NCBI GenBank assembly: GCA_050485365.1
Contig: JBJHBH010000002.1
Coordinates: forward strand, 1,788 to 65,787
Origin: Desulfuromonadales bacterium
GTDB lineage: Bacteria > Desulfobacterota > Desulfuromonadia > Desulfuromonadales > JACZKF01
Length of the DNA: 64,000 nt
Direction of reading: 5' to 3'
Shown: in pieces, positions 1-64,000 of the stretch
How the letters are laid out: the number at the start of each line of letters is the position of its first letter
How positions within the stretch are numbered: the stretch's first letter is position 1
The notes under the pieces: generated by a model
Told to the model about the DNA's origin: nothing
What the model saw: only the letters and a program-made list of their open reading frames with translations
The model's database searches: none
Program-made: the position numbers and the translations under genes

Positions 1-1
1 C

Positions 2-1024
2 ACCGCCGACGACATCATCTTCTTCAACGGCCTGGGCGACGCCATCCAGAAGGTCTACGGCTTTCTGCGCCGCGAGGCCCGCGTCATCGGCCCCTCGCCG
101 ACCTACTCGACCCACTCCTCGGCCGAGGCGGCCCACGCAGGGCAAAAACCCGTCTCGTACCGCCTCGACCCCGACAACAACTGGTACCCCGACCTGGACG
201 ACCTGCGCCTGTCGGTGAAGTACAATCCGGCCATCTCGGGCATCCTCATCATCAATCCGGACAACCCCACCGGCGCCGTCTACCCCGAGCGGATCCTGAC
301 GGAAATGATCGCCATCGCCAAGGAGTACGACCTCTTCATCATCAGCGACGAGATCTACCACAACATTGTCTACAACGGGCAATCGACCAAGCCGATCTCG
401 GACCTGATCGGCGACGTGCCGGCCATCGCCATGAAGGGGATCAGCAAGGAGGCCCCCTGGCCCGGCGCGCGCTGCGGGTGGATCGAGGTCTACAACGCCG
501 ACAAGGATCCGATGTTCAAGCAGTACGTGGCGAGCATCCTCAACTCCAAGATGGTCGAGGTCTGCTCCACCACGCTGCCGCAAAAGGCGATCCCCCCCAT
601 CATGAGCCACCCCCAGTACCCGATCTATCTGGAGGAGCGCAAGGCGCGCTACGAGAAGTTCTCGAACATCGCCTACGAGATCCTCAAGGAGGTCCCCGGC
701 ATCAAGGTCAACCGCACCAACGGCGCCTTCTACATGTCGATCGTCTTCGAGAAGGGGAAGCTTACGGCGACCCAGACCCTGCCGGTCGAGATCCCCGAGG
801 TCCGCTCCCTGGTCGAGGGGCTGGTGAGTGATCCGGCGATGTCCCTCGACAAGCGCTTCGTCTACTATCTGCTCGCCTCGACGGGGATCTGCGTCGTCCC
901 CATCTCGTCGTTCTGCACCCCGGAGCTCGGCTTCCGCATCACCCTTCTGGAGCGCAACGAAGAGGAATTCACGAAGATCTTCCGCAACATTGCGGAGAGC
1001 ATCACGCGCTATCTCAACTCCTGA
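2..1024 (+). CDS. Class I/II PLP-dependent aminotransferase (alanine/aspartate aminotransferase-like), 5' end cut by window edge
   Basis: Frame is open from base 2; the 'M' at 215 in the ORF track is an internal GTG (Val). Motifs 'NPDNPTG', 'SDEIY' and PLP-lysine context 'GISKEAPWPGARCG'. An intrinsic terminator follows. Confidence 0.85.
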   Translation, partial: TADDIIFFNGLGDAIQKVYGFLRREARVIGPSPTYSTHSSAEAAHAGQKPVSYRLDPDNNWYPDLDDLRLSVKYNPAISGILIINPDNPTGAVYPERILTEMIAIAKEYDLFIISDEIYHNIVYNGQSTKPISDLIGDVPAIAMKGISKEAPWPGARCGWIEVYNADKDPMFKQYVASILNSKMVEVCSTTLPQKAIPPIMSHPQYPIYLEERKARYEKFSNIAYEILKEVPGIKVNRTNGAFYMSIVFEKGKLTATQTLPVEIPEVRSLVEGLVSDPAMSLDKRFVYYLLASTGICVVPISSFCTPELGFRITLLERNEEEFTKIFRNIAESITRYLNS

Positions 1025-1029
1025 CGCGA

Positions 1030-1056
1030 AAAGCCGGCCTCCGGGCCGGCTTTTTT
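1030..1056 (+). terminator. Rho-independent terminator after the aminotransferase
   Basis: Stem 'agccggcc'/'ggccggct', loop 'tccg', then a T6 run. Confidence 0.8.
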
Positions 1057-1256
1057 CGTTCGATTCAGCTTCAGCAATCTGAATCGAACGCGGATAAAAT
1101 CTGATGCGCGCGGATCAAAATCTGATCTCAAGACCCTAGACCCTGAAATCGAATTTTTTATCAGAGCCTTTTCCGCGAAAAGCGCGATCCATTTCCCTCC
1201 CTCGATTGAGGGACGGAAGTCATGTGTAATGTAAACTTTCATGCTATTCTTTTGCG

Positions 1257-2618
1257 ATGACGACTCTGATCAAACCACATCTTGAAACCCCCGTCGCCTC
1301 CTACGACGATCTCATCGCCTATCTGCGTCGGGGCGCCCGCCCCGAGCCCGAGTGGGGGATCGGCACCGAAATGGAGAAGCTCGTCGTCGACGCCGACAGC
1401 GGCGAGGCGGCCGGGTTCGACCGCATCGAGGCGCTGCTGCAGCGTCTCGAAGGGTCGGGCGCCCTGCGGGGGGTGCGCGAATCCGGCAGGCTCATCGCCC
1501 TGTACGGCGAAAAGTCGTCTGTGACTCTCGAGCCCGGAGGGCAGCTCGAGCTCTCCGGGGCGCTGTGCCGCGACGTGCACTGCTCGCACAGAGACCTCTC
1601 GCGACACATCGCCCAAGTGGTGACCGAGGGCGCCCCCCTGGGTCTACGATTCCTAGGCCTCGGGGTGCACCCCTTCACTCCCCTGGACGCGGTGGCGTGG
1701 ATCCCCAAGTCGCGCTACGGCATCATGGGGCCGTACATGACGCGAACCGGCGACATGGGGCAGCGGATGATGAAGCTCACCGCCGGGCTGCAGGTCAATC
1801 TCGATTTCTCGGACGAGGCCGACTGCATCGACAAGATGCGCCTGTGCCTCCTTCTCTCTCCGCTTCTGTACGCCCTCTTCGCCAATTCACCCCTCATGGA
1901 AGGGGCCCCCACCGGCTTTCTCTCAACCCGGGGTGAGATCTGGCGCCGCACCGATCCGGACCGCACGGGTCTTCTGCCGCAGCTCTTCGCCCCCGACGCC
2001 GGCTTCGCCACCTACGTCGACTACGCCCTCGACGTGCCGATGTATTTCGTCGTGCGCGAGGGGCGCTTTGTCGACTTCACCCGCGAGCCCGTCCCCTTCC
2101 GCCGCTACCTCGCCCAGGGGTACGCCGGAGCCCGCGCGACACTGGGGGACTGGGACCTTCACCTCTCGACCCTCTTTCCCGAGGTGCGCCTGCGGCCCCA
2201 GATCGAGGCGCGCTGCGTCGACAGCCTTCCGCCGCACCTCACCCTCTCGGTGACGGCGCTCCTCAAGGGGCTGCTCTATGACGGGGATTCGCGAAAGGCG
2301 CTGCGACAACTCCTGGGAGGCGTCGATCCGGCCGCCCTCGAGGAGGCCTATCGGCTCTCGTGGCGCCTCGGGCTGAAGACCCCGTTCGGGGGGCGCACCT
2401 TGCGCGAGGTCGCCGTCGAGGCGCTCGCCCTCGCCCGCTCCGGCCTCGTCCGCCAGGGGAAAAAGGACGAGAGGGGCCTCGACGAGACGATCTACCTCGA
2501 CGGCATCGCCGAAATCGCCCAAAGCGGCGTCACCCTCGCCGAGCGCCTTCTGGCGCGCTGGAAGGGGTCGGGAGACGAGAAGCTCGCCGCCCTCATCGAT
2601 CACTGCGGCTACCGCTAA
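1257..2618 (+). CDS. gshA: Glutamate--cysteine ligase, plant/proteobacterial GCS2 type
   Basis: 453 aa. Blocks 'VTLEPGGQLELSG', 'KLTAGLQVNLDF', 'RGEIWRRTDPDRTG' and 'LSTLFPEVRLRPQIEARCVDS' match the plant-type gamma-ECL family pattern as I remember it. Confidence 0.75.
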   Translation: MTTLIKPHLETPVASYDDLIAYLRRGARPEPEWGIGTEMEKLVVDADSGEAAGFDRIEALLQRLEGSGALRGVRESGRLIALYGEKSSVTLEPGGQLELSGALCRDVHCSHRDLSRHIAQVVTEGAPLGLRFLGLGVHPFTPLDAVAWIPKSRYGIMGPYMTRTGDMGQRMMKLTAGLQVNLDFSDEADCIDKMRLCLLLSPLLYALFANSPLMEGAPTGFLSTRGEIWRRTDPDRTGLLPQLFAPDAGFATYVDYALDVPMYFVVREGRFVDFTREPVPFRRYLAQGYAGARATLGDWDLHLSTLFPEVRLRPQIEARCVDSLPPHLTLSVTALLKGLLYDGDSRKALRQLLGGVDPAALEEAYRLSWRLGLKTPFGGRTLREVAVEALALARSGLVRQGKKDERGLDETIYLDGIAEIAQSGVTLAERLLARWKGSGDEKLAALIDHCGYR

Positions 2619-2657
2619 AAATTCACGGCGCCAACTTCCGTCCTCCGTCTCCTGCCT

Positions 2658-3095
2658 TCAGACCGTATCGTGCGACCGCAAAAAGGTGATGTAGTCGGCG
2701 GAGAGCCGGTGCGCCTCGGCCCCCCGAACGATCTTCTCCAGGTAGTCGCGCCGCGGCTTCAGGCCGCTGCGGTACTTGGCCGCGCGATAGGTGACGCAGT
2801 CGAGCTCTCCCTTGGAGGTCTGCACCACGACCGGCGCCCTTCTGTAGTGCCCCTTGTCGACCTCCTCGTAGACGTCGAGATTGTCCAGACTCGTCTCCGG
2901 AACGTCCCAGACAACCCCCTCCACGGCATTCCCCCGATCATCCTGCAGATCGGCCATCCCGCTTCCGTCCTGCGCCGGCTTGTGAAACGCCAGGCGGAAA
3001 TTGCGCACCTTCCCTGTGGCCACCTTCTCGAACTCAACGTTGCGCGACCCGAGATTCTCGATGTCCATGTTGTCGGCATAGGCGAAATAGAGCAT
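2658..3095 (-). CDS. Gamma-glutamylcyclotransferase-like protein (AIG2/GGCT fold)
   Basis: Start moved to ATG 3095 ([10 protein letters not shown]...), preceded by 'aggagg'. The N-terminal 'YFAY..NM' motif and about 145 aa size are typical of the GGCT/AIG2 family. The 38 upstream codons of the ORF lack an RBS. Confidence 0.7.
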
Positions 3096-3304
3096 GGGGC
3101 CTCCTTTCCTGCGACTCTCGATCTGCCTGTTCTTCCCTGCCTTCCATTGTAGCGCGCTTCGGGGCGCTGTCCCCGCCGCCCTTGAAAACCGTGTCGCGAC
3201 CTGCTTCAATTAATACAGATATTTACGAGGGCCAAAACCGTTGTAATCGTTCACAGCCGGCCACCGAAAAGCGAAGAACCCCGCACCAGAAAGGAGATCC
3301 CGCC

Positions 3305-5299
3305 ATGGAGCCTCTCAACGAGGACCTCGCCCGCCGATCGATCGACACCATCCGCCTGCTGGCGGCCGACGCGGTGGAGAAGGCCGCCTCCGGTCATCCC
3401 GGCACCCCGATGGAAGCCGCGCCCGTCGGCTATCTCCTCTTCACCCGCCACCTTCGCCACAACCCGGCCAACCCCGGCTGGCCCGGGCGGGACCGTTTCA
3501 TCCTGTCGTGCGGGCACGCCTCGATGCTGCTGTACAGCCTGCTGCACCTGACCGGGTACGATCTGCCGATGGAGGAGCTCGAAAACTTCCGGCAGCTCGG
3601 CAGCCGCACCCCCGGACACCCCGAATACGGCGATACGCCGGGGGTCGAGACGACCACGGGTCCTCTGGGGCAGGGATTCTCCGTCGCCGTGGGGATGGCG
3701 ATGGGGGCGCGCTATCTCTCGGAGCATATCGACACAGAGCTCTTCGACTACCGCATCTACGCCCTGTGCTCCGACGGCGACCTCATGGAAGGGGTCGCCT
3801 CCGAGGCGGCCTCGCTCGCCGGACACCTTCGCCTCGGCAACCTGATCGCCGTCTATCTCGACAACCTCATCACCATCGAGGGAGAGACGCGCCTCGCCTT
3901 CAGCGAGGAGGTCGCGACGCGCTTTCTCGCCTACGGCTGGCACGTCGAGCGGGTCGAGGGGGACAACCTGCTCGACATCGAACCAGCGCTGGAGCGGGCC
4001 AAGCGAGACCCCCGCCCTTCTCTCCTCATCGCCCGCACCCACATCGCCGAAGGGTCTCCGAACAAACGCGGACTCGCCGAGACCCACGGCGCGCCGCTGG
4101 GAGCCGAAGAGATCCGCGCCATCAAAGAGCTCCTCGGCCGCGACCCCGACCGCAATTTCGTCGTCCCCGACGAGGTGCGCGACCACATGCGCGAGGCCCT
4201 CGGGCGTGGAAAATCTATGGAGAACGCCTGGCGCGAGCGCTTCGAGACGGTGCGCTCCGCGCCGACCTCCCCCTTGGTGCCGTGGCTTCAGATGACCGAG
4301 GGACTTCCGGACGGCTGGAGCGCCAACCTCCCCGCCTTTTCCCCCGAGGACGGCCCGCTGCCGACCCGCAAAGCGAGCGGCATCGTCCTCAACGCCCTCG
4401 CCGCCCGCCTCCCCCTGCTGATGGGGGGCTCGGCCGATCTCGCTCCGTCGGTGAACACCGAGCTGAAGGGAGAAGCGTCCTTCGAGCCGTATCGCAGCGG
4501 GCGCACCATCCACTTCGGGGTGCGCGAGCATGCCATGGGAGCCGCCCTGAACGGACTGGCCCACACCCCAGGCGTCATCCCCTTCGGAGGCACCTTCCTC
4601 ATCTTCTCCGACTACATGCGCCCCGCCATCCGCCTCGCCGCCCTGATGGGGATCGCGCCGATCTACGTCTTCACCCACGACTCCATCGCTCTCGGCGAAG
4701 ACGGCCCTACGCACCAGCCCGTCGAACACCTGGCGTCGCTGCGGGCGATTCCGAACCTCACCGTCATCCGCCCCTGCGACGCCAACGAGACGGCCGAGGC
4801 GTGGCGCCTGGCCGTCGAGAACCGCCGCGGCCCCACCGCCATCGTCCTTTCGCGCCAGAATCTCCCCGTGCTCGACCGTGCACGCTTCGCTGCCGCCGAC
4901 GGGGTGCGACGAGGAGGGTACGTCCTCGCCCCCGAAGAAGGTGAGCTGCGCGCCGTCCTCATCGCCACGGGCGCCGAAATCCACCCCGCTCTGGCCGCCC
5001 GAGAGGCGCTGCAACGTCAGGGCATCGGCACACGGGTCGTCTCCCTGCCGAGCTGGGAGATCTTCGACGCCCAGCCCGAGGGTTACCGCCGCGACGTCAT
5101 CCCCCCCGACTGCAGCGCCCGCGTCGCCGTCGAGGCCGCGTCCCCCATGGGGTGGGAACGCTACACAGGCGAGCGCGGCGCCGTCATCGCACTGGAGAGC
5201 TTCGGCGCGAGCGCGCCGGGCGGGACGCTCCTTCGGCACTTCGGATTCACACCAGAGAGGATCGTCTCCACAGTGCTGACACTGCTTGACGATCAATAG
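3305..5299 (+). CDS. tkt: Transketolase
   Basis: Start at ATG 3305 after 'aaaggaga'. '[12 protein letters not shown]', '[16 protein letters not shown]', 'GPLGQG', 'SDGDLMEG' and '[20 protein letters not shown]' are classic transketolase motifs. Confidence 0.95.
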
Positions 5300-5304
5300 G
5301 AAAG

Positions 5305-5329
5305 GCGGAAGAGCGGTTCACTCTTCCGC
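5305..5329 (+). terminator. Hairpin downstream of tkt (possible terminator, no U-tract)
   Basis: Perfect 9-bp stem 'gcggaagag'/'ctcttccgc' with a 7-nt loop, 6 nt after the tkt stop. No T run follows. Confidence 0.4.
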
Positions 5330-5343
5330 ACAGAACCCCCCAT

Positions 5344-5371
5344 TTGACATGATACGTTTTCGCTATAGATT
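5344..5371 (+). promoter_or_regulatory. Candidate sigma-70 promoter for the PRC-barrel gene
   Basis: 'TTGACA' at 5344-5349, 16-nt spacer, 'TAGATT' at 5366-5371; about 80 nt upstream of ATG 5451. Confidence 0.35.
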
Positions 5372-5450
5372 TGGTAGTAGATCAATGCCGTTTCGCAGAT
5401 AAGCATTCGATTTATCGCGCAAACCTAAACGAAAAAAGAGTGAGGTCACG

Positions 5451-5957
5451 ATGAAAAGGATAAGCATATTCGTCGCTCTGTTCTTCGTCCTCGGCCTGAT
5501 GACGGCGGGGATGAGCGTGGCGGCTGGTGAGTACCGCAGCGCACAACAGGCGGGTCAGTTCGACGGCATGGAAGATATCAGCACCTTCTCGCTGCAGGAT
5601 CGGCACGGACAGAGCCTGGGCGAGATCGAGATGGTCCTGATCGACGTCGAGCGGGGTCAGGTCGGGTACATCGTCGCCGAATCCGCAGCCGGTGAAACCC
5701 ATGTCATTCCCTGGCAGGCCCTCAGCATCGATCCGCAGGATCAGACCGTAACTCTGGGGATGGACGCCGCCCAGTTCCGTCAGGCGCCCACCGGAGACGC
5801 GCAGATGGTCCAAGATCCTGCACAGGCCGAGCGGCTCCATGAATTCTACGGCGTCGGCCCCTACTGGGAAGAAGACGAGGCCCGTCTGCTCTCACCGGAA
5901 CCCCGCCCCGCCACCCCGAGACACAGGGAAGTTCCTCCGGTTCGATCAATCAACTGA
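5451..5957 (+). CDS. Secreted PRC-barrel domain protein
   Basis: Signal peptide 'MKRISIFVALFFVLGLMTAGMSVAAG'. PRC-barrel-like core 'LQDRHGQSLGEIEMVLIDVERGQVGYIVAES..THVIPWQALS'. RBS 'gagg'. Confidence 0.6.
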   Translation: MKRISIFVALFFVLGLMTAGMSVAAGEYRSAQQAGQFDGMEDISTFSLQDRHGQSLGEIEMVLIDVERGQVGYIVAESAAGETHVIPWQALSIDPQDQTVTLGMDAAQFRQAPTGDAQMVQDPAQAERLHEFYGVGPYWEEDEARLLSPEPRPATPRHREVPPVRSIN

Positions 5958-6015
5958 CTGTCCTCTGATGATAATGAGGCTGTGCCCCATCAGAGCTAGC
6001 CCCATTTGAAGCATT

Positions 6016-6050
6016 AAAAAAGCCGGACCCCGAAGGGTCCGGCTGATTTC
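6016..6050 (-). terminator. Rho-independent terminator for the porin gene (hairpin shared with the convergent PRC-barrel gene)
   Basis: 10-bp stem 'agccggaccc'/'gggtccggct', loop 'cgaa'. The A6 run on the + strand gives a U-tract on the minus transcript. Confidence 0.8.
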
Positions 6051-6070
6051 ATCACAAGATGAATCTGTAA

Positions 6071-7129
6071 TTAGAAGTCGATCTGCCACTTGGCGCCAGC
6101 GAAGTAGGCGTCGCGGCCGCCTCCGTGAAGACCCGCGACGACCCCAGCAGCGGCGCGGGGCGAGGTGTTGTAGTAGGCGAATTCAGGAACCACCGTGAAG
6201 CCCTTGGCAAGGCGAACGGGGTAGTTGACGAAAGCCATCCATTTGTCGCGGTCGCTGCTTTGACCCTCGGGCTTGTCATAGGCGTAAGCGCCGCCGACAT
6301 TGGCGCCGAAAGCGTTGACGGCAAGAGAGCCGCCTGCGTTAAAGACGTTCCTGCGGTTGGTAGGCTCGAAAATGGGAGCACCTTCGCCGCGGTTCAGGAG
6401 AAACGCACCGGCGTTCTGCCCCGCGTGGGCGGTTACGGCGACTTTAGCGACGCCAAGGTCGATGTTGCTGATGATGTAGGCCATCCCAGCGACGACATCG
6501 AAATCATTCCGCTCGTACCAGAGGCCGGTGACGCCCACGTTGTAGTCGAACCCGTCGACCTTGTTGGCGAAACCGACGACCAGTTGCGGCATGTAGACGT
6601 TGTTGTCATCACCGGAGGTGCTGATCGGGTCAGGCAGGTTCGCGGCAGTAGGGATGCCTGTAGGTGCATTCGGGTCCATACCAGCGAAGTAGAAGCCGTT
6701 GTCCATGGTGTAGCGAAGTTGGGCGCGGCGGCTGGAGTAGGGGACACCGTAGCCATACCCGCCTGCATCGTCGAGAACGACGCTGGGGAGGAGATAGTTG
6801 TAGGGGGTTTCGGCCTGCCCGACGAGGAGGGTGCCGGCGTCAAACTTGTAGGTACCGTAGAGGAGGCGCACATTGACGCCGGTACCGAATTCGACATGAC
6901 CGCCGAGGGGACCATCGGAGGCGCGCATCCCCAAACGGCTGTTCCCCTGAAGCCTGAAGCGCAGATCGGTGTCGTCCGTGCCGGGACCGCCGACGTTGAC
7001 ATTATCGGTGTGCTCATAGAAAGTGGCGAGACGGGCCGACCCGTAGAGGGTGACGTCCTTTGCGAAAGCCGGGGCGGCCATGGCGGCCATGGCGGCACAT
7101 GCAACAAAAATTTTGCCGAATTTGTTCAC
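6071..7129 (-). CDS. Outer-membrane porin (beta-barrel)
   Basis: GTG start 7129 with 'aggagg' 7 nt upstream. Signal peptide ending 'APAFA'. Alternating Gly/aromatic-rich beta-strand pattern. C-terminal 'WQIDF' with terminal Phe. Confidence 0.7.
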   Translation of the reverse strand: MNKFGKIFVACAAMAAMAAPAFAKDVTLYGSARLATFYEHTDNVNVGGPGTDDTDLRFRLQGNSRLGMRASDGPLGGHVEFGTGVNVRLLYGTYKFDAGTLLVGQAETPYNYLLPSVVLDDAGGYGYGVPYSSRRAQLRYTMDNGFYFAGMDPNAPTGIPTAANLPDPISTSGDDNNVYMPQLVVGFANKVDGFDYNVGVTGLWYERNDFDVVAGMAYIISNIDLGVAKVAVTAHAGQNAGAFLLNRGEGAPIFEPTNRRNVFNAGGSLAVNAFGANVGGAYAYDKPEGQSSDRDKWMAFVNYPVRLAKGFTVVPEFAYYNTSPRAAAGVVAGLHGGGRDAYFAGAKWQIDF

Positions 7130-7582
7130 TTTTTGCCTCCTGAATCAAAAATGTAGACGAATGGAAAACTACCTGGAACAGTTCGAGCCTGGTGGTGCTA
7201 GAAATCGAGTTCTCTTACAGCCGATCTTTTCCGACGGATCCACCTTTCCCCTCGTCGAGGTTTCGGGGCGCCGTACCAGAAACCCGGTCGGCCTTCTCTT
7301 TCCTTCACCTCCTTTCCCCTTATTGAATCGGTTCACCATTGCGTCGAAAAAGCGACGGACAGACAGATCATAAGAGTTCTTCAATTTCATTCAACAATGG
7401 TGCCAAGCCTTAGGTCTTTTGTTCTCATTGAATTACCGGAGAGCCTCTCCCGGCTGAATTCCTTCGAAAGTTGTCAATTCCCGCTTCTATACTCCATCTC
7501 TGAGGATCGGCAAAAGCGGCTGATTTCAATCCAAAGTGTGGAGCGGGCGACACATTTGTGTCGAAGCAACCACACCTGAAGA

Positions 7583-8086
7583 TCATTTCTTCTCGCTTTG
7601 CATTCCGAGAATCAGGCGTTTCAGGTCGTTTTCGGCGATGACGCTGCCGTCGCGTCGGATCTTGAAGTCCCGGTCAATGACGATCACCCTCGGGATGATA
7701 TAGACGTTGTACGCCCGGCCGGCTCGGCCGTTGTCGATGAGGATCGCGTGCGGCATGGTGAGCCCCTCTCTCTCATGATGCCGGCGCACCATTTCACGCG
7801 AATCCTGAAGGTAGACCGTGACGACGGCGACGTCGTGCTCTTCAAGGAAGGGCTCGCTCCTTCGAAGCTCCGCCATCTGCTGCAGGCAGGACTGGCACGT
7901 CGTCGTGGCGAGCTTTAAAACGATGATTCGCCCCTTGAAGTCCGAAAGACGAACCTCGTTCCCCTGAAGATCCGAGATCAGGAAATCCGGCGCGGTCGTG
8001 GCGTCGTCGAGAGCCGACGCCGCTGAAGCTGCAAAGAGAAAGAGCAAAAAGCCAAGAACGCCAAGCGGGAATAAACGTGGCTTCAC
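7583..8086 (-). CDS. Periplasmic thioredoxin-fold thiol:disulfide oxidoreductase (TlpA/redoxin-like)
   Basis: Signal peptide, then 'DFKGRIIVLKLATTTCQSCLQQM' (CxxC in redoxin context); 167 aa. Confidence 0.7.
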   Translation of the reverse strand: MKPRLFPLGVLGFLLFLFAASAASALDDATTAPDFLISDLQGNEVRLSDFKGRIIVLKLATTTCQSCLQQMAELRRSEPFLEEHDVAVVTVYLQDSREMVRRHHEREGLTMPHAILIDNGRAGRAYNVYIIPRVIVIDRDFKIRRDGSVIAENDLKRLILGMQSEKK

Positions 8087-8154
8087 GAGAGGTTCCGATC
8101 GTTTTGCGATGCCGAGATCATGGCCTGAGCCCCGCCTCTCATGAAGCTTTACAC

Positions 8155-8198
8155 GGTGTTCTAAAATCGGTTTCCTAACCTAATTATTTTAGAACACC
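8155..8198. promoter_or_regulatory. 13-bp perfect inverted repeat (candidate operator or structured element) upstream of the redoxin gene
   Basis: 'ggtgttctaaaat' (8155-8167) and 'attttagaacacc' (8186-8198), 18-nt spacer, in an AT-rich 264-nt intergenic region. Confidence 0.5.
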
Positions 8199-8350
8199 CT
8201 GTCAAGGCTTAAAGTAATACCACCCCTTAATGATGTCAATATTTTTCGACAAAAGGCACGAAAAAGGGGCTTATTCGGATGAATGGTACAACATGGCGAA
8301 ACAGTTTAGCTTTATGGGACCATTTGTCCACCTCGCGCACGAAAAAAGTT

Positions 8351-8758
8351 CTAGTGTCCGCCACCCCGACAGAGCTCCGTGAGGACCCCCCCCGTGGACT
8401 TGGGGTGCAGAAAGGCGATGCTCGTCCCGTGCGCTCCTTTGCGGGGGACTTCATCGATGAGGCGCACTCCTTCGGCCTTCATGGCGGCCAGGGCCTGTTC
8501 CAGGTCGTCGACTTCGTAAGCGAGATGGTGCACTCCCTCGCCGTTCTTCTCCAGGAATTTTGCCACCGGGGAGTCGGCAGAGGTCGGTTCGAGGAGCTCG
8601 ATGCGGCTCTCGCCGATGACGAAGAAGGCGACGCGGACCTTCTGCTCGGCGACTTCCTCGGTCCCTTCGAAGGTCATGCCGAGAGCGTCGCGGTAGAAAG
8701 GAACCGACGCGTCGATGCTTTTGACGGCGATGCCGATGTGGTTGATTTTTTTGAGCAT
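8351..8758 (-). CDS. mce: Methylmalonyl-CoA epimerase (VOC/glyoxalase fold)
   Basis: 'INHIGIAVKSID', 'IELLEP', 'GEGVHHLAY.VDD'; 135 aa; last gene of the mutase-MeaB cluster. Confidence 0.85.
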   Translation of the reverse strand: MLKKINHIGIAVKSIDASVPFYRDALGMTFEGTEEVAEQKVRVAFFVIGESRIELLEPTSADSPVAKFLEKNGEGVHHLAYEVDDLEQALAAMKAEGVRLIDEVPRKGAHGTSIAFLHPKSTGGVLTELCRGGGH

Positions 8759-8801
8759 GTTAAATCCTTCTTGAAAATGGAGGGCAGGGGATTTCCCTGA
8801 C

Positions 8802-9770
8802 CTACGCCCTGAACACTTCGAGGAGCCTTCGGGAGGCGGCCGAGGGAGTCGTCGTGCCGTCGGCGACGGCCTGCCGGATCTGTGGAAAAATCTCGCCGAC
8901 CCCCGGGTGGTGCAGGAAGAGATCCTTGAGGTCGTCCATCACGAGCCCCCACATCCACTCCACGGCCTGCTTGCGGCGGCGCTGGTCGAATTCGCCGCTC
9001 TCGCGCATGGCGCCGCGAAAGCGCTCCAACATCCCCCAGACCTCGTCCATCCCCTGCTTTTTCAGGGCGCTGGTGGTCAGCACCGGGACCTGCCACTGGG
9101 TGCTGCGGGGGCGCAGGATGTGCAGAGCGTTGAGGTATTGGCTTTTGGCAAGCTCGGTCTTGTGGGCGTCGATGTCGGCCTTGTTGATGACGATGGCGTC
9201 GGCGAGCTCCATCACCCCCTTCTTGATCCCCTGCAGCTCGTCGCCGGCGGTGGCGAGCTGCAGCAGCAGGAAGAAGTCGACCATGGAGGCGACGGTCGTC
9301 TCGGACTGCCCCACCCCGACGGTCTCGACGATGACGACGTCGTAGCCGGCCGCCTCGCACAGCAGCATCGTCTCGCGGGTGCGCCGGGCGACGCCGCCGA
9401 GGGTGGCCCCGGCGGGGGAGGGGCGGATGAAGGCGTTGGGGTCGCGGCACAGCTCTTCCATGCGCGTCTTGTCGCCGAGGATGCTTCCGCCGGTGATCTG
9501 CGAGGAGGGGTCGACGGCCAGGACGGCGACCTTGTGCCCGGCGGCGGTGAGGTGCGTGCCGAAGGACTCGATGAAGGTGCTTTTGCCGACCCCGGGGACG
9601 CCGGTGATGCCGATGCGCAGGGAGTTGCCGGTATGCGGCAGGAGGCGGTCGAGAAGATCCGCCGCCCGCCGCATGTCCTGGGGCCTGTTGCTCTCGATGA
9701 GGGTGATCCCCTTGCCGATGGCCCGGATGTTCCCCTGCAGAATCCTGTCGTAGAGCTCGTCAGGGTTCAT
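8802..9770 (-). CDS. meaB: Methylmalonyl-CoA mutase-associated G-protein chaperone (MeaB/ArgK)
   Basis: P-loop 'GVPGVGKST', 'VETVGVGQSE', 'INKAD'; located directly downstream of the mutase. Confidence 0.9.
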   Translation of the reverse strand: MNPDELYDRILQGNIRAIGKGITLIESNRPQDMRRAADLLDRLLPHTGNSLRIGITGVPGVGKSTFIESFGTHLTAAGHKVAVLAVDPSSQITGGSILGDKTRMEELCRDPNAFIRPSPAGATLGGVARRTRETMLLCEAAGYDVVIVETVGVGQSETTVASMVDFFLLLQLATAGDELQGIKKGVMELADAIVINKADIDAHKTELAKSQYLNALHILRPRSTQWQVPVLTTSALKKQGMDEVWGMLERFRGAMRESGEFDQRRRKQAVEWMWGLVMDDLKDLFLHHPGVGEIFPQIRQAVADGTTTPSAASRRLLEVFRA

Positions 9771-9774
9771 CTTT

Positions 9775-9885
9775 GTACCTGTTCAGCATGGGGTCCCAAC
9801 TCCCATGCCAAGGGACGCTTTTCGCCGTCCAAGGCGCCAGACACCCTTGTCATGTGAGCCGCGACCCCACAAAGTGAATAGGTAC
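9775..9885 (-). repeat. Structured intergenic repeat, copy C (short subtype)
   Basis: The reverse complement aligns end to end with copies at 35993 and 58278 ('tattcac..tgtggggtcgcggctcacatgacaagggtgtctggcgcc..ggacggcgaaaagcgtcccttggcatgggagttgggaccccatgctgaac'). It fills the mutase-meaB gap. Confidence 0.85.
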
Positions 9886-9892
9886 TCATCTT

Positions 9893-12040
<2,148 letters not shown>

Positions 12041-12073
12041 GTAACCTCACAGGAAAAATTTTTTAAATTTACG

Positions 12074-12194
12074 TTCGCCAAAAGGGTCTCGGGGCGCCCA
12101 CGCAGAGGGTGTCTGGCGCCCGGATGGCGCCAGTCAAGCCCCCAGGGATGGGTTCATGGCGTCCCTCGGAGTGGGGGGCGCGAGACCCTTCTCC
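12074..12194 (+). repeat. Structured intergenic repeat, copy F (divergent, long subtype)
   Basis: Shares 'gggtgtctggcgcc' and 'ggcgccagtcaagc' with copies A and B. Its own terminal helix is 'aagggtctcg'/'cgagaccctt'. Confidence 0.6.
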
Positions 12195-12294
12195 ACGGCT
12201 GCCGAATCGTCGTTATGTCTAACTTCTCTGACCCCATAAAGGAGAGCGATCGGGCTCGGCCGATCCCCCGCTCCTCGATGTACCGAAGCCTTGC

Positions 12295-12861
12295 TCAGCG
12301 GGTAACGACCGCCAGAACCTGAACCTCTTCGCCGTCGGCGGCCAGGAGCCGGTGGCGCAGCGAGGAGTCGAAGTAGACCGCGTCGCCCGCCTCGAGGAAG
12401 AGGTGCTCCTCTTCGAGGATGACCTCGGCGCGCCCCTTGAGGATGAGGAGAAACTCCTCCCCCTCGTGGTTGTAGAGGGTGTCGTCGGTGGCCCGCTCGC
12501 TGATGGTGAGCATGAACGGCTCCATCTTCTTGTTTCGCTTGCGAAAGGAGAGGGCCTCGTAGGTGTAGCCGTGCCCCGTCCCCATGGGGGAGATGACGCG
12601 GCTGACGATGCGCCGGTCGTCGGCGTGCACGACCTCGTAGCGAAGATCACCCTCCTCCTCCTCGAAGAAGAAGCTCATCTTCACGTCGAAGAATCGGGCG
12701 ATCTTCGACAGCGTGGCGATCGGCGGCGAGACGTTGTTGTTCTCGATCTGGGAGATGAGGGCCGGCGAAAAGCCGGTCTCCCGGGCTACGTCCTGCAGGG
12801 TCAGCTTGCGCGCCTTGCGCAGCCTCTTGATCTTCGATCCGATATCGTATTCTGTCGTCAT
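12295..12861 (-). CDS. XRE-family HTH + cupin-domain transcriptional regulator
   Basis: N-terminal 'IGSKIKRLRKARKLTLQDVARETGFSPALISQIENN' (HTH_3). C-terminal 'HEGEEFLLILKGRAEV...AGDAVYFDS' (cupin). Confidence 0.85.
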   Translation of the reverse strand: MTTEYDIGSKIKRLRKARKLTLQDVARETGFSPALISQIENNNVSPPIATLSKIARFFDVKMSFFFEEEEGDLRYEVVHADDRRIVSRVISPMGTGHGYTYEALSFRKRNKKMEPFMLTISERATDDTLYNHEGEEFLLILKGRAEVILEEEHLFLEAGDAVYFDSSLRHRLLAADGEEVQVLAVVTR

Positions 12862-12941
12862 ATAAAAACCAGTAAGTCTCCACCCGGAAACAGTCCGGGT
12901 GGAGACTCGGTTGTCGCTAACGTTTCAAGGTGGTGCCGACC

Positions 12942-15899
12942 TTATTTCACCCGCTGCATCGCAACGGCCTCGCGCGGCGCGGCCGAAGCGCTCCCCGGCG
13001 AATCGCCGTTGTGGAGGCTTTCGGGGAGGACGCTCTTGAGGTAGTCGCCCGTGACGGTCTGCTTCTGCTTGGCGAGCTCCTTGGGGTCGACCTCGACGAA
13101 CTTCTCGTCGGGGGTGACTTTGAAGATCGGCTGCCCTTTTTGCACGATGGTGCCGTCGCCGCCCTCGATGAGGATCTTGTCGATGGTCCCGGAGAAGGGG
13201 GCGGGGACCTTGTTGAACATCTTCATGACCTCGAGGATGAACAGAGGCTGCCCCTTTACGAAGTGCATCCCCTCGGTGACGAAGGGGGGCATCCCCGGCG
13301 CCTCCTGGCCGTAGTACATCCCGCCGCCCGGCGTGACGATCTCGTCGGCCTTGGTGGCGGGGGGCGGCACGAGGACTTTTTTCATCGCCGCCTGCAGGTC
13401 GGGGTCGTTGAGGTACTGGGGGATCGTCACCTCCAGGTCGTCCTCGACGCGGAAGGCGTAGAAGTCGGTGTTCACGGCGATGAGGCACAGGATGCCGAGG
13501 AGCTCGTTGCCGATCTCGAAACCGACGTGGGCGGCGCGGATCTTCTCCCACGTCTGCGCGTCGTATCCGCCCTGCGGCGCTTCCTCGGCGAGGATGGCGT
13601 TGAGCTTGACGAACTCCTCCTTCTTCAGGCCGAACTTGTTGCGCAGCTCGGCGTAGAAGGCCAGCGCGCTCTCGAGCAGATCGCGGTCGTGGGACCAGAT
13701 GATCTCGGCGGCCGGAGCGTCCTCGCGCCACGTCATGTTGAGGTACTCGTACGTCTCCTGCAGCACCACCAGGGGGTTGCGCTGCCAGCGCACCTTGCCG
13801 TCCTCGACGACGAAGTTCTTGCGGTTCAGGCTCAGCCACCCCGAGAGCAGATGCGGATCGGTGAGGAGCATCTCGATGGGGCGGGTCAGCAGCGTCCCCT
13901 TGCGGTCAAGGGTCTCGGAGACCTCCTTCACGATGTCGGGAGTGTCTGCGTAGAGCTTGGCGTAGTGCTTCTTCATCGCCAAAAAGGCGTAGACGATGTC
14001 GATCTTGTTCGCCTCTTCCTTGAGCTTGCCGACCAGGGTGAGGTAAGGCACGACGAAGCGGGTCGTCGGCTTGGCCATGACGTTGTTGCCGAGGAACCAG
14101 TTGACGAGGCCGTAGTGGAATTCGAGGTTGGTGGCGAGATTGTTCCCCCGCAGCACGGTGCTGCGCAGCACTCTGGAGAGGTGCTCGTAGCTCGACACCC
14201 GATCATCGCCCTTGGTCAGCAGCAGCGCGATGTTGGAGTCGTAGGCGCCAGCCAGGTGATAGCGCATGAACTGGCCGGTGTCGGGGTTGGGGATGCTGAT
14301 CCCCTGGTCGTCGCGGATCTCCCCCTCGATCGGCTTGGACCAGTAGCGGATGACGCCGCCGGCGCTCGGCGAAAGCGAAGCGTCGGTGGCGTTCAGGCGC
14401 GCCTCGGCGGCGGCGCCGAAGCGGCGGAAGCGCTCGGGGCGCGGCAGGCGCTCTTTGTGCATCGCCAGAATCGCCATCGCCTCGACCAGCGACTCGACGA
14501 CGAAGTAGTCGTTGGGATCGTCGGGGTTGGTGAACTTGAGGCTGTAGACGAGCTCGGTGACGCGGTGCTCGACCTGGATGCGGGTGTTCACCTCCATGAA
14601 GTAGTGGCGGTCGCGGTCGACGATGCACTCGAAGGTCGAGGCCGAGTCGAGGCCGACGGCGACGCCGAAGCGCTCCGACTCCTCCTCCATGCGCTTGAGG
14701 ACCTTCAAATCCGACTCGAGGGCGACGGCCTGCGCGTCGAGGCCGGCCTCCTTCGCCTTGGCGATCTCCTCGGCGAGGGCCTCCTGGGTGACGGAGATCT
14801 CGAGCAGCTTCTGCTCGTGCATCTGCAGCGAGCAGTCGCGTCCGCCCAGGGCGATGGTCCACTGGCCGTTGCCCAGCAGCTGAATCTCGTTGTGGCGGGT
14901 CTGCTCGATGTTGAGCTCGATGAGGACGTTCTTGTTGTCGCCGACGCCGTTGGCCTTGACCTCGCCGAGGATCTCGCGCACCAGGCCGGGGGCGGCCGCG
15001 GCGGCGTCTTTGATCTGCTTGTCGGTGGGGTTCTTGGTCATCAGCAGCGAGGCGCCCAGGATGCGCTGCCCCTTGCCGCCGCCGCCGCCGATCGCCTTCA
15101 GGCGAATCCGCGCGCCGGGGTAGTTGCGGAACATCGCGGCGCACTCGTGCTCGACCTGCGCGCACAGCTCCTCAATGGAGTACAGATCGATCCCCTTTGC
15201 GTAGGAGGCGAAGAGGATCGGATCGGCGAGCTCTTCGAGGGTGAGGCTCTCGTCGTCCAGAATCTTCTGTTCGACCTTGAGCCCCTCGGCCTTCACCAGC
15301 GCCAGGAGCGCCTCGCGGCTGGGATGCTTCTTCACCAGGGTGCGGGCGGTGACGTTGTCGATTCCCGGGGTGACCGAGACGTTGACCTGCAGGGCGGTGC
15401 GCTTGGCCTCGTCCTTCTTGCCGGCGGCGCGCTGGGTCTTGGAGCAGGGGCCGATGAACTTGAGCCCCGCGTCCTCGATGGCGGCGACGAACTCGTCGTC
15501 CTCGGCCATGAAGCCGTAGCCGGCGAAGATCGAGTCGTAGCCGTTGTCCTTGGCGATGGCGATGATCTGCTGGATGCGCTCGACGCGCTCCTCCTTGGAG
15601 GCCCCGGTGTAGTCGGGGACCCGGTGGACGCGGCTGTTGGAGGTGAGGCGGCGCAGCTCGGGCGACAGGGCGTTGGGGTAGACGATGGAGTCCTTCTCCG
15701 ACAACAGGATGCCGTAGTGGGTGATCCCCATCTCGTCGTAGACGTCCATCGTCTCTTTGCGGATCGGGCCGCGGCAGACGATGAGGGGTTTGAGCTCTTC
15801 GCAGGAGAAGGAGCGCACCCACGCCGAGGAGGAGGCGCTCAGGCGGCGGTCTCTATGGATGAGGGGGTTGTTCGTATAGTAGTCGATTGTCTGTGCCAT
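12942..15899 (-). CDS. Biotin-dependent acyl-CoA carboxylase alpha-type subunit: divergent biotin carboxylase fused to a long central region and a C-terminal BCCP
   Basis: 985 aa. ATP-grasp glycine loop 'IGGGGGKGQRIL', 'YFMEVNTRIQVEHRVTE' and biotinyl motif 'LEVMKMFNKV' near the C-terminus. Substrate is inferred only from neighbours. Confidence 0.8.
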   Translation of the reverse strand: MAQTIDYYTNNPLIHRDRRLSASSSAWVRSFSCEELKPLIVCRGPIRKETMDVYDEMGITHYGILLSEKDSIVYPNALSPELRRLTSNSRVHRVPDYTGASKEERVERIQQIIAIAKDNGYDSIFAGYGFMAEDDEFVAAIEDAGLKFIGPCSKTQRAAGKKDEAKRTALQVNVSVTPGIDNVTARTLVKKHPSREALLALVKAEGLKVEQKILDDESLTLEELADPILFASYAKGIDLYSIEELCAQVEHECAAMFRNYPGARIRLKAIGGGGGKGQRILGASLLMTKNPTDKQIKDAAAAAPGLVREILGEVKANGVGDNKNVLIELNIEQTRHNEIQLLGNGQWTIALGGRDCSLQMHEQKLLEISVTQEALAEEIAKAKEAGLDAQAVALESDLKVLKRMEEESERFGVAVGLDSASTFECIVDRDRHYFMEVNTRIQVEHRVTELVYSLKFTNPDDPNDYFVVESLVEAMAILAMHKERLPRPERFRRFGAAAEARLNATDASLSPSAGGVIRYWSKPIEGEIRDDQGISIPNPDTGQFMRYHLAGAYDSNIALLLTKGDDRVSSYEHLSRVLRSTVLRGNNLATNLEFHYGLVNWFLGNNVMAKPTTRFVVPYLTLVGKLKEEANKIDIVYAFLAMKKHYAKLYADTPDIVKEVSETLDRKGTLLTRPIEMLLTDPHLLSGWLSLNRKNFVVEDGKVRWQRNPLVVLQETYEYLNMTWREDAPAAEIIWSHDRDLLESALAFYAELRNKFGLKKEEFVKLNAILAEEAPQGGYDAQTWEKIRAAHVGFEIGNELLGILCLIAVNTDFYAFRVEDDLEVTIPQYLNDPDLQAAMKKVLVPPPATKADEIVTPGGGMYYGQEAPGMPPFVTEGMHFVKGQPLFILEVMKMFNKVPAPFSGTIDKILIEGGDGTIVQKGQPIFKVTPDEKFVEVDPKELAKQKQTVTGDYLKSVLPESLHNGDSPGSASAAPREAVAMQRVK

Positions 15900-15969
15900 C
15901 GGTGTCTCTCCAGTGGTTTTCGTTCGGTTCGCAAAATCCGGGGATCAAAAGCCTTTGAGCCCCCGACCT

Positions 15970-17700
15970 TTAATGGAATTCGCGCTGCACCCCCTGCCAT
16001 GCCGAGGGCTTGTAGTGGCGCAGGAAGAAGTTGAGGTTCTCTCCGAGCACCTTGCGCAGGTCGGTCGGCATGACGATGGAGGAGATCGAACCGAGGGCCA
16101 GACCTTCCTTCGGGTTCATCAGCTCTTTTTCGTAGCGGGTGTTCAGGGCGGCCTCCTCGAGCTTGAGCCACTCGGCCGCTTCCTTCTCGGCGTCCTTCTT
16201 TGCCTCGGTGCCGTCCATGCCCGCGGCGATGCGCGCGGCCGTCCCCTTCTTCACCATCTCGGCGACGGCGCTGCGGACCTTGCGCAACTCGTTCTTGTAG
16301 ACGAACTCCTTGCCGGCGGGCCCCATGACGGCCAGGCGGGTCGTCGGCAGGGCGAGCACCAGGTCGGCGCCGGTGGGGTAGTTGTTGTAGGAGGCGTAGG
16401 CGCCGCCGAAGGCGTTGCGCAGGATCAGCAGGATGCGCGGGGTGCGCACGTCGACGATGGAATCGAGCATCGAGCGCCCCGCCTGCACGATGCCGCGCGC
16501 TTCCTGCTCGCGGCCGGGGAGGAAGCCGGTGGTGTCCTCCATGAAGATCAGCGGAATATTGTAGATGTTGCAGAAGCGAACGAAGCGGGCGATCTTGAGG
16601 GCCGAGTCGCAGTCGATCTGCCCCGAAGCCACCGCCGAGTTGTTGGCGACGAAGCCGACGACGTTGCCGCCCAAGCGGCCGAAGGCGGTGATCGCCTCGC
16701 GGGCGCGGGTCGGCTGGATCTCCATGTAATCGCCGTGGTCGCAGATCTGCTGGATGATGATCGAGACGTCGAAGGGGGTGTTGAAGCCCGTCGGCGAGTT
16801 GAAGGCCTTCTTCAGCAGGGTGTTGATCTCCCACGTCTTGCGGTCCAGCGGATCGCTCGTCTCCTGGAAGGGGGCCATGGTGTGATTGTTGTCGGGGATG
16901 TAGCTCAGCAGGCGCACGGCGGTGCGCAGGGCCGCCGTCTCGTCGGAGGCGGTGAGGTCGGTGACGCCCGAGGCGCTGTGGACCTTGGGGCCGCCGAGCT
17001 CCTCGGGGGTGATGTCCTCGCCCAGAACCGACTTGACGACGCCGGGGCCGGTCAGGCCGAAGAAGGTGTCCTCGGGCTGAATGACGAAGCTCCCCTGGCG
17101 CGGCAGGTACGAGCCGCCGCCGGCGTTGAAGCCGAACATGCACATGATCGAGGGGACGACGCCGCTGATCTTGCGCAGCGCGGTGAAGGCCTCGGCGTAG
17201 CCGTCGAGCCCCCCGACGCCGGCGGGGACGAAGGCGCCGGCCGAGTCGTTCATGCCGATGAGCGGAATTCCCTTCTCGCCGGCCATGTACATCAGGCGGG
17301 CGAGCTTCTGCCCGTTGGTGGCGTCGATGGAGCCGGCGCGCACGGTGAAGTCGTGGCCGTACAGGGCGACGTCGCGTCCGCCGATGGTGAGGATGCCGGT
17401 GACGAGGGAGGCGCCGTCAAGGTTCTTCCCCCAGTTCTGGAAGAGGATGTTGGGCTCGCTGTCGGTGAGGACCTTGATCCTCTCCCAGACCGTCATGCGC
17501 TTTTTGAAATGCTGCTTTTCGATCTGCGCAACGGCAACGGACTTGACCGGACGCTGGGTCAGGTCGTGCCCTTCCTGCATGACCTCCTCGTAGACGCCCT
17601 TCTTGCCGGCAACTTCACCGGGAATGGTGAACTCGACGGTTTCCTCTGTGGCCAGGGGGTTTTTCAATGCCGGTTTGATCGCTTTTGACATTTCAGCCAT
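15970..17700 (-). CDS. Acyl-CoA carboxylase carboxyltransferase subunit (propionyl-/methylmalonyl-CoA type)
   Basis: Start set at ATG 17700 ([10 protein letters not shown]...). Carboxyl_trans blocks '[17 protein letters not shown]', '[12 protein letters not shown]' and '[14 protein letters not shown]'. The upstream 45 codons run into the AT-rich promoter region. Confidence 0.85.
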
Positions 17701-17816
17701 CCTTTTGAAAATTGGATTGGTAGTGCGTAAGGGGTGTTCGGACTCGGGACGGAAAACCCGGACAAGTGCCGGAAATGAGAAATAGAAAGTAGTTTTATAA
17801 GAGGTCGGTATACCCA

Positions 17817-17870
17817 ATATCGATAAAATTGTCAATAAAAATAATTTATTGGCGATAAAAGAATTTATCG
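17817..17870. promoter_or_regulatory. AT-rich operator-like array of YGATAAA/CAATAAA half-sites upstream of the carboxylase operon
   Basis: Self-palindrome 'tatcgata' (17817-17824). IR 'caataaa-N5-tttattg' (17833-17851). IR 'cgataaa-N4-tttatcg' (17853-17870). Confidence 0.5.
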
Positions 17871-18108
17871 AGATTAAAGGCGCTTTCGCCCCCGTTTTGG
17901 CGGCGCCGCAGGGCGGCTTCGCCGATGGTGCCCTCTGCGAGGCGGCATTAAACTTCTGTTTTGCACCGCCCGCCCCCCATCCTCGCGCGGGGGTGCGCGG
18001 GGCGGCGTTGGCGCGGCGTTTTCGGGTGCTCAGGTTGACTTTTTTCTCCCGATCTTTTACCTTTGACTTCGTTTTTCCTTCTTCTTTTCATATTTCCCAC
18101 TGCAAGGA

Positions 18109-19194
18109 ATGATCTGTTCTATGGAAGCATTTGATCTTCCGTTGGGTTTGCGTCTTTGGCCGAGCGAGCACCGCGCCGGCCGCCGCTACCTGAGAGAAGG
18201 ATACGCCTTCTCCCTGCTCGAGAACTCCTCCGACTCCTTTCGCTTCTCCGTGCTGGCCGGCGCGGCCAAGATCGAATCGCTCTTTCGCAGCCTCTCGACC
18301 TTTTTGCCCGACGAATCGTTCCTGATCCTCGAATTCTACGAAGAGGACGGGGAAAAGGGCGAGGACGGGCAGAGCGTTCCGACCGTCTACTATTCCCCCT
18401 ACCTGCCGACCGCGGAGATCCTCGCGACCATCGAGCCGTATCTGCCGCGAATGATCCACGACGGTTTCGTTGGCTTCGGGCTGGCCAACAACCGCTCGGG
18501 GATGGAGTTTTTCTACTCGGAGGAGAAGGTTCTGACCTGCTTCACCGGAGACCACCTGCGCACCATCGACGTCCTCAACCGCCACGGCCTCCCCTTCCGG
18601 CCGCGGCTCTTCTTCCCCACCGATCTCGGGCACGACCACCTGTCGTTGCAGTGCCACCACCGCCGCATCCTTCCGCCCCCCTTCAGCGCCATGTCCGACG
18701 CGGACCTCGACTATCTGAGCTTCTGCAGCGAGATCACCGAATTGCTCGACATGTATCCGGTGGAGGAAGATCTCTCGTTCTTCCTCTCCAAAAAGGAGCA
18801 GGATCTCATCGAGGCGCGTCTGTTGGAGCATGAGACGTACGCCGAGTTCGCCGAAGAGGATTTCGGAGTCCTTCTGCTCGACTGGCACGATTTCGTCGGC
18901 GAGTGCGAAGCCGCCTTCGAAGGCGACCTGTGGGAGTATCGCCAGGGGCTGAGGCTGCGCGACATGTTCCAGTACGTCATCGACGGCGTCTCCGAAGCCC
19001 TCGGCCGCAAGCTCGTGGAGATTCTCGCCGAAGCCGACGCCCGCTTTCAGCAGTTGCTGATTGACCGGCGTAAGCGCCTCGATCCGCCGCAGCTCGCCGC
19101 AGACGAGCCCCCGTTCTGGTATCGCGGGGTGGTGCGCAACCAGGGGGCCACCCTGCGCCGCGACCTCATCCGACAGGGATGGTACAAGCCGTGA
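18109..19194 (+). CDS. Hypothetical acidic cytoplasmic protein (no family recognised)
   Basis: 361-aa ORF with high GC3. Alternative start at ATG 18121 is better spaced from 'aagga'. No motif I can name. Confidence 0.6.
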   Translation: MICSMEAFDLPLGLRLWPSEHRAGRRYLREGYAFSLLENSSDSFRFSVLAGAAKIESLFRSLSTFLPDESFLILEFYEEDGEKGEDGQSVPTVYYSPYLPTAEILATIEPYLPRMIHDGFVGFGLANNRSGMEFFYSEEKVLTCFTGDHLRTIDVLNRHGLPFRPRLFFPTDLGHDHLSLQCHHRRILPPPFSAMSDADLDYLSFCSEITELLDMYPVEEDLSFFLSKKEQDLIEARLLEHETYAEFAEEDFGVLLLDWHDFVGECEAAFEGDLWEYRQGLRLRDMFQYVIDGVSEALGRKLVEILAEADARFQQLLIDRRKRLDPPQLAADEPPFWYRGVVRNQGATLRRDLIRQGWYKP

Positions 19195-19206
19195 GGTGCA
19201 GCAGCC

Positions 19207-19289
19207 CGGATTCAGGAGCCAGGATTCAGGAGAAGTGCAGATCGTGGCTCTGCCTTTTTTCCGGCTACCGGCTCCTGGCTCCTGGATTC
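19207..19289. repeat. Long inverted repeat with low-complexity arms and an internal T-tract hairpin
   Basis: 12-bp perfect pairing 'caggagccagga' (19212-19223) / 'tcctggctcctg' (19272-19283). The left arm is a tandem 'ggattcaggag'. Inner hairpin 'gcaga..tctgc' is followed by T6 (19236-19259). Confidence 0.6.
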
Positions 19290-19297
19290 CGCCTCTC

Positions 19298-20044
19298 ATG
19301 ATCGCCCTCGTCGCCGCCGTCCCCATCGAGACCGAGCTCCTGCGCCGCTTTCTGGCGCCGTGTGCGGTTCTGAGCTGCGGGCGGCGCGACCTGTTTCGCG
19401 GCAGCCTTTACGGCATCCCCGTGGCGCTGATGCACTCGGGGGTCGGAAAGGCGAATGCGGCCGCCGCCGTCGGCACTCTTCTCGAAAAGCTCAAGCCCTC
19501 GCTCGTCATCGCAACAGGGGTCGCCGGCGCCTTCGCCGAGAGCGGCCTCGACGTCGGCGACCTCGCCCTGGCCACCGAAGAGATCTACGGCGACGAGGGG
19601 GCGATCACGCCGGAGGGCTTCCTCGACATGAAGGCCCTGGGCTTCGCCCTCGTTCAGCGCGCAGGGCGGCGCCACTTCAACACCTTCCCCTTCGACGGAC
19701 CCACTCTGGAGACCGTTCGCCCGGTCCTCGAGCGCTATGCCGAGGCGGCCAAGGTGCGCTTCGCCGCCGGCCCCTTCGTGACCGTTTCGACCGGATCGGG
19801 GACCGACGCCGCGGCGCACCAGATGGCCCAGCGCACCGGTGGGATCTGCGAGAACATGGAAGGGGCGGCCCTGGCGCAGATCTGCGCCCTCTACGGCACC
19901 CCCGCCATCGAGATCCGCGGCATCTCCAACCGGGCGGGCGACCGCGACCTGTCCCGCTGGGACGTGCGAAAGGGGGCCGAGGCGGCGCAGTACGCCCTTT
20001 GCGACCTCTTCCAGGCGTGGCAGTGGAGGGACAACCGGGCATGA
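19298..20044 (+). CDS. mqnB: Futalosine hydrolase (PNP/UDP phosphorylase fold)
   Basis: Start at ATG 19298 (MIALVAAVPIETELL). 'HSGVGKANAA', 'ENMEGAALAQ'. 4-nt ATGA overlap with mqnD. Confidence 0.8.
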   Translation: MIALVAAVPIETELLRRFLAPCAVLSCGRRDLFRGSLYGIPVALMHSGVGKANAAAAVGTLLEKLKPSLVIATGVAGAFAESGLDVGDLALATEEIYGDEGAITPEGFLDMKALGFALVQRAGRRHFNTFPFDGPTLETVRPVLERYAEAAKVRFAAGPFVTVSTGSGTDAAAHQMAQRTGGICENMEGAALAQICALYGTPAIEIRGISNRAGDRDLSRWDVRKGAEAAQYALCDLFQAWQWRDNRA

Positions 20045-20886
20045 CGCGACCCCTCACCCTCGGCTACTCCCCCTGCCCCAACGACACCTTCATCTTCTAC
20101 GCCCTCGTCCACGGCCTCGTCGCGATCCCCGGCGCCAGCGTGCAGGAGCGCCTGGAAGACGTGGAGACCCTCAACCGCCTCGCCCTTCACAAGCGCCTCG
20201 ACCTGACGAAGATCTCCTATCACGCCCTGGGGCATCTGCGCACCGACTACGCCCTGCTGCGCAGCGGCGGCGCGCTGGGGCGCGGATGCGGCCCCATCGT
20301 CGTCGCCCGGGCCGATACCGACCTGGCGGCCCTGCGTGGAAAGTCGATCGCCATCCCCGGCCGACTGACGACGGCCAACCTGCTGCTGCAGCTTTGCGGC
20401 ACAGGCTTCGAGCAGGTGCGCGAGATGCCCTTCCACACGATCATGGCCGCCGTCGCCAAGGGGGAGGTCGAGGCGGGGGTCATCATCCACGAGTCGCGCT
20501 TCACCTATTGGGAGCACGGCCTGGTGCAGATCGCAGACCTCGGCGCGTGGTGGGAGGAGGAGACGGGGCTGCCGATCCCTCTGGGGGGGATTCTCGCCCG
20601 GCGCGACCTCGGCGCCGAGCTCATCGCGCAGATCGACGAAGCCCTTGCCGAAAGCGTCGCCTACGCCTTCGCGCACCCGCAGCAGCCCCGCGCCTACATC
20701 CGCGAACACTCGCAGGAACTCGCCGACGAGGTGATCGAGAGCCACATCGCTCTGTACGTCAACGACTTCTCTCTCGATCTCGGCGACGAGGGGGAGCGGG
20801 CAGTCACCGAACTTCTCGGCCGCGCCGAGAAACGGGGGATCATTCCGATGTGCGGGCTGCCGCTGTTCATAGGCGATAGGCGATAA
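20041..20886 (+). CDS. mqnD: 1,4-dihydroxy-6-naphthoate synthase
   Basis: 'LTLGYSPCPNDTFIFYALVHG' and 'IIHESRFTY' are typical of the MqnD/VitK2 biosynthesis family. Translationally coupled to mqnB. Confidence 0.85.
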   Translation: MTRPLTLGYSPCPNDTFIFYALVHGLVAIPGASVQERLEDVETLNRLALHKRLDLTKISYHALGHLRTDYALLRSGGALGRGCGPIVVARADTDLAALRGKSIAIPGRLTTANLLLQLCGTGFEQVREMPFHTIMAAVAKGEVEAGVIIHESRFTYWEHGLVQIADLGAWWEEETGLPIPLGGILARRDLGAELIAQIDEALAESVAYAFAHPQQPRAYIREHSQELADEVIESHIALYVNDFSLDLGDEGERAVTELLGRAEKRGIIPMCGLPLFIGDRR

Positions 20887-20913
20887 TCAGCTATCCTTCA
20901 AGCCCATCAAGAC

Positions 20914-20950
20914 AAAAAGCGACCCCCGAGGGGGTCGCTTTTTGCTTTTT
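20914..20950. terminator. Bidirectional rho-independent terminator between mqnD and serA
   Basis: 'aaaaagcgaccccc-gag-ggggtcgcttttt', with A and T runs on both sides. Confidence 0.85.
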
Positions 20951-20985
20951 CCTATTGCCCATAGCCTCGGGCCTATGGCCTATTC

Positions 20986-22587
20986 TCAGTGCCTCGGCAC
21001 CTTCATATGCACCGCCTTGATGAAGTGGGCGCCGACGGCTTCTTCGATCTTGCGGACCGTCTCGTCGTCGGCCGGGGTGTCGAGGGAGAGGACGACCATC
21101 GCCTCGCCCGCCTTTGAGCGGCGCCCCAGGTTCATCGAGCCGATATTGACGTTGGCGTCGCCGAGGATCGTTCCGATGCGACCGATGAGCCCCGGACGGT
21201 CGGGGTAGCTCAGTACGAGCATGTGCTCCTCGGGTTGGAAATCGGTGAGGAAATCGCGCATCTTGACGATTTTCGGGATCCCCTCGAAGAGGGTCCCGGC
21301 GACGATGCGGTTCCCCTCCGGGGTGCTCAGGATGATGGTGACGAGGTTGGAGAACGACTCGGACTCGGTGTTGCGCACCTCTTCGATCTCCATCCCGCGG
21401 CTCTCGGCCACCAGGCGCGCGTTGACCATGTTGACCTCCTGCTCGGTGTAGCGGTTGAGCAGGGCGGCAAGTCCCGCCACCGTCAGCGGGGCGCAGTCGT
21501 AGCGCGCCAGCTTTCCGTTGTAGCAGAAGCTGACCTTGTTGGCGTGGGAGGGCGCGAGCTGGGAGATGAACTCCCCCATCTGGCCGATGAGCTCCATGAA
21601 AGGCTTCATGTGCTCCATGAGGTCGGGGTCGAAGCGGGGGATGTTCACCGCGTTCTCCATGGGGCGGCCGTCGAGATAGTTGACGATCTCGCGGCTGACG
21701 TCGACCGCCACGTTCTTTTGCGCCTCGAAGGTGTTGGCGCCCAGGTGCGGCGTGACGATCATGCGGGGGTGGTCGATGAGCCTGCGCAGCACCTCCGAGG
21801 CCGGCGGCTCTTCGCTGAAGACGTCGAAGGCGGCCCCTCCGACCTTGCCGCTTTCGAGGGCCTCGAGCATGGAGGGCTCGTCGATGATCCCGCCGCGGGC
21901 GCAGTTGACGATCAGCACGCCGTCCTTCATCCCCTGGAAATGCTCCGTGTTCAGCATCCCGCGCGTCTCGTCGTTGAGGGGGGTGTGGATGGAGACGACG
22001 TCGGCGAAGCGCACGATCTCTTCGAGGGAGACGAGCTTCACCCCCAGATCTTCGGCGCGCTTCTCGGGGATGTAGGGGTCGTAGGCGAGGACCTCCATCT
22101 CGAAGGCCTTCGCCCGCCAGGCGACCCTGCCGCCGACCTTGCCGAGGCCGATGATCCCCATCGTCCTGCCCTTGAGCTCGTATCCGGTGAAGGGGGCGCG
22201 CTTCCACTCCCCCGCCTTGAGGCTGGCGTTGGCCGTCGTGACATTGCGGCACAGCGTCAGCAGGATCGCCATGGTGTGCTCGGCCGCCGAATTGGTGTTG
22301 CCGAAGGGGGCGTTGACGACGATGATCCCCTTGTTGCTGGCGTATTCGACGTCGACGTTGTCGATGCCGACGCCGGCGCGGGCGATGATCCTCAGGTTGG
22401 TCGCATGATCGATCAGGGGCGCGTCGACGCGGGTGCCGCTTCGGGTGATGATGGCGTCGTAGCCGCCGATGATTTCGTGCAGCTCCGGCGCCGAGAGGCC
22501 CAGACGGATGTCGATGTCGATACGGGGGTCGTCAAGAAGGGGCTGGAGCCCTTCCTGGGAGATTTCGTCGCTGATGAGGACCTTCAT
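20986..22587 (-). CDS. serA: D-3-phosphoglycerate dehydrogenase (long form with ASB and ACT domains)
   Basis: 533 aa. 'GIIGLGKVGGRVA' NAD-binding loop, 'NCARGGIID', 'TPHLGA', C-terminal ACT-like region. Confidence 0.95.
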   Translation of the reverse strand: MKVLISDEISQEGLQPLLDDPRIDIDIRLGLSAPELHEIIGGYDAIITRSGTRVDAPLIDHATNLRIIARAGVGIDNVDVEYASNKGIIVVNAPFGNTNSAAEHTMAILLTLCRNVTTANASLKAGEWKRAPFTGYELKGRTMGIIGLGKVGGRVAWRAKAFEMEVLAYDPYIPEKRAEDLGVKLVSLEEIVRFADVVSIHTPLNDETRGMLNTEHFQGMKDGVLIVNCARGGIIDEPSMLEALESGKVGGAAFDVFSEEPPASEVLRRLIDHPRMIVTPHLGANTFEAQKNVAVDVSREIVNYLDGRPMENAVNIPRFDPDLMEHMKPFMELIGQMGEFISQLAPSHANKVSFCYNGKLARYDCAPLTVAGLAALLNRYTEQEVNMVNARLVAESRGMEIEEVRNTESESFSNLVTIILSTPEGNRIVAGTLFEGIPKIVKMRDFLTDFQPEEHMLVLSYPDRPGLIGRIGTILGDANVNIGSMNLGRRSKAGEAMVVLSLDTPADDETVRKIEEAVGAHFIKAVHMKVPRH

Positions 22588-22650
22588 GCGCGCTCCTTGA
22601 AGCCGGAAGTCTCGCCGGGTGCGGCCATAGCCGGGGCGGTCAAAAGGGGG

Positions 22651-22679
22651 ATATTAGACCGGTTCCCCGCGCATGTCAA
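22651..22679 (-). promoter_or_regulatory. Sigma-70 promoter for serA
   Basis: Minus strand reads 'TTGACA'-17 nt-'TAATAT'. It is about 60 nt upstream of the serA ATG and immediately after a 24-nt GC palindrome (22680-22703). Confidence 0.65.
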
Positions 22680-22713
22680 CGCCCGCGGCGTGCGCCGCGG
22701 GCGTATACGGCCT

Positions 22714-22983
22714 CTATTTGACCACCTTGAGAAAATCCCTCTTTTCGGCAGGCTTCTGCTCACAGGGCGCCTGCTGCGGGGCCGAAGGGGCGGGCGCCTC
22801 GCCGAGGTTCGGAAGAGTACCGGCTTCGATCATGCGCGCGACCGCCTCGGCGATGCTCAGGCACTGCTTCATGCAGACGCGCCGCGCGGAGCAGGTGGAG
22901 CAGTCGGCCTCGCCGCCGGCAGCGCGCAGGGCGTGCACGACGAGCTCGACGCTTTCGATCTGGTTCAGGGGGATGAGGAACAT
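22714..22983 (-). CDS. Small Cys-rich protein (CX2CX5CX3C), unknown function
   Basis: Start at ATG 22983 with 'gagg' 7 nt upstream. 89 aa. 'GEADCSTCSARRVCMKQC' followed by a Pro/Ala-rich tail. Confidence 0.5.
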   Translation of the reverse strand: MFLIPLNQIESVELVVHALRAAGGEADCSTCSARRVCMKQCLSIAEAVARMIEAGTLPNLGEAPAPSAPQQAPCEQKPAEKRDFLKVVK

Positions 22984-23226
22984 GTGAAACCTCGTGGCGC
23001 GGGCCGCGACATACGGGACGCGCAAAAGCAAATCTCGATCAGCACCAACCTTCCGCAACAACAAGGGGGATTTGCCTGAGATTGCGGAATGGAAATCCCC
23101 CCTGCCCCCCTTTTCAAAGGGGGATTGCTTTGCGGAAAGACTCGTTCTATCCAAGGAAGCATAATGCTCTTGAATTTTACTGTCCAGGTTTTCGCGTCCC
23201 GCATTCCGCGTCCCGCGCCCCCGGAA

Positions 23227-24246
23227 TCATACCCTCTTCCCCGCGACTTCCGCGAATTTGCGCACCTTCTCCATGACGGCGGCGAAGTCGGCGGGGCGCA
23301 GCGACTGGGGGCCGTCGCTGGACGCCTTCTCGGGACAGGGGTGGACCTCGACGATGAGGCCGTCGGCCCCGGCGGCCACCGCCGCGTAGCACATGGAGGG
23401 GACCAAGGAGGCGTGTCCGGTGGCGTGGGACGGATCGATGACCACCGGAAGGTGCGTCTGCTCCTTGAGGACGGGGACGGCCGAGATGTCGAGAGTGTTG
23501 CGGGTGGCGGTCTCGAAGGTGCGGATGCCGCGCTCGCACAGGATGACCCGGCGATTCCCCTCCGACAGGATGTACTCGGCGCTCATCAGAAATTCCTGGA
23601 TGGTGGTCGCCATCCCGCGTTTGAGAAGGACCGGCTTGTCGAGCTGACCGAGCATCTTCAAGAGGGCGAAGTTCTGTACGTTGCGCGCCCCGACCTGCAT
23701 GATGTCGGCGTAGCGGGCGACGAGCTCGACGTCGCGGGGGTTGACGACCTCGGTGATGATCGGAAGCCCCGTCTCCTGCCGCGCCAGGGCGAGGAGCTTG
23801 AGCCCCTCCTCTTCCATCCCCTGGAACGAGTAGGGGCTGGTGCGCGGCTTGAACGCGCCGCCGCGCAGAATCCGCGCGCCTGCGGCCTTCACCGCCCGCG
23901 CGGTGTCCACGATCTGCTCTTCGCTCTCCACCGAGCAGGGGCCGGCCATGACGAGGAGGTCGTCCCCTCCGATGGAGATCTCGGAGTTGATCTCCACCAC
24001 GCTCGGCTGGGGCTTGACTTCACGGCTCGCCAGCTTGTACGGCTTGAGGATGGGGACGACGTTCTCGACGCCGGGCATCGACTCCAGAGAATGCAGCACG
24101 GTCTTGCCCCGCTCGTCGCCCACGGCGCCGACGACGTCGCGCGTCTCTCCGTGAATGACGTGGGGCTTGTAGCCCAGCTCACGGATACGTTTTTTCACCT
24201 CGGCCAGCTCTTCCTTGCTCGCTCCCTGCTTCATGACGATGATCAT
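23227..24246 (-). CDS. 3-deoxy-7-phosphoheptulonate (DAHP) synthase, type I-beta with N-terminal ferredoxin-like regulatory domain
   Basis: 339 aa. 'MAGPCSVES', '[18 protein letters not shown]', 'KRG', 'DPSHATG'. The N-terminal ~70 aa '[14 protein letters not shown]..' resembles the Thermotoga-type regulatory domain. Confidence 0.9.
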
Positions 24247-24283
24247 CGCTTCGGCTCTCCTTGGTTGTGATCGCTCTAAAGTC

Positions 24284-24319
24284 GAAAAAGGCCGCCCGGG
24301 TTCTTCTCCCGGCGGCCTC
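24284..24319 (-). terminator. Rho-independent terminator (proximal to the DAHP synthase start)
   Basis: Minus strand 'aggccgccggg-agaagaa-cccgggcggcct' followed by 'ttttt'. Ends 37 nt before the DAHP synthase ATG. Confidence 0.75.
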
Positions 24320-24330
24320 TTTCATCGATC

Positions 24331-24380
24331 ACAAAAAATGAAAAAACCGTGGGGAGAGCCGGATCGGTCCACCCACGGTT
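24331..24380 (-). terminator. Rho-independent terminator (distal, first met after otsA)
   Basis: Minus strand 'aaccgtgggt...ccccacggtt' followed by 'ttttttcatttttt'. Confidence 0.7.
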
Positions 24381-24573
24381 ATCGGTCTTCTCGTCCTTCG
24401 GTCGTTACGCCGACAGACCTTCACCCCGGGCAGACGGCCGAAAATAAAAACCGTACCAGAAGGAAAAGTCAAAAAAGAAGGCGTAGAAAAGGCGCATCGC
24501 TCAGCTTTCGAAGGAGTATCTTCGATCCTTCTAGCAGATCGACAAACAAATGGCAAGCGAAAGATATCGTCTC

Positions 24574-26016
24574 TCACTGCCCCCCCGAGTCGGACATCGT
24601 CCCCACGAAGCGCTGTACCCAGTGGTGGACGTCGTTGCGCCGTAGATCTCCCTGCAGCCTCTCCATGCGGGCGCGCCTCTCCTCGGGCGCCATGGTGAAG
24701 GCGCGCCGGATGGCGTCGGCCATGCCGTCGACGTCGTAGGGGTTGACCAGCAGCGCATCGTGCCGCATGCGGTCGGCCGCCCCGGCGAACTCGCTCAAAA
24801 TCAGCACGTTGTTCAGATCGACGGCGCTGGCGCAGTACTCCTTGGCCACCAGATTCATCCCGTCGCGCAAGGGGGTGATGAGGGCGATCTCGCTGGTGCG
24901 GTAGTGGGCCAGCAGTTGCGTGCGGTCCAGCGAGCGAAAGACGTAGAGGATCGGCACCCATCCGGGCTCGGAGAAACGTGCGTTGATGCGCCCGGCGGTC
25001 TGGTCGAGGGTCTCCTTGAGGATCTGGTACTCGGGGACGAGGGTGCGGCTCGGCACAACGACCTGCAGCAGGCTGATCTGACGGCGCAGCTCGGGGTATT
25101 TCTCGAGGGCGCGCTCGAAGCCGAGGAACCTCTCCGGTATCCCCTTGGTGTAATCGAGGCGATCGATGCCCAGAACGAGTTTTTTCCCCTCGAGGTTCTC
25201 GTGCAGATACCAGGCGGCCTCGGCCACCTCCTTCGAGCGGGCCGCTTCGTTGAACTCGGCGTAATCGATGCTGATCGGAAAGTGTCCCACCCGAACGGTG
25301 CGCCCGCCGCAGCGCAGCAGCGTGAACTGGCGCTGGCGGCTGATGACTTCCACCTCGGGAAGAAGCGCCGTGACGCAGCCGACGAAGTTGCGCCGGTCGC
25401 GCAGGGTCTGAAAGCCGATGAGATCGTAGGCCATCATGGCGCGGATGATCTCCTGCTTCCACGGCAGGCGCCGAAAAAGATCGAGAGAGGGGAAGGGGAT
25501 GTGCAGGAAGAAGGCGAGGGGGCGTTGCACCCCCATCTGCCGCAGATGCTCACCGGTGAGCAGAAGCTGGTAGTCGTGAATCCAGACCAGGTCGTCGGGG
25601 GAGGCCGCCTGCGCCACCGCTTCGGCGAAGTGGTGGTTCACCTCCCGGTAGGTGAGCCAGTTTTCGCGGTTGAAGCTGCAGTGGCCGAGCAGGTCGTGAA
25701 ACAGGGGCCAGAGCGTCTCGTTGGAGAAGCCCTGGTAGTACTTCTCCACCTCCTCGTCGCTGATCGCGACGGCGCGCAGCTGATAGCCGCGCTCCTTGCC
25801 GAAGCGCTCGAAAAGCGCCTCCAGGGGGACTTCGCCGCCGGACCCCGCCCAGCCGATCCACAGCCCCCGGTCGCGCTTCATCACCGGCGCCAGCGCCGTG
25901 ACGAGACCGCCGCTTCCCGGCTCGATGCGCCACTCGTCCCCCTCCTGCGAGATCACCACCGGAAGTCGGTTCGACACGACGATCAGGCGCTTTTTCCCCG
26001 TTGCACTTTCGTCCAT
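24574..26016 (-). CDS. otsA: Alpha,alpha-trehalose-phosphate synthase (GT20)
   Basis: Start at ATG 26016 after 'aaggaggagg'. 'LIVVSNRLP', 'WIHDYQLLL', 'GIDRLDYTKGI', 'LVNPYD'. Confidence 0.9.
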   Translation of the reverse strand: MDESATGKKRLIVVSNRLPVVISQEGDEWRIEPGSGGLVTALAPVMKRDRGLWIGWAGSGGEVPLEALFERFGKERGYQLRAVAISDEEVEKYYQGFSNETLWPLFHDLLGHCSFNRENWLTYREVNHHFAEAVAQAASPDDLVWIHDYQLLLTGEHLRQMGVQRPLAFFLHIPFPSLDLFRRLPWKQEIIRAMMAYDLIGFQTLRDRRNFVGCVTALLPEVEVISRQRQFTLLRCGGRTVRVGHFPISIDYAEFNEAARSKEVAEAAWYLHENLEGKKLVLGIDRLDYTKGIPERFLGFERALEKYPELRRQISLLQVVVPSRTLVPEYQILKETLDQTAGRINARFSEPGWVPILYVFRSLDRTQLLAHYRTSEIALITPLRDGMNLVAKEYCASAVDLNNVLILSEFAGAADRMRHDALLVNPYDVDGMADAIRRAFTMAPEERRARMERLQGDLRRNDVHHWVQRFVGTMSDSGGQ

Positions 26017-26099
26017 ACCGATCCTCCTCCTTCTCGCCGCATCGCACGGCAATCGCCCGAATTACAACGATGAGAGGAAAAAGTATAGCAAAGCCACCA

Positions 26100-26951
26100 T
26101 CAGCCGCAAACGGCTCCGGCAGCCGCGTCCGCCTCGAGGTGTTTGTACCAGATGTTCATGCACTCGAGGCTTCCGGAGATCTGGGTGTTTTGCGTGAGGG
26201 TCCCTCCGTAGCGGTAGCCGCGCTTGGCGAAGGTCAGATTCATGCCGAAGGAAACGGCGCGGGCGATGGTGTAGACGGTGGGGATCCGCCGAAGGCGCAT
26301 CTCCCGCTCCATCGCCGCCAGCAACGCCGTCGCCAGCCCCCCGCCGCGATGCTGCGGGTCGGTGGCGAAGTCGGTCATCTCGGCGCTGCGGGCGCCCGGA
26401 TCGATCTCGGCCGAGGCCAGGGCGATGGGCGCCCCCCCCTTCCAGATGCCGAAGTAGACGACGTTCTCCTCCATCGTTTGGCGCAGATACGCGGGGTCGT
26501 GGATTGGGAAGGGATAGCTGTCGAAGACCCGGCGGTACAGAGCCGCCATCGCCTCGGCGTCCTGCGCCGTCGCCTTGCGGCAGGGGGTGTCCATCGGCGC
26601 GGGCTCGGCGGGGCGCTTGCGGGCGGCGGCGAGAACCTGGGCGACGGTTTCGGGATGCTGCGCGCGGCGACGATCGGGACAGAGGTATTTCGCCATGAAG
26701 ACGACATCCTCCTCGCCGCGGTAATAGCGCGGGACGCTCCCCTCGGGCCGAAAGCCCGCCTCGGCGAAGCAGTCGCCGGCCCCTTCGGGCACCTTGGCGA
26801 TGATCTTTGAATACCCCCTTTGCCTGGCGAGCTCTTCGAGCCGCTCGGCCACCGCCGACGGATCGCCGCCGAGCTTCAGCAGATAGGCGCGGTCGTTGGC
26901 CGGTCCGTGGTGAACCAGAGAGCCCGCCAGCTCGACGATTTGGTCGCTCAC
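26100..26951 (-). CDS. ablB: Beta-lysine N6-acetyltransferase-like GNAT protein
   Basis: GTG start 26951 forms a GTGA overlap with the ablA stop; RBS 'ggaggg'. GNAT motif '[12 protein letters not shown]'. The ~284 aa size and position after a lysine 2,3-aminomutase match the abl operon layout. Confidence 0.75.
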
Positions 26952-28258
26952 GACGCCCTCCGCTCGAAACGCTCGTTCTGCGCCGGCGTGAGGGAGTCGA
27001 CCTCGTCGGCGTCGCACAGAAGGCGCGAAATCCCCACCGAGGTGAACTCCTCGCCTTCTCTCAGGTCGAGCTGCAGGCGGCAGTCGCTGCAGTTGCGGTC
27101 GCAGAAGACCGGCTCGTAGGCGTCGGGCTCCTTGTAGGTGGTGATCACCCCCTCGTAGTTGCGCAGCACCACCTTGTTGGTCGACCACGAAATGAGGTAG
27201 CTCGGCATCACAGGAATCTTGCCGCCGCCGTGGGGGGCGTCGATGACGTAGGTCGGCACGGCGAAGCCACTGGTGTGGCCGATGAGGCTCTCCATGATCT
27301 CGATCCCCTTGCCCACGGGAGTCCGGAAGTGGGAGAGCCCCTCCGAAAGATCGCACTGGTACATGTAGTAGGGGCGGATGCGGTTCTGGACGAGCTTGTG
27401 CACCAGGGTCTTCATGATGCGCGGGCAGTCGTTGATCCCCGAGAGCAGGACCGACTGGTTCCCCAGCGGGATGCCGGCGTCGGCCAGCATGGCGATTGCC
27501 TCGCGCGAGCTGGCGGTGATCTCCCGCGGGTGATTGAAGTGGGTGTTGATCCAGATCGGATGATGCTTCTTCAGCACCGACACCAGATTGTCCGTGATCC
27601 GGTACGGCAGCACCACCGGGGTGCGCGTCCCGATGCGGATGACCTCCACATGGGGGATGGCGCGCAGCTCGCCCAGAATCCAGTCGATGTAGTCATCCTC
27701 CAGCAGAAACGGGTCGCCGCCGGACAAAAGGACGTCGCGCACGCCGGGCGTGTTGCGGATGTAGTCGATCCCCCGCAGGATCGCCTCGCGCCCCGAGACG
27801 TGATCGACGTCGCCCACCTTGCGCTTGCGGGTGCAGTGCCGACAGTACATGGCGCACACGTTGCTCACATGCAGCAGAACCCGATCGGGATAGCGGTGCG
27901 TCACCCCCGGCACGGGGCTGTCCTTGTCCTCGGCGAGGGGATCGGCCATATCGGTCGGCTGCACGATGAGCTCGTCGGGCGAGGGGAACGACTGCTTGAA
28001 GATGGGATCTTCGAGGTAGTTGGCCGTGTCGATGAGAGATAGATAATATGGCGTGATCGAGAGGGGGAATTTCTCCAGCGTCTGCTCCAGAACCTTGCGC
28101 TCCTTCTCGTCGAAGCGGATATCGAGCAGGCTCTCGAATTTCGCCAAGGTTCTCACCGAATGCCGAAGCTGCCACTTCCAGTCTTTCCATTGAGAAAGCA
28201 AAACGTTCGGCTCGACTTTCGATGCGATGCTGCGTTGCTTCTCACTGTAGATCGTCAA
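26948..28258 (-). CDS. ablA: Lysine 2,3-aminomutase (radical SAM, PLP)
   Basis: '[12 protein letters not shown]' (CX3CX2C), 'SGGDPFLL', '[12 protein letters not shown]'; 436 aa. Confidence 0.9.
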
Positions 28259-28500
28259 AACGTCACTCCTTGTATTTTTGAATCCACTCTAAATAGATTC
28301 AAGAAATGTTCTGCGAAAAATATCTTACGAGGCTAGCAACATCACACTTCGATGTCAACCCTTTGGGCCAGATAGAGAACTCCCAGCGTGCATGATCTAC
28401 CGATATTCTGCGCTGAAATTTGACGAAGTTTCACTGAAAGAATCACGCCATCGAGCCCGAAACGCCCACGAAGTCTGCCGAGAAAAAAGGAAATTTCCCC

Positions 28501-28529
28501 TTGACACCCGTGGGCGCTTCCTCTATAAA
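28501..28529 (+). promoter_or_regulatory. Sigma-70 promoter for tRNA-Phe
   Basis: 'TTGACA'-17 nt-'TATAAA', ending 15 nt before the tRNA 5' end. Confidence 0.7.
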
Positions 28530-28543
28530 GTTGATTCGATTTT

Positions 28544-28619
28544 GCCCAGATAGCTCAGTCGGTAGAGCAGTGGACTGAAAATCCACGTGTCGCTGGTTCG
28601 ATTCCGGCTCTGGGCACCA
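28544..28619 (+). tRNA. tRNA-Phe (anticodon GAA), CCA encoded
   Basis: Manual cloverleaf. Acceptor 'gcccaga'/'tctgggc'. D stem 'gctc'/'gagc'. Anticodon stem 'gtgga'/'tccac' with loop 'ctGAAaa'. T arm 'gctgg-ttcgatt-ccggc'. 3' 'acca'. Confidence 0.95.
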
Positions 28620-28625
28620 TACAAG

Positions 28626-28670
28626 AAAAAAGGGATCAGCCTGTTTTTAGGCCGATCCCTTTTTCTTTTT
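28626..28670. terminator. Bidirectional terminator after tRNA-Phe and the convergent small ORF
   Basis: 'aaaaaagggatcagcc-tgttttta-ggccgatcccttttt', with A and T runs on both sides. Confidence 0.75.
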
Positions 28671-28692
28671 CTCCCCCCACCCTCGCCTCAGC

Positions 28693-28851
28693 TCAACGCC
28701 GCACCGGCGCTTCCTCCCCTTCTCTGTCGGCGGCCCCGGCGTCTTTGGCGACCTCCGTCTCGCGCACCTTCTTCGTTCCCTCTTCCTGCGGCGGAACCGG
28801 CCGGCTCGAGCGGATCGTGGGACGGCCGATGTCGTGGATCGTGGGTTCCAT
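28693..28851 (-). CDS. Possible 52-aa charged small protein
   Basis: ATG 28851 preceded by 'aaaggagcgaacgag'. High GC3. Ends just before the bidirectional terminator. No homology recognised. Confidence 0.4.
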   Translation of the reverse strand: MEPTIHDIGRPTIRSSRPVPPQEEGTKKVRETEVAKDAGAADREGEEAPVRR

Positions 28852-29068
28852 CTCGTTCGCTCCTTTCCGGTTTGGGAGTTCGCATCCAAATCCTGATCTG
28901 ACGAAGTACAACACCCGTGCCAATCCAATTTCGTTAATGATATGTCGCACTTCGATTCGCCCCTTCTGGCGCTGTAAACTTTTGCGACGCGCACGCAGCG
29001 GTCTTTACAGCGAAGCCGCGAATGCTAGTCTTTATTCTGAATACGAACGCATGAAAGGAGGATGTGAA

Positions 29069-29287
29069 ATGACGTACGGAGACGAGCGCATCTACAAGAA
29101 GGTCGAGGTGATCGGGATTTCGCCCAAAAGCATCGAGGACGCCATCGCCCGGGCGGTCAAAAAGGCGAGCCAGTCGCTGGAGGGGCTCTCGTGGTTCGAG
29201 GTGGGCGACATCCGCGGCCACATCGGCGAGGGGGGGGAGGTGACCGAGTATCAGGTGGTGCTGAAGGTTTCGTTCGTGGTGAAGTGA
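29069..29287 (+). CDS. Dodecin-family flavin-binding protein
   Basis: 72 aa. 'YKKVEVIGISPKSIEDAIARAVKKASQSLEGLSWFEVGDIRGHI..GEVTEYQVVLKVSF' matches the dodecin pattern. RBS 'aaaggagga'. Confidence 0.8.
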   Translation: MTYGDERIYKKVEVIGISPKSIEDAIARAVKKASQSLEGLSWFEVGDIRGHIGEGGEVTEYQVVLKVSFVVK

Positions 29288-29332
29288 TCGTTTAGAAGCA
29301 GCAGGATCAGGCTGAAGGCCGAAGGTTTGTAG

Positions 29333-29352
29333 GGGCGCAATTCATTGCGCCC
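29333..29352. other. GC hairpin between convergent dodecin and tauE-like genes
   Basis: 'gggcgcaa-ttca-ttgcgccc' perfect stem; no U-tract. Confidence 0.45.
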
Positions 29353-29406
29353 TGTGACTGAATGCGCCGATCCGGCCGAACTGATTCAACATCCTGATTC
29401 AGTCTC

Positions 29407-30159
29407 TCAGCCGATCAGGAGCTTGACGGCGAAGACGATCACCGTCGCGGTGACGACCTTCTTGATCCAGTCGTGCCCCTTTTTGACCGCCATGCGCGAG
29501 GCGAGCCATCCGCCGGTGCCGTTCCCCGCGGCCAGGGCGAGCCCGAGAACCCAGTCGACCTGCCCGTGGTAGGCGAAGACGGCCAGGGCCGGGACGGTGA
29601 ACAGGAGGATGACGACGATCTTCACCGCGTTGGTGCGCACCAGGTCGAAGCCGAAGGCCATGAGAAGCGGAATGATGAGGAAGCCGACCCCCGCCTGCAC
29701 GAATCCGCCGTAGATCCCGATGAAAAAGAAGGAGCCGAGCAGCAGCGCCAGGCGCGCGGGGGTGAAGTGCGCCTCCTCGGTACGCCGGTGCTTCATCGGG
29801 TCGATGACGGTGAAGACGAGCGCCCCCACCATGATGAAGGCCAGGAGGCGCTCGAAGGTGCGCTCGTCGATCTCCACCGCCCACCGCGCCCCGAGCCAGG
29901 CGCCCAGCAATGAGGGCGCGGTGCAGATCAGCGCCAGGCGCAGCGGCAGAACCTTTTGGCGGCGAAAGGAGGCGATGGCGGCGATGTTCTGGACGAGGAC
30001 CCCCACCCTGTTGGTGCCGTTGGCGGTGGCGGCGGGGAGCCCGATGAAGATAAGCATCGGCAGGGTCAGAAGCGAGCCGCCCCCCGCCAGAATGTTGAGA
30101 AACCCCGAGACGAAGCCGACCGCCACGAGGGCGGGGATGTGGAGGATCTCGGGGATCAT
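29407..30159 (-). CDS. TauE/SafE-family anion (sulfite/sulfoacetate-type) exporter
   Basis: Start at ATG 30159 (ATGA overlap with the tcdA stop). 250 aa, about 8 TM segments. 'GFLNILAGGGSLLTLPMLIFIGLPAATANGTN'. Confidence 0.75.
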   Translation of the reverse strand: MIPEILHIPALVAVGFVSGFLNILAGGGSLLTLPMLIFIGLPAATANGTNRVGVLVQNIAAIASFRRQKVLPLRLALICTAPSLLGAWLGARWAVEIDERTFERLLAFIMVGALVFTVIDPMKHRRTEEAHFTPARLALLLGSFFFIGIYGGFVQAGVGFLIIPLLMAFGFDLVRTNAVKIVVILLFTVPALAVFAYHGQVDWVLGLALAAGNGTGGWLASRMAVKKGHDWIKKVVTATVIVFAVKLLIG

Positions 30160-30920
30160 TCCCCGAGCAGCGTTCGGATCGTCTCGCCCGCCATCGTCAG
30201 GCCGAACAGAGGCGGGATGTAGGAGGACGTCCCCAATATGACGCGGCGGTCGGTGCAGCTCCACAGCTGATCGTCGCGGTTGGGGCAGACGCAGTTCTCG
30301 GCGCAGGCGGCCGTTTCGGAGCCCAGGGGGCGGAACTCCTCGGTGGAGTAGACGACGCGGATCCCCGAGTCGACGCCGCGGCGGCGAAGCTCCTTGCGCA
30401 GAATGCGCGCCAGGCGGCATTTTTGCGTCTCGAAGAGGTCGGCAACGGCGATCTTGGTCGGATCGAGCTTGTTGGCCGCCCCCATGGAGGAGATGACGGG
30501 GAGGCCACGCTCGCGGCAGCTCTGCAGCAGGTGCAGCTTGGCGGTGATGTGGTCGATGCAGTCGAGGACGTGGTCGTACCCGCGCCCCAGAAGCTCATCG
30601 GCGCTCTCGGCCTTGAAGAAGGCCTTCAACGGCTCGATCTCGATCTGCGGGTTGATGGCGCGGCAGCGCTCGGCCATGACCTGCACCTTGGCGCGCCCGA
30701 TGGTGCCGTCGAGGGCGTGGATCTGGCGGTTGACGTTGGTGAGGCAGATGTCGTCGAAGTCGATGAGGGTGAGGCGCCCCACCCCCGCGCGGGCGAGCGC
30801 CTCGGCGGCGAACCCTCCCACGCCCCCGACGCCAAAGACGGCGACGGAGGCGCTCTTGAGCCGATCCATCCCCGCCTTGCCGACGAGAAGCTCCATGCGT
30901 GAAAAGCGGTGTTGATCCAT
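30156..30920 (-). CDS. tcdA: tRNA threonylcarbamoyladenosine dehydratase (ThiF/E1-like)
   Basis: 'VAVFGVGGVGGFAAEALARAGVGRLTLIDFD.ICLTNVNRQ', 'SSMGAA', 'VVYS.E'. Confidence 0.8.
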   Translation of the reverse strand: MDQHRFSRMELLVGKAGMDRLKSASVAVFGVGGVGGFAAEALARAGVGRLTLIDFDDICLTNVNRQIHALDGTIGRAKVQVMAERCRAINPQIEIEPLKAFFKAESADELLGRGYDHVLDCIDHITAKLHLLQSCRERGLPVISSMGAANKLDPTKIAVADLFETQKCRLARILRKELRRRGVDSGIRVVYSTEEFRPLGSETAACAENCVCPNRDDQLWSCTDRRVILGTSSYIPPLFGLTMAGETIRTLLGE

Positions 30921-30940
30921 TTTTTGTAAATCCTTTGAGA

Positions 30941-31083
30941 GGCAGCAAGGGCAGGCTGAAGGGTGTTAGGCTGTTAGGCAAACCTAGACCCTTTGACTTT
31001 CCTTCATCTTTTGGTTCTGCTTTGCTTTTCCTTCAGCCTAAATACCTGCCCTTGCTACAGCCTGCCTTTTACAGCCTGCCTTT
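30941..31083. repeat. Long interrupted inverted repeat with word-repeat arms between tatD and tcdA
   Basis: 'agcaagggcagg' (30944-30955) pairs with 'cctgcccttgct' (31046-31057). 'ctgaagg' pairs with 'ccttcag' (31031-31037). Followed by tandem 'acagcctgccttt' x2. Confidence 0.6.
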
Positions 31084-31851
31084 AAAAATCCTCTTCGCAT
31101 TCTCCGTCGTCACCCGCGCCGTCTCCTCGATGCTCCAGCCGCGAAGCTGCGCCGCTTTGGCGGCGATGAGGGGGAGCCAGGCGGGGCGGTTCTCCTCGCC
31201 GCGGTGCGGGTGCGGAGGGAGGTCCGGCGCGTCGGTCTCCAGAACGATGGCGTGTGGTTCGATCTCCTGCAGAACCTGCGGCGCGCGCCGGGCGTTGGGA
31301 TAGGTGAGCGTCGCGCCGAAGCCGATGGCGAACCCGAGAGAGATTGCCTCCCGGGCGCTCTCGACGCTTCCCGAGTAGGCATGAAAGATTCCCCCCCGCT
31401 CGCCGGCCCCCTCCTCGCGCAGAATCTGCAGCACCCGCGCGATGCGCTTGCGGCAATGAATGAGCACGGGGAGCCCCGCCTCGGCCGCCACTCTGAGCTG
31501 GCCGCGAAAGGCGCGCTCCTGCACGGCGGCGGGCAGATCGACCATGGCGTCGAGACCGATCTCCCCGACGGCGACGACCCGGTCGTCCGTCACGATCTCC
31601 CGCAGGCGGGCGCAGATTTTCTCGCTCCACTCATCGGCGGCCTGGGGATGAAGTCCCGGCGCGGCGAAGACGCCGTCGAAGGAGCGCGCCAGCTCGAGCA
31701 GAGCGCCCCAGCCGCCGGAGCGCACTCCGGGGACGACGAAATGTGCGACCCCGGCGCGGCCCGCTTCGCGCAGCGCCTCGGGCACGCCGCGTTCGGGCGG
31801 GAGCGCGTCGAGATGGACATGAGTGTCGAAAAGCTCAGGAGAATCCGCCAT
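31069..31851 (-). CDS. tatD: TatD-family metal-dependent hydrolase/DNase
   Basis: Start at ATG 31851 (MADSPELFDTHVHLD). 'GEIGLD', 'VLIHCR', 'GIFHAYSGS', 'LETDAP'. Confidence 0.85.
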   Translation of the reverse strand: MADSPELFDTHVHLDALPPERGVPEALREAGRAGVAHFVVPGVRSGGWGALLELARSFDGVFAAPGLHPQAADEWSEKICARLREIVTDDRVVAVGEIGLDAMVDLPAAVQERAFRGQLRVAAEAGLPVLIHCRKRIARVLQILREEGAGERGGIFHAYSGSVESAREAISLGFAIGFGATLTYPNARRAPQVLQEIEPHAIVLETDAPDLPPHPHRGEENRPAWLPLIAAKAAQLRGWSIEETARVTTENAKRIFKGRL

Positions 31852-31976
31852 GACGGCGAGTCTAGCACAGCTGCCCCGCGGCGGGAAATCTCTTGTCACG
31901 GGGCGCAATCTGTGCTATCAGCCAAGGGATTGTTTTTTCAACAGACTCTCGCTTTTTCATACCAAGGGGTGCCGGG

Positions 31977-33707
31977 ATGACAGTCTCCTCCATCATGAAG
32001 ATTTCCTATCTCCAGCGCACGTTCTACATCACCCACCTCACCGGCTTTCTCGCGGGCATCTCCTTTCCTTTCATCGCCTACCCTTTGGTCGGCTCTCAAG
32101 CCTTCTCCCTCCCCTTCGTCGCCATCTGCCTGGCCATGGGTTTCGCCGTGGGGGCCATGATGTTCTTTTACGTTCTGATCACCCTGAAGAGCCAGCTGCG
32201 CCGCCAGCTCGACATTCTCGCCCCCCTCATCGGCAAGCTCGACCTGCCGGCCGAGACGGTTGAGGCGCTGCAGGAGTCGATGGAGAAGGCGGTGCTGCAG
32301 TTCCAGGGGCTCAACCGCAACTTTTTGACGACCATCGACCACTTCGTCCCCCACTACCGCTCCCTCGCCGACTCGAGCCGCTATCTGAGCGATCGGGCCC
32401 AGGACGGCATCCGGGCCGCCCAGGCGATCCGCAAGGACATCACCGCCATGGCGCAAAAGCAGGACGAGGTGATGCAGATGGTGCAGAACCTCACCGACCG
32501 GGCCCAGAACGAGGCGGCCATCTCGCGCGAGCTCTCGGCCTCGCTGGAAGAGATGGCGCAGGCGATGGAGATCTCCACCGCCAAGTTCCTCGAAACCACC
32601 ACCAGCGTCGACGAGATGACCTCGAGCGTTCGCGAAACGGCGGCCCAGACCGACGACATCGCCCGCTCGGTGGAGGGGACGGCGAGGGATCTCGAATCGA
32701 TCGGCGGGGCGCTGGAGCGCATCCGCAACGGCTCGTTTTCCGGCGCCCGCATCACCGAGACGGTGAAGAAGGACGCCGAGTCCGGCCTGCAGGTGGTGCG
32801 CGCCTCGATGGAGGAGATGGAGCGCATCGAGCAGGAGAGCCGCCGGGCGAGCGGGGCGATGGAGCGCCTGTCGCGCCAGACGGGCGAGGTGGTCAAGATC
32901 ATCGAGGTGATCAAGGAGCTCGTCTCGGACACCGAACTGCTCGCCTTCAACGCCGCCATCATCGCCGCCAAGGCCGGCGAGGAGGGGAAGGGCTTTTCCG
33001 TCGTCGCCGAGGAGATCCGCGACCTGGCCGACCGCACCACCTCCAGCGCTCAGGACATTCACCGCATCGTCAAGGCGATCGGCGGCGACACCCGCGAGGT
33101 CACCGAGGCGGTCGAGGCGACGAGCAAGCGCATCGCCCGCGGCAAGGAGCTCTCCCTCTCCACCGGTCAGGCGCTGCGCAAGATCGTGCAGAGCTCCAGC
33201 GAAGCGGCGCTGGCCAGCGACGAGATCGCCAACCTCACCCTCGCCGAGGAGAAGCGCGCCCGCGCCCTTCTCGACGACGCCGGACGCAGCCTGCGCTCGG
33301 TGAAGGCCATCGCCCGCACCATGCGCGAGCAGCAAAACGCCATCGCCCGCATTCAGGACGGCGTCTCCGAGATGAAGGGGGCCGCCGATCTCATCGCCCG
33401 GGGGATGGAGGAGCAGGTGCGCGCCAACCGCGAGTTCGACAGAGGGCTGCTCGATCGCGAGAGCCAGATCCAGGCGATCCACGCCGCGACGTCGTTCCAG
33501 CAAAGCACCGTCAAGCTCGTCTTCGCCCATTTCGAATCGTCCGAAGAGCGCCTGCGCCGAAACACCGAGCGCTCTCAGATCATCCTGCGCGAGATCGCCG
33601 AGCTCGAGGTTCTGGCCGAGACGCTGCGCGAGCTCGTCTCGACCTTCGAGGGGCGCATCGCTTCTTCCTACGCCCACGCCCCGGCGCTCCAGGCCCCCGA
33701 GGCCTGA
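31977..33707 (+). CDS. Methyl-accepting chemotaxis protein without an obvious periplasmic ligand domain
   Basis: Start at ATG 31977. Two closely spaced N-terminal TM segments. Conserved MCP signalling hairpin '[35 protein letters not shown]'. Confidence 0.85.
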
Positions 33708-33969
33708 GCTCTCTCTCCCCCCGCCCTCACCCCTTCCGTCGACGCCGCCTCCATCGGGCAACTTCGATAGAACAATTTTTTACTGATCACGTCCGCTTCG
33801 CACACACAAAGACTCCCCCCTTAAAGGGGGACAAGGGGGGGACTTGAGACATCCCGAAGCAATTAAGCCCATGCCTCCTCCATTATTCAATTGCAATTAA
33901 CAAACATTGTTTTAAAATATTGTTGTCCGTCGGCCGAATTCGTCTCTTCTTGAGGGGAAGGAACAGGGT

Positions 33970-35976
33970 ATGGGGGGACTCGGAATGAGAGAGTGGTCGC
34001 TGAGGACCCGCCTGACCGTCCTCTTCTCGGTGCTGACGGGGGCGATCCTGTGCGTCGTGGCCGTCGCTGCGCTGCGTCACTTCGAAAACGAGTACCGCAG
34101 GACGTCCGCCAAAAACCAGCACTCCCTCACGGCCGCCATGGCCCGAGAAGCCGACAGCCGGCTTCAGGCGGCCGTGGTGCAGCTTTCGTCCGTGGCCGAG
34201 GCGTACCCGCGCGACGCCCTCGGCGATCCCCCCACGGCCGAACAGACCCTCTCGGCTCAGAAGGGGGCCCTGGTGACGTTCGACAGGGGGATCCTCCTGC
34301 TGTCGCCGCGCGGGCCTCTCGGCTTCGTCGGCCCATCCCCTCCCCCCACCTTCGCCGAGGCGTTTGAATTCAGCGCTTTGGCACGAAACGGCGCGCCGCA
34401 TCTGTACGGCCCCTTTCCCGATGAGTCGAGCACCCGGGCGCATATCGTCGTCGCGGCGCCGATTCGCGATGAAGACGGGGCGACGACGGCCGTTCTGCTC
34501 GGCGGGTTCGACGCCACGGCCGATCGCCTCCTGGGCTCCCTCCCCGATCTTCGCATCGCCGAAGGGGGGCATTTCTTCCTGCGAGGGCCGGATCACGGCG
34601 TCTCTCTGAGCGGCGCGCCGGTGCGCGAAGCAGCCGCCGCGAAGGCGCTCCTCTCCGAGGCCCCCCTCGCCGTCGCCGGGTGGAGCCTCTCGGCCGAGAT
34701 TTCCCTCCCCCAAGCCCCCATCCGCAGCGCCCGCCTCTATATCGTCGGAGCCCTCGGCGCGCTGGCCCCCCTTTGCACCCTCATCGTCTGGCTCTTCATG
34801 CGCCGGCTGACCGCACCGCTGGCGCAGATCGGCTCCCGGGTCAAGGCCATCACCGAAGGGGAGACCGAACTGGCCCCGCTGCCCGTCGCTCCGCATGAGG
34901 AGATCGCCCTGCTGACCAACGCCTTCAATACCATGCAGGAAGAGATCGTTCGTCGAGGCAGGGCGATCGAGGAACAGAAGGAGTTCGCCGAGGCGCTGGT
35001 TCAATACGCCGCGGCGCCGATCTTCGTGATCGACCGCCATCACAAAGTGATCTCCTGGAACAAGGCGTGCGAGGAGCTGACGGGGCTTTGCGCCGCCGAG
35101 CTCAAGGGGACCGACCTTCAGTGGCGCGGATTTTACGAGCACCCCCGTCCCTGCCTGGCCGATTTCGTCGTGGAGAGCCGCTACGATGAGCTCTCCGACT
35201 ACTTCAGCGCCCACTCTCCGGCGCGCCTCGTCGGCGAGGGGCTGCAGGCCGAGGGGTGGCGCAAGACCCCCGGGGGGCGAGTCTGCTACCTGATCTTCAG
35301 CGCCGCCCCCATCCGCAACAACCGCGGCGAAATCGTCGCCGCCATTGAAACCCTCGAGGACATCACCGAGCGAAAGAATGCCGAAACGCGCCTGAAGCAG
35401 ATGGCCCACTTCGACTTTCTCACCGGGCTCCCCAACCGGGCGCTCTTTTTCGACCGCCTCGAGGTGGGGGTCGACGAAGCGAAGCGCTACGGGCACCGGA
35501 TCGCCCTGCTCTTCATCGACCTGAACGGCTTCAAGGAGATCAACGACAGCCTCGGACACGACGCCGGAGACGTGGCCCTCGCCGAGCTCGCCCAACGCCT
35601 CAAAGGGTGCGTGCGCACCTGCGACACGGTGGCGCGCATGGGGGGCGATGAGTTCACCGTCATTCTGGGCCGCATCACCGAGCCGAAGGAGGCCGCCCTG
35701 GTCACCCGCCGCATCGCCGACGCCTTCGCCTCGCCGGTGTGCAGCGGCGACCTCGTTCTGACTCTCGGGGCGAGCATCGGCATCAGCGTCTATCCCGAGG
35801 ACGGCACCGACGGGGCGACGCTGCTGAAAAAAGCGGACACGGCCATGTACCGCGCCAAGGCGCGGGGCGGGGGGATTCTCTTCGCCGCCGAAGGGGAACC
35901 GTTCTACCGGATCGACGAGGAGCCCTGGCAGGACGAAGGGGAGGGAAACGCCCGGAAAGAGGGGATCGGAAGTTGA
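33970..35976 (+). CDS. Membrane sensor diguanylate cyclase (periplasmic region - HAMP-like - PAS - GGDEF)
   Basis: 'DFLTGLPNR', I-site 'RTCD' and 'RMGGDEFTVIL'. PAS 'IFVIDRHHKVISWNKACEELTG'. No EAL or HD-GYP domain. Confidence 0.9.
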   Translation: MGGLGMREWSLRTRLTVLFSVLTGAILCVVAVAALRHFENEYRRTSAKNQHSLTAAMAREADSRLQAAVVQLSSVAEAYPRDALGDPPTAEQTLSAQKGALVTFDRGILLLSPRGPLGFVGPSPPPTFAEAFEFSALARNGAPHLYGPFPDESSTRAHIVVAAPIRDEDGATTAVLLGGFDATADRLLGSLPDLRIAEGGHFFLRGPDHGVSLSGAPVREAAAAKALLSEAPLAVAGWSLSAEISLPQAPIRSARLYIVGALGALAPLCTLIVWLFMRRLTAPLAQIGSRVKAITEGETELAPLPVAPHEEIALLTNAFNTMQEEIVRRGRAIEEQKEFAEALVQYAAAPIFVIDRHHKVISWNKACEELTGLCAAELKGTDLQWRGFYEHPRPCLADFVVESRYDELSDYFSAHSPARLVGEGLQAEGWRKTPGGRVCYLIFSAAPIRNNRGEIVAAIETLEDITERKNAETRLKQMAHFDFLTGLPNRALFFDRLEVGVDEAKRYGHRIALLFIDLNGFKEINDSLGHDAGDVALAELAQRLKGCVRTCDTVARMGGDEFTVILGRITEPKEAALVTRRIADAFASPVCSGDLVLTLGASIGISVYPEDGTDGATLLKKADTAMYRAKARGGGILFAAEGEPFYRIDEEPWQDEGEGNARKEGIGS

Positions 35977-35992
35977 ACGATGCGAAAAAATC

Positions 35993-36127
35993 GGTATTTA
36001 TTCGCCTTGTGGGGTCGCGGCTCACATGACAAGGTGTCTGGCGCCATGGACGGCGCCAGTCAAGCGGCCATGGACGGCGAAAAGCGTCCCTTGGCATGGG
36101 AGTTGGGACCCCATGCTGAACAGTTAC
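35993..36127 (+). repeat. Structured intergenic repeat, copy A (long subtype)
   Basis: 135 nt between convergent GGDEF genes. About 90% identical to copy B. Contains the internal 24-nt duplication 'atggacggcgccagtcaagcggcc'. Confidence 0.9.
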
Positions 36128-36139
36128 AAAATCCGAAGC

Positions 36140-39100
36140 TCACAGCCCCTCGTGACCCACCCGGTTGCGCCCCTCGTCTTTGGCGCGATAGAGGGCCCGG
36201 TCGGCGCGGGCGAGGGCTTCGACCCGCTCGTCCTCTTTCCTCAGCAGGGTCACTCCCACGCTCAGCGTCACCCGAATGTCGTCGGCGCCGCTTCGGGCGG
36301 GCGTCTGCGCGAAGGCGTCGCGCAGACGCTCGGCGAAGCGCAGCGCCCCCTCGCCGTCGGTGCCGGGGAGCAGAACGGCGAACTCTTCGCCGCCCAGCCT
36401 GCCGATGAGGTCGATCTTGCGCAGCATCTGCTGAGCGAGCCGGGCGAAGTGCTTCAGAACGTCGTCGCCGGCGGCGTGCCCGTAGGTGTCGTTGACGCGC
36501 TTGAAGCGGTCGAGATCGACCATGAGCAGGGCCACCGGCTTTCCGAGGCGCTTGAAGCGCGCCAGCTCGTGGTCCATACGCTCCAGAAAAAAGCGCCGGT
36601 TGGCGACCCCGGTGAGAGCGTCGGTAGTGGCGAGGCGCCGCAGCTCGGCCTCGTAGGCCTTGCGCTCGGTGAGGTCCTGAAAGACGACGACGGCGCCGTC
36701 GCGCTCTCCATCCTCCTCGACGGGGTTGACGACAAGCTGCACCGCAAAGCCGGTGCCGTCCTTGCGGATGAACCACTCCTCGGCGCGGCGCGAGAGCCCG
36801 TCCTCGATGGTGCGGAAGATCGGGCACTTGGCGGCGGGATAGTCACTGCCGTCGGGGCGGTGGTGGTGAAAGAGGGCGTGCGGGTCGGCATCGAGAACTT
36901 CGGCAAGGGTGAAGCCGAGCATCCGCAGCGCCGCGGGATTGACGAAGGTGAGCTTCCCCGTGCGGTCGACGCCGTAGATCCCCTCCCCCGCCGCCATGAG
37001 CAGCACCTTGTTGCGCCGCGAGAGGCGCTCGACTTCGGCCCGAGCGGCGCGCTCCTCGCCGACGAGCTCCCCCAGCCGCTCGTTGACCCGGAGCAGCGCC
37101 GATTCGGCGCGCTTTCGCGCGGCGGTGTCCCACGCGAGGTCGGCCAACAGCGAGACGGTTTCCACATCCCACGAGGTGTAGTTCTCGGTCTTGTTCCCCA
37201 CCCCGAGGATCGCCACGATCGACTCTCCCCGAAAGAGCGGAACGACGAGCTGTCGCTCGATGGGCACATGCCCTTCGGGGAGCCCCCGGCGGTGGAGCAA
37301 GGCGGCGTAGTCGTTGTGGATGATCGCCCGGCCCTCGCGCACGCAGTCGACCCAGACCCCGGCCTTCTCCACGTCGTAGTGCATTCCCGCCCCATCCATG
37401 GTGCAGGCCCTATGCAGCGTCGCGCTCGACCACATCTGCAGTTCCAGCGTCTGTTGGTCTTCGCGCAGAAAATGGAAAAAGCCGATGCGGCTCGCGGTCA
37501 GCCGCTCGGCCTGGTCGATCGTCTCGCGCAGAAACTCCTCCAGCGAATGGGTCAGGGCGTAGTCGATCAGGTGCAGGCGCGCCCGGGAGAGGGCGTCCGC
37601 TCGCCGCCGCTCGGTGATGTCCTGCAGGCTGAACTGGAGCAGCTGCCGTCCCTGATGCTGAAAAGCCATCAGGTGCACCTCGGCGTCCCAGATCTCTCCG
37701 TCGGGGCGTCGGTGACGCCACTCGAAACGGTGCGATCCCCCCGCGCGGGCAGCCTCGATGCGGCCCTGCGCCGCCTCGGCCGACGCCGTCCCGTCGGGCT
37801 GCAGCGGAGCCGAGACGTCCAGCGGACTCCGACCCACGAGCGCCTTCGCGTCCTCGACGCGATACAGCCGAAGCGCTGCGGCGTTGCAGTCGATGAAGCG
37901 GCCGCCCGCCGGGTCCATGACCACCATGGCGACATGCGATTCGGCGAAGAGGAGCCGGTTGTACGCCTCGCTCTCGCGCAGGGCCTTTTCGGCCTCAATG
38001 CGGGTGGTGATGTCGTGGATGATGGAGAAGAGGAGCGTTCCGTTTTCAGTCTCGATGGGCGAGGAATGGACCTCGACGGTGCGGACCTCGCCGTCGGCGA
38101 GGCGATGGGGAAAGATGAAGTAATTGCGCCTCTGCTCGAGGGCGTTTCGTCGCTCGGCGGCGATCTGCTCCTCACCGAGCATGTTGATCTCGGCGACGCT
38201 CATCGCGCGCAGGAGATCGGCCGGATAGCCGTAGAAGCGCGCGGCGGCGGCGTTGGCGTCGACGATCCTCCCGGAGGCGGGATCGACCAGGAGCATTACC
38301 GCATCGTGGCGGTGAAACAAGCCCCGGAAATGCTCTTCGCTTCGGCGAAGCTCGGCGGTCACGTCATCGATGCGGCGCTGCAGGCTGTTGCGGGTGGCGC
38401 CGTAGAGCCAAAGCAGAAGAAGCTGAGAAGCGACGTATCCGCCGACAAGCGCCGCCGCATCGACGCGGCGGTGACGCTCGTGGGCGGCGAAGGGCTCGGA
38501 ACGGTCGCGCCAGACGACGACCATACCGACAGGGGGGCGCGCCGGATCGCGTCCATGAAGGTAGTCGTGAAGGGGGAAGGTGGTCACATGCCAGCGCCGC
38601 CCGCCCCAGGCGGCCTTGAAAGAGCGGAGCGGCTCTTCGCCCAACGGCACGGATCCGCTCATCAGCCACGGCGTCGCCTCGGAGCGGGACGTCGATGCCA
38701 GATAGCTCCCCGTCTTCTCGATCAGGGGGCCGTTCAATCCGAGGTATTCCGCCCAGACGGTCTCCTCCACGACGCGGCGTTCGAGCAGGACGGCGACCCC
38801 GGCGTCGGCGAGGCGATCGAAGTACTCGACCTGCGAGCGAAGCGACATCCCCGCCTCCAGCACACCGATGCGTCCTCCCTGCGGGTCTTTGACGGGCACC
38901 ACCGCCCGCAGCCCCGAGAAGGCGCGGCCGATCTCGAAGCCGCTGCGGGGAATTCCGTCGGCGTTGACGTCCTCGATGACGGCACGCACCCCGTCGAGGC
39001 GGTCGCCGAAGCGCTCGGGGGCGTGCACCCGCAGAAACGACTTCGCGCCGGGTCCGAGGTGAAAATGGAGCTGCTGCGCGCCGAATTGCCGCTGCAGATC

Positions 39101-39430
39101 GCTCCAGCTCGGCCCCAGGTGCTCCAACAACTCGGCGCGCGCACGCGCCGCCCTCTCTCCACCCGGCCCCTCGGCCTCACCTTCCTTCCCGTCGAGAAAG
39201 GCGCGCCGGACCTTGGGGTCTGCGGCGACGAAGGAGGCGAGAACGTACATCTGGCGCTCTAGCTGAGCTTCGGCGATGCGAAAGAGGTCCTGTAGCTCGG
39301 CGGATTCGCGGTGGAGACGCCGCTCGAACTCCGCAGCGTCTCGGTGCCAGAAAAAGACGCCGATGCACAGGAAAAAGGCCGCCAGCAGGACGGAAGGGAA
39401 GAGAGTATTTCTCAGCGAGAATTTCTTCAT
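36140..39430 (-). CDS. Large multi-domain sensor diguanylate cyclase (periplasmic domain, PAS x3-4, GAF, GGDEF)
   Basis: Start placed at ATG 39430 (MKKFSLRNTLFPSVLLAAFFL; the GTG at 39475 is an alternative). PAS blocks, GAF-like block 'RIGFFHFLREDQQTLELQMWS', I-site 'RKID' and 'RLGGEEFAVLL'. Confidence 0.9.
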   Translation of the reverse strand: MKKFSLRNTLFPSVLLAAFFLCIGVFFWHRDAAEFERRLHRESAELQDLFRIAEAQLERQMYVLASFVAADPKVRRAFLDGKEGEAEGPGGERAARARAELLEHLGPSWSDLQRQFGAQQLHFHLGPGAKSFLRVHAPERFGDRLDGVRAVIEDVNADGIPRSGFEIGRAFSGLRAVVPVKDPQGGRIGVLEAGMSLRSQVEYFDRLADAGVAVLLERRVVEETVWAEYLGLNGPLIEKTGSYLASTSRSEATPWLMSGSVPLGEEPLRSFKAAWGGRRWHVTTFPLHDYLHGRDPARPPVGMVVVWRDRSEPFAAHERHRRVDAAALVGGYVASQLLLLWLYGATRNSLQRRIDDVTAELRRSEEHFRGLFHRHDAVMLLVDPASGRIVDANAAAARFYGYPADLLRAMSVAEINMLGEEQIAAERRNALEQRRNYFIFPHRLADGEVRTVEVHSSPIETENGTLLFSIIHDITTRIEAEKALRESEAYNRLLFAESHVAMVVMDPAGGRFIDCNAAALRLYRVEDAKALVGRSPLDVSAPLQPDGTASAEAAQGRIEAARAGGSHRFEWRHRRPDGEIWDAEVHLMAFQHQGRQLLQFSLQDITERRRADALSRARLHLIDYALTHSLEEFLRETIDQAERLTASRIGFFHFLREDQQTLELQMWSSATLHRACTMDGAGMHYDVEKAGVWVDCVREGRAIIHNDYAALLHRRGLPEGHVPIERQLVVPLFRGESIVAILGVGNKTENYTSWDVETVSLLADLAWDTAARKRAESALLRVNERLGELVGEERAARAEVERLSRRNKVLLMAAGEGIYGVDRTGKLTFVNPAALRMLGFTLAEVLDADPHALFHHHRPDGSDYPAAKCPIFRTIEDGLSRRAEEWFIRKDGTGFAVQLVVNPVEEDGERDGAVVVFQDLTERKAYEAELRRLATTDALTGVANRRFFLERMDHELARFKRLGKPVALLMVDLDRFKRVNDTYGHAAGDDVLKHFARLAQQMLRKIDLIGRLGGEEFAVLLPGTDGEGALRFAERLRDAFAQTPARSGADDIRVTLSVGVTLLRKEDERVEALARADRALYRAKDEGRNRVGHEGL

Positions 39431-39734
39431 ATCATGCGTCGCGGCGTAAAGGTGGGGTGTTGAGACGATTCTCACCCATACCGCCGCCGTTGTCTAGGAT
39501 TTCCGACCGCGCTCGCCAAAAGGATGAAACCGCGGCGCCGAAGGGACCGAAAAGCGGACCATCGGCCGGACAACTGCTTCGATCTTCGTCTGTTTTCGGT
39601 TGAAATGAGCCTTGGGGTGGGCCTATACTGTGGCGGTCCGATTGAATGAAAATGGAGGGCCGCTCCCCCCTCACGCTTCGCCGCGCAACAACGCGAAGGT
39701 CCCGTTTCATCCCCTTCACTCCCGATCAGGTATC

Positions 39735-40817
39735 ATGAAGACACCCGCTTCCGAAAAGACCTCCTTCAAATGGCTCCTCGGCGCCCTGGTGCTCGGCATC
39801 GTTCTGGGGGCCTGCTTCACCATCCTGTTGCGCGCGCCCTCTTCCTCGGCCCCCCTTTTCGCCGCCGAAGCGGTGTCGCCGAAGGTCGACCGGGCCCTGT
39901 CCGAAGGGCTGGAGCGCGCCAAGAGGCTCGCCGACCAGGGGAAAGCACCCGAGGCGGTGGAGCTGCTCGAATCGCTCATCGTCCGCTTCCCCAAGGCGCC
40001 CGAGCCGTACAACAATCTGGCCGCCGTTCTTGCCCTGCAGGGCGAGTTGGAGGCGGGGCGCGAGCTTCTTGAAAAAGCGCTGCGCACCCACGAGGGGTAC
40101 TCGGCCGCCTACGACAATTTGGGGATCATCTTCTCCGAGATTGCCCGCACCTCCTACGGCAAGGCCCTTCGCCTCGACATCCCCCCGAGCACGCCCGACC
40201 TCAAGGTCGTCACCGCCGCCCGCCCCGCTCCCGCTTCGGTGGCCTCGGACATCCTCAGGGACGAGCCCGAAAGCGCGCCGCCCCGCGAAGAGCCGGCGAA
40301 AGAGGTCCGCACCGCGGCTGCCCCCCCTGCGGCGGCGCAGCGGCCCGAGCCGCCCCCGGCGCAGCCCGCCGCTCCCCCGGCTCCGGCTCAGGCTCCCGCC
40401 GCCCCCTCTGCCCCCGCCCCGGCAGCGGCGGCACCGCAGGCGGCGCCGACCGCGCCTGCGAACGACCAGCGCGAGGCGGTTCTGCAGACGCTCCGGGAGT
40501 GGGCCGCCGCCTGGTCGGCCCGCGACGTGCCGCTCTATCTTTCGTACTACAGCGAGCACTTCCGCCCCGACGACGGCATGGACCGCGCCGCCTGGGAAGA
40601 GCTTCGCCATCAGAGGATCCGCCACCCCTCGCGCATCCGGGTGACCCTCAGCGACATCCAGCTCAGCTGGACCGGCCCCGATTCGGTGCAGGTCACGATG
40701 GTGCAGGACTACGACGCCGACACCTACAAAGGACGTTCGCGCAAGGCGATGAACCTGGTGAAGGAAGGGGGCGCCTGGCGCATCCTGACTGAGAACTCCC
40801 TCGGAACCGCACGGTGA
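39735..40817 (+). CDS. Membrane-anchored TPR protein with Pro/Ala-rich linker and C-terminal NTF2/SnoaL-like module
   Basis: Start at ATG 39735. N-terminal TM helix. TPR-like 'PEPYNNLAAVLALQGELEAGRELLEKALR'. C-terminal 'WAAAWSARDVPLYLSYYSEHF..AAWEELR'. Confidence 0.75.
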   Translation: MKTPASEKTSFKWLLGALVLGIVLGACFTILLRAPSSSAPLFAAEAVSPKVDRALSEGLERAKRLADQGKAPEAVELLESLIVRFPKAPEPYNNLAAVLALQGELEAGRELLEKALRTHEGYSAAYDNLGIIFSEIARTSYGKALRLDIPPSTPDLKVVTAARPAPASVASDILRDEPESAPPREEPAKEVRTAAAPPAAAQRPEPPPAQPAAPPAPAQAPAAPSAPAPAAAAPQAAPTAPANDQREAVLQTLREWAAAWSARDVPLYLSYYSEHFRPDDGMDRAAWEELRHQRIRHPSRIRVTLSDIQLSWTGPDSVQVTMVQDYDADTYKGRSRKAMNLVKEGGAWRILTENSLGTAR

Positions 40818-42163
40818 AGCGCCCGCACCTTCTTCTTTTGCTCGTGCTCGTCGCCGGGATTGTCACCGTCACGGCCGCGCAGGTGAGTGCGCTGTGGACG
40901 AACCCCGCGCCGTCCCCTGCGCCCTCGCCGCTCAAGGAGGAGACGCTGCAGCAACGGTTCGTCGAGGATCTGCCGACCCTCGAGAGCGATCTTCAAAAGC
41001 GGGTCTCGGCGCGCCTGAAGGCCGACCCCGACGACCTCGAAGCGGCCCTTTTGCAGGGGCTGCTCTACTTCCGGGCCGGCGATTTCGACCGCGCCCTCAC
41101 CAAGCTCGACCGCATCACCCGCAAGGCGCCGCGCTTCCACCTGGCGCACCTCATCCGCGGCGACCTCGCCCTGGTCCACATCAACCACATCAGCGACATC
41201 GGCCGCAGCCGCCTGCTGAGCGACATGCCCGGCGCCGACGAGGAGCGCTTGGAGCAGCTGCGCACCGAGGCCGAGGCACGCCTTCGCGGCTATCTCACCA
41301 TCATCGACGGGCGCCGCATCCCCGGCAGCATCATCCAACTCGCCCCCGGCATCAGCCACGTCCTGCTCGTCGACAAGGCCCAGCACCGCCTCTACGTCTT
41401 CGAAAACGTCGGTCCCGGTCTCCCCCCGGCCCTGGTCGCCGATTTCTACACGGTCATCGGACGCATCCCCGGAAACAAGCTCGTGCGCGGCGACCAGAAG
41501 ACCCCCGAGGGGATCTACTACATCACCGAGCGCATCCCCGGCAGTCGGCTTCCGCGCCGCTACGGCCCGGCGGCCTTCCCGATGAACTACCCCAACGAGC
41601 TCGACCGACGTTTTCGAAAGACCGGCGACGGCATCTGGCTGCACGGCACCGACACCGACTTCTACAGCCGCCCTCCCCTCGACAGCGACGGCTGCGTCGT
41701 TCTCGCTAACGACGATCTGAAGCGGATCGAGCGCTTCATCAAGCCGGGGGTCACCCCCATCGTCGTGGCGGACGCGCTGGAGTGGATCACCCATGAGCAG
41801 TGGCACGATCGGCGCGAGTCGGTGCTGCGCGACATCGAACAGTGGCGCCGTGACTGGGAGCAGGGGCCGGTGGAGGCGTATCTCAGCCACTACGCCAACG
41901 ACTTCGTCGGCGACGGGCTCGAACTGGCGGCGTGGAGCGAACGAAAGCGGCAGGTGGCCCGGGGGAAGGAGTACCAGAAGATCGTTCTGAGCGACCTGAC
42001 CCTTCTGGCCTACCCCAAGGCGGCGGCGGACGGTCGGCGCAAAGTGGTCGCCGAATTTCGCCAGGACTACCGTTCGAACAACTTCAACAGCGTCATGGAC
42101 AAGCGGCTCTACCTGGTCCAGGACGAGCAGGCGTGGCGGATCTGGCACGAGGGTCGCCAGTAA
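40814..42163 (+). CDS. L,D-transpeptidase (YkuD) family protein with N-terminal TPR-like region and C-terminal NTF2-like module
   Basis: GTG start in a GTGA overlap with the upstream stop. Catalytic 'IWLHGTD....SDGCVVL'. C-terminal 'WRRDWEQGPVEAYLSHYANDF..AAWSERKR'. Confidence 0.85.
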   Translation: MKRPHLLLLLVLVAGIVTVTAAQVSALWTNPAPSPAPSPLKEETLQQRFVEDLPTLESDLQKRVSARLKADPDDLEAALLQGLLYFRAGDFDRALTKLDRITRKAPRFHLAHLIRGDLALVHINHISDIGRSRLLSDMPGADEERLEQLRTEAEARLRGYLTIIDGRRIPGSIIQLAPGISHVLLVDKAQHRLYVFENVGPGLPPALVADFYTVIGRIPGNKLVRGDQKTPEGIYYITERIPGSRLPRRYGPAAFPMNYPNELDRRFRKTGDGIWLHGTDTDFYSRPPLDSDGCVVLANDDLKRIERFIKPGVTPIVVADALEWITHEQWHDRRESVLRDIEQWRRDWEQGPVEAYLSHYANDFVGDGLELAAWSERKRQVARGKEYQKIVLSDLTLLAYPKAAADGRRKVVAEFRQDYRSNNFNSVMDKRLYLVQDEQAWRIWHEGRQ

Positions 42164-42216
42164 GGCGCAAGGCAGACAGGGACACGATCGCTTCCGGTGG
42201 AGACGGGCAGACGCAA

Positions 42217-42963
42217 ATGAAGAGGCCGACCTTGTTTTTGGGGGTGTTCCCGCTCTTTTTAGCGACGCTCGTCTGTGCGGACGAGTTCGCCGCCCCACCC
42301 GGCACCTTCTACGACGCCGACACCGCCCTTCTCTGGCAGATCGGCGAAAACGGCCGGATGCCGTGGTCGGAGGCGGCGCGCCACTGCCGAAGCCTCTTTG
42401 CGGACGAAGGGGGCGAATGGCGCCTTCCGCGCAAGGACGAGCTCTTGTCGCAGCCGCCTCGCCATCTCTTCCCCGACGCCGCGGCCGGCGCCTACTGGAG
42501 CGCCACCCCGCAGAACGGGCGTGTCTTGGGGGTTGCCTTCGACAGCGGCCTCCCCTTCGCCTTCGGGGGGAGCGACCCGGCCCTTTATGTGCGCTGCGTC
42601 GCCGACCCCCCTCCCCCTTTTGCGGCCCCACTCCAAACCCTTCACCGCTGGGCGCAGGCCTGGTCGCGTCAGGACGTCGAGGCGTACCTCTCCTTCTACA
42701 GCGACGACTTCGATCCCGGCAGCGGCCTCTCGCAGGCGGCGTGGAAGGAGCGCCGACGAAGCGCCCTCGGGCGCCCCGAGTGGATCGAGGTGCGGATCGA
42801 TGATCTTCGGGCCTCACGGACCGACGCCGGGGTGCGCATCGCCTTCGTCCAGGCCTACCGCTCCGACCTCTTCAGCGACCGCGTCCGCAAGGCGATCGAC
42901 TTCGTCCCCGAACGCGGGGGGTGGGCCATCGCCGCCGAAGAGACATTCGAGATTCTCCCCTGA
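42217..42963 (+). CDS. Secreted DUF1566(Lcl C-terminal)-like protein with C-terminal NTF2-like module
   Basis: Start at ATG 42217 with a signal peptide. 'LLWQ...MPWSEAARHCRSL....WRLPRKDELL...YWSAT' resembles DUF1566. C-terminal 'WAQAWSRQDVEAYLSFYSDDF..AAWKERRR'. Confidence 0.7.
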   Translation: MKRPTLFLGVFPLFLATLVCADEFAAPPGTFYDADTALLWQIGENGRMPWSEAARHCRSLFADEGGEWRLPRKDELLSQPPRHLFPDAAAGAYWSATPQNGRVLGVAFDSGLPFAFGGSDPALYVRCVADPPPPFAAPLQTLHRWAQAWSRQDVEAYLSFYSDDFDPGSGLSQAAWKERRRSALGRPEWIEVRIDDLRASRTDAGVRIAFVQAYRSDLFSDRVRKAIDFVPERGGWAIAAEETFEILP

Positions 42964-42967
42964 CGAC

Positions 42968-42996
42968 GAAAGGGCGGCCTGGTTGGCCGCCCTTTC
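42968..42996. terminator. 12-bp perfect hairpin between convergent operons (likely bidirectional terminator)
   Basis: 'gaaagggcggcc-tggtt-ggccgccctttc'; weak U-tract. Confidence 0.6.
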
Positions 42997-43038
42997 GCAT
43001 TCATTTCGTTCTCTGTTCGTCGTTGTGCGTCGGCTTTT

Positions 43039-43839
43039 TCAGCCCCGGTCCCATTCGGCCAGCCGCTCCCGGGCGGTCTTCGCCTCATCGGACATGGGGA
43101 ACGTTTCGATGAGGCGGTTGAGGATCGCCCGGCCGTTGCGTTGATCCCCCAGGGTATTGAAGGTGATCCCCTGCTTGAGCAGGGCGGCTGCGGCCTTGGG
43201 GTGATCGCTGTGCTTCTGGATCACGTCCTGGAACTGCAGGATGGCGTTCTCGTACCGCTTCTCGCCGTAATACGCCTCGCCGATCCAGTACATGGCATTG
43301 ACGGCCTGGGCTCCGGTGGGGTTGGCCCGAAGGTACGACTCGAGCGCCTCCCTCCCCTGGACGAACTGGTTGGCGCGGATCAGCTCGACGCCGCGCTCAT
43401 AGGCGCTTTGCGGCGGCGCTCCGGCCTGGGAGGCGGCGCCGCCCCCCTCGCCGCCCGGCCTGCGCTCCAGGGCCGCGATCCTGTTTTCGAGCGCCCCGAT
43501 TTTCAGGGCGAGGTCATCGCGGACCAGGGCGAGCTCGGCGCGCACTTCGCTCCCCTCGCGACGGCTGTCCTCCATGCGCCCGCTCATCGACTGCAGATCG
43601 ACCCGCAGGGCGTCCATCGATGCCTGCAGGTCGGCCTGACTGCGCCCCATGGCGTCGACGCGCCCCTGCATCTCGCCGGCCTGATCCGAATGGCGTAACG
43701 AAACGGTGGTGCGTTCCACCTCCGCCAGGCGGCGCTTCATTTCGTTCATGTCGCGCTCCATGCGCAACTGATCCTGAGTCGTCAGGCATCCGGTCAGCAT
43801 CACCCCTGCCGTCAGCACAACGCATCCTTTACGCCACAT
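43039..43839 (-). CDS. cpoB: Tol-Pal system protein CpoB/YbgF (coiled coil + TPR)
   Basis: Start at ATG 43839. Lipobox/signal 'LTGC'. Coiled-coil half, then 'YWIGEAYYGEKRYENAILQFQDVIQKHSDHPKAAAALLKQG'. Last gene of the tol-pal order. Confidence 0.85.
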   Translation of the reverse strand: MWRKGCVVLTAGVMLTGCLTTQDQLRMERDMNEMKRRLAEVERTTVSLRHSDQAGEMQGRVDAMGRSQADLQASMDALRVDLQSMSGRMEDSRREGSEVRAELALVRDDLALKIGALENRIAALERRPGGEGGGAASQAGAPPQSAYERGVELIRANQFVQGREALESYLRANPTGAQAVNAMYWIGEAYYGEKRYENAILQFQDVIQKHSDHPKAAAALLKQGITFNTLGDQRNGRAILNRLIETFPMSDEAKTARERLAEWDRG

Positions 43840-43907
43840 CTTCACGCCTTGGATCCTCCGATGGAAAGAGGGGGCCGCACCCTGCGGCGCGGCCCCTTCG
43901 GTTGTCG

Positions 43908-44468
43908 TCAAGGGCTGATTCTGTTGAACTCGGCGCGGCGGTTCTGCGCCCAGGCGCTCTCGCTGGAGGCGCGCACCAGCGGCATCTCTTCACCGTAGGA
44001 GATGATGGTGAGGCGGTTGCCGTTGATGCCGAGGGAGATGAGATAGTCGCGCGCGGCGCGGGCACGGCGCTCGCCCAGCGCGAGGTTGTACTCGTCGGAG
44101 CCGCGCTCGTCGGTGTGCCCTTCGATACGCACCCGCACACGCGGGTTTTCCTTGAGGTACTCGGCGTTGCGGGCGAGGATCTCGCGGGCCTCGGCGCTCA
44201 GGGTGTGCTGGTCGAACCCGAAGTGGATGCGCTGCAGACCTTCGCCGGTGGCGTCGGCCATGGGGAGGAGGCGGTCGCGGGCGACCTCGTCGGAGACGGC
44301 CTGCTCGTCGACGCCTCGGGGAACCTCACGCTCGACGGAAGGCGCCTCGACGACGCGCTCCTGCGCAATGGGGGCCTCGGCGGTGGGAGCCGGCTTCTTG
44401 GCGCACCCCGTGACGAACATCGCCGCCAGAGCGACCATCAAAATCCAATACACGTTCATTTTTTTCAT
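43908..44468 (-). CDS. pal: Peptidoglycan-associated lipoprotein Pal (OmpA-like)
   Basis: Start at ATG 44468 after 'aaaggagaag'. Lipobox 'FVTGC'. 'IHFGFDQHTLS', 'IEGHTDERGSDEYNLALGERRA', 'SYGEE.P'. Confidence 0.9.
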   Translation of the reverse strand: MKKMNVYWILMVALAAMFVTGCAKKPAPTAEAPIAQERVVEAPSVEREVPRGVDEQAVSDEVARDRLLPMADATGEGLQRIHFGFDQHTLSAEAREILARNAEYLKENPRVRVRIEGHTDERGSDEYNLALGERRARAARDYLISLGINGNRLTIISYGEEMPLVRASSESAWAQNRRAEFNRISP

Positions 44469-44611
44469 TGCCGTACTTCTCCTTTGAAATGCTCTTGTTC
44501 CTTTATGAGACCATGCCACCCCGGCCGCCTCGGAACGAACCCGGTGCGCTGGGAAACCTAGCCAACGATTATAGCGAAAGGCGTATTAAAAACAACGAAA
44601 ACCGCGTGCGA

Positions 44612-45910
44612 TCACCACCGTGCGGACCATGCGGGGTGGCTCGCCTCGACCCCTTGGGGGGAAATGCGCCGCGCCCCCGTGCCGTCGGCGCGCATGACGT
44701 AGATCCCCTTCTTGCCCGAGACGTCCGATGAGTAGACGATGAAGCGGCCGTCGGGGCTCCAGCGGGGATGCTCCTTGTTGCCGGGGCCGAAGGTGAGGCG
44801 GCGCTCGTCGGTGCCGTCGGGGCGAATGGTGTAGATGTCGAGACGCCCCTCCTCCATGCGCGTGAAGGCGATGCGCTCCCCCTTGGGGTGCCAGGTGGGG
44901 GTGACGTTGTAGCGTCCGGCGTTGGTGAGGCGCCGCACCGCGCCGGAGACGACGTCGAGGATGAAGATGTGGGGGTTGCCCTGGCGGTCGGAGACGAAGG
45001 CGATCTCGTCGCTGCGGGGGCTCCAGCTCGGGTCGACGTCGATGGCCCAGTTGTTGGTCAGCCGCTTGTTGATGGCGCCGTCGGTGCCGATGAGGTAGAG
45101 CTCGGCCTGGCCGTCCTTGGAGAGAGTCAGAGCGATCTCGCGGCCGTCGGGGCGGAATCGTCCCGCGATGTTGAGCCCGGGATGGCGCGACAGGCGGGCC
45201 TCGGCGCCGCTGTTGAGCTCCTTGCGGTACAGATCAGGGTTCCCTTCGCGGTACGAGGTGAAGATGACCTCCTTGCCGACGGGGGAGAAGTCGGGGTTGA
45301 GGACGATGGTGCGATGGTCGGTGAGGCGCACCGACCCGTGCCCGTCGACCTCCATGAGGTAGAGCTCCTTGTGCCCGGTTCGGTCCGAGATGTAGGCGAT
45401 GCGCGAATTGAAGGGCCCCTCTTCGCCGGTGAGGCCGGCGAGGATCTGATCGGAGAAGCGGTGGGCGATGCTGCGCACGTCGGCGACGCTGGCGGTGTAT
45501 CGCCGCCCGGTGAGCAGGCGCCGCGAGGTCACGTCGAAGAGGCGCGCCTCGACGATGAGGGTGTCGCCCCGCACCGCGTACCCCCCCTTGATGAGGGCCT
45601 GGGCGCCGAGCATGCGCCACTGGCCGAAGTCGACATCGACGCTGGCGAGCCCGAGGCGCCGGGCGTCGGAGAGGAACGCCGCCGGATCGACGAAGGAGAA
45701 GATCCCGGTCAGGTCGAGATTGGCGTTGAGGACGCGTTCGATTTCGGCAGCGAGCTCCGGCGAAGCCCCCTCCTCCATCGGCAAAAAGCGGGTGACGGCC
45801 AGCGGGATCGTCTGCTGTCCCGGCGCACGGATCTCGATCTGCGCGGCCGCAGGGGTGGCGAGGGCGAACAGTAAAACGAAGAGAACCGCCAGTGCAGTGC
45901 GTAGTGACAT
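44612..45910 (-). CDS. tolB: Tol-Pal system beta-propeller protein TolB
   Basis: Signal peptide, N-terminal TolB domain, and repeated 'P.WSPDG..I.F.S.R.G...I' propeller blades. Confidence 0.95.
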   Translation of the reverse strand: MSLRTALAVLFVLLFALATPAAAQIEIRAPGQQTIPLAVTRFLPMEEGASPELAAEIERVLNANLDLTGIFSFVDPAAFLSDARRLGLASVDVDFGQWRMLGAQALIKGGYAVRGDTLIVEARLFDVTSRRLLTGRRYTASVADVRSIAHRFSDQILAGLTGEEGPFNSRIAYISDRTGHKELYLMEVDGHGSVRLTDHRTIVLNPDFSPVGKEVIFTSYREGNPDLYRKELNSGAEARLSRHPGLNIAGRFRPDGREIALTLSKDGQAELYLIGTDGAINKRLTNNWAIDVDPSWSPRSDEIAFVSDRQGNPHIFILDVVSGAVRRLTNAGRYNVTPTWHPKGERIAFTRMEEGRLDIYTIRPDGTDERRLTFGPGNKEHPRWSPDGRFIVYSSDVSGKKGIYVMRADGTGARRISPQGVEASHPAWSARW

Positions 45911-45916
45911 CGTCGT

Positions 45917-46834
45917 CTAGTCCAGAAGGTCCTTGAGGTTGAATTCCACATCGATCTCCAGGCGGCGCTCCGGCCTGAAGGGGAGTTGACGCGCGCCGAG
46001 AATGGCCCGGCGCACCGAATCGTCGAAGACGACCTCCCGCGACTGCTCGGTGAATGTGTAGTCGAGGAGCGTCCCTTGCGCATCGTAGATGATGCGCACC
46101 TTGGCCCGCAGGTCGCGCCGACCTCCCACCTGATAACCCGAGAGGTTCCAGTTCTCCTTCAGATAGGCCTGGATCCAGGTGCGCTGGTCGACGCCGGCCT
46201 GTGTCCCGGTGCCGGTCTCGATCCCCAGCGGGATGTTGGAGCCGCGGGTGTCGGCGGCGGCCAGGGCGGCGAGCCTCTCTCTGAGCTCCTCCCTCTCGCG
46301 CTGGCGGCGCATGCGCTCGATGGCGTCGCTGACGGCTGCCTCGTCGGCGGGAGGGGCCGTCGCCTGGGCGCGGGGGGGCGGCTCGGCCGGTGCCGGACGC
46401 GGCGCCGGAGGGGGAGCAGGGGCCGGTTCGGGCTTCGGCGCCGGTTTTGGTTCAGGCTTCGGTTCCGGCCGCGGCGCAGGTTCCGGCTTCGGCTCGGGGG
46501 CGGGAACGCTCGGCGCGGGAGGAGGAGCCGGTGCCGGTTCGGGGCGCGGCGCCGGTGGAGGCGGCGGGGCCGGGCGCGGCGCGGGACGAGCGGGCGCCGC
46601 GGCAGCGGGACGCGGTTCGCGGCTGCCGTCGGGACGCCCCGCCTGGGGGTCTGCCACCGGGAGCATGGAAAGATCGATCTCGATGACCTGCACCAGCTGA
46701 CGGTGGCTCGTGGTGAAGAACGCCCCCGAAAAAAGGGCCGCCACCGCCAGATGCAGCACGAAGGAGATCAGGAGCATGCGCCCCAGGCCCGTATCGGGGA
46801 GGGGGCCGCTGCGCTTGGAAGTGTTGGTGTCCAC
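45917..46834 (-). CDS. tolA: TolA-like protein (TM anchor, Pro-rich spacer, TonB_C-type C-terminal domain)
   Basis: N-terminal TM 'MLLISFVLHLAVAALF'. Spacer 'PEPKPEPAPRPEPKPEPKPAPKPEP'. Position between tolR and tolB. Confidence 0.8.
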   Translation of the reverse strand: MDTNTSKRSGPLPDTGLGRMLLISFVLHLAVAALFSGAFFTTSHRQLVQVIEIDLSMLPVADPQAGRPDGSREPRPAAAAPARPAPRPAPPPPPAPRPEPAPAPPPAPSVPAPEPKPEPAPRPEPKPEPKPAPKPEPAPAPPPAPRPAPAEPPPRAQATAPPADEAAVSDAIERMRRQREREELRERLAALAAADTRGSNIPLGIETGTGTQAGVDQRTWIQAYLKENWNLSGYQVGGRRDLRAKVRIIYDAQGTLLDYTFTEQSREVVFDDSVRRAILGARQLPFRPERRLEIDVEFNLKDLLD

Positions 46835-46850
46835 TCGACGGATCCGGAGC

Positions 46851-47273
<423 letters not shown>

Positions 47274-47280
47274 CGCCTCT

Positions 47281-47949
47281 TCAGCCCCTGCGCGCCGTGC
47301 GCTCGACGATGTTGAGGAATTCCTGGCTGAAGTTGTCCATCTCCCCCGTCAGGATGTTCACCTTGTTGATGAAGTGGTTGTATCCGATGACTGCGGGGAT
47401 CGCGGCCACCAGCCCGATGGCGGTGGCCAGCAGGGCCTCGGAGATGCCGGGGGCCACGACGGCGAGCGAGGCGCTTCCGGTCTCGCCGATCCCCATGAAA
47501 GAGCCCATGATCCCCCAGACGGTGCCGAAGAGCCCGATGAAGGGGGCCGCCGACCCGGTGGAGGCGAGAAAGGTCAGGAATTTCTCCAGGCGCTGAATCT
47601 CGCTGGTGGTGGCGCGGCGAAGGGCGCGGGCGACGTTCTCGACGCGGCCCAGGTCGGTGGAGATCTCGCCGCCTCCCCCCTCGGGGCGCTGGCGCCCCTT
47701 GAGCAACTCGTGAAAGCCTTCGCGAAACAGCACCGTCAGCGGCGAATGGGGGTAGTCCTTGAGACCCTGGCCGATGACGTCGAAGCGCTTCTTGGCCCAG
47801 AAGAATTCGAGAAAGCGCTCGGAGTCGCGGGTCGCCCGGCGAATGACGCGCATTTTGTAGAAGATGATGGCCCAGGACATGACGGACAGGTAGACGAGAA
47901 CGAGCATGACCAGCTGAACGACCGGTCCTGCGTTGAGAACGAGCTCCAA
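47281..47949 (-). CDS. tolQ: TolQ (MotA/TolQ/ExbB proton channel)
   Basis: 3-TM pattern. 'LASTGSAAPFIGLFGTVWGIM', 'GISEALLATAIGLVAAIPAVIGYN'. Confidence 0.9.
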   Translation of the reverse strand: MELVLNAGPVVQLVMLVLVYLSVMSWAIIFYKMRVIRRATRDSERFLEFFWAKKRFDVIGQGLKDYPHSPLTVLFREGFHELLKGRQRPEGGGGEISTDLGRVENVARALRRATTSEIQRLEKFLTFLASTGSAAPFIGLFGTVWGIMGSFMGIGETGSASLAVVAPGISEALLATAIGLVAAIPAVIGYNHFINKVNILTGEMDNFSQEFLNIVERTARRG

Positions 47950-48104
47950 GAGGGGCCTCCCATTGCGGCGCAGAAGGATGTTGGCGGACGGACGACGCCG
48001 CTGCGGAGCCGGTACGGTCCGGCGGCAGTCGAATTATCAGCCAATCCCCTGCGCAAGTCAACGGGGGATCGGTAAAAATCGAATTAAAAGCGATGGACTT
48101 TCGG

Positions 48105-48716
48105 TCAGTTGGAACCTGAGCTTCCCTGCTCGGACTCGATTTGGAGGCGGGCGCGGCGGTAGAGCTCGACCTGGGCGAGCTTCTCGGGGTGTCCGTCGGC
48201 GGCCCAGGCGTCGATTTCGAGCAGTTCCACCAGTAAAGGGAAGCGATCGTCGCGGATGAAACGCCACTGGCGGCGCGACAATGAGCGAAGCTCGCCTACC
48301 CGCCAGGAGAGGGCGAACATGTGATGGCGGATGAGCCAGAGGATGTCATCTTTGGTCGCCGGATCCATCCCCAGGCGCTCCAGAATCTCCTCGGCGAGGC
48401 GCTCCCCTTCGCGGTCGTGCCCGAAGGCGCGCACCCGGCCGTCGATCCTTCGGGTCGTCATCGCCTTGCCGATGTCGTGCAGCAGCGCCGCCCAGGCAAG
48501 GCGCCGATCGGCCGACGAGGGGAGGAGGCGCACGGCGAGCAGGGTGTGGACGAAGGCATCGCCCTCCGGATGGTGATCGGGGGGCTGGGGGACCCCCTGC
48601 AGGCGGTAGACTTCCGGCAGAAGGCGCCGAAGACGCTCGTCGCTGCGAAAGCGCTCCTGGCGGTCCTTCGGCTCGGCAAGCCGAAGGATCTCTTCAATGT
48701 AGTGCAGGTCATTCAT
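48105..48716 (-). CDS. Stand-alone HD-domain phosphohydrolase (resembles the HD half of bacterial CCA-adding enzymes)
   Basis: 'HHPEGDAFVHTL', 'LHDIGK', 'GHDREG'; 203 aa. Confidence 0.7.
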   Translation of the reverse strand: MNDLHYIEEILRLAEPKDRQERFRSDERLRRLLPEVYRLQGVPQPPDHHPEGDAFVHTLLAVRLLPSSADRRLAWAALLHDIGKAMTTRRIDGRVRAFGHDREGERLAEEILERLGMDPATKDDILWLIRHHMFALSWRVGELRSLSRRQWRFIRDDRFPLLVELLEIDAWAADGHPEKLAQVELYRRARLQIESEQGSSGSN

Positions 48717-48747
48717 TCTTTCAGTTTAAGCCAAATCGTCTTTTTTG

Positions 48748-48861
48748 GTAACTGATCGGCATGAGGCCACATCTCCCGTTCCAAGGGACGCTTTTCGCCG
48801 TCCATGGCGCCGGACACACTTGACCTGCGAGCCGCGACCTCAAACAAGGTGAATATCTACC
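48748..48861 (-). repeat. Structured intergenic repeat, copy D (short subtype, diverged helix)
   Basis: The reverse complement aligns with copies A-C ('tattcaccttgt..gaggtcgcggctc..gtccggcgccatggacggcgaaaagcgtcccttgg..catgccgatcagttac'). Lies in the divergent HD/ilvA promoter gap. Confidence 0.8.
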
Positions 48862-48922
48862 TTTTTGCCTGTAGAATGGAGGACAAAGGGTTTGGCCCGC
48901 CGCCGCTTTCGAAAGGACTTCG

Positions 48923-50137
48923 ATGTCGACCGTCAATTTGGAGATGATCCGGGAAGCCGCCTCCATCCTGCAGGGACACTGCCGGCGCACCGAGCTCATC
49001 CATTCGGACTATTTCTCGGAGTGCACCGGACGCCCCCTCTTCTTCAAGTGCGAAAACCTGCAGCGCACCGGATCGTTCAAGATGCGCGGCGCCACCCATT
49101 TTCTGCGCCGCCAGAGCGCCGAGGCCCTGTCGCGCGGGGTGATCACCGCCTCGGCGGGGAATCACGCGCAGGGGGTCGCCTGCGCGGCGGCACGCCAGGG
49201 CGTGCGGGCCATGGTGGTGATGCCCACCTCGACCCCGCCGGCCAAGATCAGCGCGACGCGCCACTACGGCGCCGAGGTCGTTCTTCACGGGGCCGGCTTC
49301 GACGAGGCGGCGGCCCATGCGCAGCGGCTCGAGAAGGAGCGAAGGTTGCTCTACGTGCCGGCCTTCGACCACCCGCTGGTCATCGCCGGGCAGGGGACGA
49401 TCGCCCTGGAGATCCTCGCCGATCTGCCCGAGGCGCAGACGCTCCTCGTCCCCATCGGCGGCGGAGGTCTGATCTCGGGGATCGCCGTCGCCGCCAAGGC
49501 GCTCAAGCCCGAGATCCGCATCGTCGGCGTCGAGGCGGCCGGCGCCCCGGCCGCTCTGCTGTCGCGTCGGAAGAAGGCGCCCGTCTCCCTTGCCGCCGCC
49601 CACTCCCTCGCCGACGGCATCGTGGTGAAGCGGCTCGGCGAGCTGACCTTCCCCCTCATCGAGGCGCTCGTCGACGAGGTGGTGATGGTCGAGGAGGAGG
49701 AGATCGCCCGGGCCGTCGTCAGCCTGATGGAAAAAAAGAAGCTCGTCGCCGAAGGGGCCGGCGCCGTCTCCCTCGCCGCCGCCCTCTATGGCCGCAGGGA
49801 GCTGTGCCGCGGAACGACGGTGTGCCTGGTGTCGGGGGGAAACATCGACGTGCAGACGGTCTCCAGGGTGGTGCAGCGTGCCATGATGGCCGAGGGGCGC
49901 TACCTCAAGATCGAGGTCGAGCTCCACGACGCCCCCGGCGCCCTGTCGCCCCTCACCGCCCTGCTCGCCTCCGTCGGGGCGAACATCCTGCAGATCAGCC
50001 ACGACCGGCGCTCCTCCTCCCTCACCCTGGAGCGCGCCGAGGTGCGCCTGGAGCTCGAAACGCGCGGCCCGGAGCACATCGCCGAGGTCCTCGGCGCCCT
50101 CGAAGCGGCGGGATACGCGGCGACCGTGAAGCGATGA
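48923..50137 (+). CDS. ilvA: Threonine ammonia-lyase (threonine dehydratase) with a single C-terminal ACT-like domain
   Basis: PLP-lysine motif 'GSFKMRGA', 'SAGNHAQGVA', 'GGGGLISG'; 404 aa. Confidence 0.9.
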   Translation: MSTVNLEMIREAASILQGHCRRTELIHSDYFSECTGRPLFFKCENLQRTGSFKMRGATHFLRRQSAEALSRGVITASAGNHAQGVACAAARQGVRAMVVMPTSTPPAKISATRHYGAEVVLHGAGFDEAAAHAQRLEKERRLLYVPAFDHPLVIAGQGTIALEILADLPEAQTLLVPIGGGGLISGIAVAAKALKPEIRIVGVEAAGAPAALLSRRKKAPVSLAAAHSLADGIVVKRLGELTFPLIEALVDEVVMVEEEEIARAVVSLMEKKKLVAEGAGAVSLAAALYGRRELCRGTTVCLVSGGNIDVQTVSRVVQRAMMAEGRYLKIEVELHDAPGALSPLTALLASVGANILQISHDRRSSSLTLERAEVRLELETRGPEHIAEVLGALEAAGYAATVKR

Positions 50138-50832
50138 GCCCGCGGTGCGCCCTGACGCTGGTCGGGACGGTGCACCGAAGCGGGGGCGAGGCGTTGCTCG
50201 CTGAGCTGCTTCTCCGGGAGCGCCCCGAGATCGTGACGCTCGAGATGAGCCCCTACGCCCTCGCCTTCAGGCGCGGGCGGGGGCCTTCGCTGCTGGCGCG
50301 GCTCGATGCGATCCTCGATCGCCTCGCGGCCGAGACGCATCGAGCCCCCGAAACCCTTCGCCCCCACCCCCGCATCGAAGCGATCCGCACCCTCGTCGCC
50401 CTCCCCTTCGAATACACCGCCGCGGCCGCCTACGCCGAGGCCACCGGCATCCCGGTCGATCTCATCGACTCTTCGTTGATCTCGGCCCGAAAGCTGCGCC
50501 GCGTCGAGCGCGAGCTCATCACACTCGAAAACATGCGCACCCTGCTGACCTTGGAGCCCGAGTCGCCCCAAGAGGACCATCGCCTCGCCAGGGCGATGAC
50601 GGGCGAAAAGACCGATCCGGCGATCCGGCGCGCCTTTCTCGCCACGCGGCGCGGTCCAGAGGCGATCGGGGAGCGCGACCGGCGCATGGCGGACGCCATC
50701 CGCCGCCGCGCGGCCGAAGGCCGAAGAATGGTCCATATCGGCGGGTGGATCCACCTGATGGAGGACGAACAGAAAGAAACGCTCTACGAGAGGGTGCGCG
50801 ATCTGGAGCCGTGCAGGGTGGTGATCGGGTGA
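50134..50832 (+). CDS. TraB/GumN-like family protein (tentative)
   Basis: ATGA overlap with the ilvA stop. N-terminal 'LTLVGTVHRSGGEA...RPEIVTLEM' resembles the TraB 'GTAHVS' start. 232 aa. Confidence 0.5.
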   Translation: MSPRCALTLVGTVHRSGGEALLAELLLRERPEIVTLEMSPYALAFRRGRGPSLLARLDAILDRLAAETHRAPETLRPHPRIEAIRTLVALPFEYTAAAAYAEATGIPVDLIDSSLISARKLRRVERELITLENMRTLLTLEPESPQEDHRLARAMTGEKTDPAIRRAFLATRRGPEAIGERDRRMADAIRRRAAEGRRMVHIGGWIHLMEDEQKETLYERVRDLEPCRVVIG

Positions 50833-50839
50833 GGACGCT

Positions 50840-52066
50840 CTACCCCACGAACAGCATCCCCGCGATGGCGGCGCTCAGCAGGTTGGCGAGAGTCGCCGCT
50901 AATAGCGCCCTCAACCCGAGGTGCGCCACCTCGCTTCGGCGCTCGGGGACGAGCTCGCCGATGGTGCCGATCTGGATGGCGATGGAGGAGAAGTTGGCAA
51001 AGCCGGTCAGGGCGAAGCAGGTGAGCATGAACCCCTTGGGGGAGAGGGTCGCCTCGGAGATGGCGCTGAAGGCGACGACCTCGTTGAAGGCCGTCTTGGT
51101 GCCGAGCAGGTGGGAGAAGGCCGCCACGTCGTGGGACGGGACCCCCACGACCCAGGCCGCCGGGGAGAAGGCGACCCGAAGAAGCGTCTTCAGATCCAAA
51201 TGCCCCTGCGTGACGGCGCCGAGGACCCCGTCCAGCAGGTGGATGAGGGAGATGAAGGCCAGCAGCATCACCGCCACCCCGACCACCGCCCTCCACCCCT
51301 CCATCGCCCCGCGGGCCACGGCGTCGAGGACGTTGATCCCGTGCTCGGCCTTTTCGGTCTCCGGGCTCTCGACAAGAGCACCGGGAGACGTCTCGGGGAT
51401 GAGGATCTTGGCGAAGACGATCGCGGCGGGCGCTGCCATGATGCTGGCGGCCAGCACATACTCCAGGCGCGCCCCCATCCCTGCGTAGGCGATCAGCAAC
51501 CCCGAGCCGACCGTCGCCATCCCCCCCGTCATGGTGAGAAAGAGCTGCGAGCGGCTCATGCTTCGCAGATACGGCGCGATGGTGAGAGGCGCCTGGGTCT
51601 GCCCGAGAAAGACGTTGCTCGCCGTCACCACCGCCTCGACGCTGCCGATGCCGAAGACGCGGCCGAAAAGCCCCGCCATCGCGCGAACGATGCGCTGCAT
51701 GATTCCGTAATAGTAGAGGACCTTGATCAGCGCAGCGAAAAAGACGATCGGCACCAGCGCCTGCAGGATGAAGGCGTAGGGCCACCCCTCGAACCCGTCG
51801 ACCTGAGCGAAGCCGGTGTAGAGCGGACCGAACACGAAGCGCGTCCCCTCCGAGGCGTATTGTAAAATCTTGTGCAGCCCGGCGCTGATCACCTCGAAAA
51901 AGGTGCGCCCCGGCGCGGTGCGCAAAACAAGAAAGGCGAACAGGAAGATCAGCCCCAGCCCGTAACCGACCGGCTTCCACCGGATCGCCCGACGGTCACT
52001 CGAACACAGAACCGCCAGCGCAACCAGCACCGCAATCCCCAATACCCCTCGAAGAATCTGTTCCAT
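50840..52066 (-). CDS. nupC: NupC/NupG-type concentrative nucleoside transporter
   Basis: 408 aa polytopic membrane protein. N-terminal 'RGVLGIAVLVALA.LCS.DRRAIRW' and C-terminal 'GFANFSSIAIQIG' are typical of CNT/NupC. Confidence 0.8.
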   Translation of the reverse strand: MEQILRGVLGIAVLVALAVLCSSDRRAIRWKPVGYGLGLIFLFAFLVLRTAPGRTFFEVISAGLHKILQYASEGTRFVFGPLYTGFAQVDGFEGWPYAFILQALVPIVFFAALIKVLYYYGIMQRIVRAMAGLFGRVFGIGSVEAVVTASNVFLGQTQAPLTIAPYLRSMSRSQLFLTMTGGMATVGSGLLIAYAGMGARLEYVLAASIMAAPAAIVFAKILIPETSPGALVESPETEKAEHGINVLDAVARGAMEGWRAVVGVAVMLLAFISLIHLLDGVLGAVTQGHLDLKTLLRVAFSPAAWVVGVPSHDVAAFSHLLGTKTAFNEVVAFSAISEATLSPKGFMLTCFALTGFANFSSIAIQIGTIGELVPERRSEVAHLGLRALLAATLANLLSAAIAGMLFVG

Positions 52067-52100
52067 TGCAACGAATCCACTTCATGCCGCAGTGCCGGCG

Positions 52101-52134
52101 AAAAAAACGCCGCGCTCTTGTGTGGAGCGCGGCG
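52101..52134 (-). terminator. Rho-independent terminator closing the low-G+C island operon
   Basis: Minus strand 'cgccgcgctc-cacacaa-gagcgcggcg' followed by T7. Confidence 0.8.
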
Positions 52135-52224
52135 ACAGTGTGCACCAACTCAGTAAAATGGGCAAGCTCAGGATCCTACCCCTCCTAAAATCATGGCGGG
52201 GACGAAATGTAGTTGTCGTTATCG

Positions 52225-53853
52225 CTAGCGAGGGATTTGTGGCAAGGATCCGACATCGCTCAAGGTGCCAGGATTCATCTCCCCGCCTGAAACCGTAACT
52301 TCTATAGGGCCGAATATCATCGCTTCGCTGGCAAGATATAGGTTGTAGTGACCGTCATGGACGTCCTGTAGGTCGATTGCGAAACGCGCGCCTTCAACCC
52401 CTCCATAGACGACAATATAAGCTGAGCTCAGAGGATCCCCTTTCTTTTTGAGCACAAGGTGATCGATTTCGGTCCCCTCTGCGCCATTGACGACTCCATT
52501 GAACTCTCTTTGAGCCAAGTAATTTCTCACCCAGGCGTGGTAGTTCGCCTCAAACTCCGCCACGGTCAGGGGGTTCCCGTTGCGCGTGAGATGCGCAGCG
52601 AAAGCGTCGGGAAAACTTGCTTCGAGGCTCATTTCAACCAGAAGGTTGATAAACTGCTGAAGCGTGTTTCCCGCGCCGCCTTCTTCCGTGGGCGCCAGAA
52701 GATAGCGCAATGCAAGGGCATAGTACGGATAGTATAGGCCGTCATCAGGAATGCTCAAGAAGTGTTTGGCGGAGATCGGGTTGGCATTGTTTTCGCCAAA
52801 GAAGAGATCGTACTCGATCGTACTCTCGGCCCCGGGGGCGTTTTTCGACGTAAGGACAGCGAGCCCCTCGCTGAACCACCGCTCGACACGGTACGGGGAA
52901 AACCCCTGTGCCGTTCCGTCAAGATTTAGCTGGATGGTGTGCGTCAGCTCGTGCTTGATGAGTTTGCGGTAAAAACGATCATCGTTGTCGGTCAGATAGC
53001 TCATGTCGTGCAGTCCAGTGTCCAGCGCCGTCACTTCAATGCCATCCACAAAACCGGTCCCACCAGAATTGGGAGTTTGCCTGTTGCAATGCACGATCCA
53101 TCGTTTCTCGCCAAGGCCGAGTTCTTCGGCGGTGAGTCCAAAGAACTCCAGCAATTCCGCGAGTGCCTCTTCACTGTAGGTGGCGACCTTTACAAGCACA
53201 TCGTCCGAGCTGGGGCTGGAGGCGTGAGTTGAGACAATGAAATATTGTGTTACGAAAACACGATCCGCCTTATCTGCAGGAAGAGTGAGCCCTAGTACCG
53301 AAGCAGAAGCAAATTGTCCGATGACCGAATCAGAGGGTGGGTTATTTTCGACAGGTTGAGTCGGCAATGGCCTGTCCCAGTACGTGTTATAGAACTCAAT
53401 GGCTTGACTCAGGCCTGTTTCGGCATTGAAAAACCAACCTTCATCATATTCACCATCAAAAACGATTTTTGAATTTTCTTCCTCAATTACAATTCTTATG
53501 CTGTGAAATGTGGTCAAATTGACATTGTTGACCATGAAGCTTGACCGCAGTCTTCCATCCGAGAGAATCTCCCAAGTACCTGTTAAATTTTCTTCTGGAA
53601 CACCGGTTTTAATATGAGCACCTCTCGTAGCCTGACCGCCGGGATGAAAAGTCATTGAGGCGTAGCCATCGTCGGCGCCAATGTATACTGTTTTCCCTAC
53701 AATCATCTCTTCGGTAAAAGGAATTGGATCGCTTGGCGGAGAAGTAGGCGCTCCAGGATTAAGGTTTTCAGGGCTAACATCCCCTCCCCCACCGCAGGCT
53801 GCCAACAGTATTGCCAATAAACCTAGGCATAGTTTTTTTCTAAATTTAAACAT
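52225..53853 (-). CDS. Lipoprotein with gluzincin-like zinc-peptidase motif
   Basis: Start at ATG 53853 after 'ggaaggg'. Lipobox 'LLAAC'. 'LIKHELTHTIQ' (HExxH) with Glu 18 residues later, and 'RWFSEGLAV'. 542 aa. Confidence 0.65.
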   Translation of the reverse strand: MFKFRKKLCLGLLAILLAACGGGGDVSPENLNPGAPTSPPSDPIPFTEEMIVGKTVYIGADDGYASMTFHPGGQATRGAHIKTGVPEENLTGTWEILSDGRLRSSFMVNNVNLTTFHSIRIVIEEENSKIVFDGEYDEGWFFNAETGLSQAIEFYNTYWDRPLPTQPVENNPPSDSVIGQFASASVLGLTLPADKADRVFVTQYFIVSTHASSPSSDDVLVKVATYSEEALAELLEFFGLTAEELGLGEKRWIVHCNRQTPNSGGTGFVDGIEVTALDTGLHDMSYLTDNDDRFYRKLIKHELTHTIQLNLDGTAQGFSPYRVERWFSEGLAVLTSKNAPGAESTIEYDLFFGENNANPISAKHFLSIPDDGLYYPYYALALRYLLAPTEEGGAGNTLQQFINLLVEMSLEASFPDAFAAHLTRNGNPLTVAEFEANYHAWVRNYLAQREFNGVVNGAEGTEIDHLVLKKKGDPLSSAYIVVYGGVEGARFAIDLQDVHDGHYNLYLASEAMIFGPIEVTVSGGEMNPGTLSDVGSLPQIPR

Positions 53854-53884
53854 CGAAACATCACCCTTCCTTTGATATGAATGC

Positions 53885-54301
53885 TTACATTGAAGATATG
53901 TACCATTTTTTATCATTCTTTATAAACTTAAACCCCTTGCTTTCTTTTAATATTTCGCCAGACTCAAATGCTCCATACTCTTCTTCTAGCACTCCCATCA
54001 CGACTGAGATTCCCAACAAATCATCATACCCCTTTGCCTCCTCATACATTTGATGACCGATTTCTTGGAGACCGATTTTGAATTTAATTTGATATTCTAC
54101 TTCGGCAACATAACTATTGTCATTTACGTTTTTGCCACTTGTTTTCTTCACATTAACTACATCGTAAATCAAGTCGCCACCATCTGCCAGAAGGGCAGCT
54201 CGAACTTGAGTTTCAACCTCTGACTTTTTTGGCTCATTCGAACAGGCAGCCATCAAGAGTGTCATTATAATTATTAAGATAAGATTTAGCTTTATCTTCA
54301 C
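53885..54301 (-). CDS. Small lipoprotein, unknown function
   Basis: Lipobox 'LLMAAC'. 138 aa. Very AT-rich codon usage compared with the rest of the window. Confidence 0.6.
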   Translation of the reverse strand: MKIKLNLILIIIMTLLMAACSNEPKKSEVETQVRAALLADGGDLIYDVVNVKKTSGKNVNDNSYVAEVEYQIKFKIGLQEIGHQMYEEAKGYDDLLGISVVMGVLEEEYGAFESGEILKESKGFKFIKNDKKWYISSM

Positions 54302-54328
54302 AATCTTTACCTTTCGTCTCAGTAACCT

Positions 54329-54646
54329 CTAGCCCTCAACAACTGCTTCCTGATTCGCCATCTTCCCTGTGTTGTCCGCTATACGGAAGATCACGATCAG
54401 GAGCTCCAGCCAGAGTCGACTCATGACAAGAAGGAGTGCCGCCGTTATTACCCCACCCAAAAGTCCGCCCACGACTCCGAGAACTCCCCCTTCCGCCAAT
54501 CCGGCAAGAATCACGGTGAGACCGGTCAAGACAGATCCGATCATTGATATGACGTAGAGAATTTTTATCATTTTAATTGTGATGAACTGATTGAAGTCCA
54601 AATCCATCAGATTCGAAATAAATCCGTTTTTATTCATGTGACTCAC
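54329..54646 (-). CDS. DUF4282-like small membrane protein
   Basis: 'LMDLDFNQFITIKMIKILYVISMIGSVL' followed by Gly-rich TM helices; 105 aa. Confidence 0.6.
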   Translation of the reverse strand: MSHMNKNGFISNLMDLDFNQFITIKMIKILYVISMIGSVLTGLTVILAGLAEGGVLGVVGGLLGGVITAALLLVMSRLWLELLIVIFRIADNTGKMANQEAVVEG

Positions 54647-54677
54647 CTATCCTTTATTGGTCAGATGGCATCTGAAG

Positions 54678-55442
54678 TCAGAAAAAATTCGCAATTTGAT
54701 AAGAGAGCGAATCACTGATGGCCCTTGCAGCCTCTGCTCTATCCATATTCGTCTTTGTTGCCGTCACGACAATTCGAGTGTAGTAATCAATTTTGTCAGT
54801 GTCCTCCTGGTAATCTGTCCTGGATTGCTGCCCCCGCACCGAAGCCGAGGCGACGGCACGCTCCTGTGTCCCCGCACGGGTTCTCATTCCTTCGGCTGCA
54901 ACATTCTGTGTAGTCGTTGATCGTTGCGCCGTACCTTTCACCCGCTCTTTGATCTGTACATCGACGACTCCGAACCACCTGTCGACGCTGACCATAGAAC
55001 CCAAAGCTGCGCCGGCTATACCGCCCACCCCTGTGCCAACTGTCGCCGATTTCCAGGATCCCCCGGTCGCGGTCCCGACCATCGCTCCTCCAAATCCTCC
55101 AATCATGGCGCCTTCTGCCGTCATTCCCTCGCGTTCTCGTTCAAGGGCGACAAACACGACATTCAGCTCATGGTTCGCCTCCCGTGCGTCTCTGGTGACT
55201 TTGTAGCCTCTAAGCGACAGTTCATTGATCAGAAGCCTTTCGAAATCGAGCTCTCTGACATCGGACTGATTTCGAACTCTCACATAGATCGGTTTACCTT
55301 CCGAGATCATCTCTTCGTTGAGAAAGAGTGCCTGTGTCAGTCTCGATTCGGTCTCCAAATTTCTGTGCGCCACTGCCGAGCAGCCGGATAGAATCATTAC
55401 AGCCAACACCATCAAGAGACACCCCAATTTCATGCGATACAT
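54678..55442 (-). CDS. traT: TraT-like outer-membrane lipoprotein (surface exclusion / complement resistance family)
   Basis: Start at ATG 55442. Lipobox 'ILSGC'. Collinear with F-plasmid TraT as I recall it: 'RNLE..', Gly-rich central segment 'GGFGGAMVGTATGG', 'VVDVQIKERVKG', and 'YYTRIVVTATKTNM....ISDSLSYQIANFF' at the C-terminus. Confidence 0.75.
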   Translation of the reverse strand: MYRMKLGCLLMVLAVMILSGCSAVAHRNLETESRLTQALFLNEEMISEGKPIYVRVRNQSDVRELDFERLLINELSLRGYKVTRDAREANHELNVVFVALEREREGMTAEGAMIGGFGGAMVGTATGGSWKSATVGTGVGGIAGAALGSMVSVDRWFGVVDVQIKERVKGTAQRSTTTQNVAAEGMRTRAGTQERAVASASVRGQQSRTDYQEDTDKIDYYTRIVVTATKTNMDRAEAARAISDSLSYQIANFF

Positions 55443-55516
55443 TTTCTTTTCCTTTCGTGTTTGAAGGTTTGCGATCGTTTCGTTCTTACCCACGTTTTTC
55501 CCTCCTGTCTCCCGCC

Positions 55517-56410
55517 TTAAAACGGGCCTTCCAATGGCCGCAGCTCGTAGGCTGAAGCGCGTATGACTTCCATAACTTCGGCGTCGTGGCCGTGTATCGG
55601 CCACTGCCTGCAGATTCTGATCTGGACGTGGTGCTCGTTGGCCTGCGCGACGCGCAGTAGAGCGCTGATTTTGTTGGAGCGGTCCTTACCTCGGCCGCGG
55701 CTCGCCTCGAGTTTGAAGGCGTTGCGCCCGGCGCTGCGGATGCTTGCGCGGTTGCCGACGATGAGCACGTGCTTGGGCTGGTGCGGTGTGGCCGACGCGA
55801 CGAATTTTCTGAGGGTCTCGAGATTTTCCCGGTGGTAAGCGAGATCCTGATCGTTGCGCGGGTTCGGGTCTCGGCCGCTTTGTTGCGGAAAGGGGGAGAG
55901 CTCCATGTGCAGGATCTTTCCATCGCAAAAGTGCGCCTCTTCGTCCGGGGCCATGAAGTAACCTGCTTTCCCGCAGTGCGCCAGGCGGGGGTTTTCCTGC
56001 TGCCAGGAGCCGTCTTCGCTCCAGGGGGCTTCGCCGTTGATTTCGCCGATTTCAGGGTGGTTTGTGAGGCTGAGCCAGGAGAGCATCGCCACACGGAAGC
56101 GCTCGGCGACATCCTCGAAGGAGGACGCGGTGCGAAGGTCGCCATAAAATTTTTCGATGCCGCCGAGCCCCGGTTCGTTGGTCACCAAAACAATGCGCGC
56201 CTGCGCGATCTGCTCATCGCCCCAGCGCGGAAATTGCGGCGTCTGCCGGAGAAATTTTCGCAGCGACAGCTCACCGCTATGCAATCGCGACAGATTCTCT
56301 TCGACAAGGGGTCGCTCGGACGCAGAGGGGAGATAGGGGTTGTAGGCGCCGAAGTCGTACAGGCTTCGGCGCCTTTGAGGCAGGGTTTCGCTCTTGAAAT
56401 GCTGTTGCAT
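55517..56410 (-). CDS. Hypothetical 297-aa protein, first gene of the island operon
   Basis: Start at ATG 56410 after 'ggagggg'. The longer ORF start (56512) would lie upstream of the predicted -24/-12 promoter. No family recognised. Confidence 0.6.
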   Translation of the reverse strand: MQQHFKSETLPQRRRSLYDFGAYNPYLPSASERPLVEENLSRLHSGELSLRKFLRQTPQFPRWGDEQIAQARIVLVTNEPGLGGIEKFYGDLRTASSFEDVAERFRVAMLSWLSLTNHPEIGEINGEAPWSEDGSWQQENPRLAHCGKAGYFMAPDEEAHFCDGKILHMELSPFPQQSGRDPNPRNDQDLAYHRENLETLRKFVASATPHQPKHVLIVGNRASIRSAGRNAFKLEASRGRGKDRSNKISALLRVAQANEHHVQIRICRQWPIHGHDAEVMEVIRASAYELRPLEGPF

Positions 56411-56481
56411 GTCCCCTCCGCGCCGATGCGCCGTGAAGCCTGAATGCGGAGGTTCGCCCCCCCTACTGCATCCATAGCCAT

Positions 56482-56497
56482 CGCACAGAGCGTGCCG
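56482..56497 (-). promoter_or_regulatory. Sigma-54 (-24/-12) type promoter
   Basis: Minus strand 'CCGGCACGCTCTGTGCG'. GG (56496-56495) and GC (56484-56483) have canonical spacing. About 60 nt upstream of the island's first ATG and divergent from a bEBP gene. Confidence 0.6.
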
Positions 56498-56521
56498 GAA
56501 TCGGCAAAGCATGAAAAACGC

Positions 56522-56542
56522 TTTTAATCCGAGGGATTAAAA
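56522..56542. promoter_or_regulatory. Perfect palindrome, candidate activator-binding site (UAS)
   Basis: 'ttttaatcc-gag-ggattaaaa', about 35 nt upstream of the -24 element. A second looser IR 'ggtgttttca..tgaaaacc' lies at 56581-56624. Confidence 0.45.
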
Positions 56543-56657
56543 TTCGGGCGGGAGGGAAAGGGCCACTGTGCGCAAAAGAGGTGTTTTCAAAAATTTAATT
56601 TTCGGCTATCATTTTCTGAAAACCTCATTGAGTGTTTCACATGTCCGGAGGGGGAAC

Positions 56658-58259
56658 ATGTCCACGCTGCATCTCTATTGCGATCTTCGCGAACCGTCTC
56701 TATCCCGCGCAACCCAGGAAGCCCGACGCCTGCGAAGCTACCGGCTTTGCATCGGGCACGTCCGCACCGGCAGTTTCTGCGATAAACTCCTTGAGCTCCG
56801 CCACATCATGGGCGAAGACGACCTCGGGCTGATCGCCCTCGTTCATGCCCACGGCGATCAGCTTGCCGATGCCTCCCGGGCCATCTCCCTTTTTCCCCGC
56901 GACCTGCGAAACCGAATCATCATCACCGCCTCCGGCTGGGCGCCTGAGCTTCGGTGTTGGGCCGAGAAGAACGGGCTTCGATTCGAGGAGAACCGATACG
57001 AGGCGCCGCGCCGCCCTCCCTGGTCCGCGCCGCGCTCGACCGATGCCGTTTCGATTCCCGAAAGACAGTGGGTCCAGTATCGTCTGATGCGCGCGTTGAT
57101 TGCGGGCGATCCGACGGGGGAGGTCTTCATGGAGATCGTCGAGAAACTGCGCCGCGGCATCCCGTCGCCCGACGAGCTCGCCCGCGCCCGCACCTTTCAC
57201 GAGCGGGGCGAGCCGGATATGGCCGGAGGGAACTACGCCGAGGAGCGCCAAATCGACCCCAACGCCATCGATCTTTTGCGCGAACGCGCCGTTCAGGTCG
57301 GGCGCTCGGGGCTCAATACCCTCATCGTGGGAGAGACGGGGACGGGGAAGGAGTCCCTCGCCTGGTATCTTCACGACTTCAGCACCCGGTGCGATGCGCC
57401 GTTTCTGGCCCTGAACTGTGCATTTTTCGAGGCAGAGCGCCTGGAGTCGGAGCTTTTCGGACACGAGCAGGGGGCCTTCACCGACGCCAAGAAGGCCAAG
57501 AGGGGATTGGTTGAGGAGGCGGACGGAGGGACGATCTTCCTGGACGAGCTGCCGGAGATGGCCCCGCGTGTGCAGGCCAAGCTTCTGCGCTTTTTGCAGG
57601 ACGGAAGCTACACCCCGCTGGGGGGAAACCAGGTATTCCGGGCCGATGTGCGCATCCTCGCCGCCGCCCAGCCGGGGCGGATGGAGAGGCTTCGCCCCGA
57701 CCTGTACTACCGCGTCGCCGACGTGGAGCTTCACACCGTGCCGCTGCGCGAGATGGCGGCGCGCGACATTGTGAACATCGCCTGCAATCTGGCCTACCGC
57801 CTGCTGTGGCGCCCCCTCATCGGGGAGACGGGGACGACGACGCTGACGCCGGACGTCCTTCGAGAGGTCACCAAAGAGCTGACCGTGCCCGAGAACGCCG
57901 CGGCCCTCTGCGGCTATCGCTGGCCCGGCAACATGCGCGAGCTCTCCACACGGATCAAGCGCTTCGTTCTTCTGGGGGACGACATTTTCCGGGAGATCCG
58001 CGATGAGCCGGCGCGAAAGAACGAAAGCCAAGTGGGAGGGGCCGTCGTGCGCGACGAAGAGCTCAGACGCTTTCTCCTCCCAGCGGCGCGGATCGAAGAG
58101 ATCGCCGAGAGGGGGCTGACCCTGAAGAACCTCAACGCCGCCTACCTGCGCCACCTCGTCGCCACCCTCGGCGGGAAGGAGCGGATCCGCCCGACCAAGC
58201 TCGCCGAGGCTCTGGGGTGCAGCTACAACACACTGGTCGCTCATCTCGAGGAGCGCTGA
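56658..58259 (+). CDS. Sigma-54-dependent transcriptional activator (bEBP) with uncharacterised N-terminal region
   Basis: Start at ATG 56658 after 'ggaggggg'. AAA+ Walker A 'GETGTGKE', 'ESELFGHEQGAFTDA', 'GGTIFLDEL', 'RILAAA'. C-terminal Fis-type HTH 'PTKLAEALGCSYNTLVAHL'. Confidence 0.9.
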   Translation: MSTLHLYCDLREPSLSRATQEARRLRSYRLCIGHVRTGSFCDKLLELRHIMGEDDLGLIALVHAHGDQLADASRAISLFPRDLRNRIIITASGWAPELRCWAEKNGLRFEENRYEAPRRPPWSAPRSTDAVSIPERQWVQYRLMRALIAGDPTGEVFMEIVEKLRRGIPSPDELARARTFHERGEPDMAGGNYAEERQIDPNAIDLLRERAVQVGRSGLNTLIVGETGTGKESLAWYLHDFSTRCDAPFLALNCAFFEAERLESELFGHEQGAFTDAKKAKRGLVEEADGGTIFLDELPEMAPRVQAKLLRFLQDGSYTPLGGNQVFRADVRILAAAQPGRMERLRPDLYYRVADVELHTVPLREMAARDIVNIACNLAYRLLWRPLIGETGTTTLTPDVLREVTKELTVPENAAALCGYRWPGNMRELSTRIKRFVLLGDDIFREIRDEPARKNESQVGGAVVRDEELRRFLLPAARIEEIAERGLTLKNLNAAYLRHLVATLGGKERIRPTKLAEALGCSYNTLVAHLEER

Positions 58260-58277
58260 GCCGTCCCGCATCTTCCC

Positions 58278-58415
58278 GGTATCTATTCACCCTGTGTGGG
58301 GTCGCGGCTCCCATGACAGGGGTGACCGGCGCCATAGACGGCGCCGGTCAAGCGGCCATGGCCGGCGAAAAGCGTCCCTTGGCATGGGAGTTGGGACCCA
58401 ATGCTGAACCGTTAC
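58278..58415 (+). repeat. Structured intergenic repeat, copy B (long subtype)
   Basis: 138 nt, near-identical architecture to copy A, including the 24-nt internal duplication. Confidence 0.9.
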
Positions 58416-58542
58416 TCTTCCCGCACCCTTTCGGGCACCTTTTGATCCACATCAAATTCCACGCTCTTTTCTGGGCGTATGATGGACCTTCGATCTCCTT
58501 TGTCACAAAACCCTCCCCCGCTTCGTTTGTTCCGGTAAAGGA

Positions 58543-59085
58543 ATGCGCATGGTCCCATCCGACGAGCAGCTTATGGCAGCCTACGCCGAGGGCGACCCGG
58601 AGGCTTTCGAAGCTCTCTACGCCAGGCACAGGGATCGCATTTTAGGGTATCTTTTCAGCAGGCTGCGCGACCGTGACGAAGCCGAGGAGGTCTTTCAAAC
58701 GGTCTTCGCCAAGTTGCACGCGAGCCGCGACCGATACCGTGAAGACATCCCCTTTCTCCCCTGGGTCTTCACCATCTGCCGCAACGCCTTGGTCGATCAC
58801 CTGCGCAAAGTCTCGAAATACCGCCGACGCGAGGTCCTCACGGACGACCCCGGGCACGACATCCCTGCGCCCACCTCCTCTGGCGGCTCCATCGACAACA
58901 TCATTGCCGGGATGTCGAGTCTCACCCCGAGCCAGCGGGCGATACTCGAGCTGCGCTTCGAGCAGGGTTTTTCCTTCAACGAGATTGCCGGCCGCCTTGA
59001 AACCAGCACCGCCAACGCTCGCCAGATCGTCAGCCGCACGATCCGTCACCTGCGCCAAAGGCTCGGAGAAAGGAGGGTACGATGA
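58543..59085 (+). CDS. ECF-type sigma-70 family sigma factor
   Basis: Region 2 'FLPWVFTICRNALVDHLR'. Region 4 'LTPSQRAILELRFEQGFSFNEIAGRLETSTANARQIVSR'. ATG 58549 is an equally good start. Confidence 0.9.
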   Translation: MRMVPSDEQLMAAYAEGDPEAFEALYARHRDRILGYLFSRLRDRDEAEEVFQTVFAKLHASRDRYREDIPFLPWVFTICRNALVDHLRKVSKYRRREVLTDDPGHDIPAPTSSGGSIDNIIAGMSSLTPSQRAILELRFEQGFSFNEIAGRLETSTANARQIVSRTIRHLRQRLGERRVR

Positions 59086-59621
59086 GGCCCGATTCCGACG
59101 GCAGCAAAGATCTGATCAGAGAGTTTTCGCACTTCGTCGATGCGCCGAGTCTGACGCCGCGGCGCAAAACCGACGAAGCGGTTCTGCGCAGGGCGCAAAC
59201 CGGGGGGAGACCGTCCCTTCGCGCGGTCGTCCTCAAGTTTTCGGCGATTCAGGGGGCCGCAGGGATGGCGACGCTGGCTCTCTGTCCCCAGTTCGGCGTC
59301 GGCACCGCCTCGCACAACGCCTTCGTGCATTCACTTCACGCGCACGCGCACCCCGCTCTTTATTATCTGAGCTGCGGCGTGCTGTTCGTCCTTCTCGGCG
59401 CCTTTCTGATCGGCATCGCCTCGAACAGGCGCGATCTAAAAGCTCTCGGCCGCCGCAAATTCGCCTACTTCTGCGGATACACCCTCGGCGCCTATCTCGT
59501 TCTTCTTCTGGCGGGCACCGAGCCGTTTCTTCTGGTTTCGACCTTCTGGCTTCTGGGAGGGTTCGGCGCGCAGTTGATCGGTTTCGGGATCGGCAGACGC
59601 CTGAGGCTGATCAGCACCTGA
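59082..59621 (+). CDS. Putative membrane anti-sigma factor
   Basis: ATGA overlap with the sigma gene; RBS 'aaaggaggg'. About 4 TM helices. His cluster 'HNAFVHSLHAHAHP'. Assignment by position only. Confidence 0.55.
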   Translation: MRPDSDGSKDLIREFSHFVDAPSLTPRRKTDEAVLRRAQTGGRPSLRAVVLKFSAIQGAAGMATLALCPQFGVGTASHNAFVHSLHAHAHPALYYLSCGVLFVLLGAFLIGIASNRRDLKALGRRKFAYFCGYTLGAYLVLLLAGTEPFLLVSTFWLLGGFGAQLIGFGIGRRLRLIST

Positions 59622-59669
59622 GGGAATAACGAAGAGGGGGATGAGCAAGAGGCGCGCTCCTTTGACGAG

Positions 59670-59707
59670 AAAAAAGCGCCCTCGCCGATCGGCGGGGGCG
59701 CTTTTTC
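59670..59707. terminator. Bidirectional rho-independent terminator
   Basis: 'aaaaagcgccctcgccga/tcggcgggggcgcttttt', a long GC stem flanked by A5 and T5. Confidence 0.8.
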
Positions 59708-59730
59708 GCGTCTTCTCTCGCCCTTGGCGA

Positions 59731-60315
59731 TCAGTGGGCGTGCTCGCCGTGGACGACGGCCGCGATCCCCTCGACGAAATGAACGTAGTTCACATAAGCT
59801 TCCACGAACTCGCGACCGGCCGTCACGCTCTCGCCCGAGCGCGCCCGCAGCTCCATGGCATGCGCGAAGCGCTCCCGCAGCTCCGTGCCGACATGGGCGG
59901 AGATTGCATCGGCCAGCTCTTCGACGGAGCCTTGCGCCAGCGCCTTTTCTGCCTTCAGAATGGGGGGATCGATCATCCCGGCGGGCTTCAGGCCGGTGTA
60001 GGGGGCGCCTTCGGCGGCGCGGTGCACCCGCACGAGGGTCTCCAGAAAATATCGGTCCGCCAACTCCATCGCCTTCGGGTTGAGGGCGCGCACCTGCCGG
60101 GCCTGATCGAAAGCGTGCCGGATTTCGTCCTCCTGCTCGGGGAGGACCCATTTGAGCAGCGGCGCGACGTTCCCCTCCTCCAGCGCAAGGCGCGCCTCGG
60201 AAACGACCGGCCCGTCCAGCGCATCACAGTGCGCCGCCGCCGTGTGCGGGACGAGCAATGCGAGCGCGACAAGGACCACCACCATCTTCACACCTTTTCT
60301 CACTTTTCCGATCAT
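59731..60315 (-). CDS. Secreted DUF6448-like protein
   Basis: Start at ATG 60315. Signal peptide ending 'HTAAA'. Mature N-terminus 'HCDALDGPVV'. C-terminus 'HGEHAH'. Confidence 0.6.
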   Translation of the reverse strand: MIGKVRKGVKMVVVLVALALLVPHTAAAHCDALDGPVVSEARLALEEGNVAPLLKWVLPEQEDEIRHAFDQARQVRALNPKAMELADRYFLETLVRVHRAAEGAPYTGLKPAGMIDPPILKAEKALAQGSVEELADAISAHVGTELRERFAHAMELRARSGESVTAGREFVEAYVNYVHFVEGIAAVVHGEHAH

Positions 60316-60461
60316 CTCTGCATTCCTTTCGGGTTCTGGGCGCAAGCGGCCCTGGTTGGCTGAGAGATTCGCATCCCCCACGGCGTCGGGGGTCGGCGAT
60401 CCCTCGTCTGGTCGGTTCTACCCGAGAGGACGTAAGGGGCACGGAATTTGTGACAAAAAAA

Positions 60462-60553
60462 GTAGGTCACGGCTCACATAAAAAGGGTGTCTGGTCATGG
60501 AGGACGCGAAGCGTCCCTTGCATGGGGGGTGTGACCCCATGCTAAGCCGTTAC
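60462..60553 (+). repeat. Structured intergenic repeat, copy E (5'-truncated short subtype)
   Basis: 'ggtcacggctcacat..gggtgtctgg..ggacgcgaagcgtcccttgcatgg..gaccccatgctaagccgttac'. Confidence 0.7.
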
Positions 60554-60570
60554 GAAAAAAGAAAGGCCGG

Positions 60571-61254
60571 TCAGCAGGCCGCCGCTGTCGGGATGTGCTC
60601 GCGCACGAAACGCGCGGTGCGGCTCTCGGGAGATCGCTCCAGCAGCCGCAGCAGGGAAGCGAAATCGTCGACGTCGTCCCAGAGGGCGGTCTCGGCCAGA
60701 GCGAGGCCCTCCTCGCGGGCTCGCTCACGGGTGAGCTTCAGGACCTGCGGGGTGCTCCAGGGGATGTCTCGAAAGAGGGGGGGGTGGTGGATACGCTCGC
60801 CGATCAGCACGTAGCCGCCGTCCGAGGCCGGGCCGAGAACAAGGTCGTGGCTTTCGAGGGCAGCGAAGGCGTCGCGCAGGAGCCGGGTGGGGAGATCGGG
60901 GGTGTCCGATCCGATGAGGACGGCGCGATCGAAGTCGCGAAGAAGCGCCGTCAGGGCGTGTTCCATGCGTTCGCCGAGGTCCCTGCCCTGCTGCCGGCAA
61001 AGGGGGAGTTGCCCAAAGGCGTCGGCGAAAAATTCCTTCCGCCCCTCGTAGAAAAGTACCGGCGTCCAGGGGCCTCCCGCGGCGAGAGCGACGGTCTCCT
61101 CGAGGCTCACCCGGTAGAGGGCGGCCGATTCCTGCGCGCTCAGCGGTGGGCACAGCCGCGTCTTGACCCGGCCGGGGAGGGGTTCCTTGGCGAATATTCC
61201 CAGACCATATCGTGTCGTCTGTGCAAAAGCACGGTCTGATGGCACCTTTTCCAC
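60571..61254 (-). CDS. DUF2064 / TIGR04282-like nucleotide-diphospho-sugar transferase fold protein (start uncertain)
   Basis: 'GLGIFAKEPLPGRVKTRL', 'VLIGSDTPDL', 'LGPASDGGYVLIG'. Several in-frame GTGs (61263, 61254, 61245) are possible starts. Confidence 0.65.
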   Translation of the reverse strand: MEKVPSDRAFAQTTRYGLGIFAKEPLPGRVKTRLCPPLSAQESAALYRVSLEETVALAAGGPWTPVLFYEGRKEFFADAFGQLPLCRQQGRDLGERMEHALTALLRDFDRAVLIGSDTPDLPTRLLRDAFAALESHDLVLGPASDGGYVLIGERIHHPPLFRDIPWSTPQVLKLTRERAREEGLALAETALWDDVDDFASLLRLLERSPESRTARFVREHIPTAAAC

Positions 61255-61398
61255 GCTTTCCACAGAGTTATCCACAGCCTCGTCGCTGATCTGATAAAAA
61301 CTAATGAGAGATCCAGGCGGGGGAAATAAAGTTAACCTGCTGAAAAACAAGGAAAAAACGAATCGAGACGGGCGCTCCCTTTTTTTCGCCCCTTGTCG

Positions 61399-62217
61399 TC
61401 AGCGCTTCGGGCTCTCCACAAGGGCGTAGGCCGAGTGTTTGTGGATGGACTCGAAGTTCTCGCACTCGACCCGAAACCAGCTGATCTCCGGAACCTGCTG
61501 CAGGGTGACGGTGACGGCGCGCACGATGTCCTCGACGAACATAGGGTTGTCGTACGCCTGCTCGGTGACCGCCTTTTCGTCCTCGCGCTTGAGAAGCGAG
61601 TAGACCGGGGCGCTGCCGCACGCCTCGACCCAGGCGATGAGATCCTCGATCCAGACGAACTTGTTCATGCGCACCTCGACCGTGACGGCGCTGCGCTGGT
61701 TGTGGGCGCCGCGGGCGCTGATCTCCCGGGAACAGGGGCACAGCGAGGTCACCGGGACGGTGACGCCGAGGACGAAATCCTTCTCCTCCCCCAGAGTGCC
61801 GACGAGCCTGCACTGGTACTCCATCAGACCCCGGGCCTTGGAGACGGGGGCCTCCTTCTCGACGAAATAGGGGAATTCGAGCTCCATGTGGGCGCTGGAG
61901 GCCTCGAGGCGATCCTTCATCTCCTGAAGGATGTTCCCCATGTTGCGGATGGTGATCTCGCCGCGGTACTGGTTGAGGATCTCGATGAAGCGGCTCATGT
62001 GCGTCCCCTTGAAATGGTGCGGGAGGTCGACGTACATGTTGATGCGCGCCACGGTGTGCTGCTGCACCTTGCTCTTGTCCATCACAACGATGGGGTAGAC
62101 GATGTCCTTCACCCCCACCTTGTCGATGGGGATGTTGCGGGTATCGGCGGAACGCTGCAGGTCGGGCATGGGGGAAGCTTCGCTTCCCGGTGAGGAGTTT
62201 TTATCTTCGCGGCTCAT
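61399..62217 (-). CDS. folE2: GTP cyclohydrolase I type 2 (FolE2/MptA family)
   Basis: 'NIPIDKVGVKDI.YP', 'KGTHMSRF', 'SLCPCS', 'GAHNQRS', 'ENFESIH'. Confidence 0.9.
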   Translation of the reverse strand: MSREDKNSSPGSEASPMPDLQRSADTRNIPIDKVGVKDIVYPIVVMDKSKVQQHTVARINMYVDLPHHFKGTHMSRFIEILNQYRGEITIRNMGNILQEMKDRLEASSAHMELEFPYFVEKEAPVSKARGLMEYQCRLVGTLGEEKDFVLGVTVPVTSLCPCSREISARGAHNQRSAVTVEVRMNKFVWIEDLIAWVEACGSAPVYSLLKREDEKAVTEQAYDNPMFVEDIVRAVTVTLQQVPEISWFRVECENFESIHKHSAYALVESPKR

Positions 62218-62260
62218 TGTTAAGTCCTGTCAGTCGGTTTATGTTTTTTCTCCTCACTCC

Positions 62261-62956
62261 TCACTCCTTACCCCTCACGGCGTAAGCGACCGGATCTTCC
62301 ACCCCCGCTTCGGCGAACCCCTTGAGCCGAAGGCGGCACGAATCGCACAGACCGCAGGCGGCCCCGTCGGAGGCGGGATCGTAGCACGAGTGGGTGAGGG
62401 CGTAGTCGACGCCGAGGTCGAGGCCGCGGCGGATGATCTGCCCCTTGGTGAGGTCGATGAGGGGGGTGCGGATGCGATAGCGCCCCTCCCCTTCGACGGC
62501 GGCCCGGGTGGCGAGGTTGGCCATCGCCTCGAAGGCGGCGATGTATTCGGGACGACAGTCCGGGTAGCCCGAGTAGTCGAGGGCGTTGACGCCGATGAAG
62601 ATGTCGAAGGCCCCCAGGACCTCGGCCCATCCCAGTGCGAAGGAGAGAAAGACGGTGTTGCGCGCCGGCACGTACGTCGCGGGGATGACCCCGTCTTCCA
62701 CCCCGTCCTTCGGGACGGCGATTTGCGAGGTGAGGGCGCTGCCGCCGATGCGGCGCATGTCGACATCGATCACCATGTGCTCGGCCGCCCCGAGACGCGG
62801 CGCGAAGCGGCGCGCCTTGTCGAGCTCAACGGAGTGGCGCTGGCCGTAGGAAAAGGAGAGCGCGTAAGGCACGAACCCCTCGGCTTTGGCGATGGCCAGA
62901 CACGTCGCCGAATCGAGTCCGCCGCTGTACAGAACGACTGCTTTCTTCGTCATCAA
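62261..62956 (-). CDS. queC: 7-cyano-7-deazaguanine synthase
   Basis: '[11 protein letters not shown]' PP-loop and C-terminal Zn motif 'CGLCDSC'. Confidence 0.95.
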
Positions 62957-62982
62957 GATGCCTCGGGAAACGGCAGGCTCGT

Positions 62983-63065
62983 GGCGCTGGGCACTGGGCG
63001 CAAGGTTAAGACCTGTTGTCTGTCATTTCCTCGCGCCTCGCGCCTCGCGCCCCGTGCCTCGCGCC
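62983..63065. repeat. Imperfect long inverted repeat with tandem 'cctcgcg' arm between pyk and queC
   Basis: Left arm 'ggcgctgggcactgggcgcaagg'. Right arm 'cctcgcgcctcgcgcctcgcgccccgtgcctcgcgcc' (heptamer x3). Confidence 0.55.
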
Positions 63066-63070
63066 TGAAT

Positions 63071-64000
63071 TCAGTGTACCTCGTAGAACTCGCCGAGCCC
63101 CAGCCGGTGGACCTTGAGGAGGTTGGTGGTGCCGGGGGCGGAGACGGGGCTCCCCATGGTGATGACGACGATGTCGCCGCGCCGCAGGGCGCCGGCCGAC
63201 AGGACCGCCTCCTCCACCGAGCGGATCTGGGCTTCGGTGTCGCCGCAGATGTCGACGCGGATCGAGTGGACGCCGGCGTACAGAACCATGCGCCGGCGCA
63301 CCGCCTGGGAGGGGGTGACGGCGAAGATGGGGATCGGCGGTCGGTATTTGGCGACGAGCGCGGCGGTGCTGCCGGTCTGGGTGAAGGCGAGGATCGCCGC
63401 TGCCCCGACGTTGTCGGCGACGCGCACCGCCGCCTGCCCGATCGCCTCGGGGAGGCTTCGGTAGCCGCCGCGCAGCTCGGGGATGCGGTGCAGCAGCTTC
63501 TCCTGCAAAATCGGTTCGCGCTCGACGTCTCCGGCGACCCGCACCATCAGCGAGACGGCCTCCACCGGGTATTTTCCCGATGCGGTCTCGGCCGAGAGCA
63601 TGACGGCGTCGGTGCCGTCAAGGATGGCGTTGGCCACATCGGAGGTCTCGGCGCGGGTGGGGCGCGGGTGCTCGATCATGCTCTCGAGCATCTGCGTGGC
63701 GGTGATGACGGGCTTGCCCGCCTCGTTGCACTTGCGGATGATCTTTTTCTGGATGAGCGGGACCTTCTCGGGGCTCATCTCCACCCCCAGATCCCCCCGC
63801 GCGACCATGATGCCGTCGGAGGTTTCGAGGATCTCGTCGAAATTGTCCACCGCCTGGGGCATCTCGATCTTGGCGATGATGCGGATCGAGGACTTCTCCT
63901 CGAAGAGGATCTCCCGCAGGGCGATGACGTCTTCGGCGCGGCGAACGAAGGAGAGGGCCACGTAGTCCAGCTCGTTTTCGAGGCAGAAACGCAGATCCGC
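63071..64000 (-). CDS. pyk: Pyruvate kinase, N-terminus beyond the window edge
   Basis: Frame stays open to base 64000. 'ALSFVR', 'IIAKIE', 'MVARGDLGVE', 'TQMLESM', 'DAVMLS.ETA'. Confidence 0.9.
   Translation of the reverse strand, partial: ADLRFCLENELDYVALSFVRRAEDVIALREILFEEKSSIRIIAKIEMPQAVDNFDEILETSDGIMVARGDLGVEMSPEKVPLIQKKIIRKCNEAGKPVITATQMLESMIEHPRPTRAETSDVANAILDGTDAVMLSAETASGKYPVEAVSLMVRVAGDVEREPILQEKLLHRIPELRGGYRSLPEAIGQAAVRVADNVGAAAILAFTQTGSTAALVAKYRPPIPIFAVTPSQAVRRRMVLYAGVHSIRVDICGDTEAQIRSVEEAVLSAGALRRGDIVVITMGSPVSAPGTTNLLKVHRLGLGEFYEVH

Follow-up and report, generated by a model that had tools for sequence, protein, structure and literature searches.

A three-gene envelope operon of a Desulfuromonadales bacterium whose products end in the same Csd6-type NTF2-like module, a putative cell-wall tag

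Csd6 of Helicobacter pylori (PDB 4XZZ) and Pgp2 of Campylobacter jejuni (6XJ6) are the helical-shape L,D-carboxypeptidases on which the Pfam family Cds6_C (PF24125) was founded. The NTF2-like accessory domain of Pgp2 binds peptidoglycan through a pocket, as found by sacculus pull-down and NMR, and mutants in Y233, F242, K257, K307 and E324 lose function (PMC8038945). Bd1075 of Bdellovibrio bacteriovorus (7O21), likewise an L,D-carboxypeptidase, carries at its C-terminus an NTF2 domain that targets the enzyme and that, Y274 included, is needed for localisation (PMC8938487). Bd1075 has been described as monocistronic, without a TPR-NTF2 partner gene, and neighbouring genes that re-use the NTF2 module have not been reported for Csd6 and Pgp2.

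The window analyzed here (64,000 nucleotides of a Desulfuromonadales bacterium) carries three consecutive same-strand genes, termed g1, g2 and g3 (Table 1). ORF calls bore out the positions given in an earlier note on this DNA, as well as the GTGA overlap (40814-40817) formed by the stop of g1 and the start of g2. Independent gene calling on L001, a Logan contig from this organism, yielded identical g1 and g2 products and an identical g3 start, with g3 truncated there by the contig end. Since the overlap is accompanied by a promoter-like site and by a hairpin that is likely a bidirectional terminator, g1-g2-g3 would form a single operon encoding three envelope proteins, each with a C-terminal Csd6-type NTF2-like module. 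All three products begin with a hydrophobic segment, in line with the earlier proposal that they are exported or membrane-anchored; in g1 this segment, of 20 residues, could be a signal anchor.

Table 1. Features of the g1-g2-g3 locus (window coordinates)
Feature	Position	Strand	Remarks
Sigma-70-like promoter candidate, 5' of g1	39600..39629	+	TTGAAA, 18 nt, TATACT; 10/12 matches in consensus scan, pattern match only
g1, 360 aa: signal anchor/signal peptide, TPR, ~100-aa Pro/Ala-rich linker, Cds6_C module	39735..40817	+	ORF and start
g1 NTF2-like module, aa 249-354	40479..40796	+	PF24125 E 6.3e-19; pocket Y, F, R, Y, K, E
g2, 449 aa: signal peptide, TPR-like N-domain, YkuD, Cds6_C module	40814..42163	+	GTG start overlapping g1 stop
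g2 YkuD catalytic domain, aa 182-318, WLHG...DGCVVL	41357..41767	+	PF03734 E 4e-19
g2 NTF2-like module, aa 337-446	41822..42151	+	PF24125 E 8.4e-27
g3, 248 aa: signal peptide, Lcl_C (formerly DUF1566; predicted C-type-lectin-like), short Pro-rich linker, Cds6_C module	42217..42963	+	PF07603 E 8.9e-12; PF24125 E 2.2e-15
g3 NTF2-like module, aa 139-242	42631..42942	+	AlphaFold pLDDT 77-92
GC-rich hairpin between convergent g3 and cpoB	42967..42997	.	Terminator scan; 13 bp stem, 10 G-C
cpoB(ybgF)-pal-tolB-tolA-tolR-tolQ, convergent operon	43039..47949	-	Context only

The C-terminal ~115 amino acids of the three products align with one small indel and 23 invariant columns, and the strings and 'W.I..E' ending quoted in the earlier note for a shared ~110-aa module are indeed present. 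Pairwise BLASTP between the modules gave 42% identity for g1/g3 (E = 6e-28), 32% for g1/g2 (E = 1e-16) and 33% for g3/g2 (E = 7e-15), and all three match PF24125 (68.8, 94.1 and 57.3 bits for g1, g2 and g3, respectively; curated gathering score 27 bits). The module is therefore already curated in Pfam and hence not new: the NTF2/SnoaL-like label given earlier was right about the fold and missed the existing family. When a profile of the three modules was run against the six-frame translation of the whole window, it retrieved g1, g2 and g3 only (E = 1e-53 to 7e-62) and no fourth copy, the next best hit having an E value of 0.15. With 7,215 members among 1.84 billion cluster representatives, PF24125 is so rare that its presence in three neighbouring genes is far beyond chance.

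Searched against the PDB, the module profile matched the NTF2 domains of Bd1075 (E = 7.9e-19), Pgp2 (E = 1.2e-15) and Csd6 (E = 3.1e-15), to which the window modules are 21-25% identical; its sole other match was a weak one to an uncharacterized SnoaL-like protein (E = 8.8e-4). The g2 module alone also aligns to these three domains, and weak SnoaL_3 and DUF4440 matches are present as well. In the AlphaFold model of the g3 module the secondary structure elements follow the order H-H-H-E-E-E-E, and its six best Foldseek matches in the PDB are all to Bd1075, Pgp2 and Csd6 (7o21, 6xj7, 4xzz, 6xj6; rmsd 2.1-2.5 A over 107-117 columns). An NTF2-like fold, in which three helices lie against a curved sheet of four strands, and which is closest to that of the three enzymes, is thus assigned to g3 by structure model, and to g1 and g2 by sequence profile only. 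The earlier note had named profile alignment and structure prediction as ways in which the tails might prove unrelated; judged by their sequences, the tails are homologous and represent a single NTF2-like module.

With the pocket numbering fixed by the K307A mutant entry 6xj7, the five Pgp2 residues listed above and the pocket-base Tyr Y274 of Bd1075 map to module positions Y27, F35, R/K50, K96, E112 and Y85. All six of these mutagenesis-backed positions are kept in the g1, g2 and g3 modules (Y, F, R/K, K, E, Y), the basic one being Arg or Lys. Across 31 modules of g1-, g2- and g3-type, Y85, K96 and E112 are invariant, and conservation reaches 90% or more at Y27 and F35. A 4-6-residue 'YP' insertion is present in g2-type modules and absent from the g1- and g3-type ones; judging by its place in the alignment, it may be the counterpart of the flexible lip between beta9 and beta10 in Pgp2, and ligand specificity may accordingly differ among the three modules.

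In general, the module resembles LysM, SPOR, PG_binding_1, OmpA-like and PASTA modules in being small and in occurring alone, in tandem (2-5 copies per protein are common) or fused to many envelope proteins. Its partner domains in 75 scanned representatives include TPR, BamE, the OEP outer-membrane efflux domain, YkuD and AAA_22, and Ser/Thr kinases also figure among its fusions. Modules of the family are mostly basic (median pI 9.6 for the g1-type and 8.8 for the g2-type), as is the NTF2 domain of Csd6 (pI 9.4), while those of the window are less so (pI 7.1, 8.2 and 5.4). Tandem copies, envelope partner domains and a mostly basic character are as expected of a polymer-binding domain. The module differs from those other modules in its fold, which is unrelated to theirs and forms an NTF2-like cone with a single pocket, and in that wall binding has been demonstrated for one member only (Pgp2). 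By homology, it would act as a portable peptidoglycan-binding pocket domain that directs each protein to the sacculus or keeps it there.

The earlier identification of g1 as a TPR protein is supported by three TPR profiles that exceed their Pfam cut-offs (TPR_14, 29.9 vs 23.5 bits; TPR_10, 28.5 vs 27.5; TPR_19, 26.7 vs 25), and Ala or Pro makes up 58 of the 103 linker residues. Like NlpI, the LpoA N-domain and CpoB, g1 appears to be an envelope TPR protein without enzymatic function that is linked genetically to a peptidoglycan hydrolase; a significant sequence match to these three was not found (NlpI reached an E value of about 0.7, for the g2 N-domain), and g1 differs from such adaptors by its own putative wall-binding module and long Pro/Ala spacer. 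We suggest that g1 is a partner protein whose TPR domain, close to the membrane, is connected to the module through the ~100-residue spacer. Its gene is translationally coupled to g2, and the protein would presumably position or regulate g2, or act as a sensor of the wall.

For g3, the DUF1566-like assignment was confirmed by a match to PF07603, the former DUF1566 (45.8 bits against a cut-off of 34.9, aa 29-128), and the domain is kept in the four invariant-rich homologues; this part of the model, based on an alignment of four sequences, has pLDDT <50 over aa 1-133. The same domain forms the C-terminus of Lcl, the Legionella collagen-like adhesin, where it has a C-type-lectin-like fold implicated in carbohydrate recognition and/or trimerisation (PMC11162425). 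Unlike Lcl, g3 has no collagen repeats. Rather than acting as a surface adhesin, it probably resides in the periplasm or is tethered to the wall. Genes of the g3 type always lie directly 3' of g2, as they do in five other contigs. g3 is a lineage-restricted addition, and would be a lineage-specific accessory that places a lectin-like domain on the same wall anchor.

Whether these genes ever co-localise in related genomes had been posed as a test, and beyond the five g3-bearing contigs, 69 of the 80 loci retrieved had a g1-type gene in tight linkage with a g2-type gene. These span four phyla, with sources in Gamma- and Betaproteobacteria, Desulfuromonadales, Fibrobacteres and Acidobacteriota, and in about 50 of 60 loci the two genes are spaced by -4 to +10 nt. 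The modules of the g1-type and of the g2-type fall into separate clades, indicating that the pairing is old and not the product of a recent duplication. At the g1 position of Desulfuromonadales-type loci we observed Ser/Thr kinase-TPR-NTF2 fusions (L030 and L042, and L018 by sequence similarity), whose layout resembles that of PASTA kinases. In L084 the kinase-TPR ORF and the NTF2 ORF are separate but overlap, and a fourth kinase gene of such type follows g3 in L089. The fusions at the g1 position count for a sensor role of g1.

The best solved relative of g2 is Bd1075 (E = 1.1e-44), followed by Csd6 (E = 1.2e-26) and Pgp2 (E = 1.5e-25), with 21-24% identity to the latter two. A single alignment with 7o21 covers both the YkuD domain and the directly following NTF2-like domain, the same two-domain core that is found in Pgp2 and Csd6. 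The enzymes differ at their ends: the N-terminus of g2 is a ~130-aa TPR-like domain (TPR_16, E = 4.4e-10), whereas Bd1075 has no N-terminal domain and Csd6 and Pgp2 have a short helical dimerisation region in its place, and g2 lacks the C-terminal extension with W303 that is specific to Bd1075. A Csd6-type three-helix N-terminal dimerisation domain is absent from g2, whose PDB alignments begin at the catalytic domain; as Bd1075 does not have it either, this domain does not define the wider family.

The earlier note took g2 for a cross-linking L,D-transpeptidase, which would form 3-3 cross-links or attach lipoproteins, so that the operon would strengthen the wall and not trim it. Such enzymes share the fold of g2, and its YkuD domain has the catalytic His and Cys; the closest characterized relatives, however, are all carboxypeptidase-only, and NCBIfam gave no significant match of g2 to an L,D-transpeptidase equivalog. 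The His, Gly and Cys of g2 align to H141, A142 and C156 of Bd1075, a triad of His, small residue and Cys, and the Val two positions after the Cys (GCVVL) aligns to V158, where most L,D-transpeptidases have Arg (PMC8938487). Csd6 and Pgp2 have Ala, not Val, after the catalytic Cys, and in 74 motif-bearing orthologues of g2 the position is nearly always Val or Ala and never Arg, although this marker is a correlate and no proven determinant. Because Bd1075 is closest and Val stands in place of Arg, we regard a transpeptidase as quite unlikely; g2 is probably a Csd6/Pgp2/Bd1075-type L,D-carboxypeptidase, which would trim tetrapeptide stems to tripeptides. A different alternative concerns the position of the operon, which might reflect functional coupling to Tol-Pal, e.g. 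in septal wall processing or outer-membrane constriction. The convergent operon noticed earlier is real, with YbgF/CpoB, Pal, TolB, TolR and TolQ above NCBIfam equivalog cut-offs and TolA assigned by position only, and g3 is immediately convergent with cpoB. Moreover, tol-pal lies convergently within 10 kb, a few kb away, of the pair in L035, L046 and L051, which exceeds what a random genomic position would give. These three betaproteobacterial loci are nevertheless a small minority of the 69, an unrelated HDOD-domain gene intervenes in L046, none of the five other trio contigs has tol-pal near the trio, and 32 pair loci, mostly betaproteobacterial, instead neighbour glnS, cyclophilin and metallophosphoesterase genes. 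In the window, convergent orientation and the strong terminator-like hairpin argue against co-transcription, and tol-pal would be a separate transcription unit; we consider the functional link very improbable.

For the module itself, the earlier note had proposed targeting, ligand binding or oligomerisation. As hetero- or homo-oligomerisation domains, the modules would join g1, g2 and g3 in one complex, a notion that fits the co-transcription of the genes, the translational coupling of g1 and g2, and the ability of NTF2-like folds to oligomerise (the weaker fold matches include CaMKII hub domains, E about 1e-4). The solved relatives do not use the NTF2 domain in this way: in Csd6 the dimer is formed by the N-terminal domains, and Pgp2 (in solution) and Bd1075 are monomeric. 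Furthermore, the conserved residues line a ligand pocket, and up to five tandem modules per chain better fit multivalent ligand binding, making oligomerisation highly doubtful. Another possibility is a ligand other than peptidoglycan: a lipid, a component of the outer membrane or of an exopolysaccharide, or an acidic sugar, for instance a nonulosonic one. Even an enzymatic function (SnoaL-like, 'pseudaminidase') is conceivable. For Csd6, pseudaminic acid was the pocket ligand first proposed, and flagellin is hyper-glycosylated in the csd6 mutant; the SnoaL_3 and DUF4440 matches, invariant Tyr, Lys, Glu and Gln residues that could in principle be catalytic, and the lectin-like domain of g3 point in the same direction. 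Direct evidence, however, exists only for peptidoglycan, pseudaminidase activity has never been demonstrated, and fusion to an L,D-carboxypeptidase and tandem repeats typify wall-binding modules more than enzymes, so that we hold this alternative, too, to be unlikely. A common targeting and ligand-binding role, consistent with the family function in Pgp2 and Bd1075 and with the conserved pocket, is the best-supported part of the earlier proposal. Our best reading is that the module would be a shared wall-binding tag and not an oligomerisation domain, with the three proteins meeting by binding the same polymer and not through module-module contacts. Taken as a whole, the combination of one operon, wall-binding modules, a g2 carboxypeptidase, a g1 partner and a g3 accessory seems to us reasonably probable from sequence and homology.

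The module and the central enzyme are known already; the conserved partnership with the TPR protein g1 apparently has not been studied, and the same applies to the lineage-restricted addition of g3 and to the kinase-TPR-NTF2 fusion at the g1 position. We tentatively raise the possibility that the module serves as a general read-out of wall state, and that the widespread g1-g2 pair is a dedicated unit of a sensor or adaptor and an editor. If this were true, the TPR-NTF2 protein would recognize a particular stem-peptide or glycan state and set where and when the L,D-carboxypeptidase trims, with g3 extending the set by a lectin-like effector. Desulfuromonadales-type bacteria would then have wired the same ectodomain to a cytoplasmic Hanks kinase, a Gram-negative functional counterpart of the PASTA kinases.

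The products of g1, g2 and g3, the three adjacent genes considered here, share a C-terminal stretch of ~115 residues whose alignment needs only one small indel and has 23 invariant columns. Pairwise BLASTP gave 42% identity for g1/g3 (E = 6e-28), 32% for g1/g2 (E = 1e-16) and 33% for g3/g2 (E = 7e-15). A profile built from the three modules recovered only these three copies in a six-frame translation of the whole window (E = 1e-53 to 7e-62), with the next-best match at E = 0.15. The earlier note's proposal that three consecutive genes carry the same C-terminal module is thus borne out by alignment, BLASTP and profile search alike, at a level far beyond chance. The three tails are homologous members of Pfam family PF24125 ("Cds6_C: Cds6 C-terminal NTF2-like domain"), scoring 68.8 (g1), 94.1 (g2) and 57.3 (g3) bits against a cut-off of 27 bits. 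"Cds6" denotes the Helicobacter pylori cell-shape determinant Csd6/HP0518; the family name seems to have two letters of Csd6 (cell shape determinant 6) switched, and both spellings occur for one protein in a recent preprint.

The three genes form an operon, in which the GTG start of g2 overlaps the stop of g1 (GTGA). A separate gene prediction, made on a short Logan contig from the same organism, gave identical g1 and g2 products and an identical g3 start; g3 is incomplete there, ending at the contig edge. An Rfam scan of the 64-kb window returned no match in the g1-g3 region, its sole match being a tRNA gene. The diguanylate cyclase gene divergent from g1 is overlapped by a long antisense ORF that is a high-GC artefact.

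Features of the g1-g3 region, the rest of the window and the compared loci (L-numbers denote loci or contigs retrieved for comparison)
Feature	Sequence	Position	Strand	Remarks
Promoter-like site	window	39600-39629		
g1	window	39735-40817	same as g2, g3	360 aa
g2	window	40814-42163	same as g1, g3	449 aa, GTG start
g3	window	42217-42963	same as g1, g2	248 aa
Hairpin	window	42967-42997		13 bp, GC-rich; between g3 and convergent cpoB
tRNA gene	window	28544-28616	+	
Antisense ORF	window	36026-39262	+	1078 aa
PAS-GGDEF diguanylate cyclase gene	window	36140-39475	-	
HD-domain protein	window	48105-48716	-	203 aa, just past tolQ
Low-GC stretch	window	52000-56000		GC 0.50-0.51, about 0.65 elsewhere
ORF in low-GC stretch	window	52225-53916	-	no Pfam match
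ORF in low-GC stretch	window	53885-54301	-	no Pfam match
DUF4282 protein ORF	window	54329-54646	-	in low-GC stretch
TraT-like lipoprotein ORF	window	54678-55604	-	in low-GC stretch; PF05818, E = 6e-40
Pkinase-TPR-module gene	L089	10316-12478		fourth module-bearing gene in a row
Pkinase-TPR-module gene	L030	8219-10327		~700 aa, in g1 position
Pkinase-TPR-module gene	L042	8228-10360		~700 aa, in g1 position
Kinase-TPR-module gene by similarity to L030/L042	L018	8120-10327		~735 aa
Kinase-TPR ORF	L084	2126-4191		followed by separate overlapping ORF bearing the module
Pair in glnS setting	L010	7447-12896		
TPR protein with tandem modules	L036	8216-10792		

Searching the PDB with a profile of 31 g1-, g2- and g3-type modules gave significant matches to four sequences only, namely the NTF2 domains of Bd1075 (7O21, E = 7.9e-19), Pgp2 (6XJ6, E = 1.2e-15, together with its K307A mutant 6XJ7) and Csd6 (4XZZ, E = 3.1e-15); a fifth, weak match was an uncharacterised SnoaL-like protein (E = 8.8e-4). 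The AlphaFold model of the g3 module (pLDDT 77-92) has the three-helix, four-strand NTF2 layout, and its six best Foldseek matches in the PDB were again Bd1075, Pgp2 and Csd6 (rmsd 2.1-2.5 A), followed by generic NTF2-like proteins.

The NTF2 pocket of Pgp2 is ~40 A away from the active site, and peptidoglycan fragments bind it in NMR experiments; substitution of Y233, F242, K257, K307 or E324 abolishes shape complementation, and K307A loses the sacculi pull-down (PMC8038945). Targeting of Bd1075 to the convex cell face requires its NTF2 domain, and Y274A, at the pocket base, leads to mislocalisation (PMC8938487). For the Csd6 pocket, pseudaminic acid was proposed as ligand from docking only (PMC4599014). 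Mapping these residues through alignments (Pgp2 numbering set by the K307A entry 6XJ7, Bd1075 numbering by H141/C156, module positions in g1 numbering) showed that the experimentally important pocket residues are conserved, with all six tested positions kept in each of the g1, g2 and g3 modules. The counterparts of Pgp2 K307 (K96) and E324 (E112) and of Bd1075 Y274 (Y85) are invariant in the 31 modules, those of Y233 (Y27) and F242 (F35) are kept in at least 90% of them, and K257 corresponds to Arg or Lys at position 50 in g1, g2 and g3. The module in all three products may therefore be expected to bind peptidoglycan. Its identity to the solved NTF2 domains is only 21-25%, and in basicity the g1, g2 and g3 modules fall below the family median. 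A short 'YP' insertion typical of g2-type modules is absent from g1- and g3-type modules, so ligand specificities may differ.

The g2 product consists of a signal peptide, a TPR-like N-domain (TPR_16, E = 4.4e-10), a YkuD domain carrying both the catalytic His-Gly and the Cys, and the module. The earlier note had taken it for a peptidoglycan cross-linking L,D-transpeptidase, a reading that comparison with characterised enzymes makes unlikely. Its alignment to Bd1075 spans both the catalytic and the NTF2 domains (E = 1.1e-44), the matches to Csd6 and Pgp2 reach E of about 1e-26, and g2 is orthologous to L,D-carboxypeptidases. At Cys+2, most L,D-transpeptidases have Arg, whereas Csd6, Pgp2 and YafK have Ala and Bd1075 has Val; g2 has Val, and among 74 motif-bearing orthologues nearly all have Val or Ala and none has Arg. 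On the strength of these alignments and of the Cys+2 residue, g2 is best read as a predicted Csd6-family L,D-carboxypeptidase rather than a cross-linking enzyme, and it would act in tetrapeptide trimming.

The g1 product begins with a short basic N-terminus and a 20-residue hydrophobic segment (a signal anchor or a long signal peptide), followed by TPR repeats and a spacer of 103 residues, 58 of them Ala or Pro, that leads into the module. All its orthologues have a low-complexity spacer ahead of the module, and most carry classical cleavable signal peptides. Such a protein might serve g2 in positioning, regulation or sensing. In g3 a signal peptide precedes an Lcl_C/DUF1566 domain (45.8 bits, cut-off 34.9), over which the AlphaFold model has low confidence, and then the module. 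The Lcl_C domain of Legionella Lcl is C-type-lectin-like and implicated in carbohydrate recognition and/or trimerisation (PMC11162425); g3 may contribute a lectin-like function at the cell wall.

The module is common and combines with diverse partner domains. An exhaustive search of cluster representatives, superseding a word-indexed protein search with the three-module profile that gave only 6 short matches, yielded 7,215 representatives at E <= 1e-3 and 5,161 at E <= 1e-10. Among 75 of the best 150 matches, partner domains were TPR (about 20), BamE (5), YkuD (5), OEP outer-membrane efflux (4) and AAA_22 (4). Many proteins contain 2-5 tandem copies: many YkuD proteins have two or three, and some TPR proteins, such as P0007 (1087 aa) and the L036 protein, have four or five, with linkers between them.

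The module profile, run against 185,579 species genomes, led to 80 loci, selected through a g1-biased query, in 69 of which a g1-type gene (TPR-spacer-module) is directly followed by a g2-type gene. These pairs are tightly spaced (in about 50 of 60 cases, the g2 start lies -4 to +10 nt from the g1 stop). The retrieved loci come from Gamma- and Betaproteobacteria, Desulfuromonadales, Fibrobacteres and Acidobacteriota, and culturable carriers of the operon include Paucimonas lemoignei DSM 7445 and Salinisphaera sp. PC39. The best species-representative match to g2 has 51% identity. Genes of g3 type are rare: beyond the window they appear in a Desulfuromonadales MAG (L004), in L089 and in the three metagenome contigs L082-L084, and each of them immediately follows the g2-type gene; the nearest relatives of the trio are Desulfuromonadales-type MAGs. 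Both the g1-g2 pair and the position of g3 after g2 are therefore conserved.

In some Desulfuromonadales-type loci a Hanks-type Ser/Thr kinase is fused to TPR and the module, in a gene that comes before the carboxypeptidase gene or, in L089, after it. Pfam supports the full kinase-TPR-module fusion in L030, L042 and L089; in L018 it is inferred by similarity, and in L084 the module sits on a separate ORF. The layout recalls that of PASTA kinases.

Several other explanations for this arrangement were considered. Recent duplication or gene conversion was rejected as the origin of the similarity: g1-type and g2-type modules fall into distinct, old clades across phyla (mean BLOSUM distance about 0.6 within a type, 0.80 between the two), so that the pairing is ancient. 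Modules of g3 type are nearest to those of g1 type. The modules might also oligomerise with one another; we prefer tethering through a shared ligand, because the solved relatives do not oligomerise via their NTF2 domain and because the tandem arrays, like the kinase fusions, are in keeping with a ligand-binding anchor or sensor.

Nor does the operon appear to belong to a larger unit. The earlier note had placed it next to the convergent tol-pal operon, whose YbgF/CpoB, Pal, TolB, TolR and TolQ products score over equivalog cut-offs. Yet tol-pal recurs within 10 kb of the pair at only three loci (L035, a Gallionella MAG; L046, Paucimonas, with an HDOD-domain gene in between; L051, an Oxalobacteraceae MAG) and is absent from all other trio contigs; we conclude that this neighbourhood is incidental and not part of the system. 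A different setting recurs at 32 pair loci, most of them from Betaproteobacteria: as in L010, a divergent glutaminyl-tRNA synthetase gene (glnS) flanks the pair on one side, and cyclophilin and calcineurin-like metallophosphoesterase genes lie downstream of it. These recurrent neighbours are not in the window, which argues against a larger conserved operon, and the housekeeping setting they make up is unrelated to the surroundings of g1-g3. Elsewhere in the window, the stand-alone HD-domain protein beyond tolQ resembles the C-terminal half of the CCA-adding enzyme, and the low-GC stretch has the appearance of a short island gained by horizontal transfer.

Both the curvature and the helicity of cells depend on L,D-carboxypeptidases of the Csd6/Pgp2/Bd1075 type, and to our knowledge the NTF2 domain is the only known handle for positioning these enzymes. 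There is nothing new in the module itself, in its fold, its probable ligand or the enzyme family of g2, and the window alone is mostly clarifying, in that it carries a known module and probably a trimming enzyme rather than a cross-linker. The literature searched contained no study of the trio, the kinase fusions or the TPR-module partner, which is weak evidence of novelty given its incomplete coverage. Here, partners that are not enzymes share the handle, in an operon that is translationally coupled and conserved in several phyla, and in one lineage the handle is joined to a Ser/Thr kinase. These results suggest that Cds6_C binds the wall as a general module, much as LysM or SPOR do, and has been under-appreciated in this role, and the operon offers a testable route to the targeting or regulation of wall-editing enzymes, of relevance to research on wall remodelling and cell shape.

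Follow-up and report, generated by a model that had tools for sequence, protein, structure and literature searches.

Organization of the locus

The window, meaning the whole 64,000-nucleotide stretch of DNA analyzed, contains five minus-strand genes in one row, as the preliminary description had proposed, and the tight spacing it reported is borne out by intergenic gaps of 23-74, 31, 27, and 31 nt. In order, these genes encode a 297-aa protein for which no family was found (55517-56410), a TraT-like lipoprotein with the lipobox LSGC (54678-55442; Pfam TraT, 2.5e-40), a DUF4282 protein (54329-54646; Pfam DUF4282, 7.6e-20), a 138-aa lipoprotein with the lipobox MAAC (53885-54301), and a 542-aa lipoprotein with the lipobox LAAC (52225-53853). 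The last of these does carry the HELTH...E signature ascribed to it, as H301-E-L-T-H305 followed by E329 in WFSEG. Divergent from the row, on the plus strand, is the expected gene for a sigma-54 enhancer-binding protein (bEBP; 56658-58259, 533 aa; Sigma54_activat, 7.9e-49). Beyond the other end, on the minus strand, lies nupC (50840-52066), encoding a 408-aa NupC-family nucleoside transporter (Pfam Nucleos_tra2_C, 2.9e-62, with Nucleos_tra2_N and Gate).

The row ends, as described, at a strong intrinsic terminator (52098-52134, minus strand), CGCCGCGCTCCACACAAGAGCGCGGCG followed by TTTTTTT, with a stem at 52134-52108 of 10 pairs, nine of them G-C. This is the only strong terminator in the operon, and no convincing terminator was found from the 297-aa gene through the cargo genes before 52108-52134. 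As nupC lies downstream of it, nupC is probably a separate transcript; in one related locus (L017) the counterpart terminator likewise sits between the last lipoprotein gene and NupC. An AGGAGG stands immediately 3' of the 297-aa stop codon, and TraT translation may begin at GTG 55493, 7 nt past AGGAGG, instead of at 55442. The operon contains a single -24/-12 motif, and sigma-70-like sites occur inside the AT-rich cargo DNA (e.g., ATGACA-18-TAGAAT at 54123-54094). In L017, gaps of 197 and 251 nt lie between the equivalent genes and leave room for internal promoters. The reported absence of mobility machinery nearby was confirmed, with no integrase, transposase, or transfer genes among the eight flanking ORFs scanned (48.9-62.2 kb), and no repeats flanking the locus were found. 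Two ORFs near the locus have no family (50200-50832 and a 179-aa ORF), and the sole tRNA of the window is at 28.5 kb.

A native regulatory core

In 400-nt windows, G+C in the region falls to a minimum of 0.365 at 53.8-54.2 kb, compared to a mean of 0.646 (sd 0.049, minimum 0.468) elsewhere in the window. The anomaly extends over 52.2-55.5 kb, and the four genes downstream of the 297-aa gene are compositionally foreign, with GC3 values of 0.565 (TraT), 0.58 (DUF4282), 0.374 (138-aa lipoprotein), and 0.54 (542-aa lipoprotein) compared to 0.75-0.92 for flanking genes and 0.88 for nupC. As the 297-aa gene (GC3 0.745) lies outside the anomaly and, like the bEBP gene (0.81), falls in the native range, the "low-G+C five-gene island" originally described holds for these four genes and is one gene too many.

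The comparison covered 14 loci from Desulfuromonadia-like genomes and metagenomes, 12 of which had intergenic DNA for comparison of promoters and enhancers. The bEBP and 297-aa genes occur together in all 12 loci with upstream DNA, and a NupC homologue lies within one or two genes of the 297-aa homologue or the bEBP in 14/14, switching side and orientation among loci. The synteny FolE2-DUF2064-bEBP-297aa-...-NupC is kept in Desulfuromonas versatilis, and the backbone extended by QueC is shared with D. versatilis and L014. Regulator gene, sigma-54 promoter, and 297-aa gene thus make up a native core. The idea that bEBP, promoter, and five genes arrived together as a single self-contained inducible surface module would fit the divergent regulator, the tight gene row, and the partly low G+C, but it is contradicted by the comparison of related loci and we consider it very improbable: the bEBP and 297-aa genes are native by GC3 and by backbone synteny, the pair is present in at least 12 loci without the cargo of the window, and the cargo genes are of unequal age. 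What stands of that claim is the foreign character of the four downstream genes.

The 297-aa protein is a cytoplasmic, invariant partner of the bEBP. Only 28 homologues were detected among 5.8 billion proteins, and a profile search recovered 19 clusters among 1.84 billion representatives, with no match in Pfam, NCBIfam, PADLOC, or PHROG. Its AF2 model is confident (pLDDT 84.8, pTM 0.86) and has no structural neighbor in the PDB (best E 0.056, TM 0.24) or BFVD, nor did its profile match the PDB. In the alignment, 54 residues are invariant, and many of these are polar.

For the bEBP, the true start is ATG 56658; the NtrC, NifA, and PspF models align to its ORF up to residue 561. The protein comprises a receiver-like (beta-alpha)5 domain, a helical linker, an AAA+ domain with a GAFTDA loop, and a C-terminal HTH. 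It shares 64-67% identity with its orthologues, whose alignment shows no variation in GAFTDA, Walker A, Walker B, or the HTH; GAFTDA is a tolerated loop variant (PMC4641369). The AF2 model of residues 1-215 (pLDDT 69) has the strand-helix order beta1-alpha1...beta5, and the best Foldseek matches of this N-domain are receivers and pseudo-receivers (CpaE-N 4dad/4n0p, KdpE, Rcp1, PorX; TM about 0.5-0.6, rmsd 3.2-3.7). The phospho-acceptor Asp is missing, the end of beta3 being H, Y, or N across 10 orthologues, so the signal probably reaches the bEBP by way of a ligand or another protein, candidates being the 297-aa protein and the single-domain receivers that sister loci encode.

Upstream of the 297-aa gene, the minus strand carries the sigma-54 motif CCGGCACGCTCTGTGCG at 56498-56482, spaced as GG-N10-GC; within the promoter, CGGCACGCTCTGTGCG, the GG occupies 56496/56495 and the GC 56484/56483. 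Taken by itself, the motif is no more frequent than chance would give, with two matches in 64 kb versus 2.5 expected, and its credibility comes from conservation, as a [T/C]GG[C/T]R[C/T]-N5-NTGC element stands at the operon head in 12/12 loci with intergenic DNA and is unique of its kind along most related operons. The window copy departs from the consensus by C for T before GG and GTGC for TTGC. Sigma-54/bEBP control of the gene row, as first suggested, is thus supported by sequence conservation, with transcription predicted to start near 56471 and leave a 5'-UTR of about 61 nt.

The perfect 9+9 palindrome reported at 56522-56542 is real (TTTTAATCC-GAG-GGATTAAAA, with its center some 36 bp upstream of the -24 GG), and among the roughly 11 such short-loop palindromes of the window it alone is AT-rich. 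However, its sequence is not conserved, and related loci have different hairpins or AT-rich sequence at that position. Conserved instead is a TTTCA-N5-TGAAA-type palindrome, centered 91-95 nt upstream of the -24 GG in 10/12 loci, with weaker copies in L017 and in the window (about 96 nt upstream), and with a second related site about 22-23 bp further upstream. Candidate site A (56607-56621, TTTCAGAAAATGATA) is the only match in the window at ≤1 mismatch, compared to 0.62 expected by chance, and candidate site B (56585-56599, ATTAAATTTTTGAAA) has a degenerate left half. Both (56585-56621) overlap the bEBP gene's own sigma-70-like promoter (TTTTCA-17-TATCAT, 56584-56612, plus strand). These sites, some 95 and 118 bp upstream of the -24 element, would form the putative enhancer at which the bEBP binds, repressing its own gene and switching on the sigma-54 promoter.

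Cargo genes of unequal age

The TraT-like protein, a member of the TraT family of outer-membrane lipoproteins, scores 139 bits against the Pfam TraT cut-off of 31, aligns full length with the solved TraT structures 9fsm, 9fs5, and 9e2v (E 8e-14), and is 28-30% identical to TraT of F-like plasmids. Copies occupy the same operon position in L005 (75% identity) and L017 (71%), and this first lineage (71-82% identity) is about as conserved as NupC (78%). L017 repeats the order 297aa-TraT-lipoprotein-terminator with native G+C, and L014 and L015 retain a 33-aa TraT relic. A second lineage is found in L010, where the TraT gene is upstream of the 297-aa gene; this copy is 38% identical to that of the window and 77% identical to one in an integrase island (L016).

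The 542-aa lipoprotein consists of an N-terminal domain (about residues 46-157, motif GKTxY...GTWxI..DGxL), a central HELTH...WFSEG domain that looks like a zinc peptidase, and a beta-rich C-terminal part. It had no sequence match in Pfam or the PDB, and its match to NCBIfam flagellinolysin (7e-6) is far under the cut-off. The one full-length homologue among 5.8 billion proteins, in L005 (44% identity), fully keeps HELTHTIQ...RWFSEGLAV. The N-terminal domain matches L010_507 (E 8e-14), L019_398 (4e-8), and L008_248 (5e-4), through which it is linked to L001_415 and L017_421, and is present in 7/14 loci. In related genomes, the genes for TraT and for the lipoprotein sharing this domain have G+C below that of their hosts. 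Both recur in related operons and are an old, habitual cargo.

The remaining pair has a different distribution. The DUF4282 protein (71.7 bits, cut-off 27) is small with two hydrophobic helices, was found among the related loci in the window only, and had no match among plasmids or viral contigs. The 138-aa lipoprotein, whose gene is the most AT-rich and whose K/(K+R) is 0.94, was found in none of the related loci; one relative adjoins TraT in the L016 integrase island (E 1e-10 by tblastn, 8e-8 by blastp) and another, 26% identical (E 4e-6), is encoded downstream of traD on a plasmid from Shewanella (L022). Its composition, together with this distribution, shows that the pair was inserted recently between the TraT and 542-aa lipoprotein genes. 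Cargo elsewhere includes response regulators, GGDEF proteins, ankyrin proteins, and Peptidase_C92 with DUF4878. No PADLOC defence model matched the cargo, the lone hit being LeoB (5e-4) in a glycine-zipper stretch.

The locus is layered, with three layers, rather than one imported island. A native bEBP with a degenerate receiver, divergent from a sigma-54 operon that always includes the 297-aa gene and is always adjoined by NupC, is the first; TraT and the shared-domain lipoprotein, here fused to the HExxH...E peptidase-like domain, the second; and DUF4282 with the Lys-rich 138-aa lipoprotein, as the newest arrivals, the third. The second-layer genes may pass between lineages by recombination in the conserved 297-aa and nupC genes on either side, which would account for the missing mobility genes and repeats.

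A proposed switchable surface layer

We lean towards reading the locus as an operon under a sigma-54 switch whose outer-membrane cargo is exchangeable and probably serves as a surface barrier or exclusion layer. The sigma-54 promoter would read all four cargo genes to the terminator at 52108-52134, and firing of the bEBP would equip the cell with a ring of TraT-type lipoprotein, together with accessory lipoproteins, a protease at the surface, and a small protein of the inner membrane. In the weakest step, this layer would act as a switchable barrier or exclusion system against incoming DNA or contact-dependent attack.

Cargo varies strongly from locus to locus. The slot may simply accept insertions, and the low-G+C genes could be passengers lodged in a permissive stretch that separates nupC from the 297-aa gene, silent or transcribed from their own promoters and without a functional tie to sigma-54. 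The restriction of the DUF4282 and 138-aa genes to this genome among related loci, the mobile contexts in which 138-aa relatives occur together with TraT, the sigma-70-like sites, and the very different occupants of the slot are in keeping with this account. It seems unlikely given that the operon family has repeatedly taken up TraT, in two unrelated lineages, and the shared lipoprotein domain, at differing positions, that the 297-aa/TraT junction has no terminator and an AGGAGG right after the stop codon, and that L017 keeps the same gene order at native G+C.

The invariant NupC, together with a purine-nucleoside phosphorylase gene (PNP_UDP_1) that adjoins the bEBP in L008/L009, points to nucleoside metabolism and against exclusion. 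The bEBP, a 297-aa enzyme, and NupC might form a nucleoside or nitrogen acquisition regulon, in which the ligand-binding domain and protease of the lipoproteins capture or release an extracellular substrate and TraT is a structural accessory. Nitrogen scavenging is often under sigma-54 control, NupC stays adjacent despite its changes of side and orientation, and the numerous invariant polar residues of the 297-aa protein are enzyme-like. Yet a terminator separates NupC from the operon in both the window and L017, NupC is convergent with the bEBP in L002, L006, and L018, and the 297-aa protein has no similarity to nucleoside enzymes detectable by Pfam or by PDB structure and profile searches. 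TraT is not known to have features that hint at uptake. Every locus comes from one bacterial class, so the NupC linkage could be inherited synteny, and we regard an acquisition regulon as doubtful.

The surface-layer reading gains some support for its exclusion or protection role from the small membrane protein that follows TraT in three independent contexts: DUF4282 in the window, a T4 Imm-type superinfection-immunity protein in L010 (Pfam 1.5e-17, PHROG 5e-22), and a 64-aa zinc-ribbon/TM protein in L016. The DUF4282/138-aa arrangement resembles the TraT-small membrane protein-lipoprotein module of an integrase island, and the pairing of TraT with a small membrane protein resembles traS-traT of F plasmids (PMC11733297). 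The preliminary description had singled out the TraT homologue as orphaned from any transfer system; this is not unusual, as chromosomal homologues in varied contexts were reported from seven phyla in 2025 (PMC11733297). A sigma-54 switch over a TraT relative would provide a first regulatory handle on the role of these chromosomal TraT proteins.

Gene row, composition and related loci

Genes were called by six-frame open reading frames and family scans (Pfam, NCBIfam), which bore out the five-gene minus-strand row of the preliminary description. The first gene (55517-56410) encodes a 297-aa protein to which Pfam, NCBIfam, PADLOC and PHROGs assign no family. It is followed on the same strand by a TraT-family lipoprotein (54678-55442; Pfam TraT, 2.5e-40; lipobox LSGC), a DUF4282 membrane protein (54329-54646; 7.6e-20), a 138-aa lipoprotein (53885-54301; lipobox MAAC) and a 542-aa lipoprotein (52225-53853; lipobox LAAC) carrying HELTH at residues 301-305 and E329 within WFSEG. 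The intergenic gaps along the row are 23-74, 31, 27 and 31 nt, and an AGGAGG immediately 3' of the 297-aa stop codon lies 7 nt ahead of a possible GTG start for TraT. The row closes, as had been described, at a terminator, a hairpin of 10 pairs (9 of them G-C) at 52134-52108 followed by T7. The longest open reading frame of the first gene is 331 aa (55517-56512, ATG at 56512) and its start precedes the sigma-54 promoter; both the alignment of homologues and the position of the promoter favor the ATG at 56410, giving 297 aa. The NCBI call for the 542-aa lipoprotein is 436 aa long and leaves out the signal peptide and lipobox. An Rfam search of 50-60 kb for a leader RNA or riboswitch returned sub-threshold matches only.

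Base composition divides this row. The minimum 400-nt G+C is 0.365, which is 5.7 sd under the window mean, compared with a mean of 0.646 (sd 0.049, minimum 0.468) for 400-nt windows outside the region, so that the sliding-window check sets the cargo, the four genes downstream of the 297-aa gene, apart from its flanks. The same four genes are anomalous in GC3 (TraT 0.565, DUF4282 0.575, 138-aa lipoprotein 0.374, 542-aa lipoprotein 0.536, against 0.75-0.92 for eight flanking genes). Neither the 297-aa gene (0.745) nor the divergent gene for the sigma-54 enhancer-binding protein, or bEBP (56658-58259; 0.81), is anomalous, and the low-G+C island of five genes that had been described therefore shrinks to four. 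The other lowest-G+C stretches of the window lie at 28001-28600 and 7001-8400 (0.47-0.51 in 400-nt windows), the former adjoining the window's only tRNA gene (tRNA-Phe, 28544-28619).

The neighbors between 48.9 and 62.2 kb include threonine dehydratase, the nucleoside transporter NupC, an ECF sigma factor, a 179-aa open reading frame, DUF6448, DUF2064 and FolE2. As first described, no mobility or conjugation gene, including any tra operon, traS or traD around TraT, was present among the eight flanking open reading frames scanned there, two of which had no family match. No integrase, transposase, tRNA target or flanking direct repeats were found at the locus, and searches for attachment-site repeats or inverted repeats around the cargo gave chance-level matches only. 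As a genomic island, the locus qualifies by composition alone. A phage origin of the cargo was rejected: PHROGs gave no notable match, the phage collection contained no TraT, and viral contigs yielded relatives of neither the 138-aa lipoprotein nor the DUF4282 protein. A known defense system was likewise rejected, since the cargo matches no PADLOC model; its sole PADLOC hit, TraT to LeoB (5e-4), falls in a glycine-rich stretch.

In order to place the locus, DNA context was drawn from 14 distinct loci, the window included, with genes mapped by tblastn; apart from L016 and L022, the L-numbered loci below come from Desulfuromonadia-like genomes or metagenomes that encode a 297-aa homologue. A genome scan with the single 297-aa protein as query found no match, a scan with the 297-aa alignment found three loci, and a metagenome scan with TraT found one. 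An orthologous bEBP (64-80% identity) is divergent from the 297-aa operon in 12/12 loci with upstream DNA, and in 14/14 a transporter of the NupC family is no more than two genes away, on a side and in an orientation that vary. The window, Desulfuromonas versatilis (L001; class Desulfuromonadia) and metagenome locus L014 share the backbone FolE2 - DUF2064 - bEBP <-> 297aa - ... - NupC, with identities of 78% for FolE2 and NupC and 67% for bEBP. This conservation of the core together with the shared backbone indicates that the regulator, promoter and first gene are native and old. The idea that the bEBP and all five genes were acquired as one module was thus not borne out, by composition or by conserved synteny.

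The variable part among loci is the DNA from the promoter to NupC. This slot contains only single-domain response regulators in L002, L006 and L018, an RR-GGDEF protein and a lipoprotein in L001, Peptidase_C92, DUF4878 and a lipoprotein in L008 and L019, ankyrin proteins in L013, and TraT sets in the window, L005, L017 and L010. At the same site, L005 and L017 have both TraT and a related large lipoprotein; L001 and L014 lack them or keep only a relic. In L017 the gene order and the terminator position are the same as in the window.

The invariant NupC keeps alive a reading in which the locus is concerned with nucleoside scavenging. In L008 (2892-3755), and likewise in L009, a gene of the nucleoside phosphorylase family PNP_UDP_1 lies immediately downstream of the bEBP gene on the same strand, and this placement, taken with the ever-present transporter, is a hint that the regulator is connected with nucleosides.

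Between bEBP and DUF2064, the window carries an ECF sigma factor gene (58543-59085) and two further open reading frames (58543-60381 overall): a 179-aa frame of no family (59082-59621) that overlaps the sigma factor gene and possibly encodes an anti-sigma, and a DUF6448 protein on the minus strand (59731-60381). As bEBP directly abuts DUF2064 in D. versatilis and L014, this segment is a second insertion at the locus; its composition is near native (GC3 0.75-0.80).

Promoter, regulator and 297-aa protein

Upstream of the operon lies a -24 GG/-12 GC element, CGGCACGCTCTGTGCG (56497-56482), with the exact GG-N10-GC spacing that had been described. By itself this motif is not above chance, as the GGCAC-N6-TGC type has 2 matches in the 64-kb window against 2.5 expected. 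An equivalent element, [T/C]GG[C/T]R[C/T]-N5-NTGC, nevertheless stands at the operon head in 12/12 related loci and is usually the sole such motif along the operon, and on this comparison the proposed control by sigma-54 and the bEBP appears to be upheld. The window has one further exact GGCAC-N6-TGC match, GGCACCGGCTTTGC at 36744-36757 on the minus strand, which may be another sigma-54 promoter or a chance occurrence.

Farther upstream, a palindrome of the TTTCA-N5-TGAAA type is centered 91-95 nt from the GG in 10/12 loci and is a candidate enhancer, with a second related site (TTTCAnAAnTnnTA) approximately 22-23 bp beyond it. The window and L017 have weaker copies of the TTTCA-N5-TGAAA-type site. 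In the window, candidate site B (56585-56599), approximately 96 nt from the GG, has a degenerate left half, and candidate site A (56607-56621) is the only match in the window with at most one mismatch. Both sites overlap the sigma-70-like promoter of the bEBP gene, TTTTCA-17-TATCAT (56584-56612). Such overlap is classically seen where a regulator activates one promoter and represses its own, and by this layout the bEBP would activate the sigma-54 promoter and repress its own gene.

The perfect 9+9 palindrome at 56522-56542, which the preliminary description had proposed as the binding target of the bEBP, is present and sits between the candidate sites and the -24 element. Palindromes of this type number approximately 11 in the window compared with approximately 3.7 in shuffles, and this is the only AT-rich one. 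At its position the other loci have unrelated hairpins or AT-rich sequence, so that it does not count among the conserved elements of the system. As the main enhancer it was rejected, being unconserved in 11 related loci where other, conserved sites exist. A separate perfect GC-rich palindrome, ACCGGCGCC-ATAGAC-GGCGCCGGT (58325-58348), lies 66 nt past the bEBP stop codon and is probably the terminator of that gene, or a bidirectional one.

The divergent gene is a bEBP, as had been described, with a Sigma54_activat match (PF00158) of 7.9e-49 and its true start at ATG 56658. Walker A (GETGTGKE), Walker B (FLDELPE) and the C-terminal HTH are invariant in 10 bEBP orthologues, as is the sigma-54 contact loop, which reads GAFTDA, a variant among those expected to keep activity, e.g., DVU2106 (PMC4641369). 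In the AF2 model of the N-terminus, the first approximately 112 residues form a (beta-alpha)5 arrangement running from beta1-alpha1 to beta5 (pLDDT 56-90 there, 69 overall), and its best Foldseek matches in the PDB are the receivers or pseudo-receivers CpaE-N, KdpE, Rcp1 and PorX, at modest E-values (3e-3 to 5e-2). At the end of beta3, where a receiver has its phospho-acceptor Asp, the window protein has His and the 10 orthologues have H, Y or N, which identifies the domain as a probable pseudo-receiver. A CARF/RtcR-type sensor was considered on account of a PADLOC RtcR_PspF2 match (1e-65) and rejected: the match covers the AAA+ and HTH only (protein 231-561, profile 173-476) and omits the N-terminus, which models as receiver-like.

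The family of the 297-aa protein is very rare, numbering 28 of 5.8 billion sequences and, in a profile search, 19 of 1.84 billion clusters, and the protein has a confident structure model (AF2, pLDDT 84.8, pTM 0.86) without a PDB neighbor by Foldseek (best E 0.056, TM 0.24). It also had no neighbor in BFVD and no match in a PDB profile search, and its remote relatives yielded no extra domains. Many of its 54 invariant positions are polar (NPY, TNEPG, CGKAGY, NPRND, YH..N, GNRA, KDKS). A resemblance of TNEPGL, NPRND and GNRA to motifs of uracil-DNA-glycosylase-like enzymes was pursued, and a divergent enzyme of this kind was rejected because there is no Pfam match, no PDB profile match and no such fold among the top 50 PDB Foldseek matches.

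TraT and the rest of the cargo

The TraT protein matches its family over the entire profile (PF05818, 1-214 of 214; 139 bits, cut-off 31), bears a lipobox and aligns end to end with solved TraT structures (22-253 vs. 6-222, E 8e-14). It shares 28-30% identity with TraT of F-like plasmids and reaches 64 bits against the NCBIfam equivalog PRK13731, for which the cut-off is 445. By these measures the window protein is a member of the TraT family, but plasmid TraT is not its orthologue. Homologues of TraT on chromosomes, from many phyla and in variable contexts, have already been published (PMC11733297, Nat Commun 2025); the new element here is the recurrence of TraT within one operon family.

Two lineages of TraT are involved. 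The copies in the window, L005 and L017 form one lineage at 71-82% identity, which is about that of NupC (78%) and greater than that of the 297-aa protein (53-60%). The L010 copy, whose gene lies upstream of the 297-aa gene, belongs to the other: it is 38% identical to the window copy and 77% identical to the copy in L016, an unrelated integrase island. In addition, L014 (11317-11415) and L015 (4713-4811) have a called 34-aa open reading frame, flanked by a conserved 87-aa open reading frame and NupC, that matches the C-terminal 33 residues of the window TraT at 73% identity; it is a relic, from which TraT is seen to have been lost from the slot in that lineage. A reading of the cargo as a pure passenger is less likely given that two TraT lineages were recruited independently.

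In three independent contexts the gene after TraT encodes a small membrane protein, namely DUF4282 in the window, a T4-Imm-type protein in L010 and a 64-aa protein in L016. The L010 gene (9406-9765), part of a chromosomal sigma-54 operon in which TraT and the 297-aa homologue lie on either side of it, encodes a T4 Imm-type superinfection-immunity protein (PF14373, 1.5e-17; phrog_1039, 5e-22). The window's DUF4282 protein (71.7 bits, cut-off 27; profile 1-85 of 86) and its 138-aa lipoprotein, the recent pair of the row, are absent from all related loci; in L005 the large lipoprotein directly follows TraT.

The 542-aa lipoprotein has its sole full-length homologue anywhere in L005 (44% identity), where H301-E-L-T-H305 and E329 are both kept, and E329 would be a metal ligand. 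The NCBIfam flagellinolysin profile matches residues 295-447 (7e-6; 25.7 bits, cut-off 205), and no Pfam or PDB match was found for the protein; it has the gluzincin motif, yet no curated peptidase family takes it in. Lipoproteins of L010, L019, L008, L001 and L017 share its N-terminal domain (FT..M..GKT.Y ... GTW.I..DG.L), often in two copies, and the shared domain is found in 7/14 loci.

The 138-aa lipoprotein has the lowest GC3 of the row and is rich in Lys, Asn and Ile (K/(K+R) 0.94), a composition that suggests long residence in an AT-rich genome. Relatives were found in two mobile contexts. In L016, a segment of 43-50% G+C (1959-9623), headed by a tyrosine-recombinase gene (DUF6538 and Phage_integrase) and adjoining a DcuB gene of 61% G+C, carries TraT, the 64-aa zinc-ribbon/TM protein and a relative of the 138-aa lipoprotein in that order. 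The Shewanella xiamenensis plasmid pXY8M38-1 (L022; NZ_CP143636.1) encodes a 144-aa lipoprotein (4947-5381; 26% identity, E 4e-6) whose gene closely follows traD, a hypothetical gene, a DUF4400 gene and a 56-aa open reading frame. It represents an unannotated family of small lipoproteins tied to transfer regions.

Proposed working and comparison with known systems

The preliminary description is partly supported: the foreign composition and a probable control by sigma-54 and the bEBP hold, and the single five-gene module and the palindrome-enhancer do not. Comparison of the loci shows a native divergent bEBP/sigma-54 unit with conserved upstream sites and the 297-aa gene as an invariant operon member, and a lipoprotein cargo of foreign composition and recurrent kind. 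The locus belongs to a conserved family of sigma-54 operons whose cargo of envelope lipoproteins is apparently exchangeable, and it places a chromosomal TraT for the first time in a defined regulatory context, in an operon that is probably tightly switched. It offers a concrete system (promoter, regulator, candidate sites) for probing TraT outside plasmids.

The four cargo genes would be co-transcribed from the sigma-54 promoter, starting near 56471 and ending at 52108-52134. The cargo may be renewed through recombination across the conserved flanks, which would explain the low G+C without mobility genes; if so exchanged, foreign envelope genes may come under a host sigma-54 switch with no mobility genes at all. 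The signal would reach the pseudo-receiver bEBP via a partner protein or ligand. The weakest step is the output, for which we favor a switchable outer-membrane barrier or exclusion layer, in which a TraT ring would be joined by accessory lipoproteins, by a surface protease and by a small protein of the inner membrane; this is suggested by the pairing of TraT with small membrane proteins and by the conjugative and integrative contexts of the module's relatives. Carried to its full extent, this would be a chromosomal sigma-54-inducible exclusion system in which the bEBP and the 297-aa protein, as sensor or co-regulator, switch on the TraT ring, an inner-membrane blocker and accessory lipoproteins including the surface protease, with the TraT role ancestral and co-opted by plasmids, and with effectors swapped between lineages under arms-race selection. 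We consider this extended account unlikely. Its targets would be conjugative DNA, phage or contact-dependent attack, and its blocker DUF4282 here and the T4-Imm-type protein in the sister locus, specifics that we hold to be equally doubtful.

The single parts of the locus belong to known kinds. In its working the closest is pspF/pspABCDE, the phage-shock system of Enterobacteria, which likewise has a divergent bEBP, a sigma-54 operon of envelope-related proteins, enhancer sites that overlap the regulator's own promoter and a regulator without a working sensor of its own. By this likeness, control would presumably come from a partner protein encoded in the operon, and the 297-aa protein is our guess, by analogy, for that partner. 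Since no PspA, PspB or PspC homologues were found at the locus (Pfam, NCBIfam), it is not a psp member; in addition, this bEBP retains a receiver-like domain and a helical linker of approximately 100 aa, and the products here are outer-membrane lipoproteins, whereas those of psp are inner-membrane effectors. NtrC-type bEBPs share the receiver, AAA+ and HTH architecture, the GAFTGA-type loop and intact Walker A and B; here, however, there is no adjacent histidine kinase gene, the loop is GAFTDA, and His, Tyr or Asn at the phospho-acceptor position in 10/10 orthologues makes classical phosphorylation unlikely.

The traS-traT pair of F-like plasmids (TraT structures 9fsm, 9fs5, 9e2v) resembles the locus in its full-length TraT with lipobox and glycine-zipper helix region, adjoining a small inner-membrane protein, but here TraT comes first and the small protein second, DUF4282 is not TraS, control is by sigma-54 and there is no tra operon. 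Previously described chromosomal TraTs (PMC11733297) also lie on chromosomes of environmental Gram-negative bacteria apart from transfer genes; their contexts are variable, whereas here a defined sigma-54/bEBP operon recruited two TraT lineages. Flagellinolysin and other gluzincin HExxH...E peptidases share with the 542-aa protein the HELTH motif and a Glu 24 residues downstream, in WFSEG, but the latter is a lipoprotein with an extra N-terminal domain common to non-peptidase lipoproteins. Finally, cassettes of the O-antigen or capsule type are alike in having low-G+C surface genes that vary between relatives within conserved flanks and without a mobility gene; here lipoproteins take the place of polysaccharide genes, the scale is much smaller and the recombinational exchange is inferred.
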